Origin: a virus | Taxonomy: Duplodnaviria; Heunggongvirae; Uroviricota; Caudoviricetes | Virus record (IMG/VR): IMGVR_UViG_3300028914_000001 | Coordinates: 317,489 to 381,488 of that record | Strand: one strand, 5' to 3' | Length of the DNA: 64,000 bases | Shown here: piece after piece, positions 1-64,000 of the stretch | How the letters are laid out: every line of letters begins with the position of its first letter | Numbering within the stretch: the first letter of the stretch is position 1 | Position numbers and translations under genes: made by a program | Notes under the pieces: model-generated | The model's database searches: none | Told to the model about the DNA's origin: nothing | What the model saw: only the letters and a program-made list of their open reading frames with translations

Positions 1-1
1 G

Positions 2-475
2 AACCTTGTCGTAAGCCTCAGAAATAACCCAGATTCCCGTCGCCATGTCGTATGCGCATGGAATGTGGCCGAAGTTGACAAGATGGCATTGCCGCCTTGC
101 CATTGCCTGTTCCAGTTCTATGTCGGTGGCGTTGGCGATTCTGGAAAGCGCAAGCTGAGCTGTCAGCTCTATCAGCGTAGCGCCGACACCTTCCTTGGCG
201 TTCCGTTCAACATCGCTTCCTATGCCCTTCTGACGATGATGCTGGCTCAGGTCTGCGACTACGAACCGTGCGAGTTCGTTCACACCTTGGGTGACACCCA
301 CATCTACCACAACCATTTCGAGCAGGTTCATGAACAACTGTCACGAACCCCGAAGGCGTTGCCGACAATGAAGATTAACCCGGATGTAAAGGACATCTTC
401 GCATTCCGCTACGAAGACTTCGAGCTGGTAAACTATGACCCGTATCCTTCAATCAAGGCGCCGATAGCAGTATGA
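2..475 (+). CDS. thyA: thymidylate synthase (5'-truncated by window edge)
   Basis: Frame open from base 2; [43 protein letters not shown] motifs. Confidence 0.97.
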
Positions 476-1095
476 TTATCTCGATGATTGTAGCAATGAC
501 CCCCGATATGATTATCGGGAACAACGGTCACCTTCCTTGGCATATCGGCTCGGACCTGAGACGGTTCAGGCGGATTACGTCGGGACACCACATCCTTATG
601 GGCCGTGTGAACTACGAGGATATCGGCAGACCGTTGCCTGGACGAACCAACCTCATCCTTACCCGTGACAAGGATTTCAAGGCAGATGGGTGCTTCACGG
701 TGTCTTCCATCGAGGAAGCCATCAAGATGGCCGAGGCTGCTGGCGAGACCGAACTTTTCGTCATCGGAGGCGCCTCCGCTTACAGGGCGGCCATGCCGTA
801 TGCCGACAAGCTGTACCTCACAATCGTGTGTGCCAAGGTCGAAGGCACGGTAAAGTTCCCGCAGGAATGCTGGACTACCGAATGGAAGCAGGTCGGCAAC
901 AACGCCCACGGTCAAAGATACGAAATCCCCGTTGTCTATCCTGACTCTAACGACGACTTCAATACGCTGTATTGCACGTTCGTAAAGGATTCGTATTTCG
1001 ACAAGACCGGGTTAGAACCTAATTACCTTCCGGCGTACGTTCCTGATTTTAAGGATTTGTACGCCGCAACAATTATGAATATGGAGACAAAATGA
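472..1095 (+). CDS. folA: dihydrofolate reductase
   Basis: [30 protein letters not shown] motifs; coupled to thyA. Confidence 0.95.
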
Positions 1096-1481
1096 ATCTA
1101 ATTTACGTTTTCTTTATGATGCTGTTCCTTCACGTCCTTGACGACTTTCACTTCCAGGGATGTCTCGCCAATTTGAAGCAGAAGTCTTGGTGGGAAACAC
1201 ACGCCCCGGACCCGATGTACAAGTATGACTGGATTCCGGCCCTTGCTGCCCATGTCATCACTTGGACCATGTTCATTATGCTTCCCTGCGTAATCTTCAT
1301 GGATGTACCTGTCTGGCTTGTCGTTGTGCTGTTCGTCGCTAACTGCGCTTTCCATTTCTGGATTGACGACTTGAAGTGCAACCGCATGGCGTTGAACCTT
1401 ATCGAGGACCAGCTTTTCCACCTTTCCCAAATAACCCTCACCTTCCTCGTCTGCTGGAAGATTCCCGCAATGTTCGTCTAA
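1092..1481 (+). CDS. DUF3307-like membrane protein
   Basis: Hydrophobic helices with HVLDDFHFQ, HFWIDDLK, DQLFH. Confidence 0.75.
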   Translation: MNLIYVFFMMLFLHVLDDFHFQGCLANLKQKSWWETHAPDPMYKYDWIPALAAHVITWTMFIMLPCVIFMDVPVWLVVVLFVANCAFHFWIDDLKCNRMALNLIEDQLFHLSQITLTFLVCWKIPAMFV

Positions 1482-1492
1482 AAGGAGATAAC

Positions 1493-2368
1493 ATGAGCCA
1501 CTACACCACATACGTTGTCACGAAGACAAACGACAAAGAAGAACTTGACAAGCTGATGCTGCCGTATCATGAATACGAATGCACGGGCATGACCGCTTAT
1601 TGCGTCTATGTAGACAAGACTTCCGAATTCCACACTGATTATGATAAGAATAAAGAGGATTATGAGTCTCCCGAAGAGTTCTTGGAGTCGTGGTATGGTA
1701 TTAAATCTGACCGTATCTATGAAGATGAACCTGCGGAAAAGCCAGAAGACTCGTATGCTGTCGTCAATAACGGCGAGGTCAAGAAGGTCTACACCTTTAC
1801 AAATCCGAACCATAAGTGGGATTACTATACCCCGTTTGACTGGGCTGGCTGCACTTTTGTTAAAGCCGGGGTTAACGTTGAAGGTGTGAAGGCTATTCAA
1901 AAATCTCAACTTGACATCGACACTTTCATGGATGCCAGAAAGAAGTATTTCAGTGAAGTGTACAACAAGTTGAAACCTTATTTCAAACCAGATTTCATTA
2001 GCTGGGAAGACGCACGTAAACAAAATGGAGATGACATTCCCAAGGCAAGAGAAGTCTACAACAATCAGCAGAGCGTCAAGGATATGATGGCTGGCATCGG
2101 CTCGACCGAACTGTTCCATATCAGATGGTCAATCAGTGTTGATGACATCGCTGTGATGACCGAAGAACAGTTTGTCGATAACAACATGCGTGAAGCAGCC
2201 CCGTTCTGGGCTATTGTCCTTCCGACGGGCGAATGGGTAGAACACGGCCACATGGGCTGGTGGGCTGTCAGCTGGGATGAAGACAAGGATTTCAGCAAGA
2301 CCTGGACGGAAATCTGGAAAAAACTTCCTGACGACTGCTATGTCTGGCGCTGTGATTGCCATACCTAG
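1493..2368 (+). CDS. conserved phage hypothetical protein
   Basis: AAGGAG RBS before ATG 1493; TNPNHKWDYY and GxMGWW..DCH motifs. Confidence 0.75.
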   Translation: MSHYTTYVVTKTNDKEELDKLMLPYHEYECTGMTAYCVYVDKTSEFHTDYDKNKEDYESPEEFLESWYGIKSDRIYEDEPAEKPEDSYAVVNNGEVKKVYTFTNPNHKWDYYTPFDWAGCTFVKAGVNVEGVKAIQKSQLDIDTFMDARKKYFSEVYNKLKPYFKPDFISWEDARKQNGDDIPKAREVYNNQQSVKDMMAGIGSTELFHIRWSISVDDIAVMTEEQFVDNNMREAAPFWAIVLPTGEWVEHGHMGWWAVSWDEDKDFSKTWTEIWKKLPDDCYVWRCDCHT

Positions 2369-2383
2369 TTTGAGGAACTGTAT

Positions 2384-2659
2384 ATGGAAAAGAGAAAAAT
2401 CAAGCTGCTTGTCAGCGTAGAGTATCAGCCAGAACTTCTGCACAACATTAGAGATGAATCCAATAAACTGATTGACCAGGTTAATGAAGAGCCGACTTCC
2501 GCCGATATTGCTTTGATGGATGAAAAAATCAAGGACAGTATCGAATGTGCGTTGGATAACCTGTTCGACGATGGATTTGATTATCCAGGCCGCAAGGATT
2601 ATTTACTGAACCACGGCGACGCCAGATATAAAGTTGTTACGTTTGTGAGGATTAACTAA
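2384..2659 (+). CDS. hypothetical protein
   Basis: ORF with GAGG RBS in operon. Confidence 0.6.
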   Translation: MEKRKIKLLVSVEYQPELLHNIRDESNKLIDQVNEEPTSADIALMDEKIKDSIECALDNLFDDGFDYPGRKDYLLNHGDARYKVVTFVRIN

Positions 2660-2672
2660 ATTCAATCGGAGG

Positions 2673-2951
2673 ATGAATATGAATACTGACAAGGGAACTA
2701 TTATTGGTGAAAACCGAACATACCGTCTTCTCGACCTGTTCGCAGACCTTGCTGGCAGGGTGCATACCTACGGCCCCAACGCCGTAATCAGATTCACAGG
2801 TAAGGGATGGCAGGTGGAAGCCCGCAAGGCGACTCCTCCTGAACGCCGTCTGATTGGAATGGTGTCCGACCTAGTGGACGCATTGAAGCAATATCATCCA
2901 GACACGAAAGTCACTATCGTGGACGGACAGGGAACGATGCGTTTCGGGTAA
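2673..2951 (+). CDS. hypothetical protein
   Basis: ORF in operon. Confidence 0.6.
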   Translation: MNMNTDKGTIIGENRTYRLLDLFADLAGRVHTYGPNAVIRFTGKGWQVEARKATPPERRLIGMVSDLVDALKQYHPDTKVTIVDGQGTMRFG

Positions 2952-2954
2952 TGT

Positions 2955-3569
2955 ATGGCTAAGTATAACGAAAAGTGGAACGAGCATTGCGACCGTCTGA
3001 TTAAGATTGCCGACTCAATCGAGTTGCACAAGCTTACCATCCTTACGGGAAGCAACGCTTCTGGCAAGTCTGTGATACGCAAGATTCTGCCGAAGTACAT
3101 CGCACAGAAGCTGAATCTCGACTCCCCAGAGCATTGCGTGTCGTCCCTTTCGTTCATGACGAGAGCAGGACTGAACTACGCATGCGGCATCAACTTTCTA
3201 CGAGACAACGACTGGACTGCGACAAGCACGAACAGCGTGGACAAGGCCAAGAATGTTCTGGGTTTCAGCGACAGGTTCCTTGTTCTTGACGAGGTTGAGC
3301 TTGGCATGGGGGAGGAACTGCAGCTTGCGTTCGCCCAGTACATCAACTCGGTAAAGGAAAAGGTTCTGAAAGACAGTTACGGCCTCCTGGTCATAACCCA
3401 TTCGAGAATCGTCGCAAGCACCCTGAACGAGGATGCCTTCTTCAACATTGACGGCTACGAGACGAAACAGGAGTGGCTTGACCGAAAGATTGAGCCTACC
3501 GACTTGGAGCAGTTCGAAAAGGATGCTATGGACCTTTTCTGTTGCATCCGTGACCGTTCAAAGTCTTGA
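2955..3569 (+). CDS. stand-alone ABC-type P-loop ATPase
   Basis: Walker A GSNASGKS, Walker B LVLDE, H-loop VITH. Confidence 0.8.
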   Translation: MAKYNEKWNEHCDRLIKIADSIELHKLTILTGSNASGKSVIRKILPKYIAQKLNLDSPEHCVSSLSFMTRAGLNYACGINFLRDNDWTATSTNSVDKAKNVLGFSDRFLVLDEVELGMGEELQLAFAQYINSVKEKVLKDSYGLLVITHSRIVASTLNEDAFFNIDGYETKQEWLDRKIEPTDLEQFEKDAMDLFCCIRDRSKS

Positions 3570-3594
3570 CAAGTTCTGCATTAGTAACTATATT
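3566..3594 (+). promoter_or_regulatory. sigma70-type early promoter
   Basis: TTGACA-N17-TATATT. Confidence 0.8.
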
Positions 3595-3626
3595 ATCCTT
3601 CGGACCTAAACCGAAGGATTTTTTAT

Positions 3627-4028
3627 ATGGCAGTTATCGCAGTAGATTTTGACGGAACCCTTGCTCTCGGGGAAAGCTTTCCCGACGTGAACAAGTCCAT
3701 CCCGAACCGGGTTCTCATCGATGCTTTAAAAAAGTTACAGAACCTTGGCCATAAGCTAATCATGTGGACCTGCCGTGAAAACTACGGTGGCCGCCACTAC
3801 GAGGACGGTACTTACCTAGACGATGCCGTCCATTACTGTGAACAGCTCGGACTGAAGTTCGACTCCATAAACAACAATATCGGCGAGAAGGCTGGAGACC
3901 AGGGTATATATTTTGGCCGTAAAATCATGGCCGATATCTACATTGATGACAAGAGCATGGTGGTTGAGCCGATAAACTGGGAATGGTATGTTGAGCATCT
4001 TTTGATGCGTTTTGGAAACACGCTGTAA
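3627..4028 (+). CDS. HAD-superfamily hydrolase (capless, BT0820-like)
   Basis: IAVDFDGTL, WTCR, KIMADIYIDDK. Confidence 0.85.
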   Translation: MAVIAVDFDGTLALGESFPDVNKSIPNRVLIDALKKLQNLGHKLIMWTCRENYGGRHYEDGTYLDDAVHYCEQLGLKFDSINNNIGEKAGDQGIYFGRKIMADIYIDDKSMVVEPINWEWYVEHLLMRFGNTL

Positions 4029-4041
4029 CACGGGGGTTCCT

Positions 4042-4611
4042 ATGTACATGAGCGAAGACACTGAACTGAGAATAGCTGGGATTGAGGAAGAGTCGTTCGT
4101 TGACGGCCCTGGCATTCGTTTTGCCGTCTTCACCCAGGGTTGCAGCCACCATTGTCCCGAGTGTCATAACCCGGAGACCCACGCTTTCGGCAAGGGCAAA
4201 GTCGAGACTGCAGAATCCCTGCTGAAAATGATTGATTCGAACCCGTTGCTGACAGGGGTTACACTCAGCGGTGGCGACCCGATGGAACAGGCTGTCCAGC
4301 TTCTCCCGTTCGCACACGGGGTTAAGCTAAGGGGTTTGAACCTTATCATATACACGGGCTACTGCTACGAGATGCTCGTGTCCAAGTTTGCACATCCGGC
4401 GATGACGGAACTTCTTTCCTATGCTGACATCCTCGTGGACGGCCCTTACATGAAGGACCTCCGTGACCTGTCGCTGACGTTCAGGGGTTCGTCAAACCAG
4501 CGTATCATTGATGTCCAGAAGAGCCTTGTAGAAGGGGAAGTCGTGCTTCATAAGATGCAGGTCGAGGAAATGAAGCTGAAGATGGGAGATTTAGGTAGAT
4601 GGGGGGTTTAG
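4042..4611 (+). CDS. nrdG: anaerobic ribonucleotide reductase activating protein (radical SAM)
   Basis: DGPGIR, CxxxCxxC (CSHHCPEC), TLSGGDP, DILVDGPY, FRGSSNQR. Confidence 0.93.
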   Translation: MYMSEDTELRIAGIEEESFVDGPGIRFAVFTQGCSHHCPECHNPETHAFGKGKVETAESLLKMIDSNPLLTGVTLSGGDPMEQAVQLLPFAHGVKLRGLNLIIYTGYCYEMLVSKFAHPAMTELLSYADILVDGPYMKDLRDLSLTFRGSSNQRIIDVQKSLVEGEVVLHKMQVEEMKLKMGDLGRWGV

Positions 4612-4767
4612 GTGGTAGTGTCGGTTAGCGGATTGCTGTTTTCTATTGTTTTGGGTGTTATCGGAGCCATCATAGTGCTTTTGGTAACGGCAGGGCTGAG
4701 CCTTCTGTTCAAGACGCTCTGCAAGTTTTGCTCTTGGTTAAAAGAAAAATTTACAAAGGAAGTTTAA
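4612..4767 (+). CDS. small membrane protein
   Basis: 51-aa ORF with one long hydrophobic segment; not in ORF track. Confidence 0.4.
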   Translation: MVVSVSGLLFSIVLGVIGAIIVLLVTAGLSLLFKTLCKFCSWLKEKFTKEV

Positions 4768-4770
4768 TAT

Positions 4771-4953
4771 ATGCGTACACCACGAAAAGACATGTTTGTT
4801 TCCATATACGCCCTCGTCTGGGGTGTAACCGATATGGTTCTGTACTTTGTGTATGGCATGGATACGACGATGGTTTCAAATTGTGTGTTTATCATTCTGC
4901 TGATTGCTGTATTGATGTGCAGCCCTCTTATGCGATGGTTGAATAAAAAATAA
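4771..4953 (+). CDS. small membrane protein
   Basis: Two hydrophobic segments. Confidence 0.5.
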   Translation: MRTPRKDMFVSIYALVWGVTDMVLYFVYGMDTTMVSNCVFIILLIAVLMCSPLMRWLNKK

Positions 4954-4961
4954 AACACCCC

Positions 4962-4990
4962 TTGACAAGACTTTTTTAATGTTCTATATT
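4962..4990 (+). promoter_or_regulatory. sigma70-type promoter for pncA-yqeY-nadM-pncB
   Basis: TTGACA-N17-TATATT. Confidence 0.8.
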
Positions 4991-5021
4991 TTCTCCTGTA
5001 CAACCACAGGAGATTTCTTTT

Positions 5022-5567
5022 ATGAAAAATAAAAACCTTATCATCGTCGACATGCAAGTTGACTTCATCACTGGCGCCCTCGCCAATCCCAACCAAGAAT
5101 GGGCACATACGGTAATCAAGAACATCTTCGAGCTACTCAAGAAATTTGATGGCAGGGTCTGGTTCACCCGTGACACTCATTCCATGAACTATCTTGAAAC
5201 CCAGGAAGGCAAGAATCTTAAGGTTCCGCACTGCATCAAGGGCACTCCTGGATGGGAAATCATCTCTGAATTCCGCCCGTGGGTCAACGAACATAATGTC
5301 ATCGATAAGAACACTTTTGGGTTCCCGTACTGGGGTGTTGTCCTCGGCGACCACGATACCTATTCTGGTATCGAAATTCCGCCGACCGAGGTCTACCTCG
5401 CTGGTACTGTAACTAGCATCTGCGTGGACAGCAATGCAAACGGTGTCAAGACGGCGTTCCCCGAAGCTATCGTCGGCGTGTACAAGGACTGCTGCCTCGA
5501 CGTCGACAAGAAACATCACGAAGCCGCATTGTTGGCAATGTCGGCAAAGCAAATCCAGATTCTCTAA
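5022..5567 (+). CDS. pncA: nicotinamidase (isochorismatase family)
   Basis: IVDMQVDF, DTH, PHC, catalytic K (DKNTFG) and C (TSICV); NAD gene context. Confidence 0.85.
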   Translation: MKNKNLIIVDMQVDFITGALANPNQEWAHTVIKNIFELLKKFDGRVWFTRDTHSMNYLETQEGKNLKVPHCIKGTPGWEIISEFRPWVNEHNVIDKNTFGFPYWGVVLGDHDTYSGIEIPPTEVYLAGTVTSICVDSNANGVKTAFPEAIVGVYKDCCLDVDKKHHEAALLAMSAKQIQIL

Positions 5568-5579
5568 AAAGGAAACATC

Positions 5580-6035
5580 ATGCTCTTAGATACATTAAAC
5601 GACAAAATCAAGGAATTCATGAAAGCTCACGACACGGTAGGCCTGACTGCCCTCCGTACGCTCGTGTCCGACATCAAGAATGCGGCCATCGCTGCTCAGA
5701 AACCTGTTGACGACGCTATGTGTATCGCCGTTCTCGACAAGGCTATCAAGCAGAAGAACGAAACCATCGAAGGTTATGCCAAGGCTGGCAAGACCGAGCG
5801 AGCTGATGAAGAAAAGAAGACTCTCGAACTCTACAAGCAGTACATGCCTGCCCAGATGTCCGAAGACGAAGTTGTCGCTGAAATTGCAAAGGCTATCGAA
5901 TCTACTGGCGCCTGTGAACAGAAGGATATGGGCAAGGTCATGAAGATTCTTACGCCCATCATCAAGGGTCGTTTCGACGGCAAGGCTGCAAGCCAGTTGG
6001 TGGTCAAGGCGTTGCTTGCAAAGGCTGGTAAGTAA
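5580..6035 (+). CDS. GatB/YqeY domain protein
   Basis: All-helical; YMPAQMSE, KDMGKVMK, GRFDGK. Confidence 0.9.
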   Translation: MLLDTLNDKIKEFMKAHDTVGLTALRTLVSDIKNAAIAAQKPVDDAMCIAVLDKAIKQKNETIEGYAKAGKTERADEEKKTLELYKQYMPAQMSEDEVVAEIAKAIESTGACEQKDMGKVMKILTPIIKGRFDGKAASQLVVKALLAKAGK

Positions 6036-7090
6036 TGAAGAATTGGGTTTACATCGGCAGGTTCCAACCGTTCCACAACGGCCATCTTGACGTTCTGCAC
6101 CAGATTATTGACAAGATGGACAAGAATGTGGACACTATTACCCTTATCCTCGGGTCTTCCGATTCTGGAAGCCCTAGGAATCCTCTTGACTCGATTACCC
6201 GTTACGAAATGATTCAGTCTATCCTTGACAATGACTCGTACATTGCCGAGAATAGGGTACGCTGTCGTATTCTCGTAGAGAGCATCCATGATTCTCCGTA
6301 CAACTGGACCATGTTCGGAAAATGGCTTCAGTCGCAGCTTCGCCTTCATATGACTCTATGTGACAACATCCTTTGTGGCATGGAGTACATCAAGGAATAT
6401 GCAAACCTTGTCGGAGTGCCCTATTGGCAGGCAACGGAAAACGTACATATCCATGCGACGCAAATCCGTCAGGCCTTTGTCGAGAACGACACCGAGTACC
6501 TTAAAGCGAAACTTCCCGCAGGAGTTTTCGCCGACGAGGAACTCTATGCACGAATCAAGGAACAAATCGTCAATGCCCGCAACTTGCAGCTCAAATACAT
6601 CAAGGATTTGAACCCGAAGTACGCATCTGTCTACAAGACGGTTGACAACGTCGTCCTTTGCGGTGGTCATATCCTGTTTGTCGTCCGCAAGGATAACGGA
6701 AAGTACGCCCTCCCTGGCGGATTCCAGGACCCGACGGACCTTTCCGCACAGAAAGCTGCAGAGCGTGAACTGATGGAGGAAACCGGGTTGGATTCTTCCG
6801 ATTGGACCCCGTCCGCATCGAAGAATTTCGACGCCCCGTTCCGTGACCCCCGTTCGAGCGAAAAGGTAAACGCAGAGACTACGGCGTTCCTTTACCGTAT
6901 CAACCCGAAGTACCTGCTTAGCCCAAACGGCGTGATGGTTCCTCAGCTTCCGAAGGTGGTAGGCCAGGACGATGCAGCCGACGCTGTATGGCTCAGTCTG
7001 AATGAAGTTTGTGGATATCCTGAAAACAGGTTCCATGCAGACCACAAGAAAATTATCTTAAACATGCTCGGGCTTGAACCGAGATTCTAA
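6035..7090 (+). CDS. nadM: bifunctional NMN/NaMN adenylyltransferase + Nudix ADP-ribose pyrophosphatase
   Basis: IGRFQPFHNGH, ATQIR; Nudix box LPGGF..AAERELMEETGL, QDDA. Confidence 0.92.
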   Translation: MKNWVYIGRFQPFHNGHLDVLHQIIDKMDKNVDTITLILGSSDSGSPRNPLDSITRYEMIQSILDNDSYIAENRVRCRILVESIHDSPYNWTMFGKWLQSQLRLHMTLCDNILCGMEYIKEYANLVGVPYWQATENVHIHATQIRQAFVENDTEYLKAKLPAGVFADEELYARIKEQIVNARNLQLKYIKDLNPKYASVYKTVDNVVLCGGHILFVVRKDNGKYALPGGFQDPTDLSAQKAAERELMEETGLDSSDWTPSASKNFDAPFRDPRSSEKVNAETTAFLYRINPKYLLSPNGVMVPQLPKVVGQDDAADAVWLSLNEVCGYPENRFHADHKKIILNMLGLEPRF

Positions 7091-7110
7091 CTCAAAAGGA
7101 TGGTAATCAA

Positions 7111-8373
7111 ATGCTAGACCATTGGTGTATAGAAAGTCTGCTTGAGACAGACCTCTACAAGTTCAATATGGATAACCTGTACTTTACCCAGTACAGCGAC
7201 TACACAGGAAAATGGGCATACAAGTGCCGCAACCGCAAGGATGGAAGCGTCGTTGTCTTCACTAAGGAAGACGTTGCCGAAATCAACCGCCAGATTGACC
7301 ACCTTTGCACCCTCATGTTTACCCAGAGAGAACTTAGCATGCTCTTCGGTGAAGCTACCTGGCTTACCCCGTCGTTCAGGCATTTCCTGAGCATGTTCCA
7401 TCTTGACCGTGACGAAATCCGTGTCGTGTACGACGAAAGCATCGAGTCCAAGATGGCAATCGAAGCTGGTGGCGACCTCGACCCGTTGATGCGAAACACT
7501 TACTTCGAAATCTACGTTCTCGCCATTGTGAACGAAGTTTACTTCTACCATCACAACAAGAACTACGCCGAACTCGAAGAGGAAGCAATCCGTCGTATCG
7601 ACAAGAAGATTGCACAGCTTGCAAAGGGCGAATACGTTATCGGCCCGTTCTCCGAATTTGGCCTCCGTCGTCGTTTCTCCCGCAAGGTTCAGGATTACCT
7701 CGTCCGTGCTTTCGCCAATGCCCAGAAGGCTGGTATTCTCGGTAAGTCCATCTTCCTCGGTACTTCCAATGTGTACCTCGCATTGAAGTACGGTGTGAAG
7801 CTTATCGGAACAATCGCCCATGAAGCTGTCGAAGCTATCGGCCAGGGCGACCCGATGTTCAACCCTGCCTACTCCAACCGTCTCATGATGGACGCATGGC
7901 AGAGACAGTACAAGGGCTGCAACGGTATCTACCTCACCGACTGTGTCCGTACCGATACATTCCTCATGGACCTCACCCGTAACGATGTCCGTGTCTGGGA
8001 TGGTTTCAGACACGATTCGGGCGACCCGTATGCTTGGGGCGAAAAGATGATTGATGCAATCCAGCGTCTCGGTGGCGACCCGATGCAGAAGACTTTGCTC
8101 TTCTCCGACTCCCTCGACTTCGAACGTGCAAGCAAGCTCTACGCCCATTTCAGCCCTCGTGCCAAGGTAGGCTTCGGTATCGGAACCTTCCTGTCCAACG
8201 ACTGCGGAGTGGAACCGCTCAACCAGGTCATGAAGCTCATCGAATGCAATGGCCGTCCTGTCGCAAAGATTTCCGACACCGAAGGAAAGCTTATGTGCCG
8301 TGATGCCGGATATGTCGATTGGCTGAAGCGTACGCTTGACTGGCGTCTTACCCACGAAGTTAAAAAATTCTAA
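7111..8373 (+). CDS. pncB: nicotinate phosphoribosyltransferase
   Basis: LLETDLYK, EFGLRRRFS, GTSN, GTIAHE, RHDSGDP, FSDSLD, FGIGT, VAKISD. Confidence 0.93.
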   Translation: MLDHWCIESLLETDLYKFNMDNLYFTQYSDYTGKWAYKCRNRKDGSVVVFTKEDVAEINRQIDHLCTLMFTQRELSMLFGEATWLTPSFRHFLSMFHLDRDEIRVVYDESIESKMAIEAGGDLDPLMRNTYFEIYVLAIVNEVYFYHHNKNYAELEEEAIRRIDKKIAQLAKGEYVIGPFSEFGLRRRFSRKVQDYLVRAFANAQKAGILGKSIFLGTSNVYLALKYGVKLIGTIAHEAVEAIGQGDPMFNPAYSNRLMMDAWQRQYKGCNGIYLTDCVRTDTFLMDLTRNDVRVWDGFRHDSGDPYAWGEKMIDAIQRLGGDPMQKTLLFSDSLDFERASKLYAHFSPRAKVGFGIGTFLSNDCGVEPLNQVMKLIECNGRPVAKISDTEGKLMCRDAGYVDWLKRTLDWRLTHEVKKF

Positions 8374-8382
8374 GATAATCCC

Positions 8383-8411
8383 TTGACAGGAGTCTTTTAA
8401 TTAGTTATATT
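8383..8411 (+). promoter_or_regulatory. sigma70-type promoter
   Basis: TTGACA-N17-TATATT. Confidence 0.8.
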
Positions 8412-8453
8412 AAGTGACGGAAACATCCGTCACTTTTTTATTAGGAGTAAATC

Positions 8454-9065
8454 ATGATTCAACACGTTGTTGGCGACATGCTCGATTTCAGTAAGGATAC
8501 ACCCGATATCATCATCCACCAGACCAACTGCGAAGGCAAGATGGGTGGCGGTGTAGCCAAGGTCATCAAGGAAAAGTTCCCTAAGGTCTATGTGGAATAT
8601 CTCGAATTTATCGCACACAATCTGTTCGAACAGCGGGATACCATAGCTCTGCCGATAAAGTGCAGCAACCTGCTTGGAAGATTTTTTTACAGCGATGTTA
8701 CTGTCGGTGACAAGAGCGTACTTTTTGTCGACCTGTTTGCTCAGGATAGTTGCTCGGAAGGAACAAGCTCGTTTAGCGAAAAGCGCTTTACCAGCTACGA
8801 TGCGATGCACGAGGGACTGATTGATATCAGAAACATGCTTGTGTTTTCGTATCATGTTCAGAAGTTGCATGGCACCCGTCCTGTCAAAATCTGGATGCCA
8901 GAAAAGATTGGTTGTGTCAAGGGCGGCGGTAAGTATGAAATCGTCAAGGCAATCGTCGAAAGCGTGTTCGACAATCCTAGCTTCAGCAATATGATTGACC
9001 TTACCCTGTTCACCTTGCCTGAAAAGAATTCTAACTTGCCTAAGGGACCTTTCGATGCGATGTAA
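8454..9065 (+). CDS. macrodomain protein (ADP-ribose binding/hydrolase)
   Basis: GDML, IHQTNCEGKMGGGVA, MPEKIGCVKGGG. Confidence 0.88.
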   Translation: MIQHVVGDMLDFSKDTPDIIIHQTNCEGKMGGGVAKVIKEKFPKVYVEYLEFIAHNLFEQRDTIALPIKCSNLLGRFFYSDVTVGDKSVLFVDLFAQDSCSEGTSSFSEKRFTSYDAMHEGLIDIRNMLVFSYHVQKLHGTRPVKIWMPEKIGCVKGGGKYEIVKAIVESVFDNPSFSNMIDLTLFTLPEKNSNLPKGPFDAM

Positions 9066-9339
9066 GAATTGTCCCTACGAAGATTACGACTACCAGGAGA
9101 ATTATCCGTGTTGTCAGCTCTTCGGCGATAACGAGGACTTTATCTATGAAAACTCCAAGGGCGAACTCGGATGCAAATACAACATGCGTAGTCTGCAGAA
9201 GTTCGTCCGGGAGCGAGAAGAGGACGAAAAGGTTATCGTGCAACAGATGGGAGATTTCGTGAAATGGTGCGAAGAGCACCCGAACCCTCCCTATGACGAC
9301 CCAGAACCCGAGGTGAAAAATGATACGAGAAAAGAGTGA
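9055..9339 (+). CDS. Cys-rich hypothetical protein
   Basis: CKNC..CC..C; ATG overlaps macro gene end. Confidence 0.55.
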   Translation: MRCKNCPYEDYDYQENYPCCQLFGDNEDFIYENSKGELGCKYNMRSLQKFVREREEDEKVIVQQMGDFVKWCEEHPNPPYDDPEPEVKNDTRKE

Positions 9340-9496
9340 CTTCAAGTGCCGCCACGACCTGCTTGAAATCTGGGAGTGGATGGAAGGGACGTTCATCAGG
9401 GAGTGCCTCAACAAGGGTATCGACCCAGACGATTTTGGCGAAATCGACGTGTCTTTCTCCGTCGCAGTAAAGCAAACAAGAAAACCTGAACCGTAA
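9320..9496 (+). CDS. hypothetical protein
   Basis: GAGG RBS, 58-aa ORF filling a gap. Confidence 0.45.
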   Translation: MIREKSDFKCRHDLLEIWEWMEGTFIRECLNKGIDPDDFGEIDVSFSVAVKQTRKPEP

Positions 9497-9504
9497 CTAA
9501 AAAT

Positions 9505-9825
9505 ATGGCATTCCATCATCATTTCGGAACACATTACAGCACGTTGAACCCAGTTCACCCGCTGAACCAATTTAATCCGGCAAGCCCGTACTATCACTTG
9601 TACCACAGCAAGAATGATGTGCTCGTCCAGCCACACCAGGCAGTATCGTTTGAAGCACAGGAATTTCTCGTCATGGGCGGTTGCTTCCTGACGGCAGTGT
9701 TAATCGTTGCCGCCATCGGAACCATTATCAGGCACAGAAGCAACAAGAAATTTGATGCTAAACTGAAACAGATTGAGAAACGCTGGAAGAACTCCCCGTT
9801 GAAACCCAAAATTGAAAGGGAATGA
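9505..9825 (+). CDS. membrane protein
   Basis: His/Pro-rich N-terminus, single TM helix. Confidence 0.55.
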   Translation: MAFHHHFGTHYSTLNPVHPLNQFNPASPYYHLYHSKNDVLVQPHQAVSFEAQEFLVMGGCFLTAVLIVAAIGTIIRHRSNKKFDAKLKQIEKRWKNSPLKPKIERE

Positions 9826-10118
9826 GTATGCACCCGTACAAGATTAGAGTGTTCCTTGACCATAGCGGTGTCGTAACGGATTTCGTCATGGCGGACACCG
9901 AGTTCGAGACAATCGAGGCTGCCCGCCTGTACATCAAGAAGCAGTTCGACGATACCATCACAAATCTCGAAAATACGAACACGTCCTATACCGTGTCCTG
10001 TATTGCCAACAAGGACAGCATTGATATCCCACGGGGTTATCAACAGGATTACGAATCCGTCTTTTACAAAAAGCTATTTACGGATAATTTCACGATGATT
10101 ATGGAAATCATCCGATAG
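9822..10118 (+). CDS. hypothetical protein
   Basis: Coupled ORF. Confidence 0.6.
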   Translation: MSMHPYKIRVFLDHSGVVTDFVMADTEFETIEAARLYIKKQFDDTITNLENTNTSYTVSCIANKDSIDIPRGYQQDYESVFYKKLFTDNFTMIMEIIR

Positions 10119-10130
10119 GAGACATGGACT

Positions 10131-10517
10131 ATGAATTACAACTACAAAAAGAACATTGACAAGCAAATCATAAAGCTTCGCTTTGTTCATTCATACAAGG
10201 AGTATTATTCCTTGCAGTTCAAAACTACTGGATGGTTTGCCAAGTGGATTACCGTAGAAGAATACAATCCTACGATAAGCGCTGCCGATAAACCATGCGG
10301 AATAACATCGTATGGCAACTGGGAAAATCGTTGGTGGAAAATCGAATCTAACGAGTACGGGAAGAAACTTCTGGACGAACTTAGGGCCAAGCTGAAAACA
10401 GTCGGCGACATTTACAGTACCTATATCGAGCCTGAAGAAAAACGCATGGCAGCCGACTATAAAAGATACGAGGAGTACTGGGATAAAATAAATTCAGTTA
10501 GCGCTATTATCAAATAG
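10131..10517 (+). CDS. hypothetical protein
   Basis: ORF with RBS. Confidence 0.6.
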   Translation: MNYNYKKNIDKQIIKLRFVHSYKEYYSLQFKTTGWFAKWITVEEYNPTISAADKPCGITSYGNWENRWWKIESNEYGKKLLDELRAKLKTVGDIYSTYIEPEEKRMAADYKRYEEYWDKINSVSAIIK

Positions 10518-10520
10518 TGG

Positions 10521-10549
10521 TTGACAACCTTTTCGTATTTATCTATATT
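10521..10549 (+). promoter_or_regulatory. sigma70-type promoter for nadE operon
   Basis: TTGACA-N17-TATATT. Confidence 0.8.
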
Positions 10550-10580
10550 TCCATTGAAAATATCAAAAACGAGGTATGAT

Positions 10581-11405
10581 ATGAATATGGCCGATACGGC
10601 GTATAAGAAACTCTTTGATGTTGCTAAAGAGTGCGACTTGATGAAAGCTCACATGTTTAAATGGTTTGCCGAACACGGGTTTACCAAGGCTGTCGTCGGG
10701 GTTTCTGGCGGGGCTGACTCGACCGTTACTTGCAAGGTTGCTTGCGACGTGCTTGGCCCAAAGAATGTGTACGCAGTGAAGATGCCGAACGGAGTCCAGG
10801 CTGACATCGCCGACTCCAACAGTGTCGTTGAATTTTGCGACTGCAATGAATCCACGATTAACATTTCCGATGCGTTCAAGGGCTTGAACGAACAGTTCAT
10901 CAAGAGCGGTTTCGAACTCAACAGTGTCTACTCGACGAACACTCCCGCACGCCTCCGTATGGCTACTCTCTATGGTGTTTCCGCCATTGTAGGTGGCGTT
11001 GTCCTCAATACCTGCAACCTTTCCGAAGACTGTGCATGGGGCAACTTCTCCACGCTCTATGGTGACAACGCTGGTTCCTATGCATGTCTCCAGGGCTTTA
11101 CCAAGACCGAAGTGCGTATGCTTGGCGAATATCTCGGCATCCCGAGCAAACTCGTGTGGAAGACTCCTAGCGACGGCATGTGCGGCAAGTCCGACGAAGC
11201 TAGAATTGCCGAACTGTCTGGGGTGAGCAAATTTACTTATGCCGAGTTCGACAAGTTCATCCGTGGATTGGAAACCTCTTTCAGCCGTAGCGACATGCAG
11301 CGTCTCATCTGGGGTTACAAGAAGGGCACGTTCAAGAATGAACTCGTGAACATCCCGCATTATACTCCCAAGCTTCCCAACGTATTTATCGACAACAAGT
11401 GGTAA
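10581..11405 (+). CDS. nadE: NH3-dependent NAD+ synthetase
   Basis: GVSGGADS PP-loop, ARLRM, NLSE, TLYGD, TKTEV, PSDG; no glutaminase domain; GAGG RBS before ATG 10581. Confidence 0.93.
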   Translation: MNMADTAYKKLFDVAKECDLMKAHMFKWFAEHGFTKAVVGVSGGADSTVTCKVACDVLGPKNVYAVKMPNGVQADIADSNSVVEFCDCNESTINISDAFKGLNEQFIKSGFELNSVYSTNTPARLRMATLYGVSAIVGGVVLNTCNLSEDCAWGNFSTLYGDNAGSYACLQGFTKTEVRMLGEYLGIPSKLVWKTPSDGMCGKSDEARIAELSGVSKFTYAEFDKFIRGLETSFSRSDMQRLIWGYKKGTFKNELVNIPHYTPKLPNVFIDNKW

Positions 11406-11408
11406 ATC

Positions 11409-11861
11409 ATGAGCAGTCTTTATGTAGGAGAGATATCTCTCGACACGTTCAAGGAGGTGTGCGAACGCCACCATCTTGAAACCGAGACGCCATCAGAAGA
11501 CGGAATGGGGTTGTTCTGTGCTGTCCTCAACGTGACGGAAGACGTGTTCATGCTTATCACGTACTCGGACGAGGCCGATGGCCGCAAGTACGTGAGCCTG
11601 TTCGCATCTAACCGCAAGACGGGTTCCACGCAGAAGATAAGTCACGTCCCTGCGTACCACAACAACCTCATCAGCGCAATCAGGACGGCAAACCGTTTTT
11701 ACGACGACACCAAGGCAAGGGGGCTTGCAGTAGTCCCCCGCAAAATAAAGAAGGATGACAATGAAGGTAATGGTAACGGGCCACAGGCCAGAGAGAATAA
11801 CGGGCAGGGAACAGGAAATCAAGGAATGGCTGACGAAGAAGGTCGAGGAACTGAAACCTAG
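11409..11861 (+). CDS. hypothetical protein
   Basis: ORF after nadE; 3' end overlaps next gene. Confidence 0.55.
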   Translation: MSSLYVGEISLDTFKEVCERHHLETETPSEDGMGLFCAVLNVTEDVFMLITYSDEADGRKYVSLFASNRKTGSTQKISHVPAYHNNLISAIRTANRFYDDTKARGLAVVPRKIKKDDNEGNGNGPQARENNGQGTGNQGMADEEGRGTET

Positions 11862-12255
11862 CGACTGCATCTCCGGGATGGCCCAGGGTGCCGACCAGAT
11901 TTATGCGGAGGTCGCTTATGAAAAGGGTATTCCTCTTATTTGTGCTTGGCCTTATGAGCGCAAGCTTCATCCTGTTGAGCAGAAGTATCACGACTATGCG
12001 GAAGTGAACCATGTTGCCTTCCACAAGTTCCAGCCAAGCTGCTATGCCACCCGTGACAAGTGGATGGTGGACAACTGCGACATCGTCCTTGCCGTATGGG
12101 ACGGAAACCCTGTCGGCGGCACTTACGACACGATTGAGTACGCCAAGCAGAAGCACAAGCACATCTACCTCTTCCCTTGGACTGCGGAATCAATCACTGA
12201 GATTATCCCGATGAACCCTCCGCAGAAAACACCCGACGGTTGGACCCTCTACTAG
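11761..12255 (+). CDS. SLOG-superfamily (YspA-like) protein
   Basis: VTGHRP, ISGMAQGAD, RDKWMVDNCD, VWDG..GGT. Confidence 0.85.
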   Translation: MKVMVTGHRPERITGREQEIKEWLTKKVEELKPSDCISGMAQGADQIYAEVAYEKGIPLICAWPYERKLHPVEQKYHDYAEVNHVAFHKFQPSCYATRDKWMVDNCDIVLAVWDGNPVGGTYDTIEYAKQKHKHIYLFPWTAESITEIIPMNPPQKTPDGWTLY

Positions 12256-12264
12256 GAGCGAAAC

Positions 12265-12474
12265 ATGTCCAAGTTCAGCAAGAAGGAAAGGGCCAACATC
12301 GCCAGAGTCCGCAAGGAAATGAAGCAGACTCGGGAATACAAGGATTTGCTCGTGTTGAAGGAAAAGTTCAACCGAAAGGAAATAACCGAAACCGAGTATA
12401 TCGAAGAAATGGGGAAACTCCTGAAAGGAATCCAGGAAGCCCCGCAACCAATAAATCTTAAAACATCAACTTAA
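12265..12474 (+). CDS. hypothetical protein
   Basis: AGGAG RBS. Confidence 0.55.
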   Translation: MSKFSKKERANIARVRKEMKQTREYKDLLVLKEKFNRKEITETEYIEEMGKLLKGIQEAPQPINLKTST

Positions 12475-12484
12475 TGGAGTAACC

Positions 12485-12955
12485 ATGAACAACCTCAGTC
12501 AACTCGAACAGGCAATCGCCATCCCCACCGCTATCGTAGCCGACCTCAACAAGGCGAAGGAATATATCGACGCCGACAAGAAGGATGAAGCAAAGCAGCT
12601 TATCGACAAGGTGGCAAAATTCATGCAGTCGCAGGCCGACATGGCAAAGCAGCAGTATGACGCAATCATGAAGAAGCACGAAGAGGCGATGGAAGTCATG
12701 AAGAAGGACAAGCACGTTGACATCAATGACCCGTTCATCATGATGCTCAATGAAAGCACCTACACTTTCAAGCGCAAGGAATGGGATGCTGGCATCCGCT
12801 ACATCCGTGACCAGGACAAGAAGACTGTCTGCCGTGCCCGCAACGTCGGTGGCCTCCTCACCGATATTGAAAAGACTGACCTCCAAGACCCGTTCGCTAG
12901 CCTCCAGATGCAGGCTCCCGCACAGCAGGCAGCAAGCCCAATCATCAAGGGTTAG
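12485..12955 (+). CDS. hypothetical helical protein
   Basis: GGAG RBS, strong codon bias. Confidence 0.7.
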   Translation: MNNLSQLEQAIAIPTAIVADLNKAKEYIDADKKDEAKQLIDKVAKFMQSQADMAKQQYDAIMKKHEEAMEVMKKDKHVDINDPFIMMLNESTYTFKRKEWDAGIRYIRDQDKKTVCRARNVGGLLTDIEKTDLQDPFASLQMQAPAQQAASPIIKG

Positions 12956-12958
12956 TCC

Positions 12959-13216
12959 ATGACCAAGAACGAGTTCGTAAAGGCTTGCGAAAAGGTCGGA
13001 TGCACAGTTTCCGAAGGGAGGGTGATGCTCGGGGATATCCAACTCGGCTACTACTGGAACGACAGTTTCGATATAGTGGCCGACCCCAAGATTTTCAACC
13101 TTAGGGCAACCTGGAAGTACACCCAAGTCGACCTCAACACTTTCAAGGTTCTCCTTAAAGACGTGGTCGACGGAATCAAGAAATCAAAGGAAGTCAAAGA
13201 TGCTTCGAGAAATTAA
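12959..13216 (+). CDS. hypothetical protein
   Basis: ORF in operon. Confidence 0.6.
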   Translation: MTKNEFVKACEKVGCTVSEGRVMLGDIQLGYYWNDSFDIVADPKIFNLRATWKYTQVDLNTFKVLLKDVVDGIKKSKEVKDASRN

Positions 13217-13481
13217 CAAAGACTATGTCAACCTCAATCTAGTCGAGGTTGTGCGCCCGATTGAAACTGACAAGATAGTGACAGGCTACCAAATCATTTT
13301 GATATCGGGACGCAATTACACGGTAAGCAAGAAAGTAGGAGATTCTATCCGTCTCGCAATGAATGCCAGCAGTACCACGGTAGTAGGAAACGCTGCCAAG
13401 AAGAAATCAGATAAAAGCCTTCAGGAAGTCCTCCAAATGGCAAAAGCTGTTAACAACCCGTTGAAAGGTAAGTTGAAATGA
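13200..13481 (+). CDS. hypothetical protein
   Basis: ORF in operon. Confidence 0.6.
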   Translation: MLREINKDYVNLNLVEVVRPIETDKIVTGYQIILISGRNYTVSKKVGDSIRLAMNASSTTVVGNAAKKKSDKSLQEVLQMAKAVNNPLKGKLK

Positions 13482-14104
13482 GTGATTGGCTTAACAACAT
13501 CAAGGCGTTCGGTGACACTAAGCTGGAACTCCGTGCAGTAACCTTGTTCGAGGAGTTCAAGAAGGTTGTCATCAAGGCTGGGGTTGAAAATCCAGACGAG
13601 TATGCGGAAAACATGTTCGACCGCATTATGCACATCTTCAAGACCACCGAAAGGACATACTGCGTCGGTCCGCATGACGGCGTAATCGACTCGTTCTTCG
13701 GGCCGTACCGATTCCTTAGCAACTTCGAACCGTGTACCGTGGAATACGAGGGGATGACCTACAACTGTTCCGAAGCTGCATACCAGGCAGCTAAGACGAC
13801 GGATGTTTCCCTCCGTATCGCCTTCGCTACGATGAACGGTTCCAAGGCGAAGTTTGCTGGCCAGAAACTCCCGATTCGAGCAGACTGGAACGATGTCAAG
13901 GTCGATGTTATGTACCAAATCGTGAAGGACAAGTTCTCCCGCAATCCAGAGTTGAAAGAGAAGCTCCTCAGTACGGGAACTCTCCAGCTCATAGAGGGCA
14001 ACTACTGGGGCGACAAGTTCTGGGGTATCTGCAACGGGGAAGGCGAAAACCATCTCGGCAAGATTCTCATGAGGGTCCGCAGGGAACTGTCCAAACAAAT
14101 TTAG
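13478..14104 (+). CDS. NADAR (YbiA-like) domain protein with N-terminal extension
   Basis: FLSNF, SEAAYQAAK, KFSRNPELKEKLLSTG, WGDKFWG, GENHLGKILMRVR. Confidence 0.92.
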   Translation: MSDWLNNIKAFGDTKLELRAVTLFEEFKKVVIKAGVENPDEYAENMFDRIMHIFKTTERTYCVGPHDGVIDSFFGPYRFLSNFEPCTVEYEGMTYNCSEAAYQAAKTTDVSLRIAFATMNGSKAKFAGQKLPIRADWNDVKVDVMYQIVKDKFSRNPELKEKLLSTGTLQLIEGNYWGDKFWGICNGEGENHLGKILMRVRRELSKQI

Positions 14105-14116
14105 TTGGAGAATGTT

Positions 14117-14380
14117 ATGACCTACATTTATTGGGAAGATGAATTCAAATGGGGCATGTACGGCGCCCATGGCAAGGATGGAACACCAGGAACTGGAATC
14201 CTCGTTAATCCGACCGCTCCGTTCAAGGGCGTATGCCAGCGTTGCGGTAAGCTAACCAAGGTTCGCCACTATCCGTATTCCCCCGCAGATAACAGCTTCG
14301 GCGTATATTGTGAACGCTGCATGAAGGTAATCGACGAGGAAATGTCGGCCCCAGACGAGTTTCCAGAAGAAGAACTTTAA
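14117..14380 (+). CDS. Zn-ribbon hypothetical protein
   Basis: CQRC..CERC. Confidence 0.55.
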   Translation: MTYIYWEDEFKWGMYGAHGKDGTPGTGILVNPTAPFKGVCQRCGKLTKVRHYPYSPADNSFGVYCERCMKVIDEEMSAPDEFPEEEL

Positions 14381-14401
14381 CCATCAACAAGGAGAAATAC
14401 C

Positions 14402-14611
14402 ATGGCAAAGGAATTTGAAGTTACATACACGGTCAAGCGTAAGTTTACCATCCCCGATACGGCAACGGATGAAGAATACGATGCCATGAAGGATATGGTG
14501 GTCGCTGCCATTGCTAAGGACGGTGTCCAGGGTGATATCAAGGTAAAGCTCACCGATGCGCCTGACGAAATCAGGCAGAAGTACATCATCAACAAGGACT
14601 GTCAGGATTAA
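14402..14611 (+). CDS. hypothetical protein
   Basis: AGGAG RBS. Confidence 0.6.
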   Translation: MAKEFEVTYTVKRKFTIPDTATDEEYDAMKDMVVAAIAKDGVQGDIKVKLTDAPDEIRQKYIINKDCQD

Positions 14612-14631
14612 CTCTAAAAGGAAATATCTTT

Positions 14632-15270
14632 ATGGGAAAGCTACCCTACAGTAAAAAAGAAATCGAGGGAAGAATCGCCTCGTTCAGGTCCAATTTTGAA
14701 AAGATGTACAGGATTTTGTACGAGACGCAGTTTGTTCCTCCTAATAGTCACTCAAGGGACATGTTGTATGATGCGTTGGACCATGTGGAACGCTGGCTTC
14801 AATGGCATGCGAACGAGTTTGAACGTGAAGATATCTTCAATGGAATCCGTAAAGCAATCAAGCGAGATGCTGAAAAATTTGGGTTTCCCGCCTATGTTAA
14901 CAAGACTACATTTTGTGCATTACTGTACATTGATGAGCTTTCCTCCAAGTTGATTGACGGAACATACCACCTTGTTCCTATTCCTACAACATATGAAGAA
15001 TTTCGTTGGTGTACTGGATATGAACCCGAGGATGGCATGGTATGTTTCAAGCTTGTTGTCAAAGACAATGACGGCAATCAGGTTGGCAATTATTCTTGGA
15101 CGGAATGCCACAACAAGGAAAAGGCTGCAGAATGTAGGGAACCTTGGATGATAATCAAGGATTGCCCGCCTAGTCGGAAACGCAATCTCCCGCCTACCGA
15201 TGACATAAAGCCAGGAGATAAATTTTCTGACTATGACAAACGGAAGCCGAATTATACTGACCTGTTCTAA
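14632..15270 (+). CDS. hypothetical protein
   Basis: AAGGA RBS; followed by terminator. Confidence 0.65.
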   Translation: MGKLPYSKKEIEGRIASFRSNFEKMYRILYETQFVPPNSHSRDMLYDALDHVERWLQWHANEFEREDIFNGIRKAIKRDAEKFGFPAYVNKTTFCALLYIDELSSKLIDGTYHLVPIPTTYEEFRWCTGYEPEDGMVCFKLVVKDNDGNQVGNYSWTECHNKEKAAECREPWMIIKDCPPSRKRNLPPTDDIKPGDKFSDYDKRKPNYTDLF

Positions 15271-15292
15271 AATACTGCTTTTGTAAATCTTT

Positions 15293-15325
15293 AATCCGCA
15301 TCACTCCGATGCGGGTTTTCTTTTT
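15293..15325 (+). terminator. intrinsic terminator
   Basis: AATCCGCATC-ACTCC-GATGCGGGTT then T-run. Confidence 0.75.
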
Positions 15326-15339
15326 ATTTCTTGACCCCC

Positions 15340-15368
15340 TTGCAGCGACGGGAAAAATTATGTATATT
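15340..15368 (+). promoter_or_regulatory. sigma70-type promoter
   Basis: TTGCAG-N17-TATATT. Confidence 0.6.
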
Positions 15369-15400
15369 TCATAAAAAATCTTTATAAAGGAGCGTTCGAA

Positions 15401-15814
15401 ATGAGAATCGTTAAAGTCTGTGCCGAAGTCCGCTACAAGCAGGATGCACATATCAAAACACCAGAGATGGATGGCTTCTACGAGGATTCCAACGGGGAGA
15501 TGCCGTGCATGGAAGGCTCCTGCTGGCGCCCCGAAATCGACGTAGACCGTGGCGTCATCCTCAACTGGACTCCCGGTACGGAAGCCCGGTTGAATTACAA
15601 GGTATGTGACTGCTTCTCGGCGGACGTCTTGGATGACGGCAATGTTATCGCCAATGTTGAGAACGAGTATGTCCCGAGCTTCATGAGCCCGAGAGAAGAA
15701 GGCTACGGCGACTACATCTGCATGAACATCAAGGCTGATGGAACCATCGAAGACTGGAACAAGTTGTCGTTCGACAAGTGGCTTAAACGTATTGGCAAGG
15801 ATGAGGATGAATAA
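15401..15814 (+). CDS. conserved phage hypothetical protein
   Basis: YKVCD, YVP..GYGDYI motifs. Confidence 0.7.
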   Translation: MRIVKVCAEVRYKQDAHIKTPEMDGFYEDSNGEMPCMEGSCWRPEIDVDRGVILNWTPGTEARLNYKVCDCFSADVLDDGNVIANVENEYVPSFMSPREEGYGDYICMNIKADGTIEDWNKLSFDKWLKRIGKDEDE

Positions 15815-16266
15815 TGTCGCTTGATATCATACTTAAATGGGGAAAGGGCCGTGGCCGGAAGTCCGACAGCCGCAACATCACCCACAATGCGGGCAAGATT
15901 GCACAGCATGTCGTTCTCTATGATTTTCAGGGCGAAGGCGAGGTTACACTCTATGACGTGCTGTGGAATCATGCCGACAAGAAAATGAAAGCGAGGGAAC
16001 TCATCGAGGACCTCAGCAACGGGTTACGCCTTCTTTCCGAAAATGCCAAGCGTCTGAAACGGTACGAGACTATCGTCAAGAAGGAACCCGAGATTATTAA
16101 CGGAAAGGTTACAATCAAGGAACTCCCTCAGTCCAAGTGGTACAAGTGGGGCAGCCTTGAAGAGACTGACCAGTACGGGAGAAGGTTCGGCTTAATCCCG
16201 TTCGTTGAAGACATCCTGCTTCTCTGCATCAAACATCCCGAAGCCGACGTTGAATGGAGCCGCTAA
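15814..16266 (+). CDS. hypothetical protein
   Basis: Coupled ORF. Confidence 0.65.
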   Translation: MSLDIILKWGKGRGRKSDSRNITHNAGKIAQHVVLYDFQGEGEVTLYDVLWNHADKKMKARELIEDLSNGLRLLSENAKRLKRYETIVKKEPEIINGKVTIKELPQSKWYKWGSLEETDQYGRRFGLIPFVEDILLLCIKHPEADVEWSR

Positions 16267-16267
16267 C

Positions 16268-16777
16268 ATGATTACTATAGAATATTTCAAGAAGGTCTGC
16301 AAAGACACCCTCGGGGAAAATAACTGCCGTTTCGAATATGTCAAGGACCCGCCTGATGGGGACATCTATATTGTTTCCGTTCAGTGCTGGTACAAGGACG
16401 AAAACACGCAGTTTCTCCGTGAAGAACGCAAGGTTGCTTCCATCTTCGTATACGAGGACGGTTCGTCTCTTGTTTGTGTCAAGCCGTATGGCAAGCACGA
16501 TTCGTATGGAACCGAATGGCGTTTCAAGTTCAAGCGTCTCATGAAGAAGCATACACTCGTGTATCGCAAGTACGACAGGCTTATGGAAGAGATGGCGATG
16601 GACTTCAAGAACATCTTTGCCAACACGGAAGAAAGCATCTATTTCCTCTTCAAGACGATTTATGGAACCGAATGGGGGCCAGCTGCCTATCAGATGGCGT
16701 CGAACCTGCTCGAAACGATGCGCTTGCGTGACAGGAAAGCAACAATAGAAGGAGGCGACAATGCGCAATCTACCTAA
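16268..16777 (+). CDS. hypothetical protein
   Basis: ATG 16268 right after previous stop. Confidence 0.6.
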   Translation: MITIEYFKKVCKDTLGENNCRFEYVKDPPDGDIYIVSVQCWYKDENTQFLREERKVASIFVYEDGSSLVCVKPYGKHDSYGTEWRFKFKRLMKKHTLVYRKYDRLMEEMAMDFKNIFANTEESIYFLFKTIYGTEWGPAAYQMASNLLETMRLRDRKATIEGGDNAQST

Positions 16778-17246
16778 ATTCTATTACAGAGACCTCAAAG
16801 TCCGTGGAACCTGCTACCAGGCGTTGCCTGAAGTCGACCTCTTCGTCCGCAAGTATGTTGGAAGGGATGGATTCGAACGTGAAAAGTGGGTACGCCGACA
16901 TCCGAAGACTGATGCCAAGTGGCGTTACCACCACATGGTAGAAGATGTTTTGACAACGGGAGGGGCGCCGACCCATCCTCTCATGATGAGACGCTATTTC
17001 TTCAAGCGCTGGTTCACTACCATGCAGAGTGAGTTCTGGCATCACTTCCTAACTGAGTTCAAGCTAGGTATTTTGAAAGAGCTGATGCGTATGGTAAACC
17101 AATATGTGAATACGGGTAAGGTAGGCGATACGATGGCTCAAAAGGGAACCAAACTCGATACCGTATTTTCTGTCTTTATGCACTCAGCACAGAACGTTGC
17201 CTTAAAGAAAATGAAAAAGAACGTAGATTCAATTCCAGTTGTGTAG
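16761..17246 (+). CDS. hypothetical protein
   Basis: GGAGG RBS. Confidence 0.6.
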   Translation: MRNLPKFYYRDLKVRGTCYQALPEVDLFVRKYVGRDGFEREKWVRRHPKTDAKWRYHHMVEDVLTTGGAPTHPLMMRRYFFKRWFTTMQSEFWHHFLTEFKLGILKELMRMVNQYVNTGKVGDTMAQKGTKLDTVFSVFMHSAQNVALKKMKKNVDSIPVV

Positions 17247-17281
17247 AAGCTCACCGTAATCGAATACCGCAAGGACTCTAA

Positions 17282-17893
17282 ATGAAAATCTATTTCGTTA
17301 GACACGCCCCCACTTCCGCAAACAGTACTGGCACGATGGCTGTCGGCTACGAGAATGCCGACATCACGCTACTGGACAAGCCGGACGACTGGGAAGATAC
17401 TGTTGGTTGTCACATCCCCGCAGAAGCCCGCAGGGTTATCCTCAGTTCTCCTACGAAGCGCTGCGTCAGCACCGCAAAGATGCTGTTTGACACATATCCG
17501 ACCGAGCTGACCGAACTTCTCGGTGAGTTCGACTGCAAGGCGCTCGGGAAGCTTAAATTCTGGGAGATATCCGAGACGGAGTTCACCCAGAAGGTGTTCC
17601 TGCCCGCAGCCACTATGGAAAGCCGTGCGAGGGCCATCCTGAGAGAACTCGTGAACAATGTACGGCACGAGGAACAGGTGGATTCTTTTGTCGCCATATC
17701 CCACGGTATGGTGATACGCTACCTGTACCATTTTCTGAACGGCAACCCAGGCATTTCCGCCTACAAAGTAATCAACTCGGTCGGATTCCGCTTTTCAAAC
17801 CTCGACCTGCTCGTGGTTGACACCGACAAGATGAAAACCGAGGATTACCACTGGAATAAGCCCATCGACCATGCCGGGGTAGTTGAACACTGA
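17282..17893 (+). CDS. histidine phosphatase superfamily protein
   Basis: FVRHA, SSPTKRCVSTA, ISHG. Confidence 0.85.
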   Translation: MKIYFVRHAPTSANSTGTMAVGYENADITLLDKPDDWEDTVGCHIPAEARRVILSSPTKRCVSTAKMLFDTYPTELTELLGEFDCKALGKLKFWEISETEFTQKVFLPAATMESRARAILRELVNNVRHEEQVDSFVAISHGMVIRYLYHFLNGNPGISAYKVINSVGFRFSNLDLLVVDTDKMKTEDYHWNKPIDHAGVVEH

Positions 17894-17906
17894 AAATGGA
17901 GGCAAT

Positions 17907-18125
17907 ATGGCCGCAACTGTATTTTGGATAGTGTTGGGCATTGCTGGCGTTACTGGTATCGTCTGCGGCACCATGGTCACTATCAAAAAACTATCTTTCC
18001 GTTGCAAGCATCAATGGAAAACAGTCAAAGAAATCGACATTGTTGCTCAGGGCTCCGTAATCGGCTACCGCTATATCCAGCAGTGTGTACATTGCGGGGC
18101 AATCCAGCATGTCGATTGCGACTAA
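17907..18125 (+). CDS. small membrane/Zn-binding protein
   Basis: N-terminal TM, CKH..CVHC. Confidence 0.55.
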   Translation: MAATVFWIVLGIAGVTGIVCGTMVTIKKLSFRCKHQWKTVKEIDIVAQGSVIGYRYIQQCVHCGAIQHVDCD

Positions 18126-18136
18126 CGGAGGTAAGA

Positions 18137-18439
18137 ATGAGTAACTACAAAACTACGCTCGAAATCGTCGGCCAGCCAAACCGCAACGGTCGCATATACT
18201 CTGACGAGCTTCTTGCAAAGTACAACGAGTCCTGCCCGAAGGAAATGCGTTACGGCGACAGGGTGGTTGGCCACCTGGACCATGTGTCCTATGATGGAGA
18301 ACGCTACATTGCCGCAATGACCCTCAACGAGAACATCGGAAATCCGCCAATAGGCATCCGAGGCGTTGCCGACATCTCCGAAGACGGAGAATGCCGTGCA
18401 TTGAGCATCGAGTCGATAGATTTTATCAAGGAGAGGTAA
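18137..18439 (+). CDS. short, degenerate prohead-protease (T4 gp21)-like protein
   Basis: NRNGRIY, GHLDH, IGIRG (SSRG equivalent without Ser); GGAGG RBS. Confidence 0.55.
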   Translation: MSNYKTTLEIVGQPNRNGRIYSDELLAKYNESCPKEMRYGDRVVGHLDHVSYDGERYIAAMTLNENIGNPPIGIRGVADISEDGECRALSIESIDFIKER

Positions 18440-18440
18440 C

Positions 18441-18698
18441 ATGGTGCATACCCCAGAAGAAGAGAAACTTTTAAAATACTGTGAAGCCAACAAGATTGAT
18501 TTTGACGGAGGGTTTCACCGTTCGATGGTAATCCTTGCAGAAGACTGCTTCAATGAAATGAAGAAGCTGGGTGACAAGGCGAAAGTCCGTGATATACACA
18601 AGTATCTCGCAGCTGTCCATCTTGTGACCGTCGAACGGATGGAAGCGGGTTTTAGGAAACATCTCGCCGAACTGGAACGATTGAACAAGGACTCCTAA
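18441..18698 (+). CDS. hypothetical protein
   Basis: GAGG RBS. Confidence 0.6.
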   Translation: MVHTPEEEKLLKYCEANKIDFDGGFHRSMVILAEDCFNEMKKLGDKAKVRDIHKYLAAVHLVTVERMEAGFRKHLAELERLNKDS

Positions 18699-18712
18699 TT
18701 GGAGGAAACCTC

Positions 18713-19474
18713 ATGAAAGATGACGACGATTATGTATTGGATGAAACCGTCCAGATGTTCTGGCCCGTTTGTATTGAACCCTTAGATGAAGACAAGTGGT
18801 TCGACGATGACTACGACGGCCCTACCTACGATACCCCCGATGAACAGATTCCGCTGCTTCCTGACCTGTTCGACAAATTCTCGACTTCGTGGCAGTCGAT
18901 GCACAGCCCGTATGCCCCCGAGGATATCCCTAAGGGAGTGAAGGTGCATGGCATATTCTTCACGTTCGATAAGGAGCTTGGCGTGTGCGTATGTGCGAAC
19001 TACAAGTTCTCGTACAAGCTTCTCCGTAGTTCGGAAGGGTTCAAGAAGGTAATCAAGAAGCTCGCCGAGGACATTGAAACGGGTTTCGACTCGTGGCTGA
19101 ATACCCATTTCACATTCACGCATGAGGGCAAACGGTTCGACGTAACATCTGGACCATCTGCAAAGCGTATCGTGGCCCCAGTGGAATGCCATGACCAGCT
19201 GTACTTCAAGTGGGACGATGTCGATGATGTAGGCGACGTGGAGATGGCCCTTTCCCACGATAACGACTGTTTCAACATCATCTGGCGACCGAAGGAACAC
19301 AAGAAGACTCTCGACAGGGTTAAGAGGCGTCTCGAAACATTCACTAAACTAGCGGTCGCCCGTGGTGTAAATCCCGACGAGGAGTATTGCATCATCGAGG
19401 ACAAGAAGACCCTCGAAGCTTTCAAGTTCGTCAAGCAGCACAAGAAACAGTATTTTTTCGGACATTTCCATTAA
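18713..19474 (+). CDS. hypothetical protein
   Basis: GGAGG RBS. Confidence 0.7.
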   Translation: MKDDDDYVLDETVQMFWPVCIEPLDEDKWFDDDYDGPTYDTPDEQIPLLPDLFDKFSTSWQSMHSPYAPEDIPKGVKVHGIFFTFDKELGVCVCANYKFSYKLLRSSEGFKKVIKKLAEDIETGFDSWLNTHFTFTHEGKRFDVTSGPSAKRIVAPVECHDQLYFKWDDVDDVGDVEMALSHDNDCFNIIWRPKEHKKTLDRVKRRLETFTKLAVARGVNPDEEYCIIEDKKTLEAFKFVKQHKKQYFFGHFH

Positions 19475-19484
19475 CGGAGTAAAC

Positions 19485-19949
19485 ATGAACATTTTTAAGG
19501 AATTTATCATCTATCTTGCAAACAAGTTCCAGGAACAGCCAAGCAAGGAAGTCATCGATTTGCGTAATCAGATTAAAGAAGCGAACAGCCTGTATTACAC
19601 CTCCGCCGAGGAAAATACAAAGCTCCGCAACAAGCTTAGCCGACTGTCGTTCAAGACCACATGGTATGACCGTGACCATTACCCCATGCCATTAAACCGC
19701 CGCCTGATTGTACAGGGTAAAGATGGCAAGTATTATGTCGGAAGAACTATGAAGGATGTCCAAGGACGGACGGAATTCCATATCGAATACGAACTGACTC
19801 CTGTCAATCCGAAACTAATAGGCTCTGTCATGTTGGAAATCCTTGGGATGTCTTCATGGGCGAAGCAATGGAAGGTCTTCGAGTTTCCTGAAGACAAGGA
19901 GTCAGAACCGAAGAAATCAGCCGAGGATTGCAAGATAGGTGCCCGATAG
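19485..19949 (+). CDS. hypothetical protein
   Basis: GGAG RBS. Confidence 0.65.
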   Translation: MNIFKEFIIYLANKFQEQPSKEVIDLRNQIKEANSLYYTSAEENTKLRNKLSRLSFKTTWYDRDHYPMPLNRRLIVQGKDGKYYVGRTMKDVQGRTEFHIEYELTPVNPKLIGSVMLEILGMSSWAKQWKVFEFPEDKESEPKKSAEDCKIGAR

Positions 19950-19958
19950 TATAAACTG
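19950..19958 (+). promoter_or_regulatory. putative late promoter
   Basis: TATAAACTG, 5 nt before ATG 19964. Confidence 0.6.
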
Positions 19959-19963
19959 TTTGC

Positions 19964-20785
19964 ATGAACAGGAAGGCACTTTTTGAAGAACAGCTCGTGA
20001 AAATGGGTCTCCCCCCGAAGACGAAGGACATGGTCATGAAACTCAATGACGCATGTTTCAAGGAGCGGGATGACAAGAACCCGTGTATCGACGAATACGG
20101 GTTCTATAAGGACCCGATGTCTTGTGACATCGAGACGTTGAAACGGGCGTGGGACGAACCCATCAGGGAGGACAAGAACCCGTTTGAAATCAAGGAAGTC
20201 GACGGGCCTACCCACGACAAGCCAATCGGCGGTTACATCCCGATTAAATCACAGCAGGAAAAGGACGACGAGGAATACGCCGACGACCCGCTGTACCAGT
20301 TCTCCAAGCGTATCCGCCACGAGTTCGACCGAAAGAGCCGATACAGACTTCCGTTCAGCGGCAAGTATCAAATGAATTACATCGTCGGCCCTGAGGTTGA
20401 CGACCCCGAGAACCACATGTTCGACGGATTCCCTAAGACGCTTGATTTCATGAAGGAACACAGGGGATGGCTCTGCGGCCAGATTTCATCACACAGCATG
20501 CCTGAATACATGGGCGGCATGGTCAAGATGCTGATAGGCAGTTGGTATATCACCCTGCTCGTCGTGAAGGACCCAGATTCTTCTAGGGTGGACTACTGTG
20601 TGTACGGTGGGCCCATGCTCTACATGAAGCACGGGACGATGTATGACGGAGACTGCCTTGCGACCAGCAATACAGACGACGTGGAAGAAATCAAGATGAT
20701 TTGCCACAAGATTCTGCACGAGGCGTACGACAATGCGGTCAAGGCACAGTTCCAGTCCATCCGCAAGACCAGTCTCGACGTTTAA
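19964..20785 (+). CDS. putative virion/head-internal protein
   Basis: Late motif upstream; shared N-terminal leader. Confidence 0.55.
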   Translation: MNRKALFEEQLVKMGLPPKTKDMVMKLNDACFKERDDKNPCIDEYGFYKDPMSCDIETLKRAWDEPIREDKNPFEIKEVDGPTHDKPIGGYIPIKSQQEKDDEEYADDPLYQFSKRIRHEFDRKSRYRLPFSGKYQMNYIVGPEVDDPENHMFDGFPKTLDFMKEHRGWLCGQISSHSMPEYMGGMVKMLIGSWYITLLVVKDPDSSRVDYCVYGGPMLYMKHGTMYDGDCLATSNTDDVEEIKMICHKILHEAYDNAVKAQFQSIRKTSLDV

Positions 20786-20818
20786 TCGACATTTTACTCA
20801 AAATCTCAGTGGAACCAC

Positions 20819-20847
20819 TTGCCAAAGTGGTACAAAATAGGTATATT
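20819..20847 (+). promoter_or_regulatory. sigma70-type promoter with inverted repeat over -35
   Basis: TTGCCA-N17-TATATT; ACCACTT-GCCA-AAGTGGT. Confidence 0.7.
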
Positions 20848-20879
20848 TATAAAAAAAGTTTCATTACAAGGAGAAACCT

Positions 20880-21164
20880 ATGTTCGGTATCGAACCTAAT
20901 CTTGACAAAGTGTTCGGCGGAATGTTGAAGCCGAAGCAGCAGAAACTCGTTGATTACACCCAGTATCGCATGGAACGTGATTCCGTCCGTTACGACATTT
21001 TTGGCCGTAGGGTGTGCAACTCCGCTCTTATGTGGCACGAAAGCGCCCGTTTCTGGTTTGACCGTAAGGAAAGAGTAATCATTCCTGAACTGAGCCCGTA
21101 CATGGATGTCCTCGGGGCAAAGCTGTTCCCGGATACGTTGGTCCGTTTCGGAATCCATCCTTAA
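20880..21164 (+). CDS. hypothetical protein
   Basis: AGGAG RBS. Confidence 0.6.
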   Translation: MFGIEPNLDKVFGGMLKPKQQKLVDYTQYRMERDSVRYDIFGRRVCNSALMWHESARFWFDRKERVIIPELSPYMDVLGAKLFPDTLVRFGIHP

Positions 21165-21181
21165 TCCGTTCGGAGGAACCC

Positions 21182-21919
21182 ATGGGTACAATCCACGAAT
21201 ACATGAGTGCATATCCTTACTACGACGAGAACAAGTGGAGTTGGTCCATCGAGAATCCGAATAAGGATAATGCCCTGTTCATGCGTTACCGTGCCAGGAA
21301 GGGTAAGGATTATCGCAACATGGACAAGCTTCCGTTCTTCGACTCAATCGAGAAGGATGCAAACCAGTTCGGTATGCGGTCGTGTACCTTTACCGACATC
21401 TTTGGCATTACCTGGAAGGGAACGAAGGGTTGCCACATGGTTTCCGATGACCCTGACTACGAACAGCACCTTTACTACTACGACGAGGAAAGCGACGGAT
21501 ACCTTGTCTCTGACGAGTACACGCAGGATAATCCGCCCGCTGATTTCGTTAAGTTGAGAAACCCTAGATGGGATATGTGGGTTGATGTCAAGGGTATCAA
21601 GACGCTCTACTACAAATGGGTTCAGAACAATAACCACCTGTTCAAGGATTCCGTGTTCTATGCGGAATACGATGACGGTACTAAGCTTTCGTTCTACGAC
21701 GTTATAGGTCTGATGTACGGACTGAAACGTCTTCGTCCAGACCTCTACGATGATGTCCTTCCAGAAATTGAACGTCATTTCGAGAACCTGCGTGATAACG
21801 AACGTCTTGAAGTCAAGGAGTTCTGGCCTGGGATGACCGCCCGTGAGTATTTCGAGAAATGGAACGAGGCCAAAGATTACTCTGAAAAGACTGGCGAGCC
21901 TATCGCTACGGACGCCTAA
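21182..21919 (+). CDS. hypothetical protein
   Basis: GGAGG RBS. Confidence 0.7.
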   Translation: MGTIHEYMSAYPYYDENKWSWSIENPNKDNALFMRYRARKGKDYRNMDKLPFFDSIEKDANQFGMRSCTFTDIFGITWKGTKGCHMVSDDPDYEQHLYYYDEESDGYLVSDEYTQDNPPADFVKLRNPRWDMWVDVKGIKTLYYKWVQNNNHLFKDSVFYAEYDDGTKLSFYDVIGLMYGLKRLRPDLYDDVLPEIERHFENLRDNERLEVKEFWPGMTAREYFEKWNEAKDYSEKTGEPIATDA

Positions 21920-21939
21920 TTACACTTAAAGGAAACACA

Positions 21940-22449
21940 ATGAAAACAATTCGTCACTCGGTTTTTGAAACCAATTCCAGTTCTTGCCATGTAGTCACCT
22001 TGCTGAACTCATACGAAATGGAACAGTTCAATAATGGTGAACTGCTCGTCGAGTTCGGCAGAAGCCAAGGCGCAAAGATTGTCGCAAACTTCGTTGAGAA
22101 GTTCCGTTTTGGCTATGACCTCGAACACCTGCAATTCGGCTACGATTACAAGGAAGAAAAACCCACCTATTACGACCTTCCGAGGGAAAGCTTGGAGAAA
22201 CTGAGAGATGCCTTGTGGGATTTGCTTCAGGAAGGCATGAAGACTCATATCGAGCATTTTGATGACAAGGTCGCCTCGATATTCTCTGATGCTGGCGTAA
22301 CGGATGAATTGTACATCGAACGGGTTAAAAACTACATTGAAGACTTTGCTGGTGTATCTACCGTTAATCACCTCATGGAAGACATGACGACATACACGAT
22401 GCCTAACGGCGAGGTCATGCATTTCAGTTGTCATGAGTTCGAGTGTTAA
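21940..22449 (+). CDS. phage hypothetical protein with FETNSSS N-terminal motif
   Basis: IRHSVFETNSSSCH. Confidence 0.7.
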   Translation: MKTIRHSVFETNSSSCHVVTLLNSYEMEQFNNGELLVEFGRSQGAKIVANFVEKFRFGYDLEHLQFGYDYKEEKPTYYDLPRESLEKLRDALWDLLQEGMKTHIEHFDDKVASIFSDAGVTDELYIERVKNYIEDFAGVSTVNHLMEDMTTYTMPNGEVMHFSCHEFEC

Positions 22450-22450
22450 T

Positions 22451-22894
22451 ATGAGAACGTGGCTCCAACTAAGTATTCTCAGGAGTGCTGCTGACAACGG
22501 TTACCGTTTGGCTATAAATGGTACACTGATTGACCAGAAGCCTCCTTTTGGTTCGTCTGAGATTGAACTGAGCACCCATAAGCTGGCCGACCTTTTCGAT
22601 ATCGACACCCTCGTTGACATGCTTGATTACAAGAAGGAATGCGAACGGTTGAAAACGCTCTTCTTCGTCTCCAACAGGGAGCTGTCCGACTGGGTTGACG
22701 CCAAGAAAGGACGCCGGATTCATGTGGTCAAGCCGAACCAGATGATTAACCAAGGAATATCCTACGAGAATTGGCCGTATTCGGAGGACACTGCGGAACT
22801 GAACGCCAGGAACGCTGGTGACATCTTCGTGGTTGAGGCAGGGTCCAGCACCCTGGAGCACCTGACCCGACGGGCGATTGGCCTGGATGTCTAA
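22451..22894 (+). CDS. hypothetical protein
   Basis: ORF in operon. Confidence 0.55.
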   Translation: MRTWLQLSILRSAADNGYRLAINGTLIDQKPPFGSSEIELSTHKLADLFDIDTLVDMLDYKKECERLKTLFFVSNRELSDWVDAKKGRRIHVVKPNQMINQGISYENWPYSEDTAELNARNAGDIFVVEAGSSTLEHLTRRAIGLDV

Positions 22895-22922
22895 GGTGAC
22901 GCTTACTAAATATGGAGAAAAA

Positions 22923-23192
22923 ATGAAAAAGGTAATTCTATTTATCATGGCTTTTGCCATGGCGGCATTTGCCGATATTAAACTGGACTTCCAGGTCTCG
23001 GTTAACCGCATGGGCTGTTCCCTCATCCAGTGGGTCGAAAACGGCTATGAATCTGGGGTGAAGTGGAAGCACTACGGCAAGTTCGCCTGCAAGGAGGAAA
23101 TCAAGGCTCCCGTCAAGATTGTCGGCCTGAAATTCCTGTATGTCGGCGAGAACTTGAAGGGCGAGTACATTTACGTCTATGGCGAGGACTAG
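22923..23192 (+). CDS. secreted/periplasmic small protein
   Basis: Signal peptide MKKVILFIMAFAMAAFA. Confidence 0.65.
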   Translation: MKKVILFIMAFAMAAFADIKLDFQVSVNRMGCSLIQWVENGYESGVKWKHYGKFACKEEIKAPVKIVGLKFLYVGENLKGEYIYVYGED

Positions 23193-23531
23193 ATGGCCAC
23201 GATGATTCCAGACATAGCCTTGGAAACCACTCTTGAATGGCTGGCGAAGTTCAACCGCCACGAGTACTTCACCAAGGGACTCTACAAGAAGCTTCCTAAG
23301 TACAAGGAATGCGGTGTTCGCCGTGAAAAGACTGAAATCCAGGTGGCTTTCATCTGCAAGGCGTTGCAACTGAAAGGCATCTATACGACACCTTGCGGAG
23401 TCGCCTGGTCAAAGATATGGGACGATTCCAAGACGGTCGATGATTACCTGAAACCATATCAGGATATCATCGACGGCTATGTGAAATGGTGTGAAGAGCA
23501 GAACAATAAGATAAGGGCTAATCATGGCTGA
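23193..23531 (+). CDS. hypothetical protein
   Basis: GAGG RBS. Confidence 0.6.
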   Translation: MATMIPDIALETTLEWLAKFNRHEYFTKGLYKKLPKYKECGVRREKTEIQVAFICKALQLKGIYTTPCGVAWSKIWDDSKTVDDYLKPYQDIIDGYVKWCEEQNNKIRANHG

Positions 23532-23736
23532 AACATGGCTTGGAACATCGAAGATGGAACAGGAGGCGAACTACTTCGCACACTGCCTGCTCATGCCCGA
23601 GGAGATGCTGATACCAGACTGGGAGAAGTCATCCAAGGATTCCGCAGCGGTAGACAAGCTCGCCGATGAATACCATGTCACACGTACGACCATGCTGGTA
23701 CGACTGAGTGGACTCGGCCTATACAAGGAGGACTAA
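23524..23736 (+). CDS. ImmA/IrrE-family C-terminal fragment (no HExxH)
   Basis: EQEANYFAHCLLMP..LADEYHVT..RL. Confidence 0.7.
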   Translation: MAETWLGTSKMEQEANYFAHCLLMPEEMLIPDWEKSSKDSAAVDKLADEYHVTRTTMLVRLSGLGLYKED

Positions 23737-23737
23737 A

Positions 23738-23932
23738 ATGTCTGACGTAATTAAAGGATTGACAAACGACCTGCTTTGGAAGAATATCTACAAGTTCTCA
23801 TCCAAGTGGAATCTGGCCATAATCTGCGTTGCAATCCCAGAACCCGTCGTCGAGCAGCTGAGACGGGATTTTTCAGCGGCCTATCCCGACAAGGATTTCG
23901 ACACCGAGTGGGAAACCTGTATAAAGGAATAA
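23738..23932 (+). CDS. hypothetical protein
   Basis: GGAGG RBS. Confidence 0.5.
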   Translation: MSDVIKGLTNDLLWKNIYKFSSKWNLAIICVAIPEPVVEQLRRDFSAAYPDKDFDTEWETCIKE

Positions 23933-23936
23933 TATT

Positions 23937-24218
23937 ATGGCAGAGTCGATGGATACCAAGATTGCTAAATACAACATACGTTCCCGTTATACATTCGCCA
24001 TGCGCAACCTGATGATTGCTCAATCGGTTAACGAGAAGGTAAAGAATTTGAGGCATACAATAACAGGATTGCCTGTTCCAGACACGTTCGATACGAAACT
24101 TACGTTGCATACACCTAAGGATTGGATTGTCATTTGGTCTAAGGTCCACGTCAGGGTTAGTATCTATCTTGCCAACCTTCGGTATAATGCGTGTCTAAAC
24201 AATGAAAACCGTCAATGA
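23937..24218 (+). CDS. hypothetical protein
   Basis: ORF in operon. Confidence 0.5.
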   Translation: MAESMDTKIAKYNIRSRYTFAMRNLMIAQSVNEKVKNLRHTITGLPVPDTFDTKLTLHTPKDWIVIWSKVHVRVSIYLANLRYNACLNNENRQ

Positions 24219-24230
24219 CGAATAAATCAC

Positions 24231-24304
24231 TGTCCCGTAGTTTAACTGGAAAAATGTGGCCCTCCGAAGGCCAAGACGTGCGTGTTCGAATCACGTCGGG
24301 ACAA
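24231..24304 (+). tRNA. tRNA-Arg(CCG)
   Basis: Acceptor TGTCCCG/CGGGACA; anticodon arm TGGCC-CTCCGAA-GGCCA; T arm GCGTG-TTCGAAT-CACGT; CCA not encoded. Confidence 0.88.
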
Positions 24305-24325
24305 CTTTAATACTTAGGTAGAATC

Positions 24326-24586
24326 ATGAAACCATCCGATATTCCTGTTTCCGCATCCGTGGTGCGACTTGCTCCAAGCATGAAGATGATTGGACAGAAG
24401 GTTGCGGAAAGACGCAAAAAGCTGATGATAACCCAGAAGGACCTTGCCGAGATGGCCGGGGTTTCGTCAAGGATGGTAAGCATGGTTGAACGAGGGCTGG
24501 CGAACCCTACTGTAACAGAACTTAGCGACATGATTAAACCTATCGGGTTTGTAATCACGTTGCAGGAACGAGTGATTAACCCGTGA
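24326..24586 (+). CDS. XRE-family helix-turn-helix regulator
   Basis: RRKKLMITQKDLAEMAGVSSRMVSMVERGLANPT. Confidence 0.9.
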   Translation: MKPSDIPVSASVVRLAPSMKMIGQKVAERRKKLMITQKDLAEMAGVSSRMVSMVERGLANPTVTELSDMIKPIGFVITLQERVINP

Positions 24587-24593
24587 GGCAATT

Positions 24594-24758
24594 ATGTGTG
24601 AATTTCTATCGTACCTCTACAATGAACAGTCATGGATACTCTGGATGGCAGCGTTCTGGGTTATCGGAGTGCTGATGGTTGTCATCGACTATTTTCAGAA
24701 TAAAAACAAACCACCCAAGCCAAAGGAAACCCGCTGGCACAAGGAATTGTGGGGTTAG
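24594..24758 (+). CDS. small membrane protein
   Basis: GAGG RBS, one TM helix; not in ORF track. Confidence 0.45.
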   Translation: MCEFLSYLYNEQSWILWMAAFWVIGVLMVVIDYFQNKNKPPKPKETRWHKELWG

Positions 24759-24766
24759 AAACACTT

Positions 24767-24973
24767 ATGGATGAACTGACTGATGAAGAAATCGAGAAGT
24801 ATATCCCGTACAGAAAGGAAATACAGGATATTCTCGAAGAAGACGGCTTGGTTATAACCCGTATAGATGACAACGGGTCTGAAAACCTATGCCAATGTGC
24901 GACGGCTGAGGAAGTTTTTACTGCGGGTTGCCGATATGTAATCGGGCGCATGAAACAGGAGGGATTGTTATGA
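24767..24973 (+). CDS. hypothetical protein
   Basis: ORF in operon. Confidence 0.5.
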   Translation: MDELTDEEIEKYIPYRKEIQDILEEDGLVITRIDDNGSENLCQCATAEEVFTAGCRYVIGRMKQEGLL

Positions 24974-25245
24974 GACCTGCAAACTGGATTGAATTGGGGC
25001 AGAACGACACCGTGGAATTCGATGTCCACTGCGTGATGAAAAAGTGCTGGGCAAACGAGTTCCTGTCCATGCTGGCAGACATGCAGCGTCTCGGCGAGAT
25101 GGGCTGCAGCAGGATGAGGGGCATGTATTGCGACGGCGATGGCGACTTCCGTCCGAAGTTCCACCACAACCTTGAAGGGTTCACCGAGACCGAGCACAGG
25201 GTAAGCAAGGAAGACCCGGCCATTTGGTTCTGGGATGCTGGGTAA
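24970..25245 (+). CDS. hypothetical phage protein
   Basis: GCSR..DGDGDFRP motif; GGAGG RBS. Confidence 0.6.
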   Translation: MRPANWIELGQNDTVEFDVHCVMKKCWANEFLSMLADMQRLGEMGCSRMRGMYCDGDGDFRPKFHHNLEGFTETEHRVSKEDPAIWFWDAG

Positions 25246-25264
25246 TTAAAATAGGAGACTGACA

Positions 25265-25825
25265 ATGGCGACGAAATCAAAAGAAGACTGGGAAGCCCAG
25301 ATGGAAGCTCGACGGAAAGAACGTGAGGAGTATGACTTCAAAGAATGGGGATACCATGAAACTAAACTTGGCGAATTCCTTATAGACAGGTTGGCCCACA
25401 AGGAAAAGCCGAAAGACTTGTTCGATATGTGGAATGACCGTTCCACGGAGCAATTCAATCACCTTGCTTCTTTCGCAAGGCGTGTAGTATGCGGATTGAA
25501 AGCTGACGAAAGTGTGAAGGAAGAACCTGACGGCAAGACGACTTACCAGTATTCATACAAGGATAAAGTTCTGTTGGCCGTGGTAATTTACAACGGGAAT
25601 TACACCCTTCTATTCCCTTGCATGAACGACATCGTTGACGGCGACATAAGACGATATGCGGATAACCCGTTGTTCCCGTTCCTTAACTTCTTCCAGTGGT
25701 TCGACACCACCATATACGGACCACAACAGGGTCTGTATAGCCTATATTTCCGAATGCTCATGGGCTACCTTGTTTACAAGTTCCCTGAAACAAGAACCCG
25801 TTTCCTGCATGCACCAAAGGGGTGA
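25265..25825 (+). CDS. hypothetical protein
   Basis: AGGAG RBS. Confidence 0.65.
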   Translation: MATKSKEDWEAQMEARRKEREEYDFKEWGYHETKLGEFLIDRLAHKEKPKDLFDMWNDRSTEQFNHLASFARRVVCGLKADESVKEEPDGKTTYQYSYKDKVLLAVVIYNGNYTLLFPCMNDIVDGDIRRYADNPLFPFLNFFQWFDTTIYGPQQGLYSLYFRMLMGYLVYKFPETRTRFLHAPKG

Positions 25826-25827
25826 TT

Positions 25828-26346
25828 ATGAACGATAAATACCAGGAATTTCTACAAAAGCGCCATCCTGAACTCATAGCGGAGGCGGAATCTTTCATCA
25901 ATGCCGATACGGAGGAGCCTAAGTCAAAGCCGAAGAAACGTACGAAAATGGACCGTAGCAGCTGGGAGTACATCTGCCGTTTGATGCCGAAGTTGAAGAA
26001 CTTGGCACATGTCCGTATACCTGGTGGCGGAATGGGAAGAATGGATGGGTGGTATGTATATACCGTAGCTACCGTCGGATGCCGTAAGGAGAAAGTGGGC
26101 ATCAGTATCTGGGCGCACGATTACAAGTGTGGCAAGCATTTCACTGAAAGGATTCCTCTTACGGGCAAGGAGCATTTTCTCGAATTTTATACGAGGTTCG
26201 GCAACGCCTCCACATCGTGCTACCAGAGCATGACCAACCTGCCTGGTCATAAATGCATGGATGGGCACGGTAACGTATATCCTACTGACATACCTCACAA
26301 GAGAAAAGAAATCTACCGATATCTTGGAATAGAGACAAAGGAGTAA
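25828..26346 (+). CDS. hypothetical protein
   Basis: Coupled ORF. Confidence 0.6.
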   Translation: MNDKYQEFLQKRHPELIAEAESFINADTEEPKSKPKKRTKMDRSSWEYICRLMPKLKNLAHVRIPGGGMGRMDGWYVYTVATVGCRKEKVGISIWAHDYKCGKHFTERIPLTGKEHFLEFYTRFGNASTSCYQSMTNLPGHKCMDGHGNVYPTDIPHKRKEIYRYLGIETKE

Positions 26347-26348
26347 AT

Positions 26349-26666
26349 ATGGGTGTAGATTACAAATGGGGCGGAAGCGCTGGCGGAATGCGTTTTGGAC
26401 AGGAAATCGACCAGGTCGCCAAGGTATTTGGCGGCAAACGAATCGAGGGAAGCAAGGGACCCAATAGGTACGGGCTTCCAGACGGGACAAACCCGTGCGT
26501 CGTGAAATTCTTCGACCACCTGTACGGACCGCTGAGCGTTGAAGAGACAAAGGAAGTATGGAAGGAGTTCCAGACGCATCCCGAAATCGAGCAGATAATG
26601 CCCGAGATGTGGAACGAGTTCAAGTGCGACGCAATGTACGACGAAGAGTTCGAGTTGAGTTACTAG
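26349..26666 (+). CDS. hypothetical protein
   Basis: AGGAG RBS. Confidence 0.6.
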   Translation: MGVDYKWGGSAGGMRFGQEIDQVAKVFGGKRIEGSKGPNRYGLPDGTNPCVVKFFDHLYGPLSVEETKEVWKEFQTHPEIEQIMPEMWNEFKCDAMYDEEFELSY

Positions 26667-26693
26667 ACAGAGAAGATTTAACAAAAGGCAATT

Positions 26694-27437
26694 ATGAGCA
26701 ATTTCAACCATCCGTATATATACGAAGGCGGCGAATACAATCATCTGACTAGCCAGAACGAATGCCGTGTTGTGACCGCTACAAGGAAGCTTGGAGCCCG
26801 TTTCTACAACCCTATGCGTTACGACATGCTGAAACAGTGGCTTCCACACAATTACGAATGCCCTGACAAGGAGTGCATGATTCATGTCATCGCCTGCCCG
26901 TGCATCATGTGGAATGACCTCGGTGAAGACAAGATGAACGAAAAGTTCAAGTTCTGTGCCTGTATCGAACCTGAAATCGACATGACCAAGTTCAGCCCGT
27001 TGTGGCATCGTGTCGGCAGGAAAACATTGTTGTTCATATTTGGTTCCCCGATGTATGAAATCGCCCAATGCTCTGCACCTAACGGAAAGTGTTTCTACTC
27101 GATGATATTCCAGGTGGACGAGGAGGCATACGAGCATCTCGAAACCCGTGCAGGCTCGTTCGCAAACCTCCCGATAGGCTCGTCCATCAATGCCTTCATG
27201 GCTGCTGTCAGGCGGAACCCGTTAAGGCCCCATCCGTTCAAGAATGCAGTCCCGCCCGTTGAAGTCAAGACGCTAGCGGAGTTCATCGAAGCGAAGTACC
27301 CGGATATCATGAAGGAATACAAGGAAGAGCTGAAACGGATAACCAAGCTTTCATACGAGAGCCTTCCAGGGGAAATCACCAGTTTCAAACAAGGAAATGA
27401 AAATGCAAGTAACATCGACGATACAGTTCAAGTTTGA
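26694..27437 (+). CDS. hypothetical protein
   Basis: ORF in operon. Confidence 0.65.
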   Translation: MSNFNHPYIYEGGEYNHLTSQNECRVVTATRKLGARFYNPMRYDMLKQWLPHNYECPDKECMIHVIACPCIMWNDLGEDKMNEKFKFCACIEPEIDMTKFSPLWHRVGRKTLLFIFGSPMYEIAQCSAPNGKCFYSMIFQVDEEAYEHLETRAGSFANLPIGSSINAFMAAVRRNPLRPHPFKNAVPPVEVKTLAEFIEAKYPDIMKEYKEELKRITKLSYESLPGEITSFKQGNENASNIDDTVQV

Positions 27438-27828
27438 CCCAAACAAGGAATACAAATGTCCCAAGGACAAGATTGATGCCTTGGTCGAGTTCATTACAAA
27501 TCATGTGCAGGAATGTCCAGCGCACTGGATTATCATGTCTCCAGAATTAGTGTCCGTGCTGATGACGGCGAACGTGTTGGCTCCGAAGCCCGTTGTTTCC
27601 AATACCAGTGACACGGGTAGGGAATTTATGTTCCATCCAACGAACTCGGCGGTTACACTTAATCTTTACGCATGTCAAGGAGAAATGAACGCAGTGGTGT
27701 TCCCCGACTATTCAGACAGCCTTTACATCCTGAACTGTGGACATCCGAAGGATTTCATCGGCGACATGGACGCTGGGTCAGGCTGGGAAAGCAATGATTC
27801 AATCAAACTCGCAAGGAGAATAATATGA
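27397..27828 (+). CDS. T4 gp23-like major capsid protein fragment
   Basis: AHWIIMSPELVSVLMTANVL..DTG..VVFPDY..YILNCG resembles the gp23 segment NFIIxSxxVASAL..AGVL..DDTG..VYIDPY..VGYKG. Confidence 0.45.
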   Translation: MKMQVTSTIQFKFDPNKEYKCPKDKIDALVEFITNHVQECPAHWIIMSPELVSVLMTANVLAPKPVVSNTSDTGREFMFHPTNSAVTLNLYACQGEMNAVVFPDYSDSLYILNCGHPKDFIGDMDAGSGWESNDSIKLARRII

Positions 27829-28172
27829 TTGAAGAAGCCAAGGATATTTTTCGTGACGAAACCTGCTTCTATGTAATTGCCGCAATCAAGAATGGCGATG
27901 GCGGGTTCATTAAGTTCTGGAAGTCCAAGGCGTCTGGTGGAGAATGGGTTGACGATATTGCCAAGTCCAAGCACTATACGACGCTCGGTGTCGCTGCAAG
28001 GGAACTCCGTAATGAAAACGGCTATCTCAGATACTGGGGAAAAGTTCCGATGATACAGACGCACGGAGATTCCGTCCGTTTCTCCGTATGCCATGCAAGG
28101 GCTAATGTAGTGGTCGTGAAGGAAGAAAAGTTTAACGTAGACCGTGCAAATGCACAGGAAAGGGGAACATAA
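27825..28172 (+). CDS. hypothetical protein
   Basis: AGGAG RBS. Confidence 0.6.
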   Translation: MIEEAKDIFRDETCFYVIAAIKNGDGGFIKFWKSKASGGEWVDDIAKSKHYTTLGVAARELRNENGYLRYWGKVPMIQTHGDSVRFSVCHARANVVVVKEEKFNVDRANAQERGT

Positions 28173-28173
28173 T

Positions 28174-28500
28174 ATGATTGAAAACAAGGAAGAATACAGG
28201 TGTAAACGGTCAGAACTTTCATCCAAGAAGGACGAGCTTAGTGAAAGTATCGATATGGTCGATGCCGTCAGGGAAATGCTGAAAACGTACAATGTTCGGC
28301 GGTTGTCCGCATTGAAGGCGAAGCTTGAACAGGACTATGATGCGGTCGCAGATGAGTACTACAAGTTCATCAAGGAAGAAAATGAAGTCTTTGACGAAAT
28401 CTGCAAGAAGTTCAGCGCCAACCAGATTGAATGCTGGTTTGTACAGGGGCGTGACGTTGTTGACCTTGTAAATTCATACCTGTCCGGCGAACTGAAATGA
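28174..28500 (+). CDS. hypothetical helical protein
   Basis: ORF in operon. Confidence 0.6.
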   Translation: MIENKEEYRCKRSELSSKKDELSESIDMVDAVREMLKTYNVRRLSALKAKLEQDYDAVADEYYKFIKEENEVFDEICKKFSANQIECWFVQGRDVVDLVNSYLSGELK

Positions 28501-28636
28501 GAGAAGCCATGTCGGAAGAACTGGAAGAGGAACGCTACCGTGAGCAGCGGATGCGTGAAGAAGCCGAGGCGGAGGAACAGTTCTGGCGTGAAGCCATGCT
28601 GAACTACGACTATGAGCGTGGTGACTGGAAATACTA

Positions 28637-28663
28637 AAAAGCTCTCCGATTTGGAGAGCCTTT
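28637..28663. terminator. bidirectional intrinsic terminator
   Basis: AAAA-GCTCTCC-GATTT-GGAGAGC-CTTT between convergent genes. Confidence 0.7.
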
Positions 28664-28666
28664 CCT

Positions 28667-29464
28667 TTATTCATCGTAGTCGTCGAAGAACAGTCCGTAC
28701 TCCCTCATCCATGCACGGGCCCCGATTTGGTCGGCCCGTTTTTTCATTTCCTTCACGTTGAAGTTGTACACGTCCCACCAAGGGATTTCAACAAGGAGGA
28801 ACGGCGATTTTGCACCCATAGCTTCTACGCAGAGCTTGTAGAAGGCGTTGTCGGTCCCGTTGGTAGCGGACGATATGATTATCTTGTTGAATACCCCGCA
28901 GGTAATTGTCGGGAAGAATGCCTTGACTATGTGTTCCTGTTGTTCCTTGGTTGCGAACGCAAAGTCGTCTAGGAACATGTAGTTGACACGGGGTGTTATC
29001 AAGTAGGTTTTACTGGAATCTTCTACGTTATCGAGTGTACCGTATGACTTTGCTACGATAACGGAGTCTGTTGTAGTGTTTCTAATCTCGCCCTTATTGA
29101 ACTTGATTGACAACCCGTCATTGTACCATTCCGCAGGAAGGTTTTTTAGAGAGAAGGCGATTTTACCCACTATTTCGCATGCCCTTGCCAGCTTGGTTGA
29201 AACGACCGTTATCGTAACACCTTCCTCGAACAGCAGCTTGTGCATGATGAACAGCGTCGCTTCAAGCGTGGAGCCAGACTGTCTCGGCTGTTTCAGAATC
29301 AGGTTTCTCTTGTTGCCGCAGATTGGCGGAAGCTGCATAAGGGTCAGAACCTTCCGTTGGTAACCCCTCGTGGACATGCGTTCTGTCCCGTTGCAGTTCT
29401 GTACATAGGTGAATTTCGCAAGGTCGAAAATGTTGTCCTTGCAGTTAAGGAATGATTTACTCAT
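28667..29464 (-). CDS. terminase large subunit ATPase domain only, degenerate (T4 gp17-like)
   Basis: RGYQ adenine motif, PRQSGST (Walker A K->S), YMFLDDFAF (catalytic E->D), ISSATNG; ends before the nuclease domain. Confidence 0.8.
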   Translation of the reverse strand: MSKSFLNCKDNIFDLAKFTYVQNCNGTERMSTRGYQRKVLTLMQLPPICGNKRNLILKQPRQSGSTLEATLFIMHKLLFEEGVTITVVSTKLARACEIVGKIAFSLKNLPAEWYNDGLSIKFNKGEIRNTTTDSVIVAKSYGTLDNVEDSSKTYLITPRVNYMFLDDFAFATKEQQEHIVKAFFPTITCGVFNKIIISSATNGTDNAFYKLCVEAMGAKSPFLLVEIPWWDVYNFNVKEMKKRADQIGARAWMREYGLFFDDYDE

Positions 29465-29543
29465 ATTGTACCCCGTATGTTAACCAGCAGACGGAATTGC
29501 CGACTGGCCGAAGCATAATTAAAGTATATTTTCACGATTTCCC

Positions 29544-29572
29544 TTGACAGGAACGGGTTTTTGAGCTATATT
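29544..29572 (+). promoter_or_regulatory. sigma70-type promoter
   Basis: TTGACA-N17-TATATT. Confidence 0.8.
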
Positions 29573-29589
29573 GTCGAACGAGGTATATT

Positions 29590-30009
29590 ATGAGAATGCC
29601 TAGATTTTATTACATAATGAAGCACAAGTTGCATGCGTTCGTCGCCCGCAACTTCACTGGATGTGCATACTGCAACGAAAAGAAATTGTGGAAGATGTTC
29701 GGCGAAAAGTGCGTCCCGCTGGACAACTTCAATACTCTGATGGATAGCGTCCCGGTCGGAGACGGCAAGACAAAGTACGCCTGCTACTTCTACCCCAAGC
29801 AGCGCTGCATCGATGTCAACCGAGTGGACGAGAACGGGAAGTACATCACTGTCGAATCAATCTTCGTACACAACTGCCCCGAATGCGGAAGGCCATTGCC
29901 GTATATGCTCGGTAACAAGAAAAAGAAGGAAAAGGTGGTCATCGCTTCGACGCCCAAGGGCCCTAACGTGTTCTACAACATGTGGAAAAAGGCGGTTGGA
30001 ACAAGATGA
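29590..30009 (+). CDS. Zn-ribbon hypothetical protein
   Basis: CAYC..CPECGR. Confidence 0.65.
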   Translation: MRMPRFYYIMKHKLHAFVARNFTGCAYCNEKKLWKMFGEKCVPLDNFNTLMDSVPVGDGKTKYACYFYPKQRCIDVNRVDENGKYITVESIFVHNCPECGRPLPYMLGNKKKKEKVVIASTPKGPNVFYNMWKKAVGTR

Positions 30010-30251
30010 AGACCAAGATTATCTATAAGGGTTCCGTCTGGCGGAGCTATTACTGCGAAGTCAACCTGAAGCAGTTGAGCAAGGAACTTGCTGACAGGCT
30101 GATGGACTCTTCCGATATTTCCACTTGCCTGAACACCCATATCATCAACAAGGAGTTGACTCCTGACGATGTGGTAAAACTTATCGACTTCCTCAAAGAG
30201 AAGGAAGTTTGGAACAATGTGGCCCGTCTGGTCGTAAATGAAGATAGTTGA
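30006..30251 (+). CDS. hypothetical protein
   Basis: Coupled ORF. Confidence 0.55.
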   Translation: MKTKIIYKGSVWRSYYCEVNLKQLSKELADRLMDSSDISTCLNTHIINKELTPDDVVKLIDFLKEKEVWNNVARLVVNEDS

Positions 30252-30253
30252 TT

Positions 30254-30475
30254 ATGAAAATCATGTTGCTGTGGCTTAAAGTCGTATTATTCTGTGTAAT
30301 CCTACTGCTGCCGACGATTATCGGAGGGGTTACTGAAACTACTAGGATTCTTAGCAAGCAGATGTCTATGCTGATATTCCTTCCGATACAGTTTTTATGG
30401 GTTCCCGTGCCTTTCCTGATGTTCAGGAAATCTTCTAAGGATATTGACGAGTTGCTGAAAAGGTTTGAGGACTAA
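30254..30475 (+). CDS. membrane protein
   Basis: Two TM segments. Confidence 0.55.
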   Translation: MKIMLLWLKVVLFCVILLLPTIIGGVTETTRILSKQMSMLIFLPIQFLWVPVPFLMFRKSSKDIDELLKRFED

Positions 30476-30477
30476 AA

Positions 30478-31011
30478 ATGAAAGAAGAACTTACATACGA
30501 AGATGTCATGCGCTATATTGAACAGCTTGTCGTTGGAGCTGACAAACGGACGATGAACAAGCTCATCGACGAAGCCCAGTCGGGACTTGGACGCATATAC
30601 GAAAACGAGTCAAAAGCAATCGAGGAGAAGAAGGAAAAGAAGTTCCTGCTCATCATCGACAGTTTCGCCCCGCTTGCCGAATGTCTCGAATCCGGCGCCG
30701 AAGTCGACGAATATTCAAGCAACATCGCCGTCCGTGAAGTCGCACGGGAATACTTCTACGGCAATGACGACCTGACCCCTCCCTTCACGGATAGAACTTT
30801 CGGGAAAGGCAAGCCAGTAGACCATGACTGCATGGTATATGCGGTAGACATTCTCCGTAAGGCCACTAAGCACCCTCGCCTATGTGCGTATTGGCAAACC
30901 AGCGTGTGCTACTCCGACGAAGGCGTCAAGCACCTTAAATCCCTCTTCGAGTACATGTACACCGTCATGGACAACGCATGCACATGTTACAGGAGAAAAA
31001 CAGCGAAATGA
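30478..31011 (+). CDS. hypothetical protein
   Basis: GAGG RBS. Confidence 0.65.
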   Translation: MKEELTYEDVMRYIEQLVVGADKRTMNKLIDEAQSGLGRIYENESKAIEEKKEKKFLLIIDSFAPLAECLESGAEVDEYSSNIAVREVAREYFYGNDDLTPPFTDRTFGKGKPVDHDCMVYAVDILRKATKHPRLCAYWQTSVCYSDEGVKHLKSLFEYMYTVMDNACTCYRRKTAK

Positions 31012-31039
31012 GCATTGAAAATTTTAATGGAGGTATGTT

Positions 31040-31489
31040 ATGACCGAACTGGAAGGATGGCTGTCTCTTGTACATCCAGAGATACTTGTGGAATTTGACG
31101 AGGCAGTGCGTAATGACAAGCACTTTACCAAATTGCCCCCAAGCCCCCTGTATTTCGCAATGAAGAAATCTATCGACGAGCTTATCGGAGAATCTGGAAT
31201 CGAATTTGAGCAGCGTCCCCTTGGCCCGGAAATTAACCATTGCGTCGGATATTACTACAATGACGAGCTCGTCTTCAAGTATTGCATGCTGTGTATCAAC
31301 GGAGGTCATAACCCAAGGATGACTTACTGGGATGACTTCACGAAGCATACGAACACGGAAAAGGAAGGCATATGCTACAACAGGGGTGCTTGCCATGAAA
31401 CGACGGACACCCACAAGTTCATCGGTGCCATCAAGCTCATAATCAAGCAGATACAACAGAAAGGCAAGACAGTCGATGAAAAAGTTTAA
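31040..31489 (+). CDS. hypothetical protein
   Basis: GGAGG RBS. Confidence 0.65.
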   Translation: MTELEGWLSLVHPEILVEFDEAVRNDKHFTKLPPSPLYFAMKKSIDELIGESGIEFEQRPLGPEINHCVGYYYNDELVFKYCMLCINGGHNPRMTYWDDFTKHTNTEKEGICYNRGACHETTDTHKFIGAIKLIIKQIQQKGKTVDEKV

Positions 31490-31620
31490 TCCGTATCACT
31501 ACGCATTGGCACTCATCTTGCCTGCAAGGCATAAGATGGCCGCCCCATCGTGCCGTATAGTTCCTATGCAGTACTCAATGAATCCGGGCAAACAGTATCA
31601 CCGGGTAGGATGAGGATATC

Positions 31621-32520
31621 ATGCACTTCAAGCAAGAGTTCAAGTTCAGGCTTGGCGACAGGGTTATCTACAAGGACCCGACATCTGGTGAAACCGAAGA
31701 AGTCACCATCCGTCAGCGAACCCTCAGGATAGACAAGGACGGTCAGAAGGTGTCCTATGTGTGCAGGGAAGGAAACCACAAGCATGTCTCCTACTGGGAT
31801 GAAATGGCCGAGGAGAACCTTTCCTTTGCGGGTGAAAAACACGGAACCGACGTGGTCGATGGTGACATCCTTGACGGACTCGGTGAACACCTCGAAATAG
31901 GCGACACCGTGTTCTATGACGTGTATTACTGTGCCAATGGCATCCGTGTCGAAGACCGTGTTCCGAACGTCGATTTTACCTTTGCAAAAGAGCTTGAAAT
32001 AGACCACTTCAAGATTGACTGGTATATCGAAGTAGGGTTCAAAGACGGTAAAGTGGTTGACGACGTTGATAAAGTGTATTACGAGAAGTATGTACACGGA
32101 AAGCTGACTTTCGAGGACTTGACTGTTGGCGAAAAACGGTATGGAATGCAAAAGGGGTTCCCGTTGCGGGAATGGGCTAGGAATACCCATAAGACCATCG
32201 GAGAGAACTTCGCTCAGGAGTATGTCGCAGCCCTTTCAAGACCGGGATATGAGTTGATTGGCAAAGATGACGCCAAGAAAGCGTGGAAGTCTCGGAACGA
32301 AGGTGAACATGACTTCTATGTCATCAAGCGGTGGCTGACCCATCTGGGCAAGTTCGACGAGGTTGTTAAGCTTATGGACGAACGAAAGTCGGAACCGAAG
32401 CAGAAACCCAAGCCGACAAAGAAAGCCGTCAAGAAACAAAAGGATTCAAGCATTGACGACATCATGGAAAAACTGAAATCCGACCCGAAGCTGCTCGCCA
32501 AGGTCAAGAAAATGCTTTAA
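31621..32520 (+). CDS. hypothetical protein
   Basis: GAGGA RBS; 299 aa. Confidence 0.7.
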   Translation: MHFKQEFKFRLGDRVIYKDPTSGETEEVTIRQRTLRIDKDGQKVSYVCREGNHKHVSYWDEMAEENLSFAGEKHGTDVVDGDILDGLGEHLEIGDTVFYDVYYCANGIRVEDRVPNVDFTFAKELEIDHFKIDWYIEVGFKDGKVVDDVDKVYYEKYVHGKLTFEDLTVGEKRYGMQKGFPLREWARNTHKTIGENFAQEYVAALSRPGYELIGKDDAKKAWKSRNEGEHDFYVIKRWLTHLGKFDEVVKLMDERKSEPKQKPKPTKKAVKKQKDSSIDDIMEKLKSDPKLLAKVKKML

Positions 32521-32531
32521 GGAGGCATCGT

Positions 32532-32957
32532 ATGGAAGAACAGGAAGAAAAAGAAGAAAAGGAAGTGTACAGGGACAGACCAGACTTGGTAGAAGCCCTG
32601 AAGGGAACGTATATCCGTCCGTTCATAAAGATTGATGATTGGAATGGGCAAGAATCCGATGCTTTCGCCGAAATACGGTCGATTTCAGAAGTTGTAGGCC
32701 AGACATCCGTGAAATTGATTCTTAGAAAGGTATCTTTTGCTAGGAGTCAGAACCATACCGTAATCACCTCGGAAGACGAAACTCCATGGTGGATGTTCAA
32801 GAAGAATGCAGATGATGAACTGACTGTCGAGATGATACTTGCCCACAGGATTCAGGTGTCCCGTGAAGAACTGGTCGAATTTGCCAGGAAGACACTACAA
32901 CAGTCTTTACAGGTGATGGAAGACATGGGGATAACCAAGGCGGAACTGCTGAGGTAA
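32532..32957 (+). CDS. hypothetical protein
   Basis: AAGGAGG RBS. Confidence 0.65.
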   Translation: MEEQEEKEEKEVYRDRPDLVEALKGTYIRPFIKIDDWNGQESDAFAEIRSISEVVGQTSVKLILRKVSFARSQNHTVITSEDETPWWMFKKNADDELTVEMILAHRIQVSREELVEFARKTLQQSLQVMEDMGITKAELLR

Positions 32958-33260
32958 GCGATGACCGACATGACAATCAGACTGTATATCGAAGGCAATT
33001 ACCTGTGCGGCAGACTCTCTATCAATGAGTGGAATGCCCTGTTTGCTCGTTATGAAAATGACCCGAACTCGAAAATCATCGACCACCTTGAGGATTCCGA
33101 GAACGACCGAGACTACGCCGTTATCGAAACCACGTTGCAAACCGTGCTTGACAAGGGTGCCGTTATGGACTTGCAGTTCCTTAGGGCCGTAAAAGAGGGC
33201 GACAAGTGGCAAACCAAATGCTTGCACTAGAGTGTTTACAAGCCCTGAGGTAAGCGATGA
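32949..33260 (+). repeat. 16-bp direct repeat CTGAGGTAAGCGATGA flanking one gene
   Basis: Copies at 32949-32964 and 33245-33260. Confidence 0.85.
32961..33230 (+). CDS. hypothetical protein
   Basis: GAGG RBS inside the repeat. Confidence 0.6.
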   Translation: MTDMTIRLYIEGNYLCGRLSINEWNALFARYENDPNSKIIDHLEDSENDRDYAVIETTLQTVLDKGAVMDLQFLRAVKEGDKWQTKCLH

Positions 33261-33262
33261 AG

Positions 33263-33294
33263 AAACCCGCTTGCGAATTGAGCAGGCGGGCTTT
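33263..33294. terminator. bidirectional terminator
   Basis: AAACCCGCTTGC..GCAGGCGGGCTTT between convergent genes. Confidence 0.7.
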
Positions 33295-33297
33295 GGT

Positions 33298-33936
33298 TCA
33301 GTGTGCTCTTATGAAGTTTAAAATCTGGGCTTGATGGGTTTTACAAAAATACTCGGGATTTGGGTTAAAACTATTTTGTATCTTACCTCGTTCGGTGTCA
33401 TCAAAGATTATTAAATGGGTGTCATCGGTATATTTTAAAAACTCCTTATATTTGGTTATTAAAACAATTTTATATTTAGTATTCAAGTTTAAAATTTTCT
33501 GCTCCTTTTCAAAAGTATAATCAAATAAGCTCGGTTCATTTCGTTCATACTCCCCAAGAATAACAAAACTAGGGGGCTCGTTCATTCTTTGTAATCTGCT
33601 TGTATATTTGTCAACTACATATTCCCATATTTTATCATACCATACATCAAATCCTCTTACCATAGGAGTTGTTATGTCTTTATCGAAATAATAATGTGTA
33701 TAATGAACGTCTACTTTATTGTCAATTACCAACTTAAATGTATTTAATGGATTCGGCGACTCGTTAAATTCGGACTTTTCTATTTCAAAGTTATTGAAAT
33801 TTATATTATCCCAATCCTTTATCATATTGTACATACTATCAGCTAATATAGCACACCAAATAAAAGGGTTAGTAAACTGTAATCCATTAAACTTATAGAG
33901 AAATCCGCCAAGGCAATTATTTGACACCACATTCAT
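33298..33936 (-). CDS. DUF1919-like polysaccharide-locus protein
   Basis: VSNNCLGGFLY..NPF N-terminus. Confidence 0.7.
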   Translation of the reverse strand: MNVVSNNCLGGFLYKFNGLQFTNPFIWCAILADSMYNMIKDWDNINFNNFEIEKSEFNESPNPLNTFKLVIDNKVDVHYTHYYFDKDITTPMVRGFDVWYDKIWEYVVDKYTSRLQRMNEPPSFVILGEYERNEPSLFDYTFEKEQKILNLNTKYKIVLITKYKEFLKYTDDTHLIIFDDTERGKIQNSFNPNPEYFCKTHQAQILNFIRAH

Positions 33937-34378
33937 TTTGACCTATCAATGCCTCCCTAAATTTACTTGAACTATAATCATGTTCCCTTTTGTTGTAATA
34001 AATTTTTATTTCTGGAATATCATGTCCCGTATGCGGGGTTCCTTTATATTCTTCCCCAACAAACCTAATAGTTGGCTTGATTATCTTTAACATATTTTCC
34101 AAATCACGCTCAGTATCAAATGGAATAACCATATCGACATACTTATTGGAAGTAACTTGAATCCAGCGTTCAAATGTTGTTTGACATGGTTTGTTCTTGT
34201 TTTTACGTGAAATTGTTGGGTCGGTTAAAAGACCCACTATTAAAAAATCACAATTATGTTTTGCCTCCATGAGCATAAGGTCATGGCCACAGTGGGGTCC
34301 CAACTCAAATGTGCTACACGTAAAGCCGATTACTTTACCTTCCTGCTTTAATTCAATAATTTTATCTAAGCAATCCAT
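33917..34378 (-). CDS. cytidylyltransferase (TagD/glycerol-3-phosphate CT-like)
   Basis: GFTCSTF..HCGH, LIVGL, RFVGEEY, REHDYSSS. Confidence 0.85.
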   Translation of the reverse strand: MDCLDKIIELKQEGKVIGFTCSTFELGPHCGHDLMLMEAKHNCDFLIVGLLTDPTISRKNKNKPCQTTFERWIQVTSNKYVDMVIPFDTERDLENMLKIIKPTIRFVGEEYKGTPHTGHDIPEIKIYYNKREHDYSSSKFREALIGQNECGVK

Positions 34379-35393
34379 ATAATTCGATAATCCTCTCAAC
34401 GGTTTTTCCTTTTAATTGTTTATCAGCGTATTTATAAATACGAATCCAATGCGATAGTTCAGAAAGTAAACATAGAGTTTTCATTTGCGAATAGTTATTG
34501 AGTAAGGTATCGTATTCTAGTCTTCTATCATAACGGTTAAACGAATGTAATAACTTCCCAATATCTAAGATGTATGATGAAAACAAGTTATCATCAAAAT
34601 TTGGGTCAATAAGATATACGTTGCCACATACGAAAAGTATGTTATCTACGGTTAAGTCACCATGAGAAAAACTCCGCTTCGATTCGAACTCCTTAGCGTG
34701 TGTCTTGAACAAGCTTAATATACCATCTTTATCCTCTGATGCTATGTCTACTATATTCTCTAGGTGTACTTTGCATCGCTCGATATAGCTATCAAATGAG
34801 GCGTTTGATATACTGGGTATAGTTTTCTCTCTGTTTATAACCTTATCAATTACGTCAAATACGTTGAAGCCATCATCATCCTCGTTGAGATATTCCATGC
34901 ATATAGTTTTCCCAATAACACTATAAATTTTAGGTACCTTGAAGAATGTTTTTGCGACTGAATACCATTTAACCGTTTGTGCGGTATTTTCGGCTGTTTT
35001 ATATACTTTATTGTCACGTAGTTCAGTCACCGCTCCACTCAAACCGCCTTTAAATTGTTCGAAAGTCAAGTTTAAAAATTCTTCGGGTTTATATGCTTTA
35101 TCATCTATATAATATGATGCTAATTTTTTATCGAAACTTAATTCCGTGTATTTGCAGTTATGCTTTTTAAGCCATTCCTCTATTTGGCTGTAGTACTTTA
35201 GCTTGGCCTCTTCTCGTGTTGTGCAAGACAGACTTCCTCTGGCTGTGATGTAATAAACATCCCAGCCTAAATCATATAACTCATTTAGTTTTTGTATCAA
35301 TGCCTCGTTCGCCCGAGCATTTTCAAAATCACGATTTATGGTAAATGAAACACAATCGTCTATATCTACGACAATGCTATGCGGATATGACAT
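34362..35393 (-). CDS. HAD phosphatase fused to APH/choline-kinase-like domain
   Basis: VVDIDD, TARG, YIDDKA; then HGDLTVDNIL, YLIDP. Confidence 0.8.
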   Translation of the reverse strand: MSYPHSIVVDIDDCVSFTINRDFENARANEALIQKLNELYDLGWDVYYITARGSLSCTTREEAKLKYYSQIEEWLKKHNCKYTELSFDKKLASYYIDDKAYKPEEFLNLTFEQFKGGLSGAVTELRDNKVYKTAENTAQTVKWYSVAKTFFKVPKIYSVIGKTICMEYLNEDDDGFNVFDVIDKVINREKTIPSISNASFDSYIERCKVHLENIVDIASEDKDGILSLFKTHAKEFESKRSFSHGDLTVDNILFVCGNVYLIDPNFDDNLFSSYILDIGKLLHSFNRYDRRLEYDTLLNNYSQMKTLCLLSELSHWIRIYKYADKQLKGKTVERIIELYGLLR

Positions 35394-35394
35394 A

Positions 35395-36030
35395 TCAACC
35401 TCCTATTATTATCGGTGCGTTATACGCATTCAACTTGTAATGGTCTATAAATGTATCGAGCCCAGTAAGTTCGATAATATGGCCAATACAACGGCGTGGA
35501 GCTTTATAAATATTGTACACCTCTGTGTATTCGTTTAAAATAGAAAATAACCATGAGCAATAGAGGTTAAATATCTCTGCTTTACCAACGAACATATTGT
35601 GCTGGCAACTTTGTTTAGCATTAAGTGCTTTCATATATGATTTTACACAACTTGGGCATATATATCGTAATGCGCAATACACATGAAAGACTTCATTTTT
35701 AAGACCCCCAAATCCAAACCCCCGGTCCAAATGCCATAGGCGTGTATTGGGTTCTAGTCCAGTGCGGTGGACTATGATGTCATATTTATTCAATTTTTCG
35801 TTCATCTCGGATTCGTTTATATCGAACGCTTTCCTGTATTGGTCTAGCCCAAATACTTCTGAATTGGTAACATTTTTGTATAGATAATATAGTCCAGTCA
35901 GCTCACAGTACCATGGGTTTAATGAGTCAATGTTTTCCTCAGTATGGGGCTTATCAACATAGTAATGCTCAGTTTTATACTTTCGGCTGATGAATTTTTT
36001 ATTGCTTGGTCCTGAGGTAAAAATTATCAT
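35395..36030 (-). CDS. DUF4422 (GT111-like) glycosyltransferase
   Basis: ENIDSLNPWYCELTGLY, GLDQYR, HNMF, YCSWLF. Confidence 0.8.
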   Translation of the reverse strand: MIIFTSGPSNKKFISRKYKTEHYYVDKPHTEENIDSLNPWYCELTGLYYLYKNVTNSEVFGLDQYRKAFDINESEMNEKLNKYDIIVHRTGLEPNTRLWHLDRGFGFGGLKNEVFHVYCALRYICPSCVKSYMKALNAKQSCQHNMFVGKAEIFNLYCSWLFSILNEYTEVYNIYKAPRRCIGHIIELTGLDTFIDHYKLNAYNAPIIIGG

Positions 36031-36038
36031 ATTTCCTC

Positions 36039-37082
36039 CTAAACTCTAACGGCACCATTATTGGAATACGGCGCCCAATATATTTTGTAATTTTTCATTG
36101 TTAGCCAAGCGCCAAAGAAAAACTCGCTAATATAGCCGTTTATTCTTCTGTTATTTTCAGTAAGAATTACCTTTTTATTGTATTCGGCGAATGTATTGAA
36201 AAGCCAATTAAAGTACTCATCAATAACCTGTCTCTTACCAATCATCAAATTTCCTTGACAATGCCATTGCCCATATAAAAACTCATTGAAAAAATTAGCA
36301 ACATCATTTCCGTACATTTCACGCACAGTGCCGATGAACGCAAAGAAGTCATCTTTTTTGCCGTTTCGTATCGGCCAGGTGAAAATATGCGAACCATTTC
36401 CATTTGGATAATGTTCTTTGGCACAAATCACGTCGAAGTCAGTAAGTATAGAGGAGATTTCTGCTTCGCCCAATAAATTATGCTTGGTTGAATCAAGGAA
36501 AAAACGACGATATTGTTCTAGTCCGACGATATTTGCATCGCAGTGTTTCAATAAGTAGTATAATCCGCTCAGCTCACAATACCACGGATTTAATGTATCT
36601 ATATTGTCTCCGTCATGGTGTTCATCTATCAAATACTTCTCACGGATAGTGTCTAATGGACGAAATTCATTCTTGCTACTACCGACTACATATATTTTAA
36701 TGTTTGAGTGCTTGTCTGAATCATGATTTGCAACAGTGGTGGTATCCATTTGTTTATTCTTAGAATGAATCTTTAATTTAAACTCCTGGAATTGTCGTTC
36801 ATGCCAACTAAGTTCATCGTCACTTAACTGTATATAACTATTATGAAAGCTTGGGTCAGCGTAAGTTGGTGAGGCATGAGGTGCATCCTTCATGCGGTTA
36901 ATGATGTTATCTAGCTGAGACCCAGTGCCAAAATGGAACTTCGGCATCTCTCTTTGTCTTGCCTCAAATGCAGCAGCATCCTGTTCAACCTTGGTCGGTA
37001 GTTTAGGGTTTGTCACGGCGGGTACGCCAACATGAGGTGCATTACGCATCCTGTTCAGGATGTCTTCAAAAGACGTTCCCAT
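36039..37082 (-). CDS. DUF4422 (GT111-like) glycosyltransferase with N-terminal extension
   Basis: DNIDTLNPWYCELSGLY, GLEQYRRF, RINGYISE. Confidence 0.8.
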   Translation of the reverse strand: MGTSFEDILNRMRNAPHVGVPAVTNPKLPTKVEQDAAAFEARQREMPKFHFGTGSQLDNIINRMKDAPHASPTYADPSFHNSYIQLSDDELSWHERQFQEFKLKIHSKNKQMDTTTVANHDSDKHSNIKIYVVGSSKNEFRPLDTIREKYLIDEHHDGDNIDTLNPWYCELSGLYYLLKHCDANIVGLEQYRRFFLDSTKHNLLGEAEISSILTDFDVICAKEHYPNGNGSHIFTWPIRNGKKDDFFAFIGTVREMYGNDVANFFNEFLYGQWHCQGNLMIGKRQVIDEYFNWLFNTFAEYNKKVILTENNRRINGYISEFFFGAWLTMKNYKIYWAPYSNNGAVRV

Positions 37083-37113
37083 CTTTACGCTCTCCTTAAA
37101 ATTTTCTATATTC

Positions 37114-37127
37114 TAGTTTATAAACTG
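37114..37127. promoter_or_regulatory. palindromic, bidirectional late-promoter motif
   Basis: AGTTTATAAACT gives TATAAACT on both strands between divergent genes. Confidence 0.6.
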
Positions 37128-37154
37128 ATATCGTAACAAGGATTTTTACCACCT

Positions 37155-37514
37155 ATGATAGAGACGCTTTGCTGGCTTTCCGGCATCCTCGGGGCATTCT
37201 TCTTCGCCATCAACCTTGCACCTCAGATAGCCAAGTGCTACCGTACCAAGTCCTGCGGGGGAATCAGCCGCATGTTCCTGGTATTCGCCTTCTGCGGCAA
37301 CATTTTCAGTGCGATTTTCGTGCTGTACACGAACCTGAAGACGGGGCTGTGGCAGTATCCAATCTATTTCAATTACGGCGTGGCCACGTTCCTGACGGCG
37401 GTGCTCACGGTGATGAAGGTCCGTTACAGCCTCCGTTCCGCCCATGTAAGGAACACGATACCCATAATGGGTTACGACGGCTCGTTGGAATACCTTTACG
37501 ACGAAGCGGCTTGA
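37155..37514 (+). CDS. PQ-loop (SemiSWEET-like) membrane protein
   Basis: Three TM helices, LAPQIAKCYRTKSCGGIS. Confidence 0.8.
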   Translation: MIETLCWLSGILGAFFFAINLAPQIAKCYRTKSCGGISRMFLVFAFCGNIFSAIFVLYTNLKTGLWQYPIYFNYGVATFLTAVLTVMKVRYSLRSAHVRNTIPIMGYDGSLEYLYDEAA

Positions 37515-37539
37515 CAACATCCATTGAATTGTGTATATT
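37511..37539 (+). promoter_or_regulatory. sigma70-type promoter
   Basis: TTGACA-N17-TATATT. Confidence 0.8.
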
Positions 37540-37547
37540 TAACTGGC

Positions 37548-37823
37548 ATGAAGAAGCTGAAGAAATACCTTTCATTGATGGATGTCCCGTACACCGAGAA
37601 GGACAGCGGTGGCAAGCCGATGGTCCAGTTCGAGTACATGGGCGTCGTTTACGCCATCCTGCGGTCCGCATCTGGCAAGGACATGTACTGTGTCCTCATG
37701 GGTTACAACACGAAGGCTCCGAGCGGGCTCGTGATGGGGTTCGATAACTTGAAGGAATGGGTACACCGCCTGAGGTATCCAGAAGATTTTGAACCGGGAT
37801 TGGTCGACCCCCTTGACATGTAG
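37548..37823 (+). CDS. hypothetical protein (probably near-leaderless)
   Basis: ATG 8 nt after the -10 box. Confidence 0.6.
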   Translation: MKKLKKYLSLMDVPYTEKDSGGKPMVQFEYMGVVYAILRSASGKDMYCVLMGYNTKAPSGLVMGFDNLKEWVHRLRYPEDFEPGLVDPLDM

Positions 37824-37841
37824 CTGTGAATTGCGTATATT
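37813..37841 (+). promoter_or_regulatory. sigma70-type promoter
   Basis: TTGACA-N17-TATATT. Confidence 0.8.
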
Positions 37842-37870
37842 TAGGCTATGTCCACCAAATGGAGATAGCT

Positions 37871-38302
37871 ATGGATAAAACAGAAGATGAACAGCCGTGG
37901 TATGCTGGCCACCGTCTTCCCCCAGAAGTTTTCGGGAAGGTTGCGGACGAATTTTCTGCCGCCCATCCCGAGCTGAAGTGCGAGATACCTGGGCCTAAAT
38001 GGAAGTTCTGCGAGCGTGACGAGATGTCGTTTCGCATTGACGGCGATGCATGGGTGCATGTGACGACTAAACGGTTCCACCCAGGCAACGACATGCATAG
38101 TAACGATTGGGTAGACCGCATAGCTATCCGTGACACCCGAAAACGGCTGCTTGAAGGCCAGCTGACATATCATAACGCACTGACTGCCGAAGATTTCAGA
38201 AAACTTCTTGATGGCCTGTTAGAGGGCCCGTATCCTGGCAAGCATCATCGGCTTGCCGACAAATATCCACCACACGGAGATATACCATGGCCGAACAGAT
38301 AA
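37871..38302 (+). CDS. hypothetical protein
   Basis: GGAG RBS. Confidence 0.6.
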   Translation: MDKTEDEQPWYAGHRLPPEVFGKVADEFSAAHPELKCEIPGPKWKFCERDEMSFRIDGDAWVHVTTKRFHPGNDMHSNDWVDRIAIRDTRKRLLEGQLTYHNALTAEDFRKLLDGLLEGPYPGKHHRLADKYPPHGDIPWPNR

Positions 38303-38556
38303 AAGCCCGTTGCGACAGCAACCAATTCAACCATTGGGGCGCCACCGACGACCCCAAGGACCTTACGGTCGGCAAGGAATACGATGTCGACTTCGTAGTA
38401 ATCCACGACAGTTACACCCAGGTCTACCTCGCAGGTGACTGCCATGCCTACAACTCGTGCAACTTCTCCTTCTTCGACAAGTTCGGGGATGAAATCGACA
38501 TTGTCGATTACTTCAACCACCAGCTCGGCATACACAAGTGTTGGCCAAAGAAGTAG
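38287..38556 (+). CDS. hypothetical protein
   Basis: GGAG RBS. Confidence 0.6.
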   Translation: MAEQIKARCDSNQFNHWGATDDPKDLTVGKEYDVDFVVIHDSYTQVYLAGDCHAYNSCNFSFFDKFGDEIDIVDYFNHQLGIHKCWPKK

Positions 38557-38559
38557 AGC

Positions 38560-38766
38560 ATGAGCGTAAAATGCAAGAAATTCCAGTGCTGGACGTGGAG
38601 TCCGTTCATGCTTGTCGGGATTTCCCCGAAGATTGAATACTATTGCGGGGAATGCGGCAAGTACAACAAGGGCCGTTTCAACACCAATAGCTATGACAGG
38701 GCGGGCGGCCACCTTAAATGCGCCCATTGCGGGACGGAAAACATAATTCCCGTCTCGGTTGTCTGA
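38560..38766 (+). CDS. Zn-ribbon protein
   Basis: CGEC..CAHC. Confidence 0.6.
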   Translation: MSVKCKKFQCWTWSPFMLVGISPKIEYYCGECGKYNKGRFNTNSYDRAGGHLKCAHCGTENIIPVSVV

Positions 38767-38777
38767 CGAGGTGCCCG

Positions 38778-39014
38778 ATGCCAAGACACAAGTACGGAGT
38801 AGACCTGTCTGAACGCTTCAAGGAGTATAAGCCATACTACCGTTACATGAAGCGTTGCAAGGGTTTCCGTGAAGCTCTCATGCATGGCGGAGCCGTAGTG
38901 CATGACTATGACTTGAATACGACCATGCATCTTAGGCTGCGAAAGGACGGCAAGACCATCTACGACGATGCCGCATGGTATTTCTTCGAACACACGCACG
39001 ATGTGCTAACATAA
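38778..39014 (+). CDS. hypothetical protein
   Basis: GAGG RBS. Confidence 0.5.
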   Translation: MPRHKYGVDLSERFKEYKPYYRYMKRCKGFREALMHGGAVVHDYDLNTTMHLRLRKDGKTIYDDAAWYFFEHTHDVLT

Positions 39015-39038
39015 CAGGTAATTCAAAGGAGATTGACT

Positions 39039-39554
39039 ATGTTCTATATCGAACGAAGCGTACAGGGCCCTCCCCTGTGCAGCGACATCCACGACTGCTA
39101 CGGCATGAAGGAAGACGGCGAGCTTGGCTGGATTCGTGACGGCCTCCGTGCCATCGGGTTCGAGACCAAGATTGAAGCGGAAGATTTCGCAATGACCCAC
39201 GGTTTCAACCTCTGGGTTCCAGCCAGCGAGTACGACCCACGCTACCTCATCGTCGAGGAACTCCGTGTTCCCGAGATTGGCGACATCGTCAAGAAGTACA
39301 ACGCAAGGCTCTCCGTAGGCATGTTCGGTGGCGGCCCCGTCATCTCGTGGGGCAACGAGAAGTACTTCATCAAGGTCGTGACCAACACCGACGTGGACAG
39401 CTCCCCGTCGAGGAATCGGCCCGAGTACGTCTATGTCGTAGGCGCCCGTCTCATGGACACCGAAAGCAATACGGTAGTCGACGAGGTTTTCAACCCGACC
39501 TACAAACAGATGGAAGAGTTCGTCAACAAGTGCGTCACGGAACACGGGGTGTAA
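39039..39554 (+). CDS. hypothetical protein
   Basis: AGGAG RBS. Confidence 0.65.
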   Translation: MFYIERSVQGPPLCSDIHDCYGMKEDGELGWIRDGLRAIGFETKIEAEDFAMTHGFNLWVPASEYDPRYLIVEELRVPEIGDIVKKYNARLSVGMFGGGPVISWGNEKYFIKVVTNTDVDSSPSRNRPEYVYVVGARLMDTESNTVVDEVFNPTYKQMEEFVNKCVTEHGV

Positions 39555-39556
39555 CC

Positions 39557-39820
39557 ATGGCGAAGAAACCCATCGAAGAACTGGTCGATATCCTGAAAGG
39601 CCATATCGACGATAAGAACCTGAGCGGTGGCAGCGACCGTCTCCACATCACCGTCACGACAGAGGTGGACATCATCATCGAGATGTTCGGACCCCTGTAT
39701 GAAGTGTGGATTCAGAACCATGAGGAAGGCGAGGGCTGTACCGTGGCAAGGAACGAAGACCGATTCCGGGTGGCATCATTCATCCTGTCGGTATTTTCAT
39801 TGAACGGGGTGAAGAAATGA
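39557..39820 (+). CDS. hypothetical protein
   Basis: ATG just after previous stop. Confidence 0.55.
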   Translation: MAKKPIEELVDILKGHIDDKNLSGGSDRLHITVTTEVDIIIEMFGPLYEVWIQNHEEGEGCTVARNEDRFRVASFILSVFSLNGVKK

Positions 39821-40170
39821 TGAACTTCATCCGATTCGAGTATCTGCTTGCTGCGGGAATGGTAGTCGAGAATGTCGAGCGAATCACGATGTCCGAATTA
39901 AACGAGTTCAGGCTGAAGGTGCAGCAGGAGTTCGACAGGCGCCATATCGAGGCGATGTTCCTGTTCAGCAGCAAGTATGCCGAGGAGGCGATGCTCGACT
40001 ACCCCGGCCTGTTCCAGTTCGAGGACAGCGCATGTACGGCAATCATCAGGAAGCCTGGGGTTGACAACCAGAAGCTTATAGAGAAGTTCTTCGCCTACCT
40101 GTCCACTGACGACCTGGGAGCAATCATCGCCGTCGCCAAGGAACACTACACGACCGAGGGATTTGAATAA
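39817..40170 (+). CDS. hypothetical protein
   Basis: Coupled ORF. Confidence 0.6.
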   Translation: MMNFIRFEYLLAAGMVVENVERITMSELNEFRLKVQQEFDRRHIEAMFLFSSKYAEEAMLDYPGLFQFEDSACTAIIRKPGVDNQKLIEKFFAYLSTDDLGAIIAVAKEHYTTEGFE

Positions 40171-40532
40171 TGACCACGAACGCACCGAACAAGTACAGGC
40201 TCAATCCGTTGAAGATGCCTCCTGATGCGTTCCCAGCAGCGCCTCCCCCGAAGAACCGTGTTCCGTTCTTGGACATATTTGCACTGCAGGAGGAAGTCAA
40301 AAGGCTTCGCAAGGAAAACGAGAATATCAAGAAGGGATTGCCAGTATGGCATAAGGCGTCTGGTCTCGACAATGTCGGCGACAACACATGGTGCATCCTG
40401 TACAGCAAGCTACATGGCATTGGAATCGGGTATTGGAGTCCGTACTACGGATGGATGTTCTACAAGGAGAACCTCATCCAGACGGACAGTGTGACCCACT
40501 GGATGCCATTCCCAGATGCACCAAAGGATTGA
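40170..40532 (+). CDS. DUF551-like phage protein
   Basis: C-terminal VTHWMPFPDAP. Confidence 0.7.
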   Translation: MTTNAPNKYRLNPLKMPPDAFPAAPPPKNRVPFLDIFALQEEVKRLRKENENIKKGLPVWHKASGLDNVGDNTWCILYSKLHGIGIGYWSPYYGWMFYKENLIQTDSVTHWMPFPDAPKD

Positions 40533-40534
40533 TT

Positions 40535-40780
40535 ATGCAATTCAGAATTATCAAGGAAACGATTGAAAAGGACGACGGTTCAACCCAAGTCTTTTTCTAC
40601 CCGCAGAAGAAGGGATGGTTCTTCTGGAACTACTTCTACTACTATAACGGAACCTGCCCGTTTGAATACCGTTTCGTGACCGCTGATGAAGCCGAGCGTT
40701 TCATCGAAAGGGAAGTCAAGAACAGCAGTTCTTCGGCTACCATAGTCGTGAAGGAATTTACAATCAAAAACAGTAGGTAA
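40535..40780 (+). CDS. hypothetical protein
   Basis: FYPQKKGWFFW motif. Confidence 0.55.
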   Translation: MQFRIIKETIEKDDGSTQVFFYPQKKGWFFWNYFYYYNGTCPFEYRFVTADEAERFIEREVKNSSSSATIVVKEFTIKNSR

Positions 40781-40783
40781 AAC

Positions 40784-41305
40784 ATGGAACTTACCGAAGA
40801 ACAGAAGAAATTCAAGGAGGAGTCGCTCGAACTCCTCAAACAGTCCAACGATGCCGACTACAAGGCGTTCCTGAAGAAGGTTGACGAAATTTCCAAGCGC
40901 AATCTCCCCCTCGATACGAAAATCGAGTATGTTACTGGCCGTTGCTGCGGCTTTGAAGGAATCGGCATCATCCTCAGCGGCGTCATCAGGTGGAAAGACC
41001 AGGTCATACTCGCCCGTTTCGACCGTCCGATGCGTACCAAGCGTGAAGGCGGGGAATGCCACGCATGTGTAGACGTTTTCTCGCTTGGCCGTGCGACGCT
41101 CGAACTTGAACCTAATCAGGGCGAGTATGTCATCTTCGAGACAACAATCGGCGACAAGGATGCGTTCTGCAAGATTGTCAACAGCATGTGGGACTACACA
41201 GACCACCGTGGATACCTCGTCGAAGACCCGCATAAGATGTTCGGCGTGAAATCAAAGGCGGATGTACCCGATTTCGTTGAAACCAGTAACGTGCGAGAGG
41301 ACTAA
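40784..41305 (+). CDS. hypothetical protein
   Basis: ORF in operon. Confidence 0.65.
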   Translation: MELTEEQKKFKEESLELLKQSNDADYKAFLKKVDEISKRNLPLDTKIEYVTGRCCGFEGIGIILSGVIRWKDQVILARFDRPMRTKREGGECHACVDVFSLGRATLELEPNQGEYVIFETTIGDKDAFCKIVNSMWDYTDHRGYLVEDPHKMFGVKSKADVPDFVETSNVRED

Positions 41306-41306
41306 T

Positions 41307-42131
41307 ATGACACTTGAAGAACTGTATCGGTGCTTGGGAAGTTATGTAGAAAACGGCTATGGTAAACTGACAGTTTACGCCGAGAACGGCTTTGGCGAAG
41401 GCGGTGAGCTTAATGCCATAACTTTATTGAAAGACGGGGAGACCATAGTTTTAAGGGAAGATTTTGGTGGCCCATTCTTTGAAGGGGGTTTGTATGATGT
41501 GGACGGCAAGTCGCCATTTACTGCTAAGAGGGCTACTGGTGACGAGGGCCCAGGAGTGCATCCAAATCAGTATATTCTTGAACGAGAAGAAGGAAACGGG
41601 ATGATGCATACCATTGCTGACATTCCGAAAAATGCTCGTTTCACGGGAAATGTGGTGCCTATAACAAAGATTCAGAAAGATGAAAACCTACAAGGGGTTC
41701 ATTGTATGAAATCAAATGAATCATCAGTAAATGATGTCAGCTGGGACACTATCTTCGCTGAGGTTGTAAAAAAGCATAAGGATTATCTCGCAACAGATTT
41801 ATCTCCTTGGCTGACCGAAACATATAGCAAGGCGGAAAAGAAAGAGTATGTGAGATTGAAGTCCCAGGCCGTAAGTATGCCCCAGGATGAAATCTATAAG
41901 CATCTCGCCGACAGCAAGATTTGGCAGCGAGTTTCAAGAGAAGAAATGAATCGCCGTAACGACAAAAAATATAGAGCCCCTAAACATCCGGGACACGAGT
42001 ATTATGAACCTGAGGCATGCCCGTGGTGTGGCCGGGAAAGTCTTGAAAAGCAAGAAGACGGCAACTACCACTGCACATGGTGCGGTTATGACCATCTGAA
42101 AGAACGAAATTCATATAACTGGGACGATTGA
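41307..42131 (+). CDS. hypothetical protein with C-terminal Zn ribbon
   Basis: CPWC..CTWC; GAGG RBS. Confidence 0.6.
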   Translation: MTLEELYRCLGSYVENGYGKLTVYAENGFGEGGELNAITLLKDGETIVLREDFGGPFFEGGLYDVDGKSPFTAKRATGDEGPGVHPNQYILEREEGNGMMHTIADIPKNARFTGNVVPITKIQKDENLQGVHCMKSNESSVNDVSWDTIFAEVVKKHKDYLATDLSPWLTETYSKAEKKEYVRLKSQAVSMPQDEIYKHLADSKIWQRVSREEMNRRNDKKYRAPKHPGHEYYEPEACPWCGRESLEKQEDGNYHCTWCGYDHLKERNSYNWDD

Positions 42132-42143
42132 TTCTCTGTATAA

Positions 42144-42181
42144 AAAATTAGGGCGGTCATGCTATGATGAACGCCCTTTTT
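42144..42181. terminator. bidirectional terminator
   Basis: AGGGCGGTCAT..ATGAACGCCCT with flanking A/T runs. Confidence 0.7.
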
Positions 42182-42192
42182 CGTAACATTTT

Positions 42193-43974
42193 TTAGAATT
42201 CTATCTCGTCGTCTTCACTTGTGTACGGGTCCCTTTCATTCTCGTGCTCGGTGTAGTAATCTTCCTCGCTCGGGTCGCCTGGGTTGTCGGGGTCATATTC
42301 TTCTTCAGATGTGCGTACACGGCCTCCGTAGGTCGGTGCTTCGTCTGGATACAATGCGGAGTATATATCTTCCTCGGACGGGGTGTCATCTGCGGTTTCG
42401 GCTGTACTTGCTGGCAGCCATAGTATCTTGGTTACAACCTGGAATGGATGCCCTGGCCTATGATATTCTTCAAAACCTAATATATTACCGTTTTCGTCTG
42501 GCTTGATGCTATCGAAACTCATGTGATGAATTTTTACACTTAACGGATTAAACGGTGGAGTCGAATATCTGGTAAGTTTCGACACCTTGTACTCATTCGG
42601 CTCCCTAGCGGCAAAAGCCCTGGCTTTCTTGTACATAAGCATGAAATCATCGTACGTTTGGTCACGTCGTATTCCCAATATGTTTTCAAGGGAATTAGAG
42701 CGCATCTCACCAATACATCCTACATTGGACCCTTCTTTTTGGAGGGGGACGGAAGTATCAAAGGCATCTCTCGGTACCCAGATGTACTTGGACGAGCTGT
42801 AGTTAAACCCGTCGTGACAACCAAAGCTGAATCCCCATGAGTTTCCATTTTTGTCTTCAGGGATGCTGTCATAATTTACGGATTGCACCTCGTTGGTATC
42901 AGTATCAATGAGGGGCATCTTATATTTTTTAATTGGACCTACATCGCCATAAGCTTCCATATCGTCATGCATTTTCAGGAAATCGGCGTAGCTCACATTA
43001 CTGCGTTTGCCTAAAGTTGAGCTTTTATAGTGTGATGTATAAACGTCACCCCTTTCATCGACATCTGGTTCTTGCAGTTTTCCAAACGAACCTTCGAGGC
43101 AAACCTTTGTTATATTCCCGACCGCTTCAAACTGATTCTTGCTAAGGCCAAGCTTGGCTACGTTTTCCATGAAAATATTGAATCTCTTATCCATTGTGTT
43201 ACCATTGGTACTTTCACCCAATAGTTTATAACCTGTCGGTTCCGATGGAGTAAGGAAGTTCTTGATGGTGACTCGGTCGCCCATGATTTCTTTAAGACGG
43301 TTCAAGTCTGGGTTCATACCCATCTTTGCAATCTGGTTCCTTGCCCACATGTTGTACAGGTCTTCATATACGACGAAGCTTAAACCTTTGTCGAACCGGG
43401 GCCACCTCTCAAAATTCCCGTAGAAGCTCGGGTCGATAATATGGCGTACGGTATTACTGCTTGGACGGTGGATTTCTCCCCACATGAGCTGCTCGATGTT
43501 GATGTCCTCGGGAGAAATACTCTCATGCGCCATGACTACATCGGCATTGTTCCGCACATCAAAGTCGTCTATGCGGTATTTTCTCAGGTTTTCTGGGGAA
43601 CAGTCGAGGGAAACTATCAACGGGCGAAAGGCATCGTATCCTCCGTTGCCGAATGGCTTGTTCATCGAAAACCATATACAATTAGATTCCCCGTTGTCGT
43701 TAATACGGAGTCCGTTAGTCAGTATGTCCCTGATGTCATCATTGTCCAATCCCGTCATGTAGCCGCAAATGTGGTACATCTTCGGGTAGCTTGCTCCGTC
43801 TACCGACTCCTTGAAAATGTGCATCTGTTGCAGATGTTCCTTCGCTTTCTTCTCGGACTTGTGCGAAGACAGGATTTTGCCCGTTTCGTGGCTCTTTATG
43901 ACCCACTCGGCGAGTTCACCCTTGGAGTTGCGATGCCCTTTAATATGGCAGACGTATTCGTATAGAGGTTGCAT
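42193..43974 (-). CDS. multi-domain late protein with ADP-ribosyltransferase-like domain
   Basis: Late motif upstream and internally; MYH..ILTNGL..IWFS..ISPEDI pattern; acidic tail. Confidence 0.55.
   Translation of the reverse strand: MQPLYEYVCHIKGHRNSKGELAEWVIKSHETGKILSSHKSEKKAKEHLQQMHIFKESVDGASYPKMYHICGYMTGLDNDDIRDILTNGLRINDNGESNCIWFSMNKPFGNGGYDAFRPLIVSLDCSPENLRKYRIDDFDVRNNADVVMAHESISPEDINIEQLMWGEIHRPSSNTVRHIIDPSFYGNFERWPRFDKGLSFVVYEDLYNMWARNQIAKMGMNPDLNRLKEIMGDRVTIKNFLTPSEPTGYKLLGESTNGNTMDKRFNIFMENVAKLGLSKNQFEAVGNITKVCLEGSFGKLQEPDVDERGDVYTSHYKSSTLGKRSNVSYADFLKMHDDMEAYGDVGPIKKYKMPLIDTDTNEVQSVNYDSIPEDKNGNSWGFSFGCHDGFNYSSSKYIWVPRDAFDTSVPLQKEGSNVGCIGEMRSNSLENILGIRRDQTYDDFMLMYKKARAFAAREPNEYKVSKLTRYSTPPFNPLSVKIHHMSFDSIKPDENGNILGFEEYHRPGHPFQVVTKILWLPASTAETADDTPSEEDIYSALYPDEAPTYGGRVRTSEEEYDPDNPGDPSEEDYYTEHENERDPYTSEDDEIEF
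43222..43230 (-). promoter_or_regulatory. internal late-promoter motif
   Basis: TATAAACTA on minus strand, upstream of in-frame ATG 43194. Confidence 0.5.
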
Positions 43975-44000
43975 AGGGGAAACCAGATAGTTTTCCCCTA

Positions 44001-44009
44001 CAGTTTATA
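44001..44009 (-). promoter_or_regulatory. putative late promoter
   Basis: TATAAACTG on minus strand. Confidence 0.6.
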
Positions 44010-44011
44010 TC

Positions 44012-44191
44012 TCAGGATAACGCCTTGCTGATGATATCCTGTGCGACTTCAATGCATGCATCGCCAAATCGCCATCCGTTGTTGATGCGGTCTTCAAACC
44101 TGTCGGCAATGTCCAATGCGTTGTTGCAGTTAGAGAGTTGCTTAATATGGTACGAGACCACGTTCTTGTATTCCTGATAATCCAAAGCCAT
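44012..44191 (-). CDS. hypothetical protein
   Basis: Minus-strand operon. Confidence 0.5.
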   Translation of the reverse strand: MALDYQEYKNVVSYHIKQLSNCNNALDIADRFEDRINNGWRFGDACIEVAQDIISKALS

Positions 44192-44202
44192 TGTAATTTC
44201 CC

Positions 44203-44502
44203 CTAAAACTGGCATGCCTTGCGTTCGACACGATATTGGCCGTCGTTTGCATACTGGTATTTCTCCCTCGTAAGTCGGGAGCCGTACTCACTGGTGATAC
44301 TTTCGACAATGACATTCTCCGTGTTCATTTCGAATTTAAGGTCGAAATCGCAGTTGGTCTTGGCGATTAGGATACCCTCATGGTAGATTAACCCCTGGAT
44401 GCCTTCTGCCTTGCATTCGCATCCTCCGAACATTCCAAGGATGCTTACTAACAGGCAGAGTGCCCCCAGAAAATACATGACTCGTTTTGATTCCTTGCTC
44501 AT
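44203..44502 (-). CDS. membrane-anchored or lipoprotein-like protein
   Basis: Hydrophobic N-terminus ending FGGC. Confidence 0.55.
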   Translation of the reverse strand: MSKESKRVMYFLGALCLLVSILGMFGGCECKAEGIQGLIYHEGILIAKTNCDFDLKFEMNTENVIVESITSEYGSRLTREKYQYANDGQYRVERKACQF

Positions 44503-45032
44503 ACTTTATCTCCTTTTATTTCAGTTACGTCCAGTTCATACCATTTGCTGTCTTTTTTATTTACTACCTTAATCTGCAATGTCTTGTCGCTATCGTCAGA
44601 TATGTCATACTTGCGTTCGTCGAGGATTTCGGCGGATTCGCCATTATCATAGCAATGTAAAAGCTGTACATAGACATGGTTCTTTTCACGAGCACATTCG
44701 AACAGGATGAAGTTATTCTTGTCGATATGTTCGTTATTCCATGTATAGCAAAGACCGTTGATATTTTTGAAGTCAGAAAGTGAGAACTGGCATTCAATAT
44801 CGGTAGGCGTTTTTGCCTCGATAGTACGCAAGTTATAGTCCGTATATACTACGTTCTTCATCTTTCTAAGTTCATCGGCAATTTTGCTGGGAACAATCGT
44901 CCTGTTGAAACATACCGTGGCAGAATTATCGTGGACTGAGATAACTCCATTGGATATGACATCGAACTTGACATCGTATCGGTCCTGAAGCTCTTTCAGG
45001 TTAATGAGAAATGTTTTAAGATTATTGGTCAT
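44499..45032 (-). CDS. hypothetical protein
   Basis: Minus-strand operon. Confidence 0.6.
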   Translation of the reverse strand: MTNNLKTFLINLKELQDRYDVKFDVISNGVISVHDNSATVCFNRTIVPSKIADELRKMKNVVYTDYNLRTIEAKTPTDIECQFSLSDFKNINGLCYTWNNEHIDKNNFILFECAREKNHVYVQLLHCYDNGESAEILDERKYDISDDSDKTLQIKVVNKKDSKWYELDVTEIKGDKV

Positions 45033-45049
45033 TGGTTGAATCTTTTTTG

Positions 45050-45406
45050 TTAGAATGGTAGCGTATCGTCCTTGTTGACAAGTAAAAGTTCCGTTAGCTC
45101 TGACTGGCTTAACGTGAACGGTGGGTAATACTTTCCCTTCACGTATTGCCTCGGCCTGTTCCACTTCTCGTACAGAAGGAACGGCATGAGAACCCGTGAG
45201 ACGAAACGGTAGGCCCGAATCATCTTGGTTACGAACGGGCTGTGGAAATCTTCTGGGTACAATTCGTTGAGCACTCGGTACGCTTCTTCGTCGCTAACCT
45301 GTTCTCCGTAGTAGTCTCCCGTGATGCTTCCATAGATTTCGCTAAAATACACACAGTTTCTGCAACAGGAAGTCGCATATCGTCGGCAGCGGTCACATAC
45401 AATCAT
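45050..45406 (-). CDS. hypothetical protein
   Basis: Cys-rich N-terminus. Confidence 0.55.
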   Translation of the reverse strand: MIVCDRCRRYATSCCRNCVYFSEIYGSITGDYYGEQVSDEEAYRVLNELYPEDFHSPFVTKMIRAYRFVSRVLMPFLLYEKWNRPRQYVKGKYYPPFTLSQSELTELLLVNKDDTLPF

Positions 45407-45702
45407 TTTGTTTCCTTGTTGAAAGCGATGTTTTCTACCTGTTCGGCACCGAATTCTACGATTGTCGGGATGTAGTCGTCATCGTCGAGGTCACGGCAAG
45501 CACGTTCGGCCTGTCCCAGTGATGAGTAGTGATGCCCAGTCGCCGGGTTGTCACTACACTCACAGAATCGAACCTTCTGTAGCCAACCTCGGTTTAAAAT
45601 CTTGCCTTTTATCTTCCACTGTACGAATACCATCCAGAAATGGAATGAGACATCCTTCGTAGGGAACTGGCGCTTTTCGAATGGAAGTGCTGTTCTACCC
45701 AT
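45403..45702 (-). CDS. hypothetical protein
   Basis: Coupled ORF. Confidence 0.55.
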   Translation of the reverse strand: MGRTALPFEKRQFPTKDVSFHFWMVFVQWKIKGKILNRGWLQKVRFCECSDNPATGHHYSSLGQAERACRDLDDDDYIPTIVEFGAEQVENIAFNKETK

Positions 45703-45704
45703 TG

Positions 45705-46076
45705 CTATACCCCCATGTCTGGCGTACGGCAGCCAAGATGGTTTGACTTCGGCTTTGCCTTGCCGTCATTCCAGCACTTGAACCGACATTCGGGACAGAA
45801 CGTGTAGTAGTCAACAATCACCTCGGGTGTCCATATGTCGGTGCCGCTGATGTTGTGCTCGCTCTGGACTTCCCGTGTCTTGCATTCGGTGATTTTCGTC
45901 TTGAACTCGCATCCGCATCTCGGGCACTTGAAGTCGAAGTACGGATTGCCGTGCTTGGTAATCTCGGACGATTCTGCAACGGGCCTGTCGTCTTGCTTGT
46001 CGTCGATATCGTCGACCGATTCAAACCAGCCCCAGAATGTTTTCCACGATTTTTTAATCAGTTCTTTGATATCCAT
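45705..46076 (-). CDS. Zn-ribbon protein
   Basis: CPRCGC..CPEC. Confidence 0.6.
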   Translation of the reverse strand: MDIKELIKKSWKTFWGWFESVDDIDDKQDDRPVAESSEITKHGNPYFDFKCPRCGCEFKTKITECKTREVQSEHNISGTDIWTPEVIVDYYTFCPECRFKCWNDGKAKPKSNHLGCRTPDMGV

Positions 46077-46077
46077 G

Positions 46078-46317
46078 TTATCCCTTCTTTTCTTCACGGT
46101 CATCGACAGTCAATGACAGGATAATCTTTTTGCCAGTAGGGAGCTTCCAGGTGATTTCATAGGTATCGCTCCCCTTTTCAATCTTTCCCTTCATGTACTC
46201 GGCGACGGCACAGAGGGCCTCGTTGGTTACATCGTTCTTGACTTTCCAGACACCGGGCTTGCTTACGGTGCCTGCGTAGATTGCTGCCATCCCGCAGCCG
46301 ACGTGGTATTCTGCCAT
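46078..46317 (-). CDS. hypothetical phage protein
   Basis: AGGAG RBS; IYAG..DVT motif. Confidence 0.6.
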   Translation of the reverse strand: MAEYHVGCGMAAIYAGTVSKPGVWKVKNDVTNEALCAVAEYMKGKIEKGSDTYEITWKLPTGKKIILSLTVDDREEKKG

Positions 46318-46326
46318 GTTAACTCC

Positions 46327-46491
46327 TTATAAGGGGGAACCCTTTATTGTCATTTTCTTGTGGCACTTTGTGCATTCAAACTTGTACGGCCACTTCTCTA
46401 CGCCGTATCCGTCTCTGGACAGCCTTTCCTTGAACGCAGTGGGTTCCCATCTGTGCCAACAGAAAAACTGTTTTAGCTTTGATTTGAACAT
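46327..46491 (-). CDS. small Zn-binding protein
   Basis: CWH..CTKC; GGAG RBS; not in ORF track. Confidence 0.45.
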   Translation of the reverse strand: MFKSKLKQFFCWHRWEPTAFKERLSRDGYGVEKWPYKFECTKCHKKMTIKGSPL

Positions 46492-46895
46492 GATTGCTCC
46501 ATTATTTTGTCAACATATTCGCACAACTCTTCAAGGTCTTTGTCGTACTCGACATCCATAGCGGCTACACTATCCATGTCCAATGCTAACACTTCTTTGA
46601 ACTTGTCATCTTCCTTTACATACCGCTTTGGCAAGCAGTCGGAATAGATGAATTTGCTGCTGTCCGACGGGTCTACCCTGCAGTCTACTCCATAGAACAT
46701 CTTTCCGCATTGGAACAGGGCGATATACCATTTACCAATGTCCGACGGTTCGACAACGAGGTCCGATTCACGGTTGTAAATCAGTTCCTTGACGATATCC
46801 TTCTTAATCCACTGGCAGAACATGTAAGCTTCTTTAAGCTGTTTGCCCCAATTCTTGGTCAGGTCAAAATCGTAGTAACTTTCTTCGTCCAACAT
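46473..46895 (-). CDS. hypothetical protein
   Basis: Minus-strand operon. Confidence 0.6.
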   Translation of the reverse strand: MLDEESYYDFDLTKNWGKQLKEAYMFCQWIKKDIVKELIYNRESDLVVEPSDIGKWYIALFQCGKMFYGVDCRVDPSDSSKFIYSDCLPKRYVKEDDKFKEVLALDMDSVAAMDVEYDKDLEELCEYVDKIMEQSCSNQS

Positions 46896-46906
46896 ATTAG
46901 TAACCT

Positions 46907-47188
46907 TTAAGCAATCACTTCCTTGACTATGTTGCCATGTAGATATTTCTGGACATCTTCATCAAGCTTTTTCTTTTCTTCCACTACATAATCGAGGGAC
47001 TTCGAGCGGATTTCAACATACTTGTTGAGACGGACAGCTTTGTTCTGCCAATGGTGGATAATTCCTAGCGGTTCGGTGTCCCAAATCTGGACGAGGTACT
47101 CGTCAGTTTCCATCTTGACGATACGGGTGGCCAGGTGATGGTGATGTTCGATGTGGAGGATGTCTTTGATTTTGTTAATGATGCTCAT
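46907..47188 (-). CDS. hypothetical protein
   Basis: AGGAG RBS. Confidence 0.6.
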   Translation of the reverse strand: MSIINKIKDILHIEHHHHLATRIVKMETDEYLVQIWDTEPLGIIHHWQNKAVRLNKYVEIRSKSLDYVVEEKKKLDEDVQKYLHGNIVKEVIA

Positions 47189-47191
47189 GGT

Positions 47192-47518
47192 TTACTCCTT
47201 GTTTAAAATTTTAGAAACCAGTTCAGGTGGGTTCGGCTCCCAGGGGAGTGCATTCACGTCGAACTTTTCTGGATGAAGCATGACGTGGAGCGGTATGCCG
47301 TAATGAATCGGTTTTTCTTTCTGTTCTTCACGGGCCGCTTTCAACAATGTGATGATTTCGCCCTCGGTCGCACACCCGCAGTCCTGCTCGTCGATAAGCA
47401 GGGTGGTTTCTTCTTCCGAATGGTGCTTGCGGTATTCTCCAAGAAGGATGTCGAACACCTCCTTGGAAACAAGGACGCACTTGTCGAGCGTTTCGATGGC
47501 GTTTTCTAGTGAACACAT
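47192..47518 (-). CDS. hypothetical protein
   Basis: GAGG RBS; first gene after the minus-strand promoter. Confidence 0.65.
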   Translation of the reverse strand: MCSLENAIETLDKCVLVSKEVFDILLGEYRKHHSEEETTLLIDEQDCGCATEGEIITLLKAAREEQKEKPIHYGIPLHVMLHPEKFDVNALPWEPNPPELVSKILNKE

Positions 47519-47539
47519 GTAATTTTACCTCGTGGTATA

Positions 47540-47568
47540 AATATATTTTAAATATGGAATTTTGTCAA
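47540..47568 (-). promoter_or_regulatory. sigma70-type promoter (minus strand)
   Basis: TTGACA-N17-TATATT on reverse complement. Confidence 0.8.
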
Positions 47569-47578
47569 GAGGACACCC

Positions 47579-47776
47579 ATGCTCCCATACGAGAATAATG
47601 AACCTAATCTAGTCCACTTGTATCAGGCCGAATGCCACAACCCTGATATTCAAGCCGAGTGTCATAACCCGGACATCCAGGCAGAGGCTTCCGACCTCGT
47701 GCGTGAGAACTGTGCTGGATTTCGCCGTATAAATTACGATGCAAACGGATTTCCCGTCCCTAACGAAACTTGGTAA
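47579..47776 (+). CDS. small peptide with tandem QAECHNPDI repeat
   Basis: GAGGA RBS; 27-nt repeat with synonymous differences. Confidence 0.5.
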   Translation: MLPYENNEPNLVHLYQAECHNPDIQAECHNPDIQAEASDLVRENCAGFRRINYDANGFPVPNETW

Positions 47777-47784
47777 ATGATGCC

Positions 47785-47813
47785 TTGCCAAAATCGTGGG
47801 CGTTGTCTATATT
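47785..47813 (+). promoter_or_regulatory. sigma70-type promoter
   Basis: TTGCCA-N17-TATATT. Confidence 0.75.
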
Positions 47814-47850
47814 TTAGTTGATTGCGTACTTTTCAAAATGGATTTGATTT

Positions 47851-48627
47851 ATGATTATTATTGACCCTCACCCGTTCGTTTTCAAGCAGGTCAAGACGAT
47901 GCTTAGGGAACTGTGCGACAAGCCCAAGTACGAAAAGACCATGGTCGTGCTCGGGTACAACGTGATGAACTGTTCCGAGGCAAGGCGGCTTAAAGCGAAG
48001 CATCCCGACCACAAGCTGGTTATCTACAACATGGAGCAACTCTACCGTGGGAGCCCATGGATTAACTCGAATACGAGAGTATGGTTCGAACAGGCTGACG
48101 AAATCTGGGATTACAACTTGGAGAACATCCAGTTCTTCTCCGATGTTCTCGGTTACAGGGCGAGCTACCATCCAGTAAAGTGGGTCGAATCCCTGAAGAC
48201 TATCGAGCAGGTGAAGCCTGAGGACATGCTGTATGACGTGCTTTTCTACGGGGAGGAAACCCCTAGAAGGACCAAGCTGATAGGGGCGATGCGTTCCGCA
48301 CACCGTGACTGGGCGGTAATCACGGCCACTGGCGTAACGGGCAAGGCTCTCGACTACCTCATTGCACATTCCAAGATTATCCTGAACATACATGCCTTTC
48401 CGCAGTACCAGTGTCAGGAAATCGTCCGCATGTTCTACCCGCTAATCAACGGGAAGTGCATCGTCAGCGAGCCGTCCAAGAACGACAACTATGCGGGCGA
48501 CTCCATCGTCTATTCCTCCTACGACAACATGATTGAAACAGTTAACGGGCTTCTTACTGATGGTAAATGGATTAAAGTCGCTTCTGAGGCTTCTGACAGG
48601 TTCCGCAGACACACAACAGCCAAGTGA
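47851..48627 (+). CDS. glycosyltransferase-like protein (GT-B type)
   Basis: YNMEQL, IWDY, DVLFYG, SKIILNIH, EIVR..CIVSE. Confidence 0.7.
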   Translation: MIIIDPHPFVFKQVKTMLRELCDKPKYEKTMVVLGYNVMNCSEARRLKAKHPDHKLVIYNMEQLYRGSPWINSNTRVWFEQADEIWDYNLENIQFFSDVLGYRASYHPVKWVESLKTIEQVKPEDMLYDVLFYGEETPRRTKLIGAMRSAHRDWAVITATGVTGKALDYLIAHSKIILNIHAFPQYQCQEIVRMFYPLINGKCIVSEPSKNDNYAGDSIVYSSYDNMIETVNGLLTDGKWIKVASEASDRFRRHTTAK

Positions 48628-49456
48628 GCCTGTACAGGAGAAAAAGCCTCCTCGTAAAGTGTACAAGTACACTGTAATCGAGTGTGTCCTCGGCGGGTAT
48701 GACTTGGTCAGGGAAGTGAAGAATGCCAGCAGCGATGTCCATTACCTGATGATAACGGACAGCAAGAAGGTGAAAAGCAAGACATGGGATATCCACCACG
48801 TTTCGGAATACCCGTGCCTTGCGAACATCGACGATGCGATAGGTGTCCTTAACTACATCCGCTACCATACGTTCGAGTTTGCCGATACCGACGTGTCCAT
48901 CTACATGGATGCAAGCATGCAGATAAACAAGCCCCTGACGAAGCTGTATGAAGACTTTGTCAATTCCAAGTCCGATATCGGCCTGTCCATACACCCTTAC
49001 AGGACGAATGTTTACGACGAGCTTCACGCATGGCAGTCGGCCCGTGGCCTTTCATCAGAAGAGGTTGCCAGCCAACGGAAGCTGTTCGCCAAGACCTCGT
49101 TCAACAAGTCCGTATTGTTCCAGTCTGGAGTAATCATCCGCCGGAATGTAAAGGTGGTCAACATAATTGACGACATCACATGGGCCATGCTGAGGCTTAC
49201 CGGGGTGACTTCCTATACGGCGAGGGTTGACCAGACAATCCTCAGCTATGTCCTCGCCACATATTTCAGCGGGGTCAAGTTCCTCCTGTTCACGCAGCAT
49301 CTGATTCAATCGAGTTACATAACATGGTTCAAGCACGGTTCAAACGAAAAGATTCTCATCGACAAGAGATATTATGTACGGCCCTCCGTTTTTGGCGTGT
49401 ATGTGACCCCTTATATGATTGAACCTGTCGAAAAGCCTGAAAATAAGGTATTTTAA
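48560..49456 (+). CDS. DUF616-like glycosyltransferase
   Basis: GGYD, SIYMDAS, HPYRTNVYDE, RVDQ; start uncertain. Confidence 0.7.
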   Translation: MVNGLKSLLRLLTGSADTQQPSEPVQEKKPPRKVYKYTVIECVLGGYDLVREVKNASSDVHYLMITDSKKVKSKTWDIHHVSEYPCLANIDDAIGVLNYIRYHTFEFADTDVSIYMDASMQINKPLTKLYEDFVNSKSDIGLSIHPYRTNVYDELHAWQSARGLSSEEVASQRKLFAKTSFNKSVLFQSGVIIRRNVKVVNIIDDITWAMLRLTGVTSYTARVDQTILSYVLATYFSGVKFLLFTQHLIQSSYITWFKHGSNEKILIDKRYYVRPSVFGVYVTPYMIEPVEKPENKVF

Positions 49457-49492
49457 TAACGACGGTGTGAACATGCCGTCAAGGATATTTGA

Positions 49493-50629
49493 ATGCAGTT
49501 TGGCGTTATTGAGAAGAGAATTACTCGTTTATGGTGCAAGACCCCGGCATTGCTCATAGGTCCTCCCGGAATAGGAAAGACCCAGTTCTGCCGCAGCCTT
49601 GCGGGAAAGCTTGGATTGAAACTTGTCTGCCTCGACTGTTCTCAGTCTGGCGACTCTGGCGACCTTATCGGGTTGCTCGAAATCGAGAACCATGTTCACC
49701 ACCACACCAAACCAGAATGGATGGACACAAAGGAAGCGACCCTAGTCTTTATCGACGAAATCAACCGTGCCAAGGGCGAAATCATCGCCGCCCTGATGAA
49801 GCTGTGTTCCCCCGAACAGTCGTTCAACGGTTTCACGCTCCCGGAAGGTTCCCGTGTCGTGGTCGCAATCAACCCGTCCAACGTGGATTCCAACCAGGTG
49901 CTTCCAATCAACAGGGCCCTGTTCACCCGTTTCGCCCGATACCATGTCGAGGTGGACGCCAAGTACTGGTGCAGGTGGGCGGCAAACGCCGGAATCAACC
50001 AGACGGTCATACGCTTCATAGACGGCCACAACAGCGCCCTCTATGTTGACGATACCGAGCTTGATTCGGAAGACGAAAACACGGCCAACCCCCGTTCATG
50101 GGAGAATTTCGCACGTCTTTTCGACAACGCATACAAGGCTGGCGACTATGTGGACGAGAACGGCCTGCCAAGACCGGGCGGGATGGAAACCCTGCTTGTG
50201 GACGCAACTTCGACCCTCGGCCCCGACATGGCGAAGACTTTCACCGAATGGTTCAAGAAGAACGGGAATACTCTCGATGCAGAGGAGGTTCTTCATGCGA
50301 ACGAATGGGACTGGGTGAAATTCAAGAGTATCATCGACGGGATGAGCGCAATGCAGCTTACAAAGCTGAGCGATGCCATTGTCGGCAAGATGGCGAACTC
50401 CTACGAGAATTCAAGGCAGACGAGGACGATGTCCCTGAACTTCTGGTACTACTACTTCGCAGTCAAGCCGGAGATAAAGGCCCAGATGTACAACATGCAC
50501 CTGATAGACCTTGTCCTGCAGATTTCCGAGGGAAAGGACAACTGGCTATCTCGCCTTAGGGAACATGTCGGCGAAGACAAGAAGGATATGCTCAAATCCA
50601 GTTTCAGCGAGTTCAACCAGGTTAACTGA
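49493..50629 (+). CDS. MoxR-like AAA+ ATPase
   Basis: GPPGIGKT, FIDEINRA, AINP, ALFTRF, NPRSWE. Confidence 0.9.
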   Translation: MQFGVIEKRITRLWCKTPALLIGPPGIGKTQFCRSLAGKLGLKLVCLDCSQSGDSGDLIGLLEIENHVHHHTKPEWMDTKEATLVFIDEINRAKGEIIAALMKLCSPEQSFNGFTLPEGSRVVVAINPSNVDSNQVLPINRALFTRFARYHVEVDAKYWCRWAANAGINQTVIRFIDGHNSALYVDDTELDSEDENTANPRSWENFARLFDNAYKAGDYVDENGLPRPGGMETLLVDATSTLGPDMAKTFTEWFKKNGNTLDAEEVLHANEWDWVKFKSIIDGMSAMQLTKLSDAIVGKMANSYENSRQTRTMSLNFWYYYFAVKPEIKAQMYNMHLIDLVLQISEGKDNWLSRLREHVGEDKKDMLKSSFSEFNQVN

Positions 50630-51945
50630 TGTCCGCACTCAGCAAGATAGAACAGGCCAAGGTGATTCTCGGCTCCGTGAATCCAGCCGCCATGTGCTAC
50701 ATAAACATGGCGCACCCTATCGTCGAGGACGACAGGACGGATACGCTCATGCTCGATGCGCACCTTCCTGGGGAACTATACCTTGTCGCAAACAGCAGGT
50801 GGGTCGAGAGGATGGACATGAGCGACCTCGCCAAGATTCTCTACATAGAGGCTTCACGAATTGCGTTGCAGCATGTGACCAAGCGTGCTGTCGACAACAA
50901 ATTCAACCTGCTTTCGAGCGACATCATTTGCTACTCGATGGCTAGGGGTTGCCTGACCCTGAACGGAACGTCCTTCCCGGACTCTCTGGACAGGAGCAAG
51001 GCGAGCACCTACTATGAGCAGGGCAAGGTGCTGTACCAGAACGAGACGGGAAAGGAATGGACCGACGAATGCGATTTCCACGAGAGGGTGGCGATGTGGA
51101 TGGAACGGGCCGCCAACAATTCCGGCGACGGGGATGCGGACCCGGATTCCGACGGACAGCATGACGAACCGTCTGGATGCGACGGCGATGGAAGCCCGCA
51201 GGAAGCCCTCGACGAATACTTCTGTGATGGAACCCGTTCCGACAACTGGTCGCCTAACGAGACGGTTTCAAGCGACATTGCGATGGAGACGAAGCACCTG
51301 GAAGAGAATGGCGGATTCGACGGGACAAGCTGGGGACTCAGCGCTGGAGACCTCATGTTGAAGATTCTTGCCGCACAGAGACCGCCCGTGGACTACCGAC
51401 GTATAATCCGCTCGTTCGTAGGCACTGTCGTCTCGCAGAGGACTGAATCCACCAGGCTGAGGCAGAACAGGCGGTACAACCTGCTGTTCCCCGGACAGCG
51501 TTCCGTATACGACTGCAAGCTGCTCCTTGCAGCAGACTCGTCTGGTTCCATGGACGAGGACGACCTGTCTGCCGCCGGATGCCTGATAGCGAAGATAGCG
51601 ACGGGAAGCCAGATAGACTACTGCTGGTGGGACTGCCACTGCACCCTTCCGAAGACATTCAAGAGGGGATTTTCCAAGAGCGGGTTCGAGGTCGAGGGCC
51701 GTGGCGGGACGAATCCCCAGTGCGTGTTCGACATGCTCAGGGATAATAAACTGATGGGTAAATATTCGGGAATCATCATCTTTTCCGACATGATTTTCGA
51801 CTACATACCGAAACCGAAGGGCATACCCGTGGACAACATGCTGTGGATATGCACTGCCGACGGCAAGGAGCCCCCTAGATGGGTTCCCCGACGAAGGATT
51901 ATGCGTTGCAAGGAAATTATGAGCTGCATCAAAAAAGACCCTTGA
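50629..51945 (+). CDS. DUF2201-type peptidase-like + VWA domain protein
   Basis: MIDAS DSSGSM, GRGGT, FSDM; HExxH position reads IEASR. Confidence 0.8.
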   Translation: MSALSKIEQAKVILGSVNPAAMCYINMAHPIVEDDRTDTLMLDAHLPGELYLVANSRWVERMDMSDLAKILYIEASRIALQHVTKRAVDNKFNLLSSDIICYSMARGCLTLNGTSFPDSLDRSKASTYYEQGKVLYQNETGKEWTDECDFHERVAMWMERAANNSGDGDADPDSDGQHDEPSGCDGDGSPQEALDEYFCDGTRSDNWSPNETVSSDIAMETKHLEENGGFDGTSWGLSAGDLMLKILAAQRPPVDYRRIIRSFVGTVVSQRTESTRLRQNRRYNLLFPGQRSVYDCKLLLAADSSGSMDEDDLSAAGCLIAKIATGSQIDYCWWDCHCTLPKTFKRGFSKSGFEVEGRGGTNPQCVFDMLRDNKLMGKYSGIIIFSDMIFDYIPKPKGIPVDNMLWICTADGKEPPRWVPRRRIMRCKEIMSCIKKDP

Positions 51946-51970
51946 TTTTGTTTCTGACTGTATTTATATT
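51942..51970 (+). promoter_or_regulatory. sigma70-type promoter for DNA polymerase
   Basis: TTGATT-N17-TATATT. Confidence 0.65.
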
Positions 51971-52035
51971 TGGATAGATACAGTTAGCTTGTTCATAATA
52001 TAGTTAATTAAATTGAGCTATTATGAGGTTTTTAC

Positions 52036-54978
52036 ATGAGCGATAAGCAAGAAGAGCTGCCTAAGAAGAAGATGTGGTCCACCATCTACCACGACACGGC
52101 AAACGACCAGATGTACATGTGGTATATCGACGGGACCAGCGAGGTTCTTCCAGTAAGGCACCGTTCCTATACGAACCGTCTTGGTGAATACGGTGCTGTC
52201 GAGTGCGGGATGAAGGACATCTTCGGAAACGATGTGTACGAGTTCTACCTGTCCCACAACGAGGAAAAGGAAATCAAGCGGAACTATCAGGGTTCGCAAA
52301 ACCATTTCAACGAGATTGATATCGACCCACGATGCCGATTCCTGCAACAGCAGTATGAAGGATACGACATCGAGCCGCCGAAAATCAAGGACATGAACCT
52401 TTGCTTCCTTGATATCGAAGTCTCGACCGAGGGTAGGTTTCCTGTCCCTTGGTTGGCTGAATACCCGATTAACCTCATCATCCTCAACTTTGCAGAATAC
52501 TCAGTCCAGTTCGGAACCCTCGAAGTTGATGATGCGACCCTTGAAAAGTACAAGGCTTTGAACTGCCAGTACATCAAGTGCGCAACCGAAGCGGAACTCC
52601 TGACGGGCACTTTCAACTACATCAGGGAGCATAACGTAGATATCCTCTCTGGTTGGAACTTCGCATACGATACCGAGTTCATTTACCGCCGTGCAAAGAA
52701 GCTTGGCATCCCTCTCAAACTCATGTCGAGAATGCCAGCCGGAACCGAAAGAGCTTACTTCGACGAGAAGAAGAAAGAGCTTCATATCGCTGGTACGGAA
52801 GTCATGGACTTCTACCTCCTCTACAAGAAGTACACTTTCTCCGAAGAGCCGAGCTACAAACTCGATTACATCGCAGAAAAGGAAGTTGGCGAGAACAAGG
52901 CTCCGCTTCCTGATGGATACCTTTCGTGGAAAACATATCCCTCAGAGTTCTCATACTATAACGTGATAGACGGTGTCCTGTGTAGAAAAATCCAGAACAA
53001 GAAAAAGATGTTCGACCTTGCGCTTATGTCCTCTGCTGAGGCACGAGTGCCGATTACATCCGTGTTCGAATCCAAGAAGATGATGGTGGGCTTCGTTCTG
53101 AACCACCTTCACAAGCAGCACATGGTGTTCCCTGTTTACAGGCCTACTGCAAAGGAGGAATACCCCGGCGCATTCGTGTATTCCGTCCCTGGGTTCTACA
53201 AGATAGAGGTTTCGTACGACTACCGAAGCCTTTATCCGTCAATCATGATGACATTCAACATCAGCCCTGAAACCAAGGTTATCAAGCCGATTGACTATGT
53301 GCTTACCGAGGAGGAAAAGAAGGTCCTCATCAGGTCGCCGTGGACTCATAACGGCCAATACCAGGTGTTCTACCGCAAGGATGTGGAAGGTATCGTTCCT
53401 CAGGTTACTAGAAAGCTGTTCAACGGTCGTGCCGAACTGAAGATTAAGAAGAAGCAGGCCGAAAAGGACGGTAACGAAGAACTGATGGAAATATACGACA
53501 TGATGCAGAAGGTGTACAAGGTGCTCGGTAACTCCCTGTACGGCTTGCTCGGTACTCCGTTCTTCGCTTTCTACGATATCGACAATGCTGCATCAATTAC
53601 GGCTTACGGCCAAAAGCTCATCAAGTATACCTGCAAGAACCTTGCCGAGTACATCAACAACGACTTGTCCAAGGACCAGAGGTTTATCAACACGTTCGGC
53701 TACTCCCCGAAAATCAACCCTGACTACTGCGGTGAAATCTTCTGGAACGAAGCGAACGTGGACTTCGACGATGTTGAAAAGGCGACTGAATGGGGTTACG
53801 ACATCACGAGTGACATCCTGCAACGAAGAATGTCCCACGGTGATACCGACTCCTTCTACGCCAAGTTCGATGACATCTACGAGGAGTTCAGCAAGAACCA
53901 GGGCAAGAAAGTTCAGGTTGTCGTGTATGACGGACACCAGATTATTCAGAAGAACGACTTCAATGCACTGGACGAGATGGCCTACAAGAAGAACTTCGCC
54001 CTTATGGCCCATACATATTGCCCGGATGTCTACCATAACCCGAAGAACATGGAACCTCAGGAAGTCAAGGGCAGCAAGTTCAAGTTCACCAAGTTGCAGA
54101 TTATGTACAAGGACGGCATGATTTCGAACAAGCGTTACCGGGTCATTCTCAACCGTTACCGCCTGACCGACTTCTGCCGTATGTTGGATGCTTCCATTCT
54201 TGAAGAGAAGCTGGATGAGTACATGCTTGGTTACGCATCGTCTTGGGGCTTCCGTACGAACGAACTGTTCCTGAAACGTGAAAAGTGCATCTACAAGACC
54301 ATCGTGACCGCCAAGAAGAAATACATCTGCGTGGCCGAATCCAACGAAGACATCGTGTACCTTGACATGAAGAAGGAAGACCTCCCGATTCATCCGCACT
54401 ACGCAATCACTGGTCTCGAAATCGTGCGTTCATCGACTACCATGTTCTCTCGTGAACGTATGATGGACACCGTGGAGCTCATGATGGATACCATGGACAG
54501 GGAAACCCTCCGTAAGCGTGTCGTGGAAATCAAGGACGAGTACACCCAGAAGATTATGGACCAGTCGTACCTTGATATTTCCTGTCCGTCAGGTGTCAAG
54601 GAAGAACCTCCTGAATACACAGAGATGATTAACTTCCCTAAGGAAGAACTGAAGAAAATCGACTGGCGTAGAAAGGCGGCCTCCGTTTGGAACTACCTTA
54701 TCCTCAATGACCGTGAACTCATGAAGAAGCCGTACGAACCTATCCATGCTGGCGACAAGATGAAGTACATCAAGGTGTGCGACAACCCGTTCGGTATCAC
54801 GGCTATCGGTTACACTGGCGATGTAGTCCCGCCTCGCTTGCTCCAACTGTTCCAGCCGGACTGGGAAGGCCACTGGAAGGTCACCGTGTCCAACATCCTT
54901 GGGCGTTTGTTCAAGGCGGTAGGATGGGGTGAGAACATCGAGGAAGACCAGACTGAAATGATGTGCGACCTGTTCTAA
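52036..54978 (+). CDS. family B DNA polymerase
   Basis: ExoI LDIE, ExoII GWN..YD, ExoIII YNVID; motif A DYRSLYPS, B KVLGNSLYG, C HGDTDS, KKKY. Confidence 0.96.
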   Translation: MSDKQEELPKKKMWSTIYHDTANDQMYMWYIDGTSEVLPVRHRSYTNRLGEYGAVECGMKDIFGNDVYEFYLSHNEEKEIKRNYQGSQNHFNEIDIDPRCRFLQQQYEGYDIEPPKIKDMNLCFLDIEVSTEGRFPVPWLAEYPINLIILNFAEYSVQFGTLEVDDATLEKYKALNCQYIKCATEAELLTGTFNYIREHNVDILSGWNFAYDTEFIYRRAKKLGIPLKLMSRMPAGTERAYFDEKKKELHIAGTEVMDFYLLYKKYTFSEEPSYKLDYIAEKEVGENKAPLPDGYLSWKTYPSEFSYYNVIDGVLCRKIQNKKKMFDLALMSSAEARVPITSVFESKKMMVGFVLNHLHKQHMVFPVYRPTAKEEYPGAFVYSVPGFYKIEVSYDYRSLYPSIMMTFNISPETKVIKPIDYVLTEEEKKVLIRSPWTHNGQYQVFYRKDVEGIVPQVTRKLFNGRAELKIKKKQAEKDGNEELMEIYDMMQKVYKVLGNSLYGLLGTPFFAFYDIDNAASITAYGQKLIKYTCKNLAEYINNDLSKDQRFINTFGYSPKINPDYCGEIFWNEANVDFDDVEKATEWGYDITSDILQRRMSHGDTDSFYAKFDDIYEEFSKNQGKKVQVVVYDGHQIIQKNDFNALDEMAYKKNFALMAHTYCPDVYHNPKNMEPQEVKGSKFKFTKLQIMYKDGMISNKRYRVILNRYRLTDFCRMLDASILEEKLDEYMLGYASSWGFRTNELFLKREKCIYKTIVTAKKKYICVAESNEDIVYLDMKKEDLPIHPHYAITGLEIVRSSTTMFSRERMMDTVELMMDTMDRETLRKRVVEIKDEYTQKIMDQSYLDISCPSGVKEEPPEYTEMINFPKEELKKIDWRRKAASVWNYLILNDRELMKKPYEPIHAGDKMKYIKVCDNPFGITAIGYTGDVVPPRLLQLFQPDWEGHWKVTVSNILGRLFKAVGWGENIEEDQTEMMCDLF

Positions 54979-54980
54979 TC

Positions 54981-55015
54981 AAAAAGCGGCCCGAAATTCG
55001 GACCGCTTCTTTTTT
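54981..55015. terminator. bidirectional terminator
   Basis: AAAAAGCGGCCCG-AAATT-CGGACCGCTTC-TTTTT between convergent genes. Confidence 0.8.
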
Positions 55016-55033
55016 GCATTGAGTAAAATTTGT

Positions 55034-56596
55034 CTATGCACCCCCGAAGGCTTTCTTTGCCTCGGCGGTTTTTTTCTTGACATTTTCGATGACGGTGCAT
55101 ATCGTCTGCACATCGGCCAAGAGCTTTTTATCATCACCCTGCTTGACAGCAGCGAGCATGTTGTCTGCATTGTCGAGAAGTTTTTCTAGCTCAGATACAC
55201 AACTATCTACATCTTCTGCGCTCATGTCGTTTGAATGGCCTTTCTTGTACAGGTCGATGTTCTTTTCCATAGTTTTCTTGTAGTTCTCTAACAGAGTGCT
55301 CCAATTCTGCTTGTACTCAGTCTCGTCGAGTCGTTTAATGCCTGACACGAACTGGTTCATCACTTCTTGCTTGGTGATTCCCATGAAGTCGAAGAAGATT
55401 TTAAGGGATTTCTTTACCTGACGGCGAGCGGCGGAGACAAGCCCGTTGATTTGCGTCTGTGCTTCTTTCTGTGTCATTTTGCCGCTGCTGAACTTTTTCT
55501 GTATATTGTTAACTTCCGCCTGGTCCTTCTCGTCAAGAATCTTAGTTTGCTTCAGGTTAAGATAGTCGTTAATGTCGTCGCTTAATCTGGTGTTCTTAGA
55601 TTCGTTTTCTTCTGGATTCATCCAGCTCATCGTACTATTTGGGTCAGATGCATTCAACTTGATTCTGCCAAGATGGTACTTCTTGACAGCGATGTTCATG
55701 ATGTAATCGGACAGCGCCTTACCAGAAGGATTTCCTTGGCAGAACTGATTGAATTCTTCATTTTCTGACGCCACAGTTTTGGCCAGTTTTGTCTTAGGGG
55801 CTCCATCGGCATTGGTAGACTGTGAACTGAACGTACTCTGCGCTGCAGCACTGTTTTCATCCAACGCCTGTATGCCGTACAACAGGTTTTGGATTTCTTC
55901 ATCGAAATCCTTTACTTCGTCATAGAATTCCTCTCGTACACTCGATTTGCCGTCGCTTTCGAAATATTTTTTTAGCTCATCCAACATTTGCGGTACGATA
56001 TCCGTCATGTCTGTTTTGATGGTGTCAAATGCGTGTTCTGTCTGCGTAAAGCTAAACCAAGCATTTCCTTGTTTGAGGAATCCACTAAGGGCAGGAGGGA
56101 AATTCTCTGTACAGTATTTATCGAAGTTGATGAAGTTGTTGTACAGGTAAAGTACATGTATAGCGTTTTTCTGTAGAGACACTATACCCTTATCAGGGTT
56201 TTTAATTTCTAGGTATTTTTTATAATCCTTAACCTTGCTTGCTATTTCTGGCGGAAGACTGTCCAACTGACCGAGTATTGCATTCCATCCCTTAGCATCG
56301 TCATTGATGGTTGCTTCTTCCCTGTCGTCGTTCGAGACGGTGTAGTCGCTATCGTGAGCTTCCTTTGAGACGAACTCATCGTTCGGCTTCTCGGGTTGTC
56401 CAACCGTCTGTGTCTCCGTGGACGCACCGTCGTCCGAGACTTCCTGATAGTCGTAAGTTGCGTTGATAGCGTCTTCGTCCAAGCCAGCATTCTGCATGAT
56501 TTCGTTGAGCTTCGCAAGAAGTTCTTTCTTAGTGCGAAGCACATCGTCTACACGCTTTCCAGTTTTCTTGTACAACAAATAAGATTTCGTTGCCAT
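55034..56596 (-). CDS. hypothetical helical protein, probably virion-associated
   Basis: Third gene of late minus-strand operon; AAGGAG RBS. Confidence 0.6.
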   Translation of the reverse strand: MATKSYLLYKKTGKRVDDVLRTKKELLAKLNEIMQNAGLDEDAINATYDYQEVSDDGASTETQTVGQPEKPNDEFVSKEAHDSDYTVSNDDREEATINDDAKGWNAILGQLDSLPPEIASKVKDYKKYLEIKNPDKGIVSLQKNAIHVLYLYNNFINFDKYCTENFPPALSGFLKQGNAWFSFTQTEHAFDTIKTDMTDIVPQMLDELKKYFESDGKSSVREEFYDEVKDFDEEIQNLLYGIQALDENSAAAQSTFSSQSTNADGAPKTKLAKTVASENEEFNQFCQGNPSGKALSDYIMNIAVKKYHLGRIKLNASDPNSTMSWMNPEENESKNTRLSDDINDYLNLKQTKILDEKDQAEVNNIQKKFSSGKMTQKEAQTQINGLVSAARRQVKKSLKIFFDFMGITKQEVMNQFVSGIKRLDETEYKQNWSTLLENYKKTMEKNIDLYKKGHSNDMSAEDVDSCVSELEKLLDNADNMLAAVKQGDDKKLLADVQTICTVIENVKKKTAEAKKAFGGA

Positions 56597-56606
56597 ACTC
56601 ATCTCC

Positions 56607-57797
56607 TTATTCTTCCTTGGCATAGTCCAAGATGTTCTTGTGTTCAGTTTCCTTTGCATTGCCCTGTTGAGCCTTGTTATCTTCCGTCGGTTTCTGCGGC
56701 GTATTTACCGTTTTCTGCTCCGTAGGTTTCTGGGAAGAGCTTTCGTCAATGCAGTCGCTGTCCTTGATGTTTTCGGCAAGCTGGAACGTATTAGGTTTCA
56801 TCTTGTCTCCACTTGCGTTCTCTGCGTCGCATCTTGCAATCCACCACTTGAACTGGTCACGGTCCTTCACATGCTTGATGACATATGTCCTAGCGGCTGC
56901 CCTAGACTTGAAGAATCCGATACGGACACGCCATACATCCTTGCGGCTAGAGTTATGCGCTTGACCATCGTACTGATAAATATACACGCCTTTCACGCCT
57001 TCGTCAAATTCGTGCTTTGCCTGGTATGCGGCGGTCTTTTTGTTATTGCTGCTGTATGACACGAGGTTAACAACGTATGGGTATTTAGGGTTGCATTGCT
57101 CGCCTCTGATTTCTTGGAAATCACTGTCCTTCCATTTGTACTGCGGGGCCGGGGCCTTCTTCTCTGGTTTTTGTAGTTCCTGTGTCTTGACAGGCGCTTC
57201 GGTAACCTTCTTTGGTTCCGGGCATACTGGCGGGCATTCGACCTTCGGCGGTTCAACCTTCGGCGGTTCAACCTTCGGTTCTGGTTGCCTTACGGGAGTA
57301 GGAGGTTCTACCTGCGGAGGAGGTGGAGGAACATTGTCCCAAGCATCGTTGGCATGCATGTTGACACGAGCTTCATATCCTCTCGGGTCAATCTTTTGTC
57401 GTGAGCGGTTCATTTCGATTTGTTCGTAATGCTTGTCGGCTGCGTTTCCTCTGGGGTTAAACTTCTGCCAAGCGATTACGTTTGCCCCTGTGGGAGGTTG
57501 CAGGCTTGCATTTCGGGCGACAGCGTCGTTTCCGTTGAAGCGTGTCTTTTCACTCCATCTGTTCGTTTTACGAGGGTCGGTTGCGCCAAGTCCAGTCCTG
57601 AAACGAACCCCCTCCCTGGTTACACCCTCACGGTACTCGAACAAGGCTCTGTGTGCGTTAGCTACTGCCTCGACAAGTTCACGGGGAGCGATTTCGCTTA
57701 CTGCCTCGACGAAGGCACGAAAGCGCTTCTTTGCAATCCTTTTTGGACTAAGTGTGCCTTCCATCAAGGCTACATCGTATTTTTCCCTATTATTCAT
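56607..57797 (-). CDS. SPOR (peptidoglycan-binding)-like domain protein with Pro-rich linker
   Basis: YVVNLVSYS..A..WRVRIGFFKSRAAA; EPPKV repeats. Confidence 0.65.
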   Translation of the reverse strand: MNNREKYDVALMEGTLSPKRIAKKRFRAFVEAVSEIAPRELVEAVANAHRALFEYREGVTREGVRFRTGLGATDPRKTNRWSEKTRFNGNDAVARNASLQPPTGANVIAWQKFNPRGNAADKHYEQIEMNRSRQKIDPRGYEARVNMHANDAWDNVPPPPPQVEPPTPVRQPEPKVEPPKVEPPKVECPPVCPEPKKVTEAPVKTQELQKPEKKAPAPQYKWKDSDFQEIRGEQCNPKYPYVVNLVSYSSNNKKTAAYQAKHEFDEGVKGVYIYQYDGQAHNSSRKDVWRVRIGFFKSRAAARTYVIKHVKDRDQFKWWIARCDAENASGDKMKPNTFQLAENIKDSDCIDESSSQKPTEQKTVNTPQKPTEDNKAQQGNAKETEHKNILDYAKEE

Positions 57798-57815
57798 AGC
57801 ATTCTCCTTAAACCG

Positions 57816-59375
57816 TTATTGTGCATCGCCTGCATCGAACATTTCGTGCAGGGCTTCGCTAAGACCGTCTATTTTCAAAGCCTCGTTAATTGCTTCCTGG
57901 TCAGTCTCGTTTGCAGATGAATATTCTTTAAGCATCTCTTTCGCCTTGCTTTCGTCACCGTCGTTCAGGAACATGAAGTATGCGGTGAGCAAGGAACCGA
58001 CGAGCGCACCGACAGTTTTTCCTGTCGTACTGTCAAATCCGAGCAACTGCGCTCCGTATTTACCAGCGATGCCTCCACCAATCACGGCGATTGCCTTGGC
58101 TACCGTCTTGGCTGTATCCATCTTGCTTCCGTCAATGTCAATCCATTCGAGGTTGATATCTTCCGGGTTAGTGATGATATCGTACAGCTTGTAGCCGCCA
58201 TAAGTCAGTCCGGCAAGGGCACCAAGTTTGAGCGCTCCCTTGAATGCTTTCCATGCCCCAATCCTTACTTGGTTCACCGTTCCGATTACAGGAATCCTGT
58301 TGATGAGTGAGTTGAGCAAACCGGGTTTACCGAATCTTGCATAGAACGGGATTCCGTACTGGTCAACATACATTCCTGCATTAGGGTTGCCGTTGAATCT
58401 CCTGTTTCTCTCGCTGAACGGGTTACGATTGGCTTGTGCGTTACCGAAGTACCGGGAGCTTGGCTGCGACAACCTGGCTTCTCTATTGACCATGTTGATT
58501 CGTTGGTCGATTTCATTTAATTGCGGTTGGTACCTCTGGATTACCTCATCACGGGCCTTATAATGGTCATTAACGAGCTTGTTTAGTCGTTTTTTGTGGT
58601 TTACAGGCAGGATTGGTGCTATCTTCTGCTGCTCTTCGAGCTTTCTGAGATTTTCTTTGAACGAGTTCTCTAGTTGTTCTATCTCTTGGTTTCGGGCGAA
58701 CTCTATCTGTTCCTTTGAGTTTGCCAGTTCATTGACATTGAAGTTCCTCGAACCTTTGTTGAATCCGATGTCCATCATTTCGTTGTACTCGGTTCCTGCT
58801 TTGCCGGATGCCTTGAACCTCAGGTCGTTCATCTTTTGACGAACCTTTTGTCTGCTGTCAAATAGCTTTTCAGCCTTCTTTGCGTTTCTGCCGCTGAGAT
58901 TGTATGGGTCGAGGCCCATTATCCTGTCAAGACGCTCGGACAGTTTAGCATCCTTGGTTGCGAGCTTGCCAAACTTCTCCAATCGGTTGGCTTTTCTGCC
59001 AGCGGTCGAAAACAGGTTCTTTACCCAAGTCATCGGGCCTTCCATAAGAATCTGTATCTGCTGGTCGTCAAGGCTTTCAAGGAAGTTCACCTTTTCATTA
59101 TCGCTCATGCTATCGACCAACGCCGTCAAATTCTGCTGGTCTTCAAGGCTCATGATGCTAGGCGAAGCTTCGGCAACATCCGTTATGACCTGCTCGTCGG
59201 CTGCCGTATCTACTACGTCATCTACGGCGTCCTTTACGGCAGTTGCCACGGTATCGGCAACTTGTTCGGCATCCTGTGCCCCAAACAGTGCGTTATGGAG
59301 CTGCATGACGCTTTCAAGCTGGTTCTTCGAGAGAATCTTTCTCGCCGATTGCTCAAATAGCTGCTTATTGTTCAT
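57816..59375 (-). CDS. putative head-internal/ejection protein
   Basis: Late motif upstream, shared leader, Gly-rich hydrophobic helices near C-terminus. Confidence 0.55.
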   Translation of the reverse strand: MNNKQLFEQSARKILSKNQLESVMQLHNALFGAQDAEQVADTVATAVKDAVDDVVDTAADEQVITDVAEASPSIMSLEDQQNLTALVDSMSDNEKVNFLESLDDQQIQILMEGPMTWVKNLFSTAGRKANRLEKFGKLATKDAKLSERLDRIMGLDPYNLSGRNAKKAEKLFDSRQKVRQKMNDLRFKASGKAGTEYNEMMDIGFNKGSRNFNVNELANSKEQIEFARNQEIEQLENSFKENLRKLEEQQKIAPILPVNHKKRLNKLVNDHYKARDEVIQRYQPQLNEIDQRINMVNREARLSQPSSRYFGNAQANRNPFSERNRRFNGNPNAGMYVDQYGIPFYARFGKPGLLNSLINRIPVIGTVNQVRIGAWKAFKGALKLGALAGLTYGGYKLYDIITNPEDINLEWIDIDGSKMDTAKTVAKAIAVIGGGIAGKYGAQLLGFDSTTGKTVGALVGSLLTAYFMFLNDGDESKAKEMLKEYSSANETDQEAINEALKIDGLSEALHEMFDAGDAQ

Positions 59376-59401
59376 ATTTTAACTCAATGCTTAACTGCAA
59401 A

Positions 59402-59410
59402 TAGTTTATA
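59402..59410 (-). promoter_or_regulatory. putative late promoter
   Basis: TATAAACTA on minus strand. Confidence 0.6.
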
Positions 59411-59428
59411 ACCTTTTCTGAAGCCCTG

Positions 59429-59457
59429 TTGACAATATCTGGTGTTTTTTCTATTTT
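59429..59457 (+). promoter_or_regulatory. sigma70-type promoter
   Basis: TTGACA-N17-TATTTT. Confidence 0.65.
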
Positions 59458-59477
59458 TACATGAAAAGGAAAAAGAT

Positions 59478-60275
59478 ATGGAAGAAAAAGTTCCTAACCT
59501 ATATGAGTTGAGCGAAATCCTGTGGAGCGCCTTCCGAGACATATATTTCGAGGAGGAAGGCCACCGTTATACCGATTCCGAGGGTAACGTGTACAAGTCT
59601 GTATCTACGGTCATCGAGGAGCATCATGACGAGTTCAATGAAAAAGAAGTCGCTCCCCACACGGCAGCGAAAATGACTAGGGAACTCAAGCGGGTCGTGA
59701 CTACGAAAGAAGTGCTGGACATGTGGCACGACAAGAACAACTACGGGAAGGATATCGGGCACGAGGTTCACAGCGTAATGGAAAACCTGTGGGCGAGAAA
59801 GTCCTATTTCCATAAGTTTAAAAAACGTTACAAGTACGACGATATCCAGGCTGATTTTGAAAGGCGTATACCAAAATGTAAAACTTTATTTTCAAAACTG
59901 GCTGAAAGGTATGTTCCCATCAGGACTGAGCTTCCTGTTTACGACAAGAAGCACCTCATTTGTGGAACCATGGATATCCTCTTATATGACAAGCAGACGG
60001 GAAAGCTTGTAATAGGTGACTGGAAAACGAATTCACACCTTGATTTTGAACCGAAGCCGTATACAACCCCGATGTATTCTCCGTTCGAAAACTTCTATGA
60101 CATAAACTATCATCACTACTGCATACAGCTTAGCATGTACAAGGCGATACTTGAACTGAATACACCCCTGAAAGTCGGGGCAATGTGGATATGCCACATT
60201 CCTGCCGAGGGGGAAGCCAAGCCGTATGGAATCATAGATGTGTCAGATGTAATCAAGAGGACTATACTCGCATGA
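59478..60275 (+). CDS. PD-(D/E)XK exonuclease (RecB/Cas4-like)
   Basis: SVST, GHEVH, E, GTMD, IGDWKT, QLSMY. Confidence 0.88.
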   Translation: MEEKVPNLYELSEILWSAFRDIYFEEEGHRYTDSEGNVYKSVSTVIEEHHDEFNEKEVAPHTAAKMTRELKRVVTTKEVLDMWHDKNNYGKDIGHEVHSVMENLWARKSYFHKFKKRYKYDDIQADFERRIPKCKTLFSKLAERYVPIRTELPVYDKKHLICGTMDILLYDKQTGKLVIGDWKTNSHLDFEPKPYTTPMYSPFENFYDINYHHYCIQLSMYKAILELNTPLKVGAMWICHIPAEGEAKPYGIIDVSDVIKRTILA

Positions 60276-60757
60276 CTTTCGACGAAATAGACAGGATGCT
60301 GCTAGGATGCGGATTATCGAAAAACGTTGTAAAGACTTGGAAAGACTCCAAATCCAGCGCTTTCTATATCCCGTCCGCATGTAAATACGATGACGCAGCT
60401 TTCCTTGCTAAGATGTCGCAGACTTGTGTCGCCATGCTTACTGACACGACGCTTCGCCTATACCCGTTCTACTCTCCAGAGGAAATCAACAAGCTGTCGT
60501 TCACCGACAGTAGTTCCTTCCTCAGCAATATCAATTTTGACAAGCTTGATGATACCCCTCAGGCAAAAATTGTAGTTGAATTTTATGAAAAATATGCAAA
60601 TAACCCCATGTTGAACCGTGTAGACAACAAGGTAACGGTCAACTCAGTGTCAATCAACGACGTAAAGGCGGGTTTTAAAGTATTCGTTGTTGACATGCTT
60701 ACTATGCAGCGTAAACTTAGGCAAATGAAGGCTGACAGGATACTTGCGGACTTTTAA
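60272..60757 (+). CDS. hypothetical protein
   Basis: Coupled ATGA overlap. Confidence 0.6.
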   Translation: MTFDEIDRMLLGCGLSKNVVKTWKDSKSSAFYIPSACKYDDAAFLAKMSQTCVAMLTDTTLRLYPFYSPEEINKLSFTDSSSFLSNINFDKLDDTPQAKIVVEFYEKYANNPMLNRVDNKVTVNSVSINDVKAGFKVFVVDMLTMQRKLRQMKADRILADF

Positions 60758-60774
60758 TTTTAGCCATTAGTTAT

Positions 60775-61158
60775 ATGAGTAAAAACGAAACAGAAAAACA
60801 ATATTCACCAATCGTAAAGGAAGAACCCTGGTTTCTTCAAGAGGCTCTAACCATAGGTCTTAAACTTCTTCATAAAAAGACAGAAGACTGTGCCCCCAAT
60901 GAGGTCGTGTATGTATTCATACACCGATTCGTAATAGTACGGATAAGGGTAAAGTTTGATAAGGCCAGCGGAATATTGAGCACTGGACATGTCGAACAGA
61001 TTGGCCGTTTGCATTACAAGGAAGGCGAATTTTCTTTCGATGCCCGTCCAAAGGATGGGTTGCTATTCGCCGTTCAAGACGAAAGGAATACAATCGACAG
61101 TTTTCTTTCTATTTTGAATGTGAAGTTGCTCGAACCCGAGGTAAATAATGTATTTTAA
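60775..61158 (+). CDS. hypothetical protein
   Basis: ORF in operon. Confidence 0.6.
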   Translation: MSKNETEKQYSPIVKEEPWFLQEALTIGLKLLHKKTEDCAPNEVVYVFIHRFVIVRIRVKFDKASGILSTGHVEQIGRLHYKEGEFSFDARPKDGLLFAVQDERNTIDSFLSILNVKLLEPEVNNVF

Positions 61159-61191
61159 CTACGCTACGGCGTAACAACCCAGAGGTATTTT

Positions 61192-61746
61192 ATGCAGGAC
61201 CCGATTCTTGAATTTCTTAGTCAACTTCCAGGTGTAACCAAGGTGACCCCTATGGATTACCGCCAATACCGCCGCATGAACGCTGATTTGGCACAAAGGC
61301 GTGTAAACCCGGAAACCCCCAATGCCGCCACATCCAATCAGGAAATGGCGAATAAAATCAACGAGCTGTACAACGAACTCAACCAGAAGGAGAGGGACTT
61401 GGGTGAAACCCGCAAGGCGCTCAGAAGCTTGCAGGAAACCCTCCTTGATTTTCGTCGTCGTGCAGAACATGCTGAACAGGATGCTGCAACCGCCCGTAAA
61501 AGTTACAATGAGCTTTCCGCCGAGTATAACAAACTGCTCGATAGCCACCGTGCAGTGAAGGCCGCCCTCAGAGCCGCAAAGAACCAGACAGTCTACACGG
61601 CTTCCAACCATCCCCCTGTCGCAAGTGTCGACTTCGCCTTCCCTGGCACCAAGGATAAAACTGCGGTGTCCACCCCAGAGGTCGATGCAATCGACCTCCC
61701 GCTGTCAGCAGCAGAAAATATCATCGACACATTGCTGAGGGGATAA
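61192..61746 (+). CDS. coiled-coil protein
   Basis: Heptad pattern; GAGG RBS. Confidence 0.65.
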   Translation: MQDPILEFLSQLPGVTKVTPMDYRQYRRMNADLAQRRVNPETPNAATSNQEMANKINELYNELNQKERDLGETRKALRSLQETLLDFRRRAEHAEQDAATARKSYNELSAEYNKLLDSHRAVKAALRAAKNQTVYTASNHPPVASVDFAFPGTKDKTAVSTPEVDAIDLPLSAAENIIDTLLRG

Positions 61747-62237
61747 TGGATATATCCAAGTTTCGTAACGAGGAAGGGATAATCACCACGGAGACCTACA
61801 ACAGGCTCTACAACGAGTACAAGGAAAAGTGCGACAAGATTATACCCCTTGGTGAAAAGTATGTCCTGAACAAGGCTGGGACCATCGGGGATGTAACACT
61901 CGCCGAAGGCGCCACCTTCGTAATCGAGCTTGCATACACTGTTGCATACACCCCGCAAATCAACAGGATTGACCTCGTGGTTTCGTTCGAAAATGGGGAG
62001 TGCGCCGTGTTCGATGACATCGACGAACTGCTCTCCGTTCTCAAGACGCTTGATTTTTCGGTTTACAAGAAGGAGCTTGTCGAAAAGCTCGACTTCCTCA
62101 GGGAAGAGACAATCAAGCTGTTCCGCATGATGCAGGCTAACGATGTCGAACTCCTTCTCGAACTGAAAGGGGTATTCCGCAAAATCGAAAAATATGCAGT
62201 TGACGCAGATTATTCAGTCAAGATAAAAGATAGGTAA
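61746..62237 (+). CDS. hypothetical protein
   Basis: Coupled ORF. Confidence 0.65.
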   Translation: MDISKFRNEEGIITTETYNRLYNEYKEKCDKIIPLGEKYVLNKAGTIGDVTLAEGATFVIELAYTVAYTPQINRIDLVVSFENGECAVFDDIDELLSVLKTLDFSVYKKELVEKLDFLREETIKLFRMMQANDVELLLELKGVFRKIEKYAVDADYSVKIKDR

Positions 62238-62241
62238 CGCT

Positions 62242-62748
62242 ATGCTAGTTAATAAAATTTTGAAGCTTTGCAAGGATTGCGGGCTTGAGAATGACCCGGT
62301 GAAAGCCGCTGCTGACATGGGCACTTCCATGCCGATTAAGAACGGAAAGTGGAGTGAGAAGGTATTCTTCGACGGTGAATCCGGGTATGCCATGTGCCTT
62401 ACGGAGAAACATGTTCCAGCCAAGTATTATGACCGTGGCGGAAACGAAATACTCTACATGGACACGTTCACATCGGACAAGGAGGGTACATTCGTCAAGA
62501 ACCTGACGCTGTTCCTCCCGATGCTGAATCGAAGCGGAAAACTTGTGTTCGTGAAACGGGCCGTCGCATCTGAAATCTATCAAAAAGAATTGATTTTGAA
62601 TGGGCTCGAAGAATCGTTCATTCTCGGCGAGGACTCGTACGAATCTTTCGTTCCTGAAATTCAGGTTCCCGAATGCGAGGACGCCGTCGTCGATATCATC
62701 AAGAAATACATCACCAATGTCGCTGCCGTATGCCGCACTTTGGTATAA
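62242..62748 (+). CDS. hypothetical protein
   Basis: ORF in operon. Confidence 0.65.
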   Translation: MLVNKILKLCKDCGLENDPVKAAADMGTSMPIKNGKWSEKVFFDGESGYAMCLTEKHVPAKYYDRGGNEILYMDTFTSDKEGTFVKNLTLFLPMLNRSGKLVFVKRAVASEIYQKELILNGLEESFILGEDSYESFVPEIQVPECEDAVVDIIKKYITNVAAVCRTLV

Positions 62749-62752
62749 ACTG
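62744..62752 (+). promoter_or_regulatory. putative late promoter
   Basis: TATAAACTG. Confidence 0.6.
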
Positions 62753-62776
62753 TAGAAGAATTAACGAGGTCTATAT

Positions 62777-64000
62777 ATGAGAATGTATACCAAGCAAGAA
62801 ATGGCAGAAATCGAGGCCGAACTCGCCCACATGAAAACTGCTGCGTCAGACTCAAAATCACCCGTCGCTGTATTTATGCCGATTATAAATAGTTTCGACT
62901 GGGTACCAGTTCGTGAAGGCGAGACTAACACAATAGTTCTCGCATCAAATTACGGCGATGATATTGACAACGGTTGTATCATCTACAATCCTGAATTTAT
63001 TCACCAGTTGGCTATGGACGACGATACTGTTACGTTCTTTGCTATCATCGCAACGATGGGGCTTGGCGTAAAGTGCGGATACTATGATTATCGTAACGGC
63101 GATGGCGAAGCCCATACGAAGGCCGTGCAAATCATGATGGCCAATTCAGGCATTTTCAACACGCTAATGACTGGTAGTTCGGTCTTCAAGGAGAGGGTTG
63201 CTGCATTGCAGGCGTTGTATTCCAACCCGGCGACTATGCAGAAAGTCGAGGAAGTGTGCGAAAGCCTCGATAAAGAGCTTACTGACGATGACATGAACTT
63301 GGAAACAATCCGAAGATATATCATGCTGTACCAGCAGAATATCTCCGAACAGCTTCCTCCGGCATTTGGAGGAATGACTGCGCAAGATAATAAGCCGCAA
63401 CAAGGTCAGCAAGGACAGGGCCAAGGTCAGCAACAGCAGGGCCAAGGTCAGCAAGGGCAGTCTCAGGACCAACAAGGTCAAAACCAGCCAGGTCAGAGCA
63501 GTTCTAAAACGAAAAGCCAGTTAGGTGCGGCTCTTCAAAAGTATAAGCAATCCCAAGGTCAGCAAGGGCAGGGTCAAGGTCAGCAACAGCAGGGCCAAGG
63601 TCAGCAAGGACAGTCTCAGGGCCAGCAAGGTCAAAACCAGCAAGGTCAAGGCCAGTCGGGTGGACAACAGGATAACCCACAAGATATTGCAAACCAGGGT
63701 AAAACCGACAGTAAGAATGCAAATTCTGCTGCTAGAAAGTGTTCAAGGGTATGTGGAAACTCTGCTGAGGCTCAGGAGGCTGCATCTGAAATGCAAAGTG
63801 CGGCCAAGGAAATGAAGAGTGCGTCTGAAGAGTATGAACGGGCTGCCAATGAAGGAAAGCAGCAAGAAATGCAGAATGCTGCAAATAAGATGCAAGAGGC
63901 TTCAAGTAAAATGCAGCAGGCTGCACAGAAGATGAAGCAAGCAATGGAAAATGCTGGAGTGGACCCGTCCGACGATGACGATGCACAGGACATGCAGGAT
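62777..64000 (+). CDS. DUF2201-like N-terminal domain protein with Gln/Gly-rich linker (3'-truncated by window edge)
   Basis: Frame open to window end, GAGG RBS; IIYNPEFI motif; QGQQGQ repeats; not in ORF track. Confidence 0.75.
   Translation, partial: MRMYTKQEMAEIEAELAHMKTAASDSKSPVAVFMPIINSFDWVPVREGETNTIVLASNYGDDIDNGCIIYNPEFIHQLAMDDDTVTFFAIIATMGLGVKCGYYDYRNGDGEAHTKAVQIMMANSGIFNTLMTGSSVFKERVAALQALYSNPATMQKVEEVCESLDKELTDDDMNLETIRRYIMLYQQNISEQLPPAFGGMTAQDNKPQQGQQGQGQGQQQQGQGQQGQSQDQQGQNQPGQSSSKTKSQLGAALQKYKQSQGQQGQGQGQQQQGQGQQGQSQGQQGQNQQGQGQSGGQQDNPQDIANQGKTDSKNANSAARKCSRVCGNSAEAQEAASEMQSAAKEMKSASEEYERAANEGKQQEMQNAANKMQEASSKMQQAAQKMKQAMENAGVDPSDDDDAQDMQD
63401..63640 (+). repeat. ~87-bp imperfect direct repeat of CAAGGTCAG-rich units (Gln/Gly coding)
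   Basis: Copies starting near 63401 and 63554. Confidence 0.8.

Follow-up and report, generated by a model that had tools for sequence, protein, structure and literature searches.

Terminases, capsid proteins and other core virion proteins serve as molecular patterns for many bacterial immune receptors. Avs7, Avs8 and Avs10 wrap the major capsid protein (MCP) of the HK97 fold, and Avs systems sense terminase (PMC13581612; bioRxiv 10.1101/2025.06.06.658234). The closest described counterparts of the three small phage genes considered here are head-morphogenesis proteins of phage T4, i.e. the gp21/assemblin protease (5jbl, 1vzv; PF03420), the capsid protein gp23 with its paralogue gp24 (6uzc, 1yue; PF07068) and the terminase gp17 (2o0h, 3cpe; PHROG 5989, 2; PF03237). 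Additionally, T4 encodes Inh, a minor head protein inhibiting gp21. Stand-alone terminase-ATPase look-alikes are already known in the form of T4 vs.8 (NP_049732, PHROG 1488), a 219-aa ORF of uncharacterised function located among the T4 early/middle genes.

The window (the whole stretch of 64,000 nucleotides that was analysed) belongs to the 422-kb genome of a rumen phage and contains the following genes of interest:

18137–18439, plus strand: prot100, 100 aa, putative mini gp21/assemblin-fold protein
27397–27828, plus strand: mcp143, 143 aa, similar to the C-terminal third (A-domain) of gp23-type capsid proteins with HK97 fold
28667–29464, minus strand: ter265, 265 aa, predicted stand-alone T4-type terminase ATPase domain
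29590–30009, plus strand: ORF139, zinc-ribbon-like protein (CxxC...CxxC)
upstream of the small ORFs: NAD cluster of PncA-like, NMNAT-Nudix, NAPRTase, NAD synthase and NADAR genes

Positions and lengths (100, 143 and 265 aa) of the three small ORFs had been given correctly in a preceding sequence-only reading, which had also rightly placed them remote from the head genes: protease, MCP and TerL are encoded at 154, 216 and 278 kb of the genome and the small ORFs at 335–347 kb, corresponding to distances of 57–190 kb. The full-length copies whose presence elsewhere was to be confirmed were all found (TerL of 554 aa, protease of 241 aa, gp23-type MCP). The surroundings of the small ORFs consist of orphan genes downstream of the NAD-salvage/NADAR cluster, and ter265 is the sole minus-strand gene in the stretch.

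The protease-like nature proposed for prot100 was borne out. Among 48,161 chains, the best structural match was T4 gp21 (5jbl; Z 7.5, rmsd 3.1, 99 of 100 residues), followed by the VZV protease (1vzv; Z 6.1), and in the ESM Atlas the closest structural cluster consists entirely (100 %) of PF03420 (TM 0.68), the pLDDT of the underlying model being only 65. phrog_207 was matched with an E-value of 0.002 over 38 residues (1e-3 in the genome scan), whereas the Pfam search yielded no match and the PF03420 gathering score was not reached. In common with gp21, prot100 would have the β-barrel core, and it retains the NRNxRxY motif (here NRNGRIY) and the conserved His49 at the catalytic position, whose counterpart in T4 gp21 and the resident protease is an invariant His; an alignment of the three proteins shows no variation at N, R and His. 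Unlike gp21, prot100 has only half the length, sits in an accessory region as well as in an unrelated phage, and lacks the Ser nucleophile: the invariant G73-I74-R75 is found where the protease has S-x-R-G, the nucleophile position being either aligned to the invariant Gly73 or, in another alignment, deleted, and the G-I-R-G segment holds no conserved Ser in the family alignment. A T4 gp21/assemblin protease fold is thus indicated by the model for prot100, which looks catalytically inert.

The claim of a terminase restricted to its ATPase part likewise held for ter265, which matches the TerL family phrog_5989 (3e-12) and T4 gp17 (PDB 2o0h; 6e-8, residues 5–229 aligned to gp17 135–340) and lacks the C-terminal RNase H-like nuclease domain, the ORF stopping at the ATPase-nuclease linker. 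In PHROG, it matches the three TerL families also matched by the resident TerL, and no Pfam threshold is reached. Judged from these matches, ter265 is clearly predicted to represent a T4 gp17-type terminase ATPase domain. Identity to the resident 554-aa TerL amounts to 27 % (58 bits) versus 29 % (93 bits) to cyanophage TerLs, and ter265 is not placed with the resident TerL in the tree. With gp17, ter265 shares the YQ adenine motif, RQxG within the P-loop, the Asp of Walker B, a motif III and a closing EY..F; unlike gp17, it lacks the nuclease domain, the Walker A Lys and the catalytic Glu, and is located outside late operons. Walker A reads RQSGST (Lys replaced by Ser), the Lys being missing in 34 of 34 family members, and Walker B reads LDDFAF (catalytic Glu replaced by Asp), with mostly DD at this residue pair among the aligned family members and DN, ND, DE or EE in single ones. 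Equivalent changes in gp17 abolish function according to the T4 literature, and ter265 looks catalytically inert. Residues 1–80 and 201–265 are highly conserved (major-residue frequency 0.86–0.96) and the middle, including Walker B, is looser (0.37–0.77). Since the P-loop region is almost invariant across the family, ter265 may nevertheless bind nucleotide or keep some residual activity.

A stop of ter265 precisely at the ATPase-nuclease linker would be in accord with split genes, the missing halves of the small ORFs being located elsewhere. This explanation is extremely improbable: the genome holds the complete 554-aa TerL, the 241-aa protease and a gp23-type MCP, a tblastn search of the genome with the resident TerL revealed no second copy of the nuclease domain, and the neighbours of ter265 are the zinc-ribbon protein and a 46-aa ORF. 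Split-gene halves were rejected on account of the complete copies and the missing spare nuclease domain.

For mcp143, the likely start is the second Met at 27403, which is used by relatives and yields a protein of 141 aa. The claimed resemblance to capsid proteins obtained moderate support, as structural matches to gp23 stand against missing profile matches: neither Pfam nor PHROG gave a match, a profile search over 1.84 billion proteins returned no capsid protein among its matches, and a PF07068 scan of the genome detected the real MCP and two weak places, mcp143 not among them. Structurally, T4 gp23 (6uzc) was the best match with 105 aligned residues and a middling Z of 5.7, based on a low-confidence model (pLDDT 62), gp24 (1yue) was matched with Z 5.2, and HK97-fold capsids and encapsulins form the majority among the 50 structural matches listed. 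The first ESM Atlas entry is a Gp23 cluster with a likewise middling TM of 0.49, and hhalign against a 9-sequence gp23-type alignment gave an E-value of 7.6e-4 (probability 25 %), the stretch around HWIIMSPELVSVL being aligned with the capsid segment NFAICSPSIVAAI. Structurally closest to mcp143 are the A-domains in the C-terminal regions of gp23 and gp24. mcp143 is not a complete shell subunit, considering its 141 aa versus about 500 aa and matches confined to the C-terminal third of gp23. With moderate confidence, it is therefore assigned as a putative gp23-type HK97 A-domain fragment.

Orthologues of each small ORF are intact and of equal length, comprise 14–37 protein clusters per family (49–95 % identity), and display many invariant columns in the alignments of all three families. 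The dN/dS ratios range from 0.12 to 0.74 for prot100, 0.12 to 0.40 for ter265 and 0.12 to 0.35 for mcp143; they are mostly below 0.4 and remain below 1 throughout, indicating constrained rather than neutral evolution. Conserved families and dN/dS of 0.1–0.7 demonstrate that the genes are neither pseudogenes nor split-gene halves. Traces of degraded head genes do occur in the genome, namely a gp23 N-terminal-like stretch with stop codons (genome position 413077–413361) and the last 24 aa of ORF139, which resemble TerL motif III and are present as a tail only here and in L011, i.e. in two genomes. Such traces would agree with functionless, decaying remnants of partial gene duplications; for the three small ORFs, however, this alternative, also raised by the sequence-only reading, is highly improbable in view of the intact equal-length orthologues in 14–37 clusters per family, the invariant columns and the dN/dS values. 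Decaying duplicates were accordingly rejected as contradicted by the selection data.

Inheritance of the three genes is patchy. prot100 is missing from a complete 419-kb relative that holds mcp143 and ter265, and mcp143 is missing from 3 of 8 related loci; prot100, mcp143 and ter265 therefore are not one co-inherited set. At 72 % identity, prot100 is also encoded on a contig of an unrelated phage with an integrase, a Mu_F protein and two methyltransferases, none of whose other 21 called genes is common to the present genome. ter265 and its divergent zinc-ribbon neighbour ORF139 were found in every relative examined (8/8 loci), a presence also compatible with a conserved function in the life cycle of the phage itself. 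Compared across the same genome pairs, the authentic TerL shows a dN of 0.06 and dN/dS of 0.04–0.07 and ter265 a dN of 0.15–0.24 and dN/dS of 0.23–0.33; ter265 evolves about 3–4 times faster than the resident TerL. Between genomes G003 and G004, dN is 0.007 for TerL but 0.29 for ter265.

The late motif TATAAACT stands at the head of the protease and TerL operons, and its one-mismatch variant AATAAACT directly precedes the MCP gene. In agreement with the sequence-only reading, the motif is absent upstream of prot100, mcp143 and ter265 (0/3). The following regulatory elements were recognized:

19950–19957, plus strand: TATAAACT, occurring only once within the stretch; the ORF at 19964 follows after 7 nt, and none of the three ORFs is preceded by it
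20819–20847, plus strand: sigma-70-like promoter (10/12) inside the plus-strand gene run including mcp143
28641–28659, unstranded: GC-rich, terminator-like hairpin where the plus-strand operon and ter265 converge
29523–29550, minus strand: weaker sigma-70-like site (CTGTCA-16-TATACT, 9/12) upstream of ter265
29544–29572, plus strand: near-consensus sigma-70-like promoter (TTGACA-17-TATATT, 11/12) just upstream of ORF139

The sigma-70-like sites represent consensus matches, which with 23 found versus 18.5 expected in shuffled sequence are not commoner than by chance.

In the earlier interpretation, the three genes would work in concert: their inert products, made early, would imitate trigger proteins of the phage itself and occupy or inhibit host sensors before the real proteins appear; the sensors named were Avs-type STAND receptors, CapRel, Lit and some CBASS. 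Terminase, capsid protein and protease are recognized trigger classes, the three genes lack the late motif, the neighbourhood harbours NAD-salvage and NADAR genes, and the notion of look-alikes devoid of catalytic residues and maintained by selection stood. Several results speak against a set of copies of own proteins: the genes are not inherited together, prot100 is present in an unrelated phage, and ter265, only 27 % identical to the resident TerL, groups apart from it in the tree. Binding of the trigger activates the known sensors (Avs, CapRel, Lit), which counts against decoys, as a mimic would have to bind without activating; in a full-text literature search, no trigger-protein mimic described as an inhibitor turned up. 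The decoy set is consequently considered unlikely, and the same low expectation applies to its generalization, according to which large phages would carry an undescribed class of early single-domain proteins, devoid of catalysis and imitating conserved head proteins, that bind sensors non-productively and thereby blunt detection of the late proteins.

An own-assembly role, with the three proteins as modulators or minor parts of the phage's head, appears possible but doubtful. Under such a role, prot100 as a dead mini-protease might restrain the prohead protease or its cleavage-site leaders, as Inh does by other means, mcp143 might be an A-domain piece serving as capsid accessory, and ter265 an ATPase-dead terminase subunit acting with the zinc-ribbon protein to regulate the packaging motor. 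Retention of the ter265-ORF139 pair in 8/8 loci, the very strong conservation of the ends of ter265, and the T4 precedents (protease inhibitor Inh, full-length MCP paralogue gp24, stand-alone TerL-like vs.8) argue for it. Against it speak close relatives doing without prot100 and mcp143, ter265 alleles with a dN of 0.29 between genomes whose TerL has 0.007, the late motif lacking in all three genes, and the missing similarity of prot100 to Inh.

The interpretation put forward here, given an even chance of being correct, is that of three separate accessory genes rather than one system, each probably derived as a single domain from a T4-type head-morphogenesis protein (gp21 protease core, gp23 A-domain, gp17 ATPase domain), with the parent chemistry apparently lost and the protein kept by selection. 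The proteins would be made from non-late promoters, presumably early, and would most likely act by stoichiometric binding, each occupying a partner surface normally taken by the full-length late protein or a similar one. A role in conflict, rather than a permanent place in building the phage's own head, is suggested by the patchy inheritance, the horizontal transfer, the rapid protein evolution and the replacement of alleles. As to the target, a host sensor of head proteins is the foremost, still tentative candidate, followed by a co-infecting phage or satellite, whose head assembly or packaging would be affected, and, with somewhat less expectation, the phage's own assembly; something else is improbable. 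Selected dead single-domain copies outside late operons with conflict-like turnover could represent an unrecognised layer of phage biology; such proteins might block sensors, attack competing phages or regulate assembly.

Among the T4 proteins, Inh exemplifies a phage-encoded protease regulator, one of the conceivable roles of prot100; prot100 has no sequence similarity to it (hhalign E 0.31), and Inh is a late virion protein. gp24 is a full-length shell subunit, in contrast to mcp143, which with 141 aa cannot hold N-arm, E-loop or P-domain. Like ter265, vs.8 is short, stand-alone and without nuclease domain, and possesses a TerL-type P-loop region (phrog_2 TerL match, E 1.7e-5), but it retains the Walker A Lys (GGRQSGKS) that ter265 does not. 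ter265 matches phrog_1488 weakly (E 0.092), and hhalign pairs the P-loop regions of the ter265 family and vs.8 with a marginal E of 0.014 over 47 columns; the two may therefore have been derived independently. With vs.8, T4 thus offers a tractable model for the function of such proteins.

The virus record comprises 422,150 bp with direct terminal repeats, of which the window represents bases 317489-381488. Between 16 and 31 kb of the window, small plus-strand ORFs are tightly packed together with one minus-strand gene, and the majority of these ORFs have no Pfam or PHROG family match. Comparison of the 12-kb stretch with GenBank phages (megablast) yielded no match. Features of this region and of its upstream side are (window coordinates):

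5022-14104: PncA-like isochorismatase, YqeY, NMNAT-Nudix fusion, NAPRTase, NAD synthase, weak SLOG and NADAR genes, directly upstream of the orphan-gene stretch
17282-17893: histidine phosphatase, a Pfam/PHROG-matched exception among the orphan ORFs
18137-18439, plus strand: prot100, prohead-protease-like ORF, 100 aa
23524-23736: truncated ImmA/IrrE piece, 70 aa (PF06114 positions 70-123, E 3e-11)
24326-24586: XRE-type HTH protein, likewise an exception, 600 nt downstream of the ImmA/IrrE piece
27397-27828, plus strand: mcp143, capsid-like ORF, 141-143 aa
28667-29464, minus strand: ter265, terminase-ATPase-like ORF, 265 aa
29590-30009, plus strand: zinc-ribbon-like neighbour of ter265

The cluster at 5022-14104 contains a deamidating NAD salvage route and ADP-ribose-related genes and adjoins the orphan-gene stretch. 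Since only the C-terminal third of the metallopeptidase family is matched, the ImmA/IrrE ORF is devoid of the HEXXH part and constitutes a further truncated domain within the stretch harbouring the three head-protein-like ORFs. Two neighbouring genes have paralogues: the 253-aa ORF beside prot100 (18713-19474) has three other copies in the genome (34.5, 41.9 and 405 kb), forming a four-member family of 25-30% identity, and a membrane-like ORF of 80 aa immediately preceding prot100 (17883-18125) recurs with 49% identity at genome position 1797-2033. Further downstream (window 49493-51942), an AAA-ATPase (phrog_1297) adjoins a 438-aa protein (phrog_1314, labelled HNH endonuclease); the paralogues of this pair (genome 246962-248221 and 260771-261925; 37% and 31% identity) are not adjacent but lie at two places within the genome's structural region.

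The terminase-like nature of ter265 is evident from its sequence. It matches TerL PHROGs (phrog_5989, 3e-12; also phrog_2 and phrog_36964) and the T4 gp17 structure 2o0h (E 6e-8, query 5-229 on gp17 135-340). The family of ter265 comprises 37 clusters of 49-95% identity, with most proteins 255-277 aa long, and occurs on contigs as large as 420 kb. Its proteins stop at the EY..G..F linker, the point from which the nuclease domain would extend. No second nuclease-like region was found in the genome by tblastn with the resident TerL; a search for the nuclease domain PF17289 failed to detect even the resident TerL and was thus uninformative. The Walker A Lys is absent from every aligned family member (PRQSGST or PRQTGAT), and the position after the Walker B Asp is variable (D, N or E). 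Substitutions of K166 and E256 in T4 gp17, even E256D, abolish function. Constraint within ter265 is highest for residues 1-80 and 201-265 and lowest for residues 81-200. The resident TerL is complete (554 aa, genome 277683-279347; PF03237 1e-21; phrog_2 coverage 52-536), contains the motifs SRQVGKS, LLYLDEFAF and TSTPNG, and shares 27% identity with ter265.

The sequence-only reading had regarded the three ORFs as paralogues of the phage's own head proteins. For ter265, cyanophage TerLs score higher (29% identity, 93 bits) than the resident TerL (58 bits). Maximum-likelihood analysis recovers the ter265 family as a long-branch clade (100/100 support) grouping weakly (83/93) with TerLs of T4, cyanophages and rhizobiophages, outside the resident clade, a placement not decisive on descent from the resident lineage. 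Because of these scores and this placement, recent internal duplication is not established for ter265.

Affiliation of prot100 with the prohead proteases rests on its fold and on a weak phrog_207 match (E 0.002) over the NRNGRIY region. Of 48,161 chains compared with its AlphaFold model (15 homologues, pLDDT 65), T4 gp21 was the best match (Z 7.5, rmsd 3.1 over 99 residues), followed by herpesvirus protease (Z 6.1) and then unrelated MCE barrels (Z <=5.8); the nearest structural neighbour of the ESM Atlas's own model was a 100% PF03420 cluster (TM 0.68). Aligning prot100 with T4 gp21 and with its full-length counterpart in this genome shows no variation at the His or at the Asn and Arg of the NRNxRxY motif; the position of the Ser nucleophile is occupied in prot100 by an invariant Gly in one alignment and deleted in another. 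In sequence comparisons, the family profile retrieved only chance-level rows from PDB sequences (including assemblin at E 2) and no significant match to the single resident protease sequence (hhalign), no relatives were found in the IMG/VR scan, and tblastn against GenBank phages returned one chance-level row. A 241-aa ORF at genome 154046-154771 encodes the resident gp21-type protease (PF03420 8e-14, phrog_207 2e-31).

No Pfam or PHROG family match was obtained for mcp143, and no PDB sequence match with its family profile, A3. Against 1.84 billion proteins, this profile retrieved small relatives only; matches of 868 and 209 aa were discarded as spurious, both being repeat proteins (the former with chitin-binding CBM_14 repeats). 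An exhaustive structural search placed T4 gp23 on top (6uzc, Z 5.7, residues 309-521), with HK97-fold capsids, among them an encapsulin and gp24, making up most of the remaining list; confidence in the underlying model is low (pLDDT 62), and Z below 8 can reflect a common arrangement. A Gp23 cluster came first in the Atlas shape search (TM 0.49). Alignment of the family with nine gp23-type MCPs (hhalign: E 7.6e-4, prob 25%; residues 8-69 on MCP 281-353) covered a segment also picked by single-sequence comparison; the latter, an hhalign comparison with the resident MCP alone, was not significant, and tblastn against GenBank phages gave no row. The agreement of three independent comparisons, two structural and one profile-based, supports with moderate confidence a gp23-type capsid-like protein. 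The resident gp23-type MCP is encoded at genome 215589-217439 (PF07068 2e-65). Outside the window, near the right genome end (genome 412543-413361; L027:1543-2361), the end of a 222-aa ORF resembles the N-terminal region of the resident gp23-type protein (PF07068 E 1.6e-5, profile positions 15-99, continuing past one TGA and one TAG) and looks like a degenerate capsid-gene fragment.

Taken together, homology or fold similarity was recovered to gp17 and gp21 and, with moderate confidence, to gp23. Foldseek of the prot100 and mcp143 models against the PDB returned nothing significant; the usable signals came from the VIA and Atlas searches. Family profiles run against the phage's own genome matched only themselves, and full-length terminase, protease and capsid genes do exist elsewhere in it.

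The motif TATAAACT, regarded as the late motif, occurs 7 times in the window (1.2 expected) and 65 times in the genome. It is located 31 nt ahead of the amidase-ORF575-TerL operon (274810) and ahead of a small ORF preceding the protease (155005); the likely MCP start is preceded at a distance of 24 nt by AATAAACT. No copy was found upstream of prot100, mcp143 or ter265 (one window copy is at 19950). The descriptive half of the sequence-only reading stands. Sigma-70-like sites are present at 20819, at 29544 and, weaker, before ter265; since matches of this kind do not exceed their frequency in shuffled sequence, early expression of the three ORFs can only be inferred. At window 37115-37126, the palindrome AGTTTATAAACT between divergent genes provides TATAAACT on both strands.

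All three genes are under selection, with dN/dS (Nei-Gojobori) of 0.12-0.74 for prot100, 0.12-0.40 for ter265 and 0.12-0.35 for mcp143. On these values and the full-length copies, the readings as decaying duplicates or as halves of split genes are rejected. Retained selection together with lost catalytic residues argues for action by binding. For the same genome pairs, resident-type TerL showed dN of ~0.06 and dN/dS of 0.04-0.07, versus 0.15-0.24 and 0.23-0.33 for ter265. Genomes G003 and G004 have near-identical TerLs (dN 0.007; L044 vs L046) but very different ter265 alleles (dN 0.29; L014 vs L013), which implies that alleles have been replaced at this locus.

The notion of a set of three did not survive comparison across relatives. 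The zinc-ribbon-like ORF, divergent to ter265, adjoins it in 8/8 IMG/VR loci and mcp143 is present in 5/8, while a complete 419-kb relative possesses ter265 and mcp143 and lacks prot100. A prot100 homologue of 72% identity (L020:6001-6294 and L021:6001-6294) resides on a ~20-kb unrelated phage contig. This contig carries genes for an integrase, a Mu_F head protein and a pair of DNA methyltransferases, and its other 21 called genes all lack a match in this genome. The gene for the mini-protease is transferred among unrelated phages. An Acb2/Tad1-like mark on an L020 gene was below threshold (E 0.0047, 17.5 bits vs 27-bit cut-off) and was disregarded. Patchy presence across relatives and occurrence of prot100 in an unrelated phage identify the three as independent accessory genes rather than a linked set. 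A putative conflict role is favoured by the patchy inheritance, horizontal spread, fast evolution and allele replacement seen among these genes and by their accessory setting. A role in the phage's own cycle is kept alive by the constant pairing of ter265 with the zinc-ribbon-like ORF. By tblastn, the last 24 aa of the latter (KVVIASTPKGPNVFYNMWKKAV, window 29938-30009) resemble TerL motif III as present in the resident protein (E 0.09, 44% over 25 aa). Locus L011 is the only other one with this tail, the ORF of six further relatives stopping ~20 aa sooner; the tail may be a piece of terminase captured next to the terminase-like gene.

Avs families are reported to sense terminase and to wrap HK97-fold MCP (PMC13581612). 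Full-text literature searches retrieved no report of a trigger-protein mimic acting as the decoy envisaged for the three ORFs. Among T4 proteins, the gp21 inhibitor Inh is unrelated to prot100, their comparison giving no sequence similarity, and gp24 represents a full-length MCP paralogue. T4 vs.8 (L038:12254-12913; 219 aa; annotated hypothetical) is a phrog_1488 member matching TerL phrog_2 at 1.7e-5 and represents a stand-alone terminase-ATPase-like protein in a model phage. Its sequence link to ter265 is marginal, and its P-loop (GGRQSGKS) retains the GKS, whereas the ter265 family has dispensed with the Walker A Lys.
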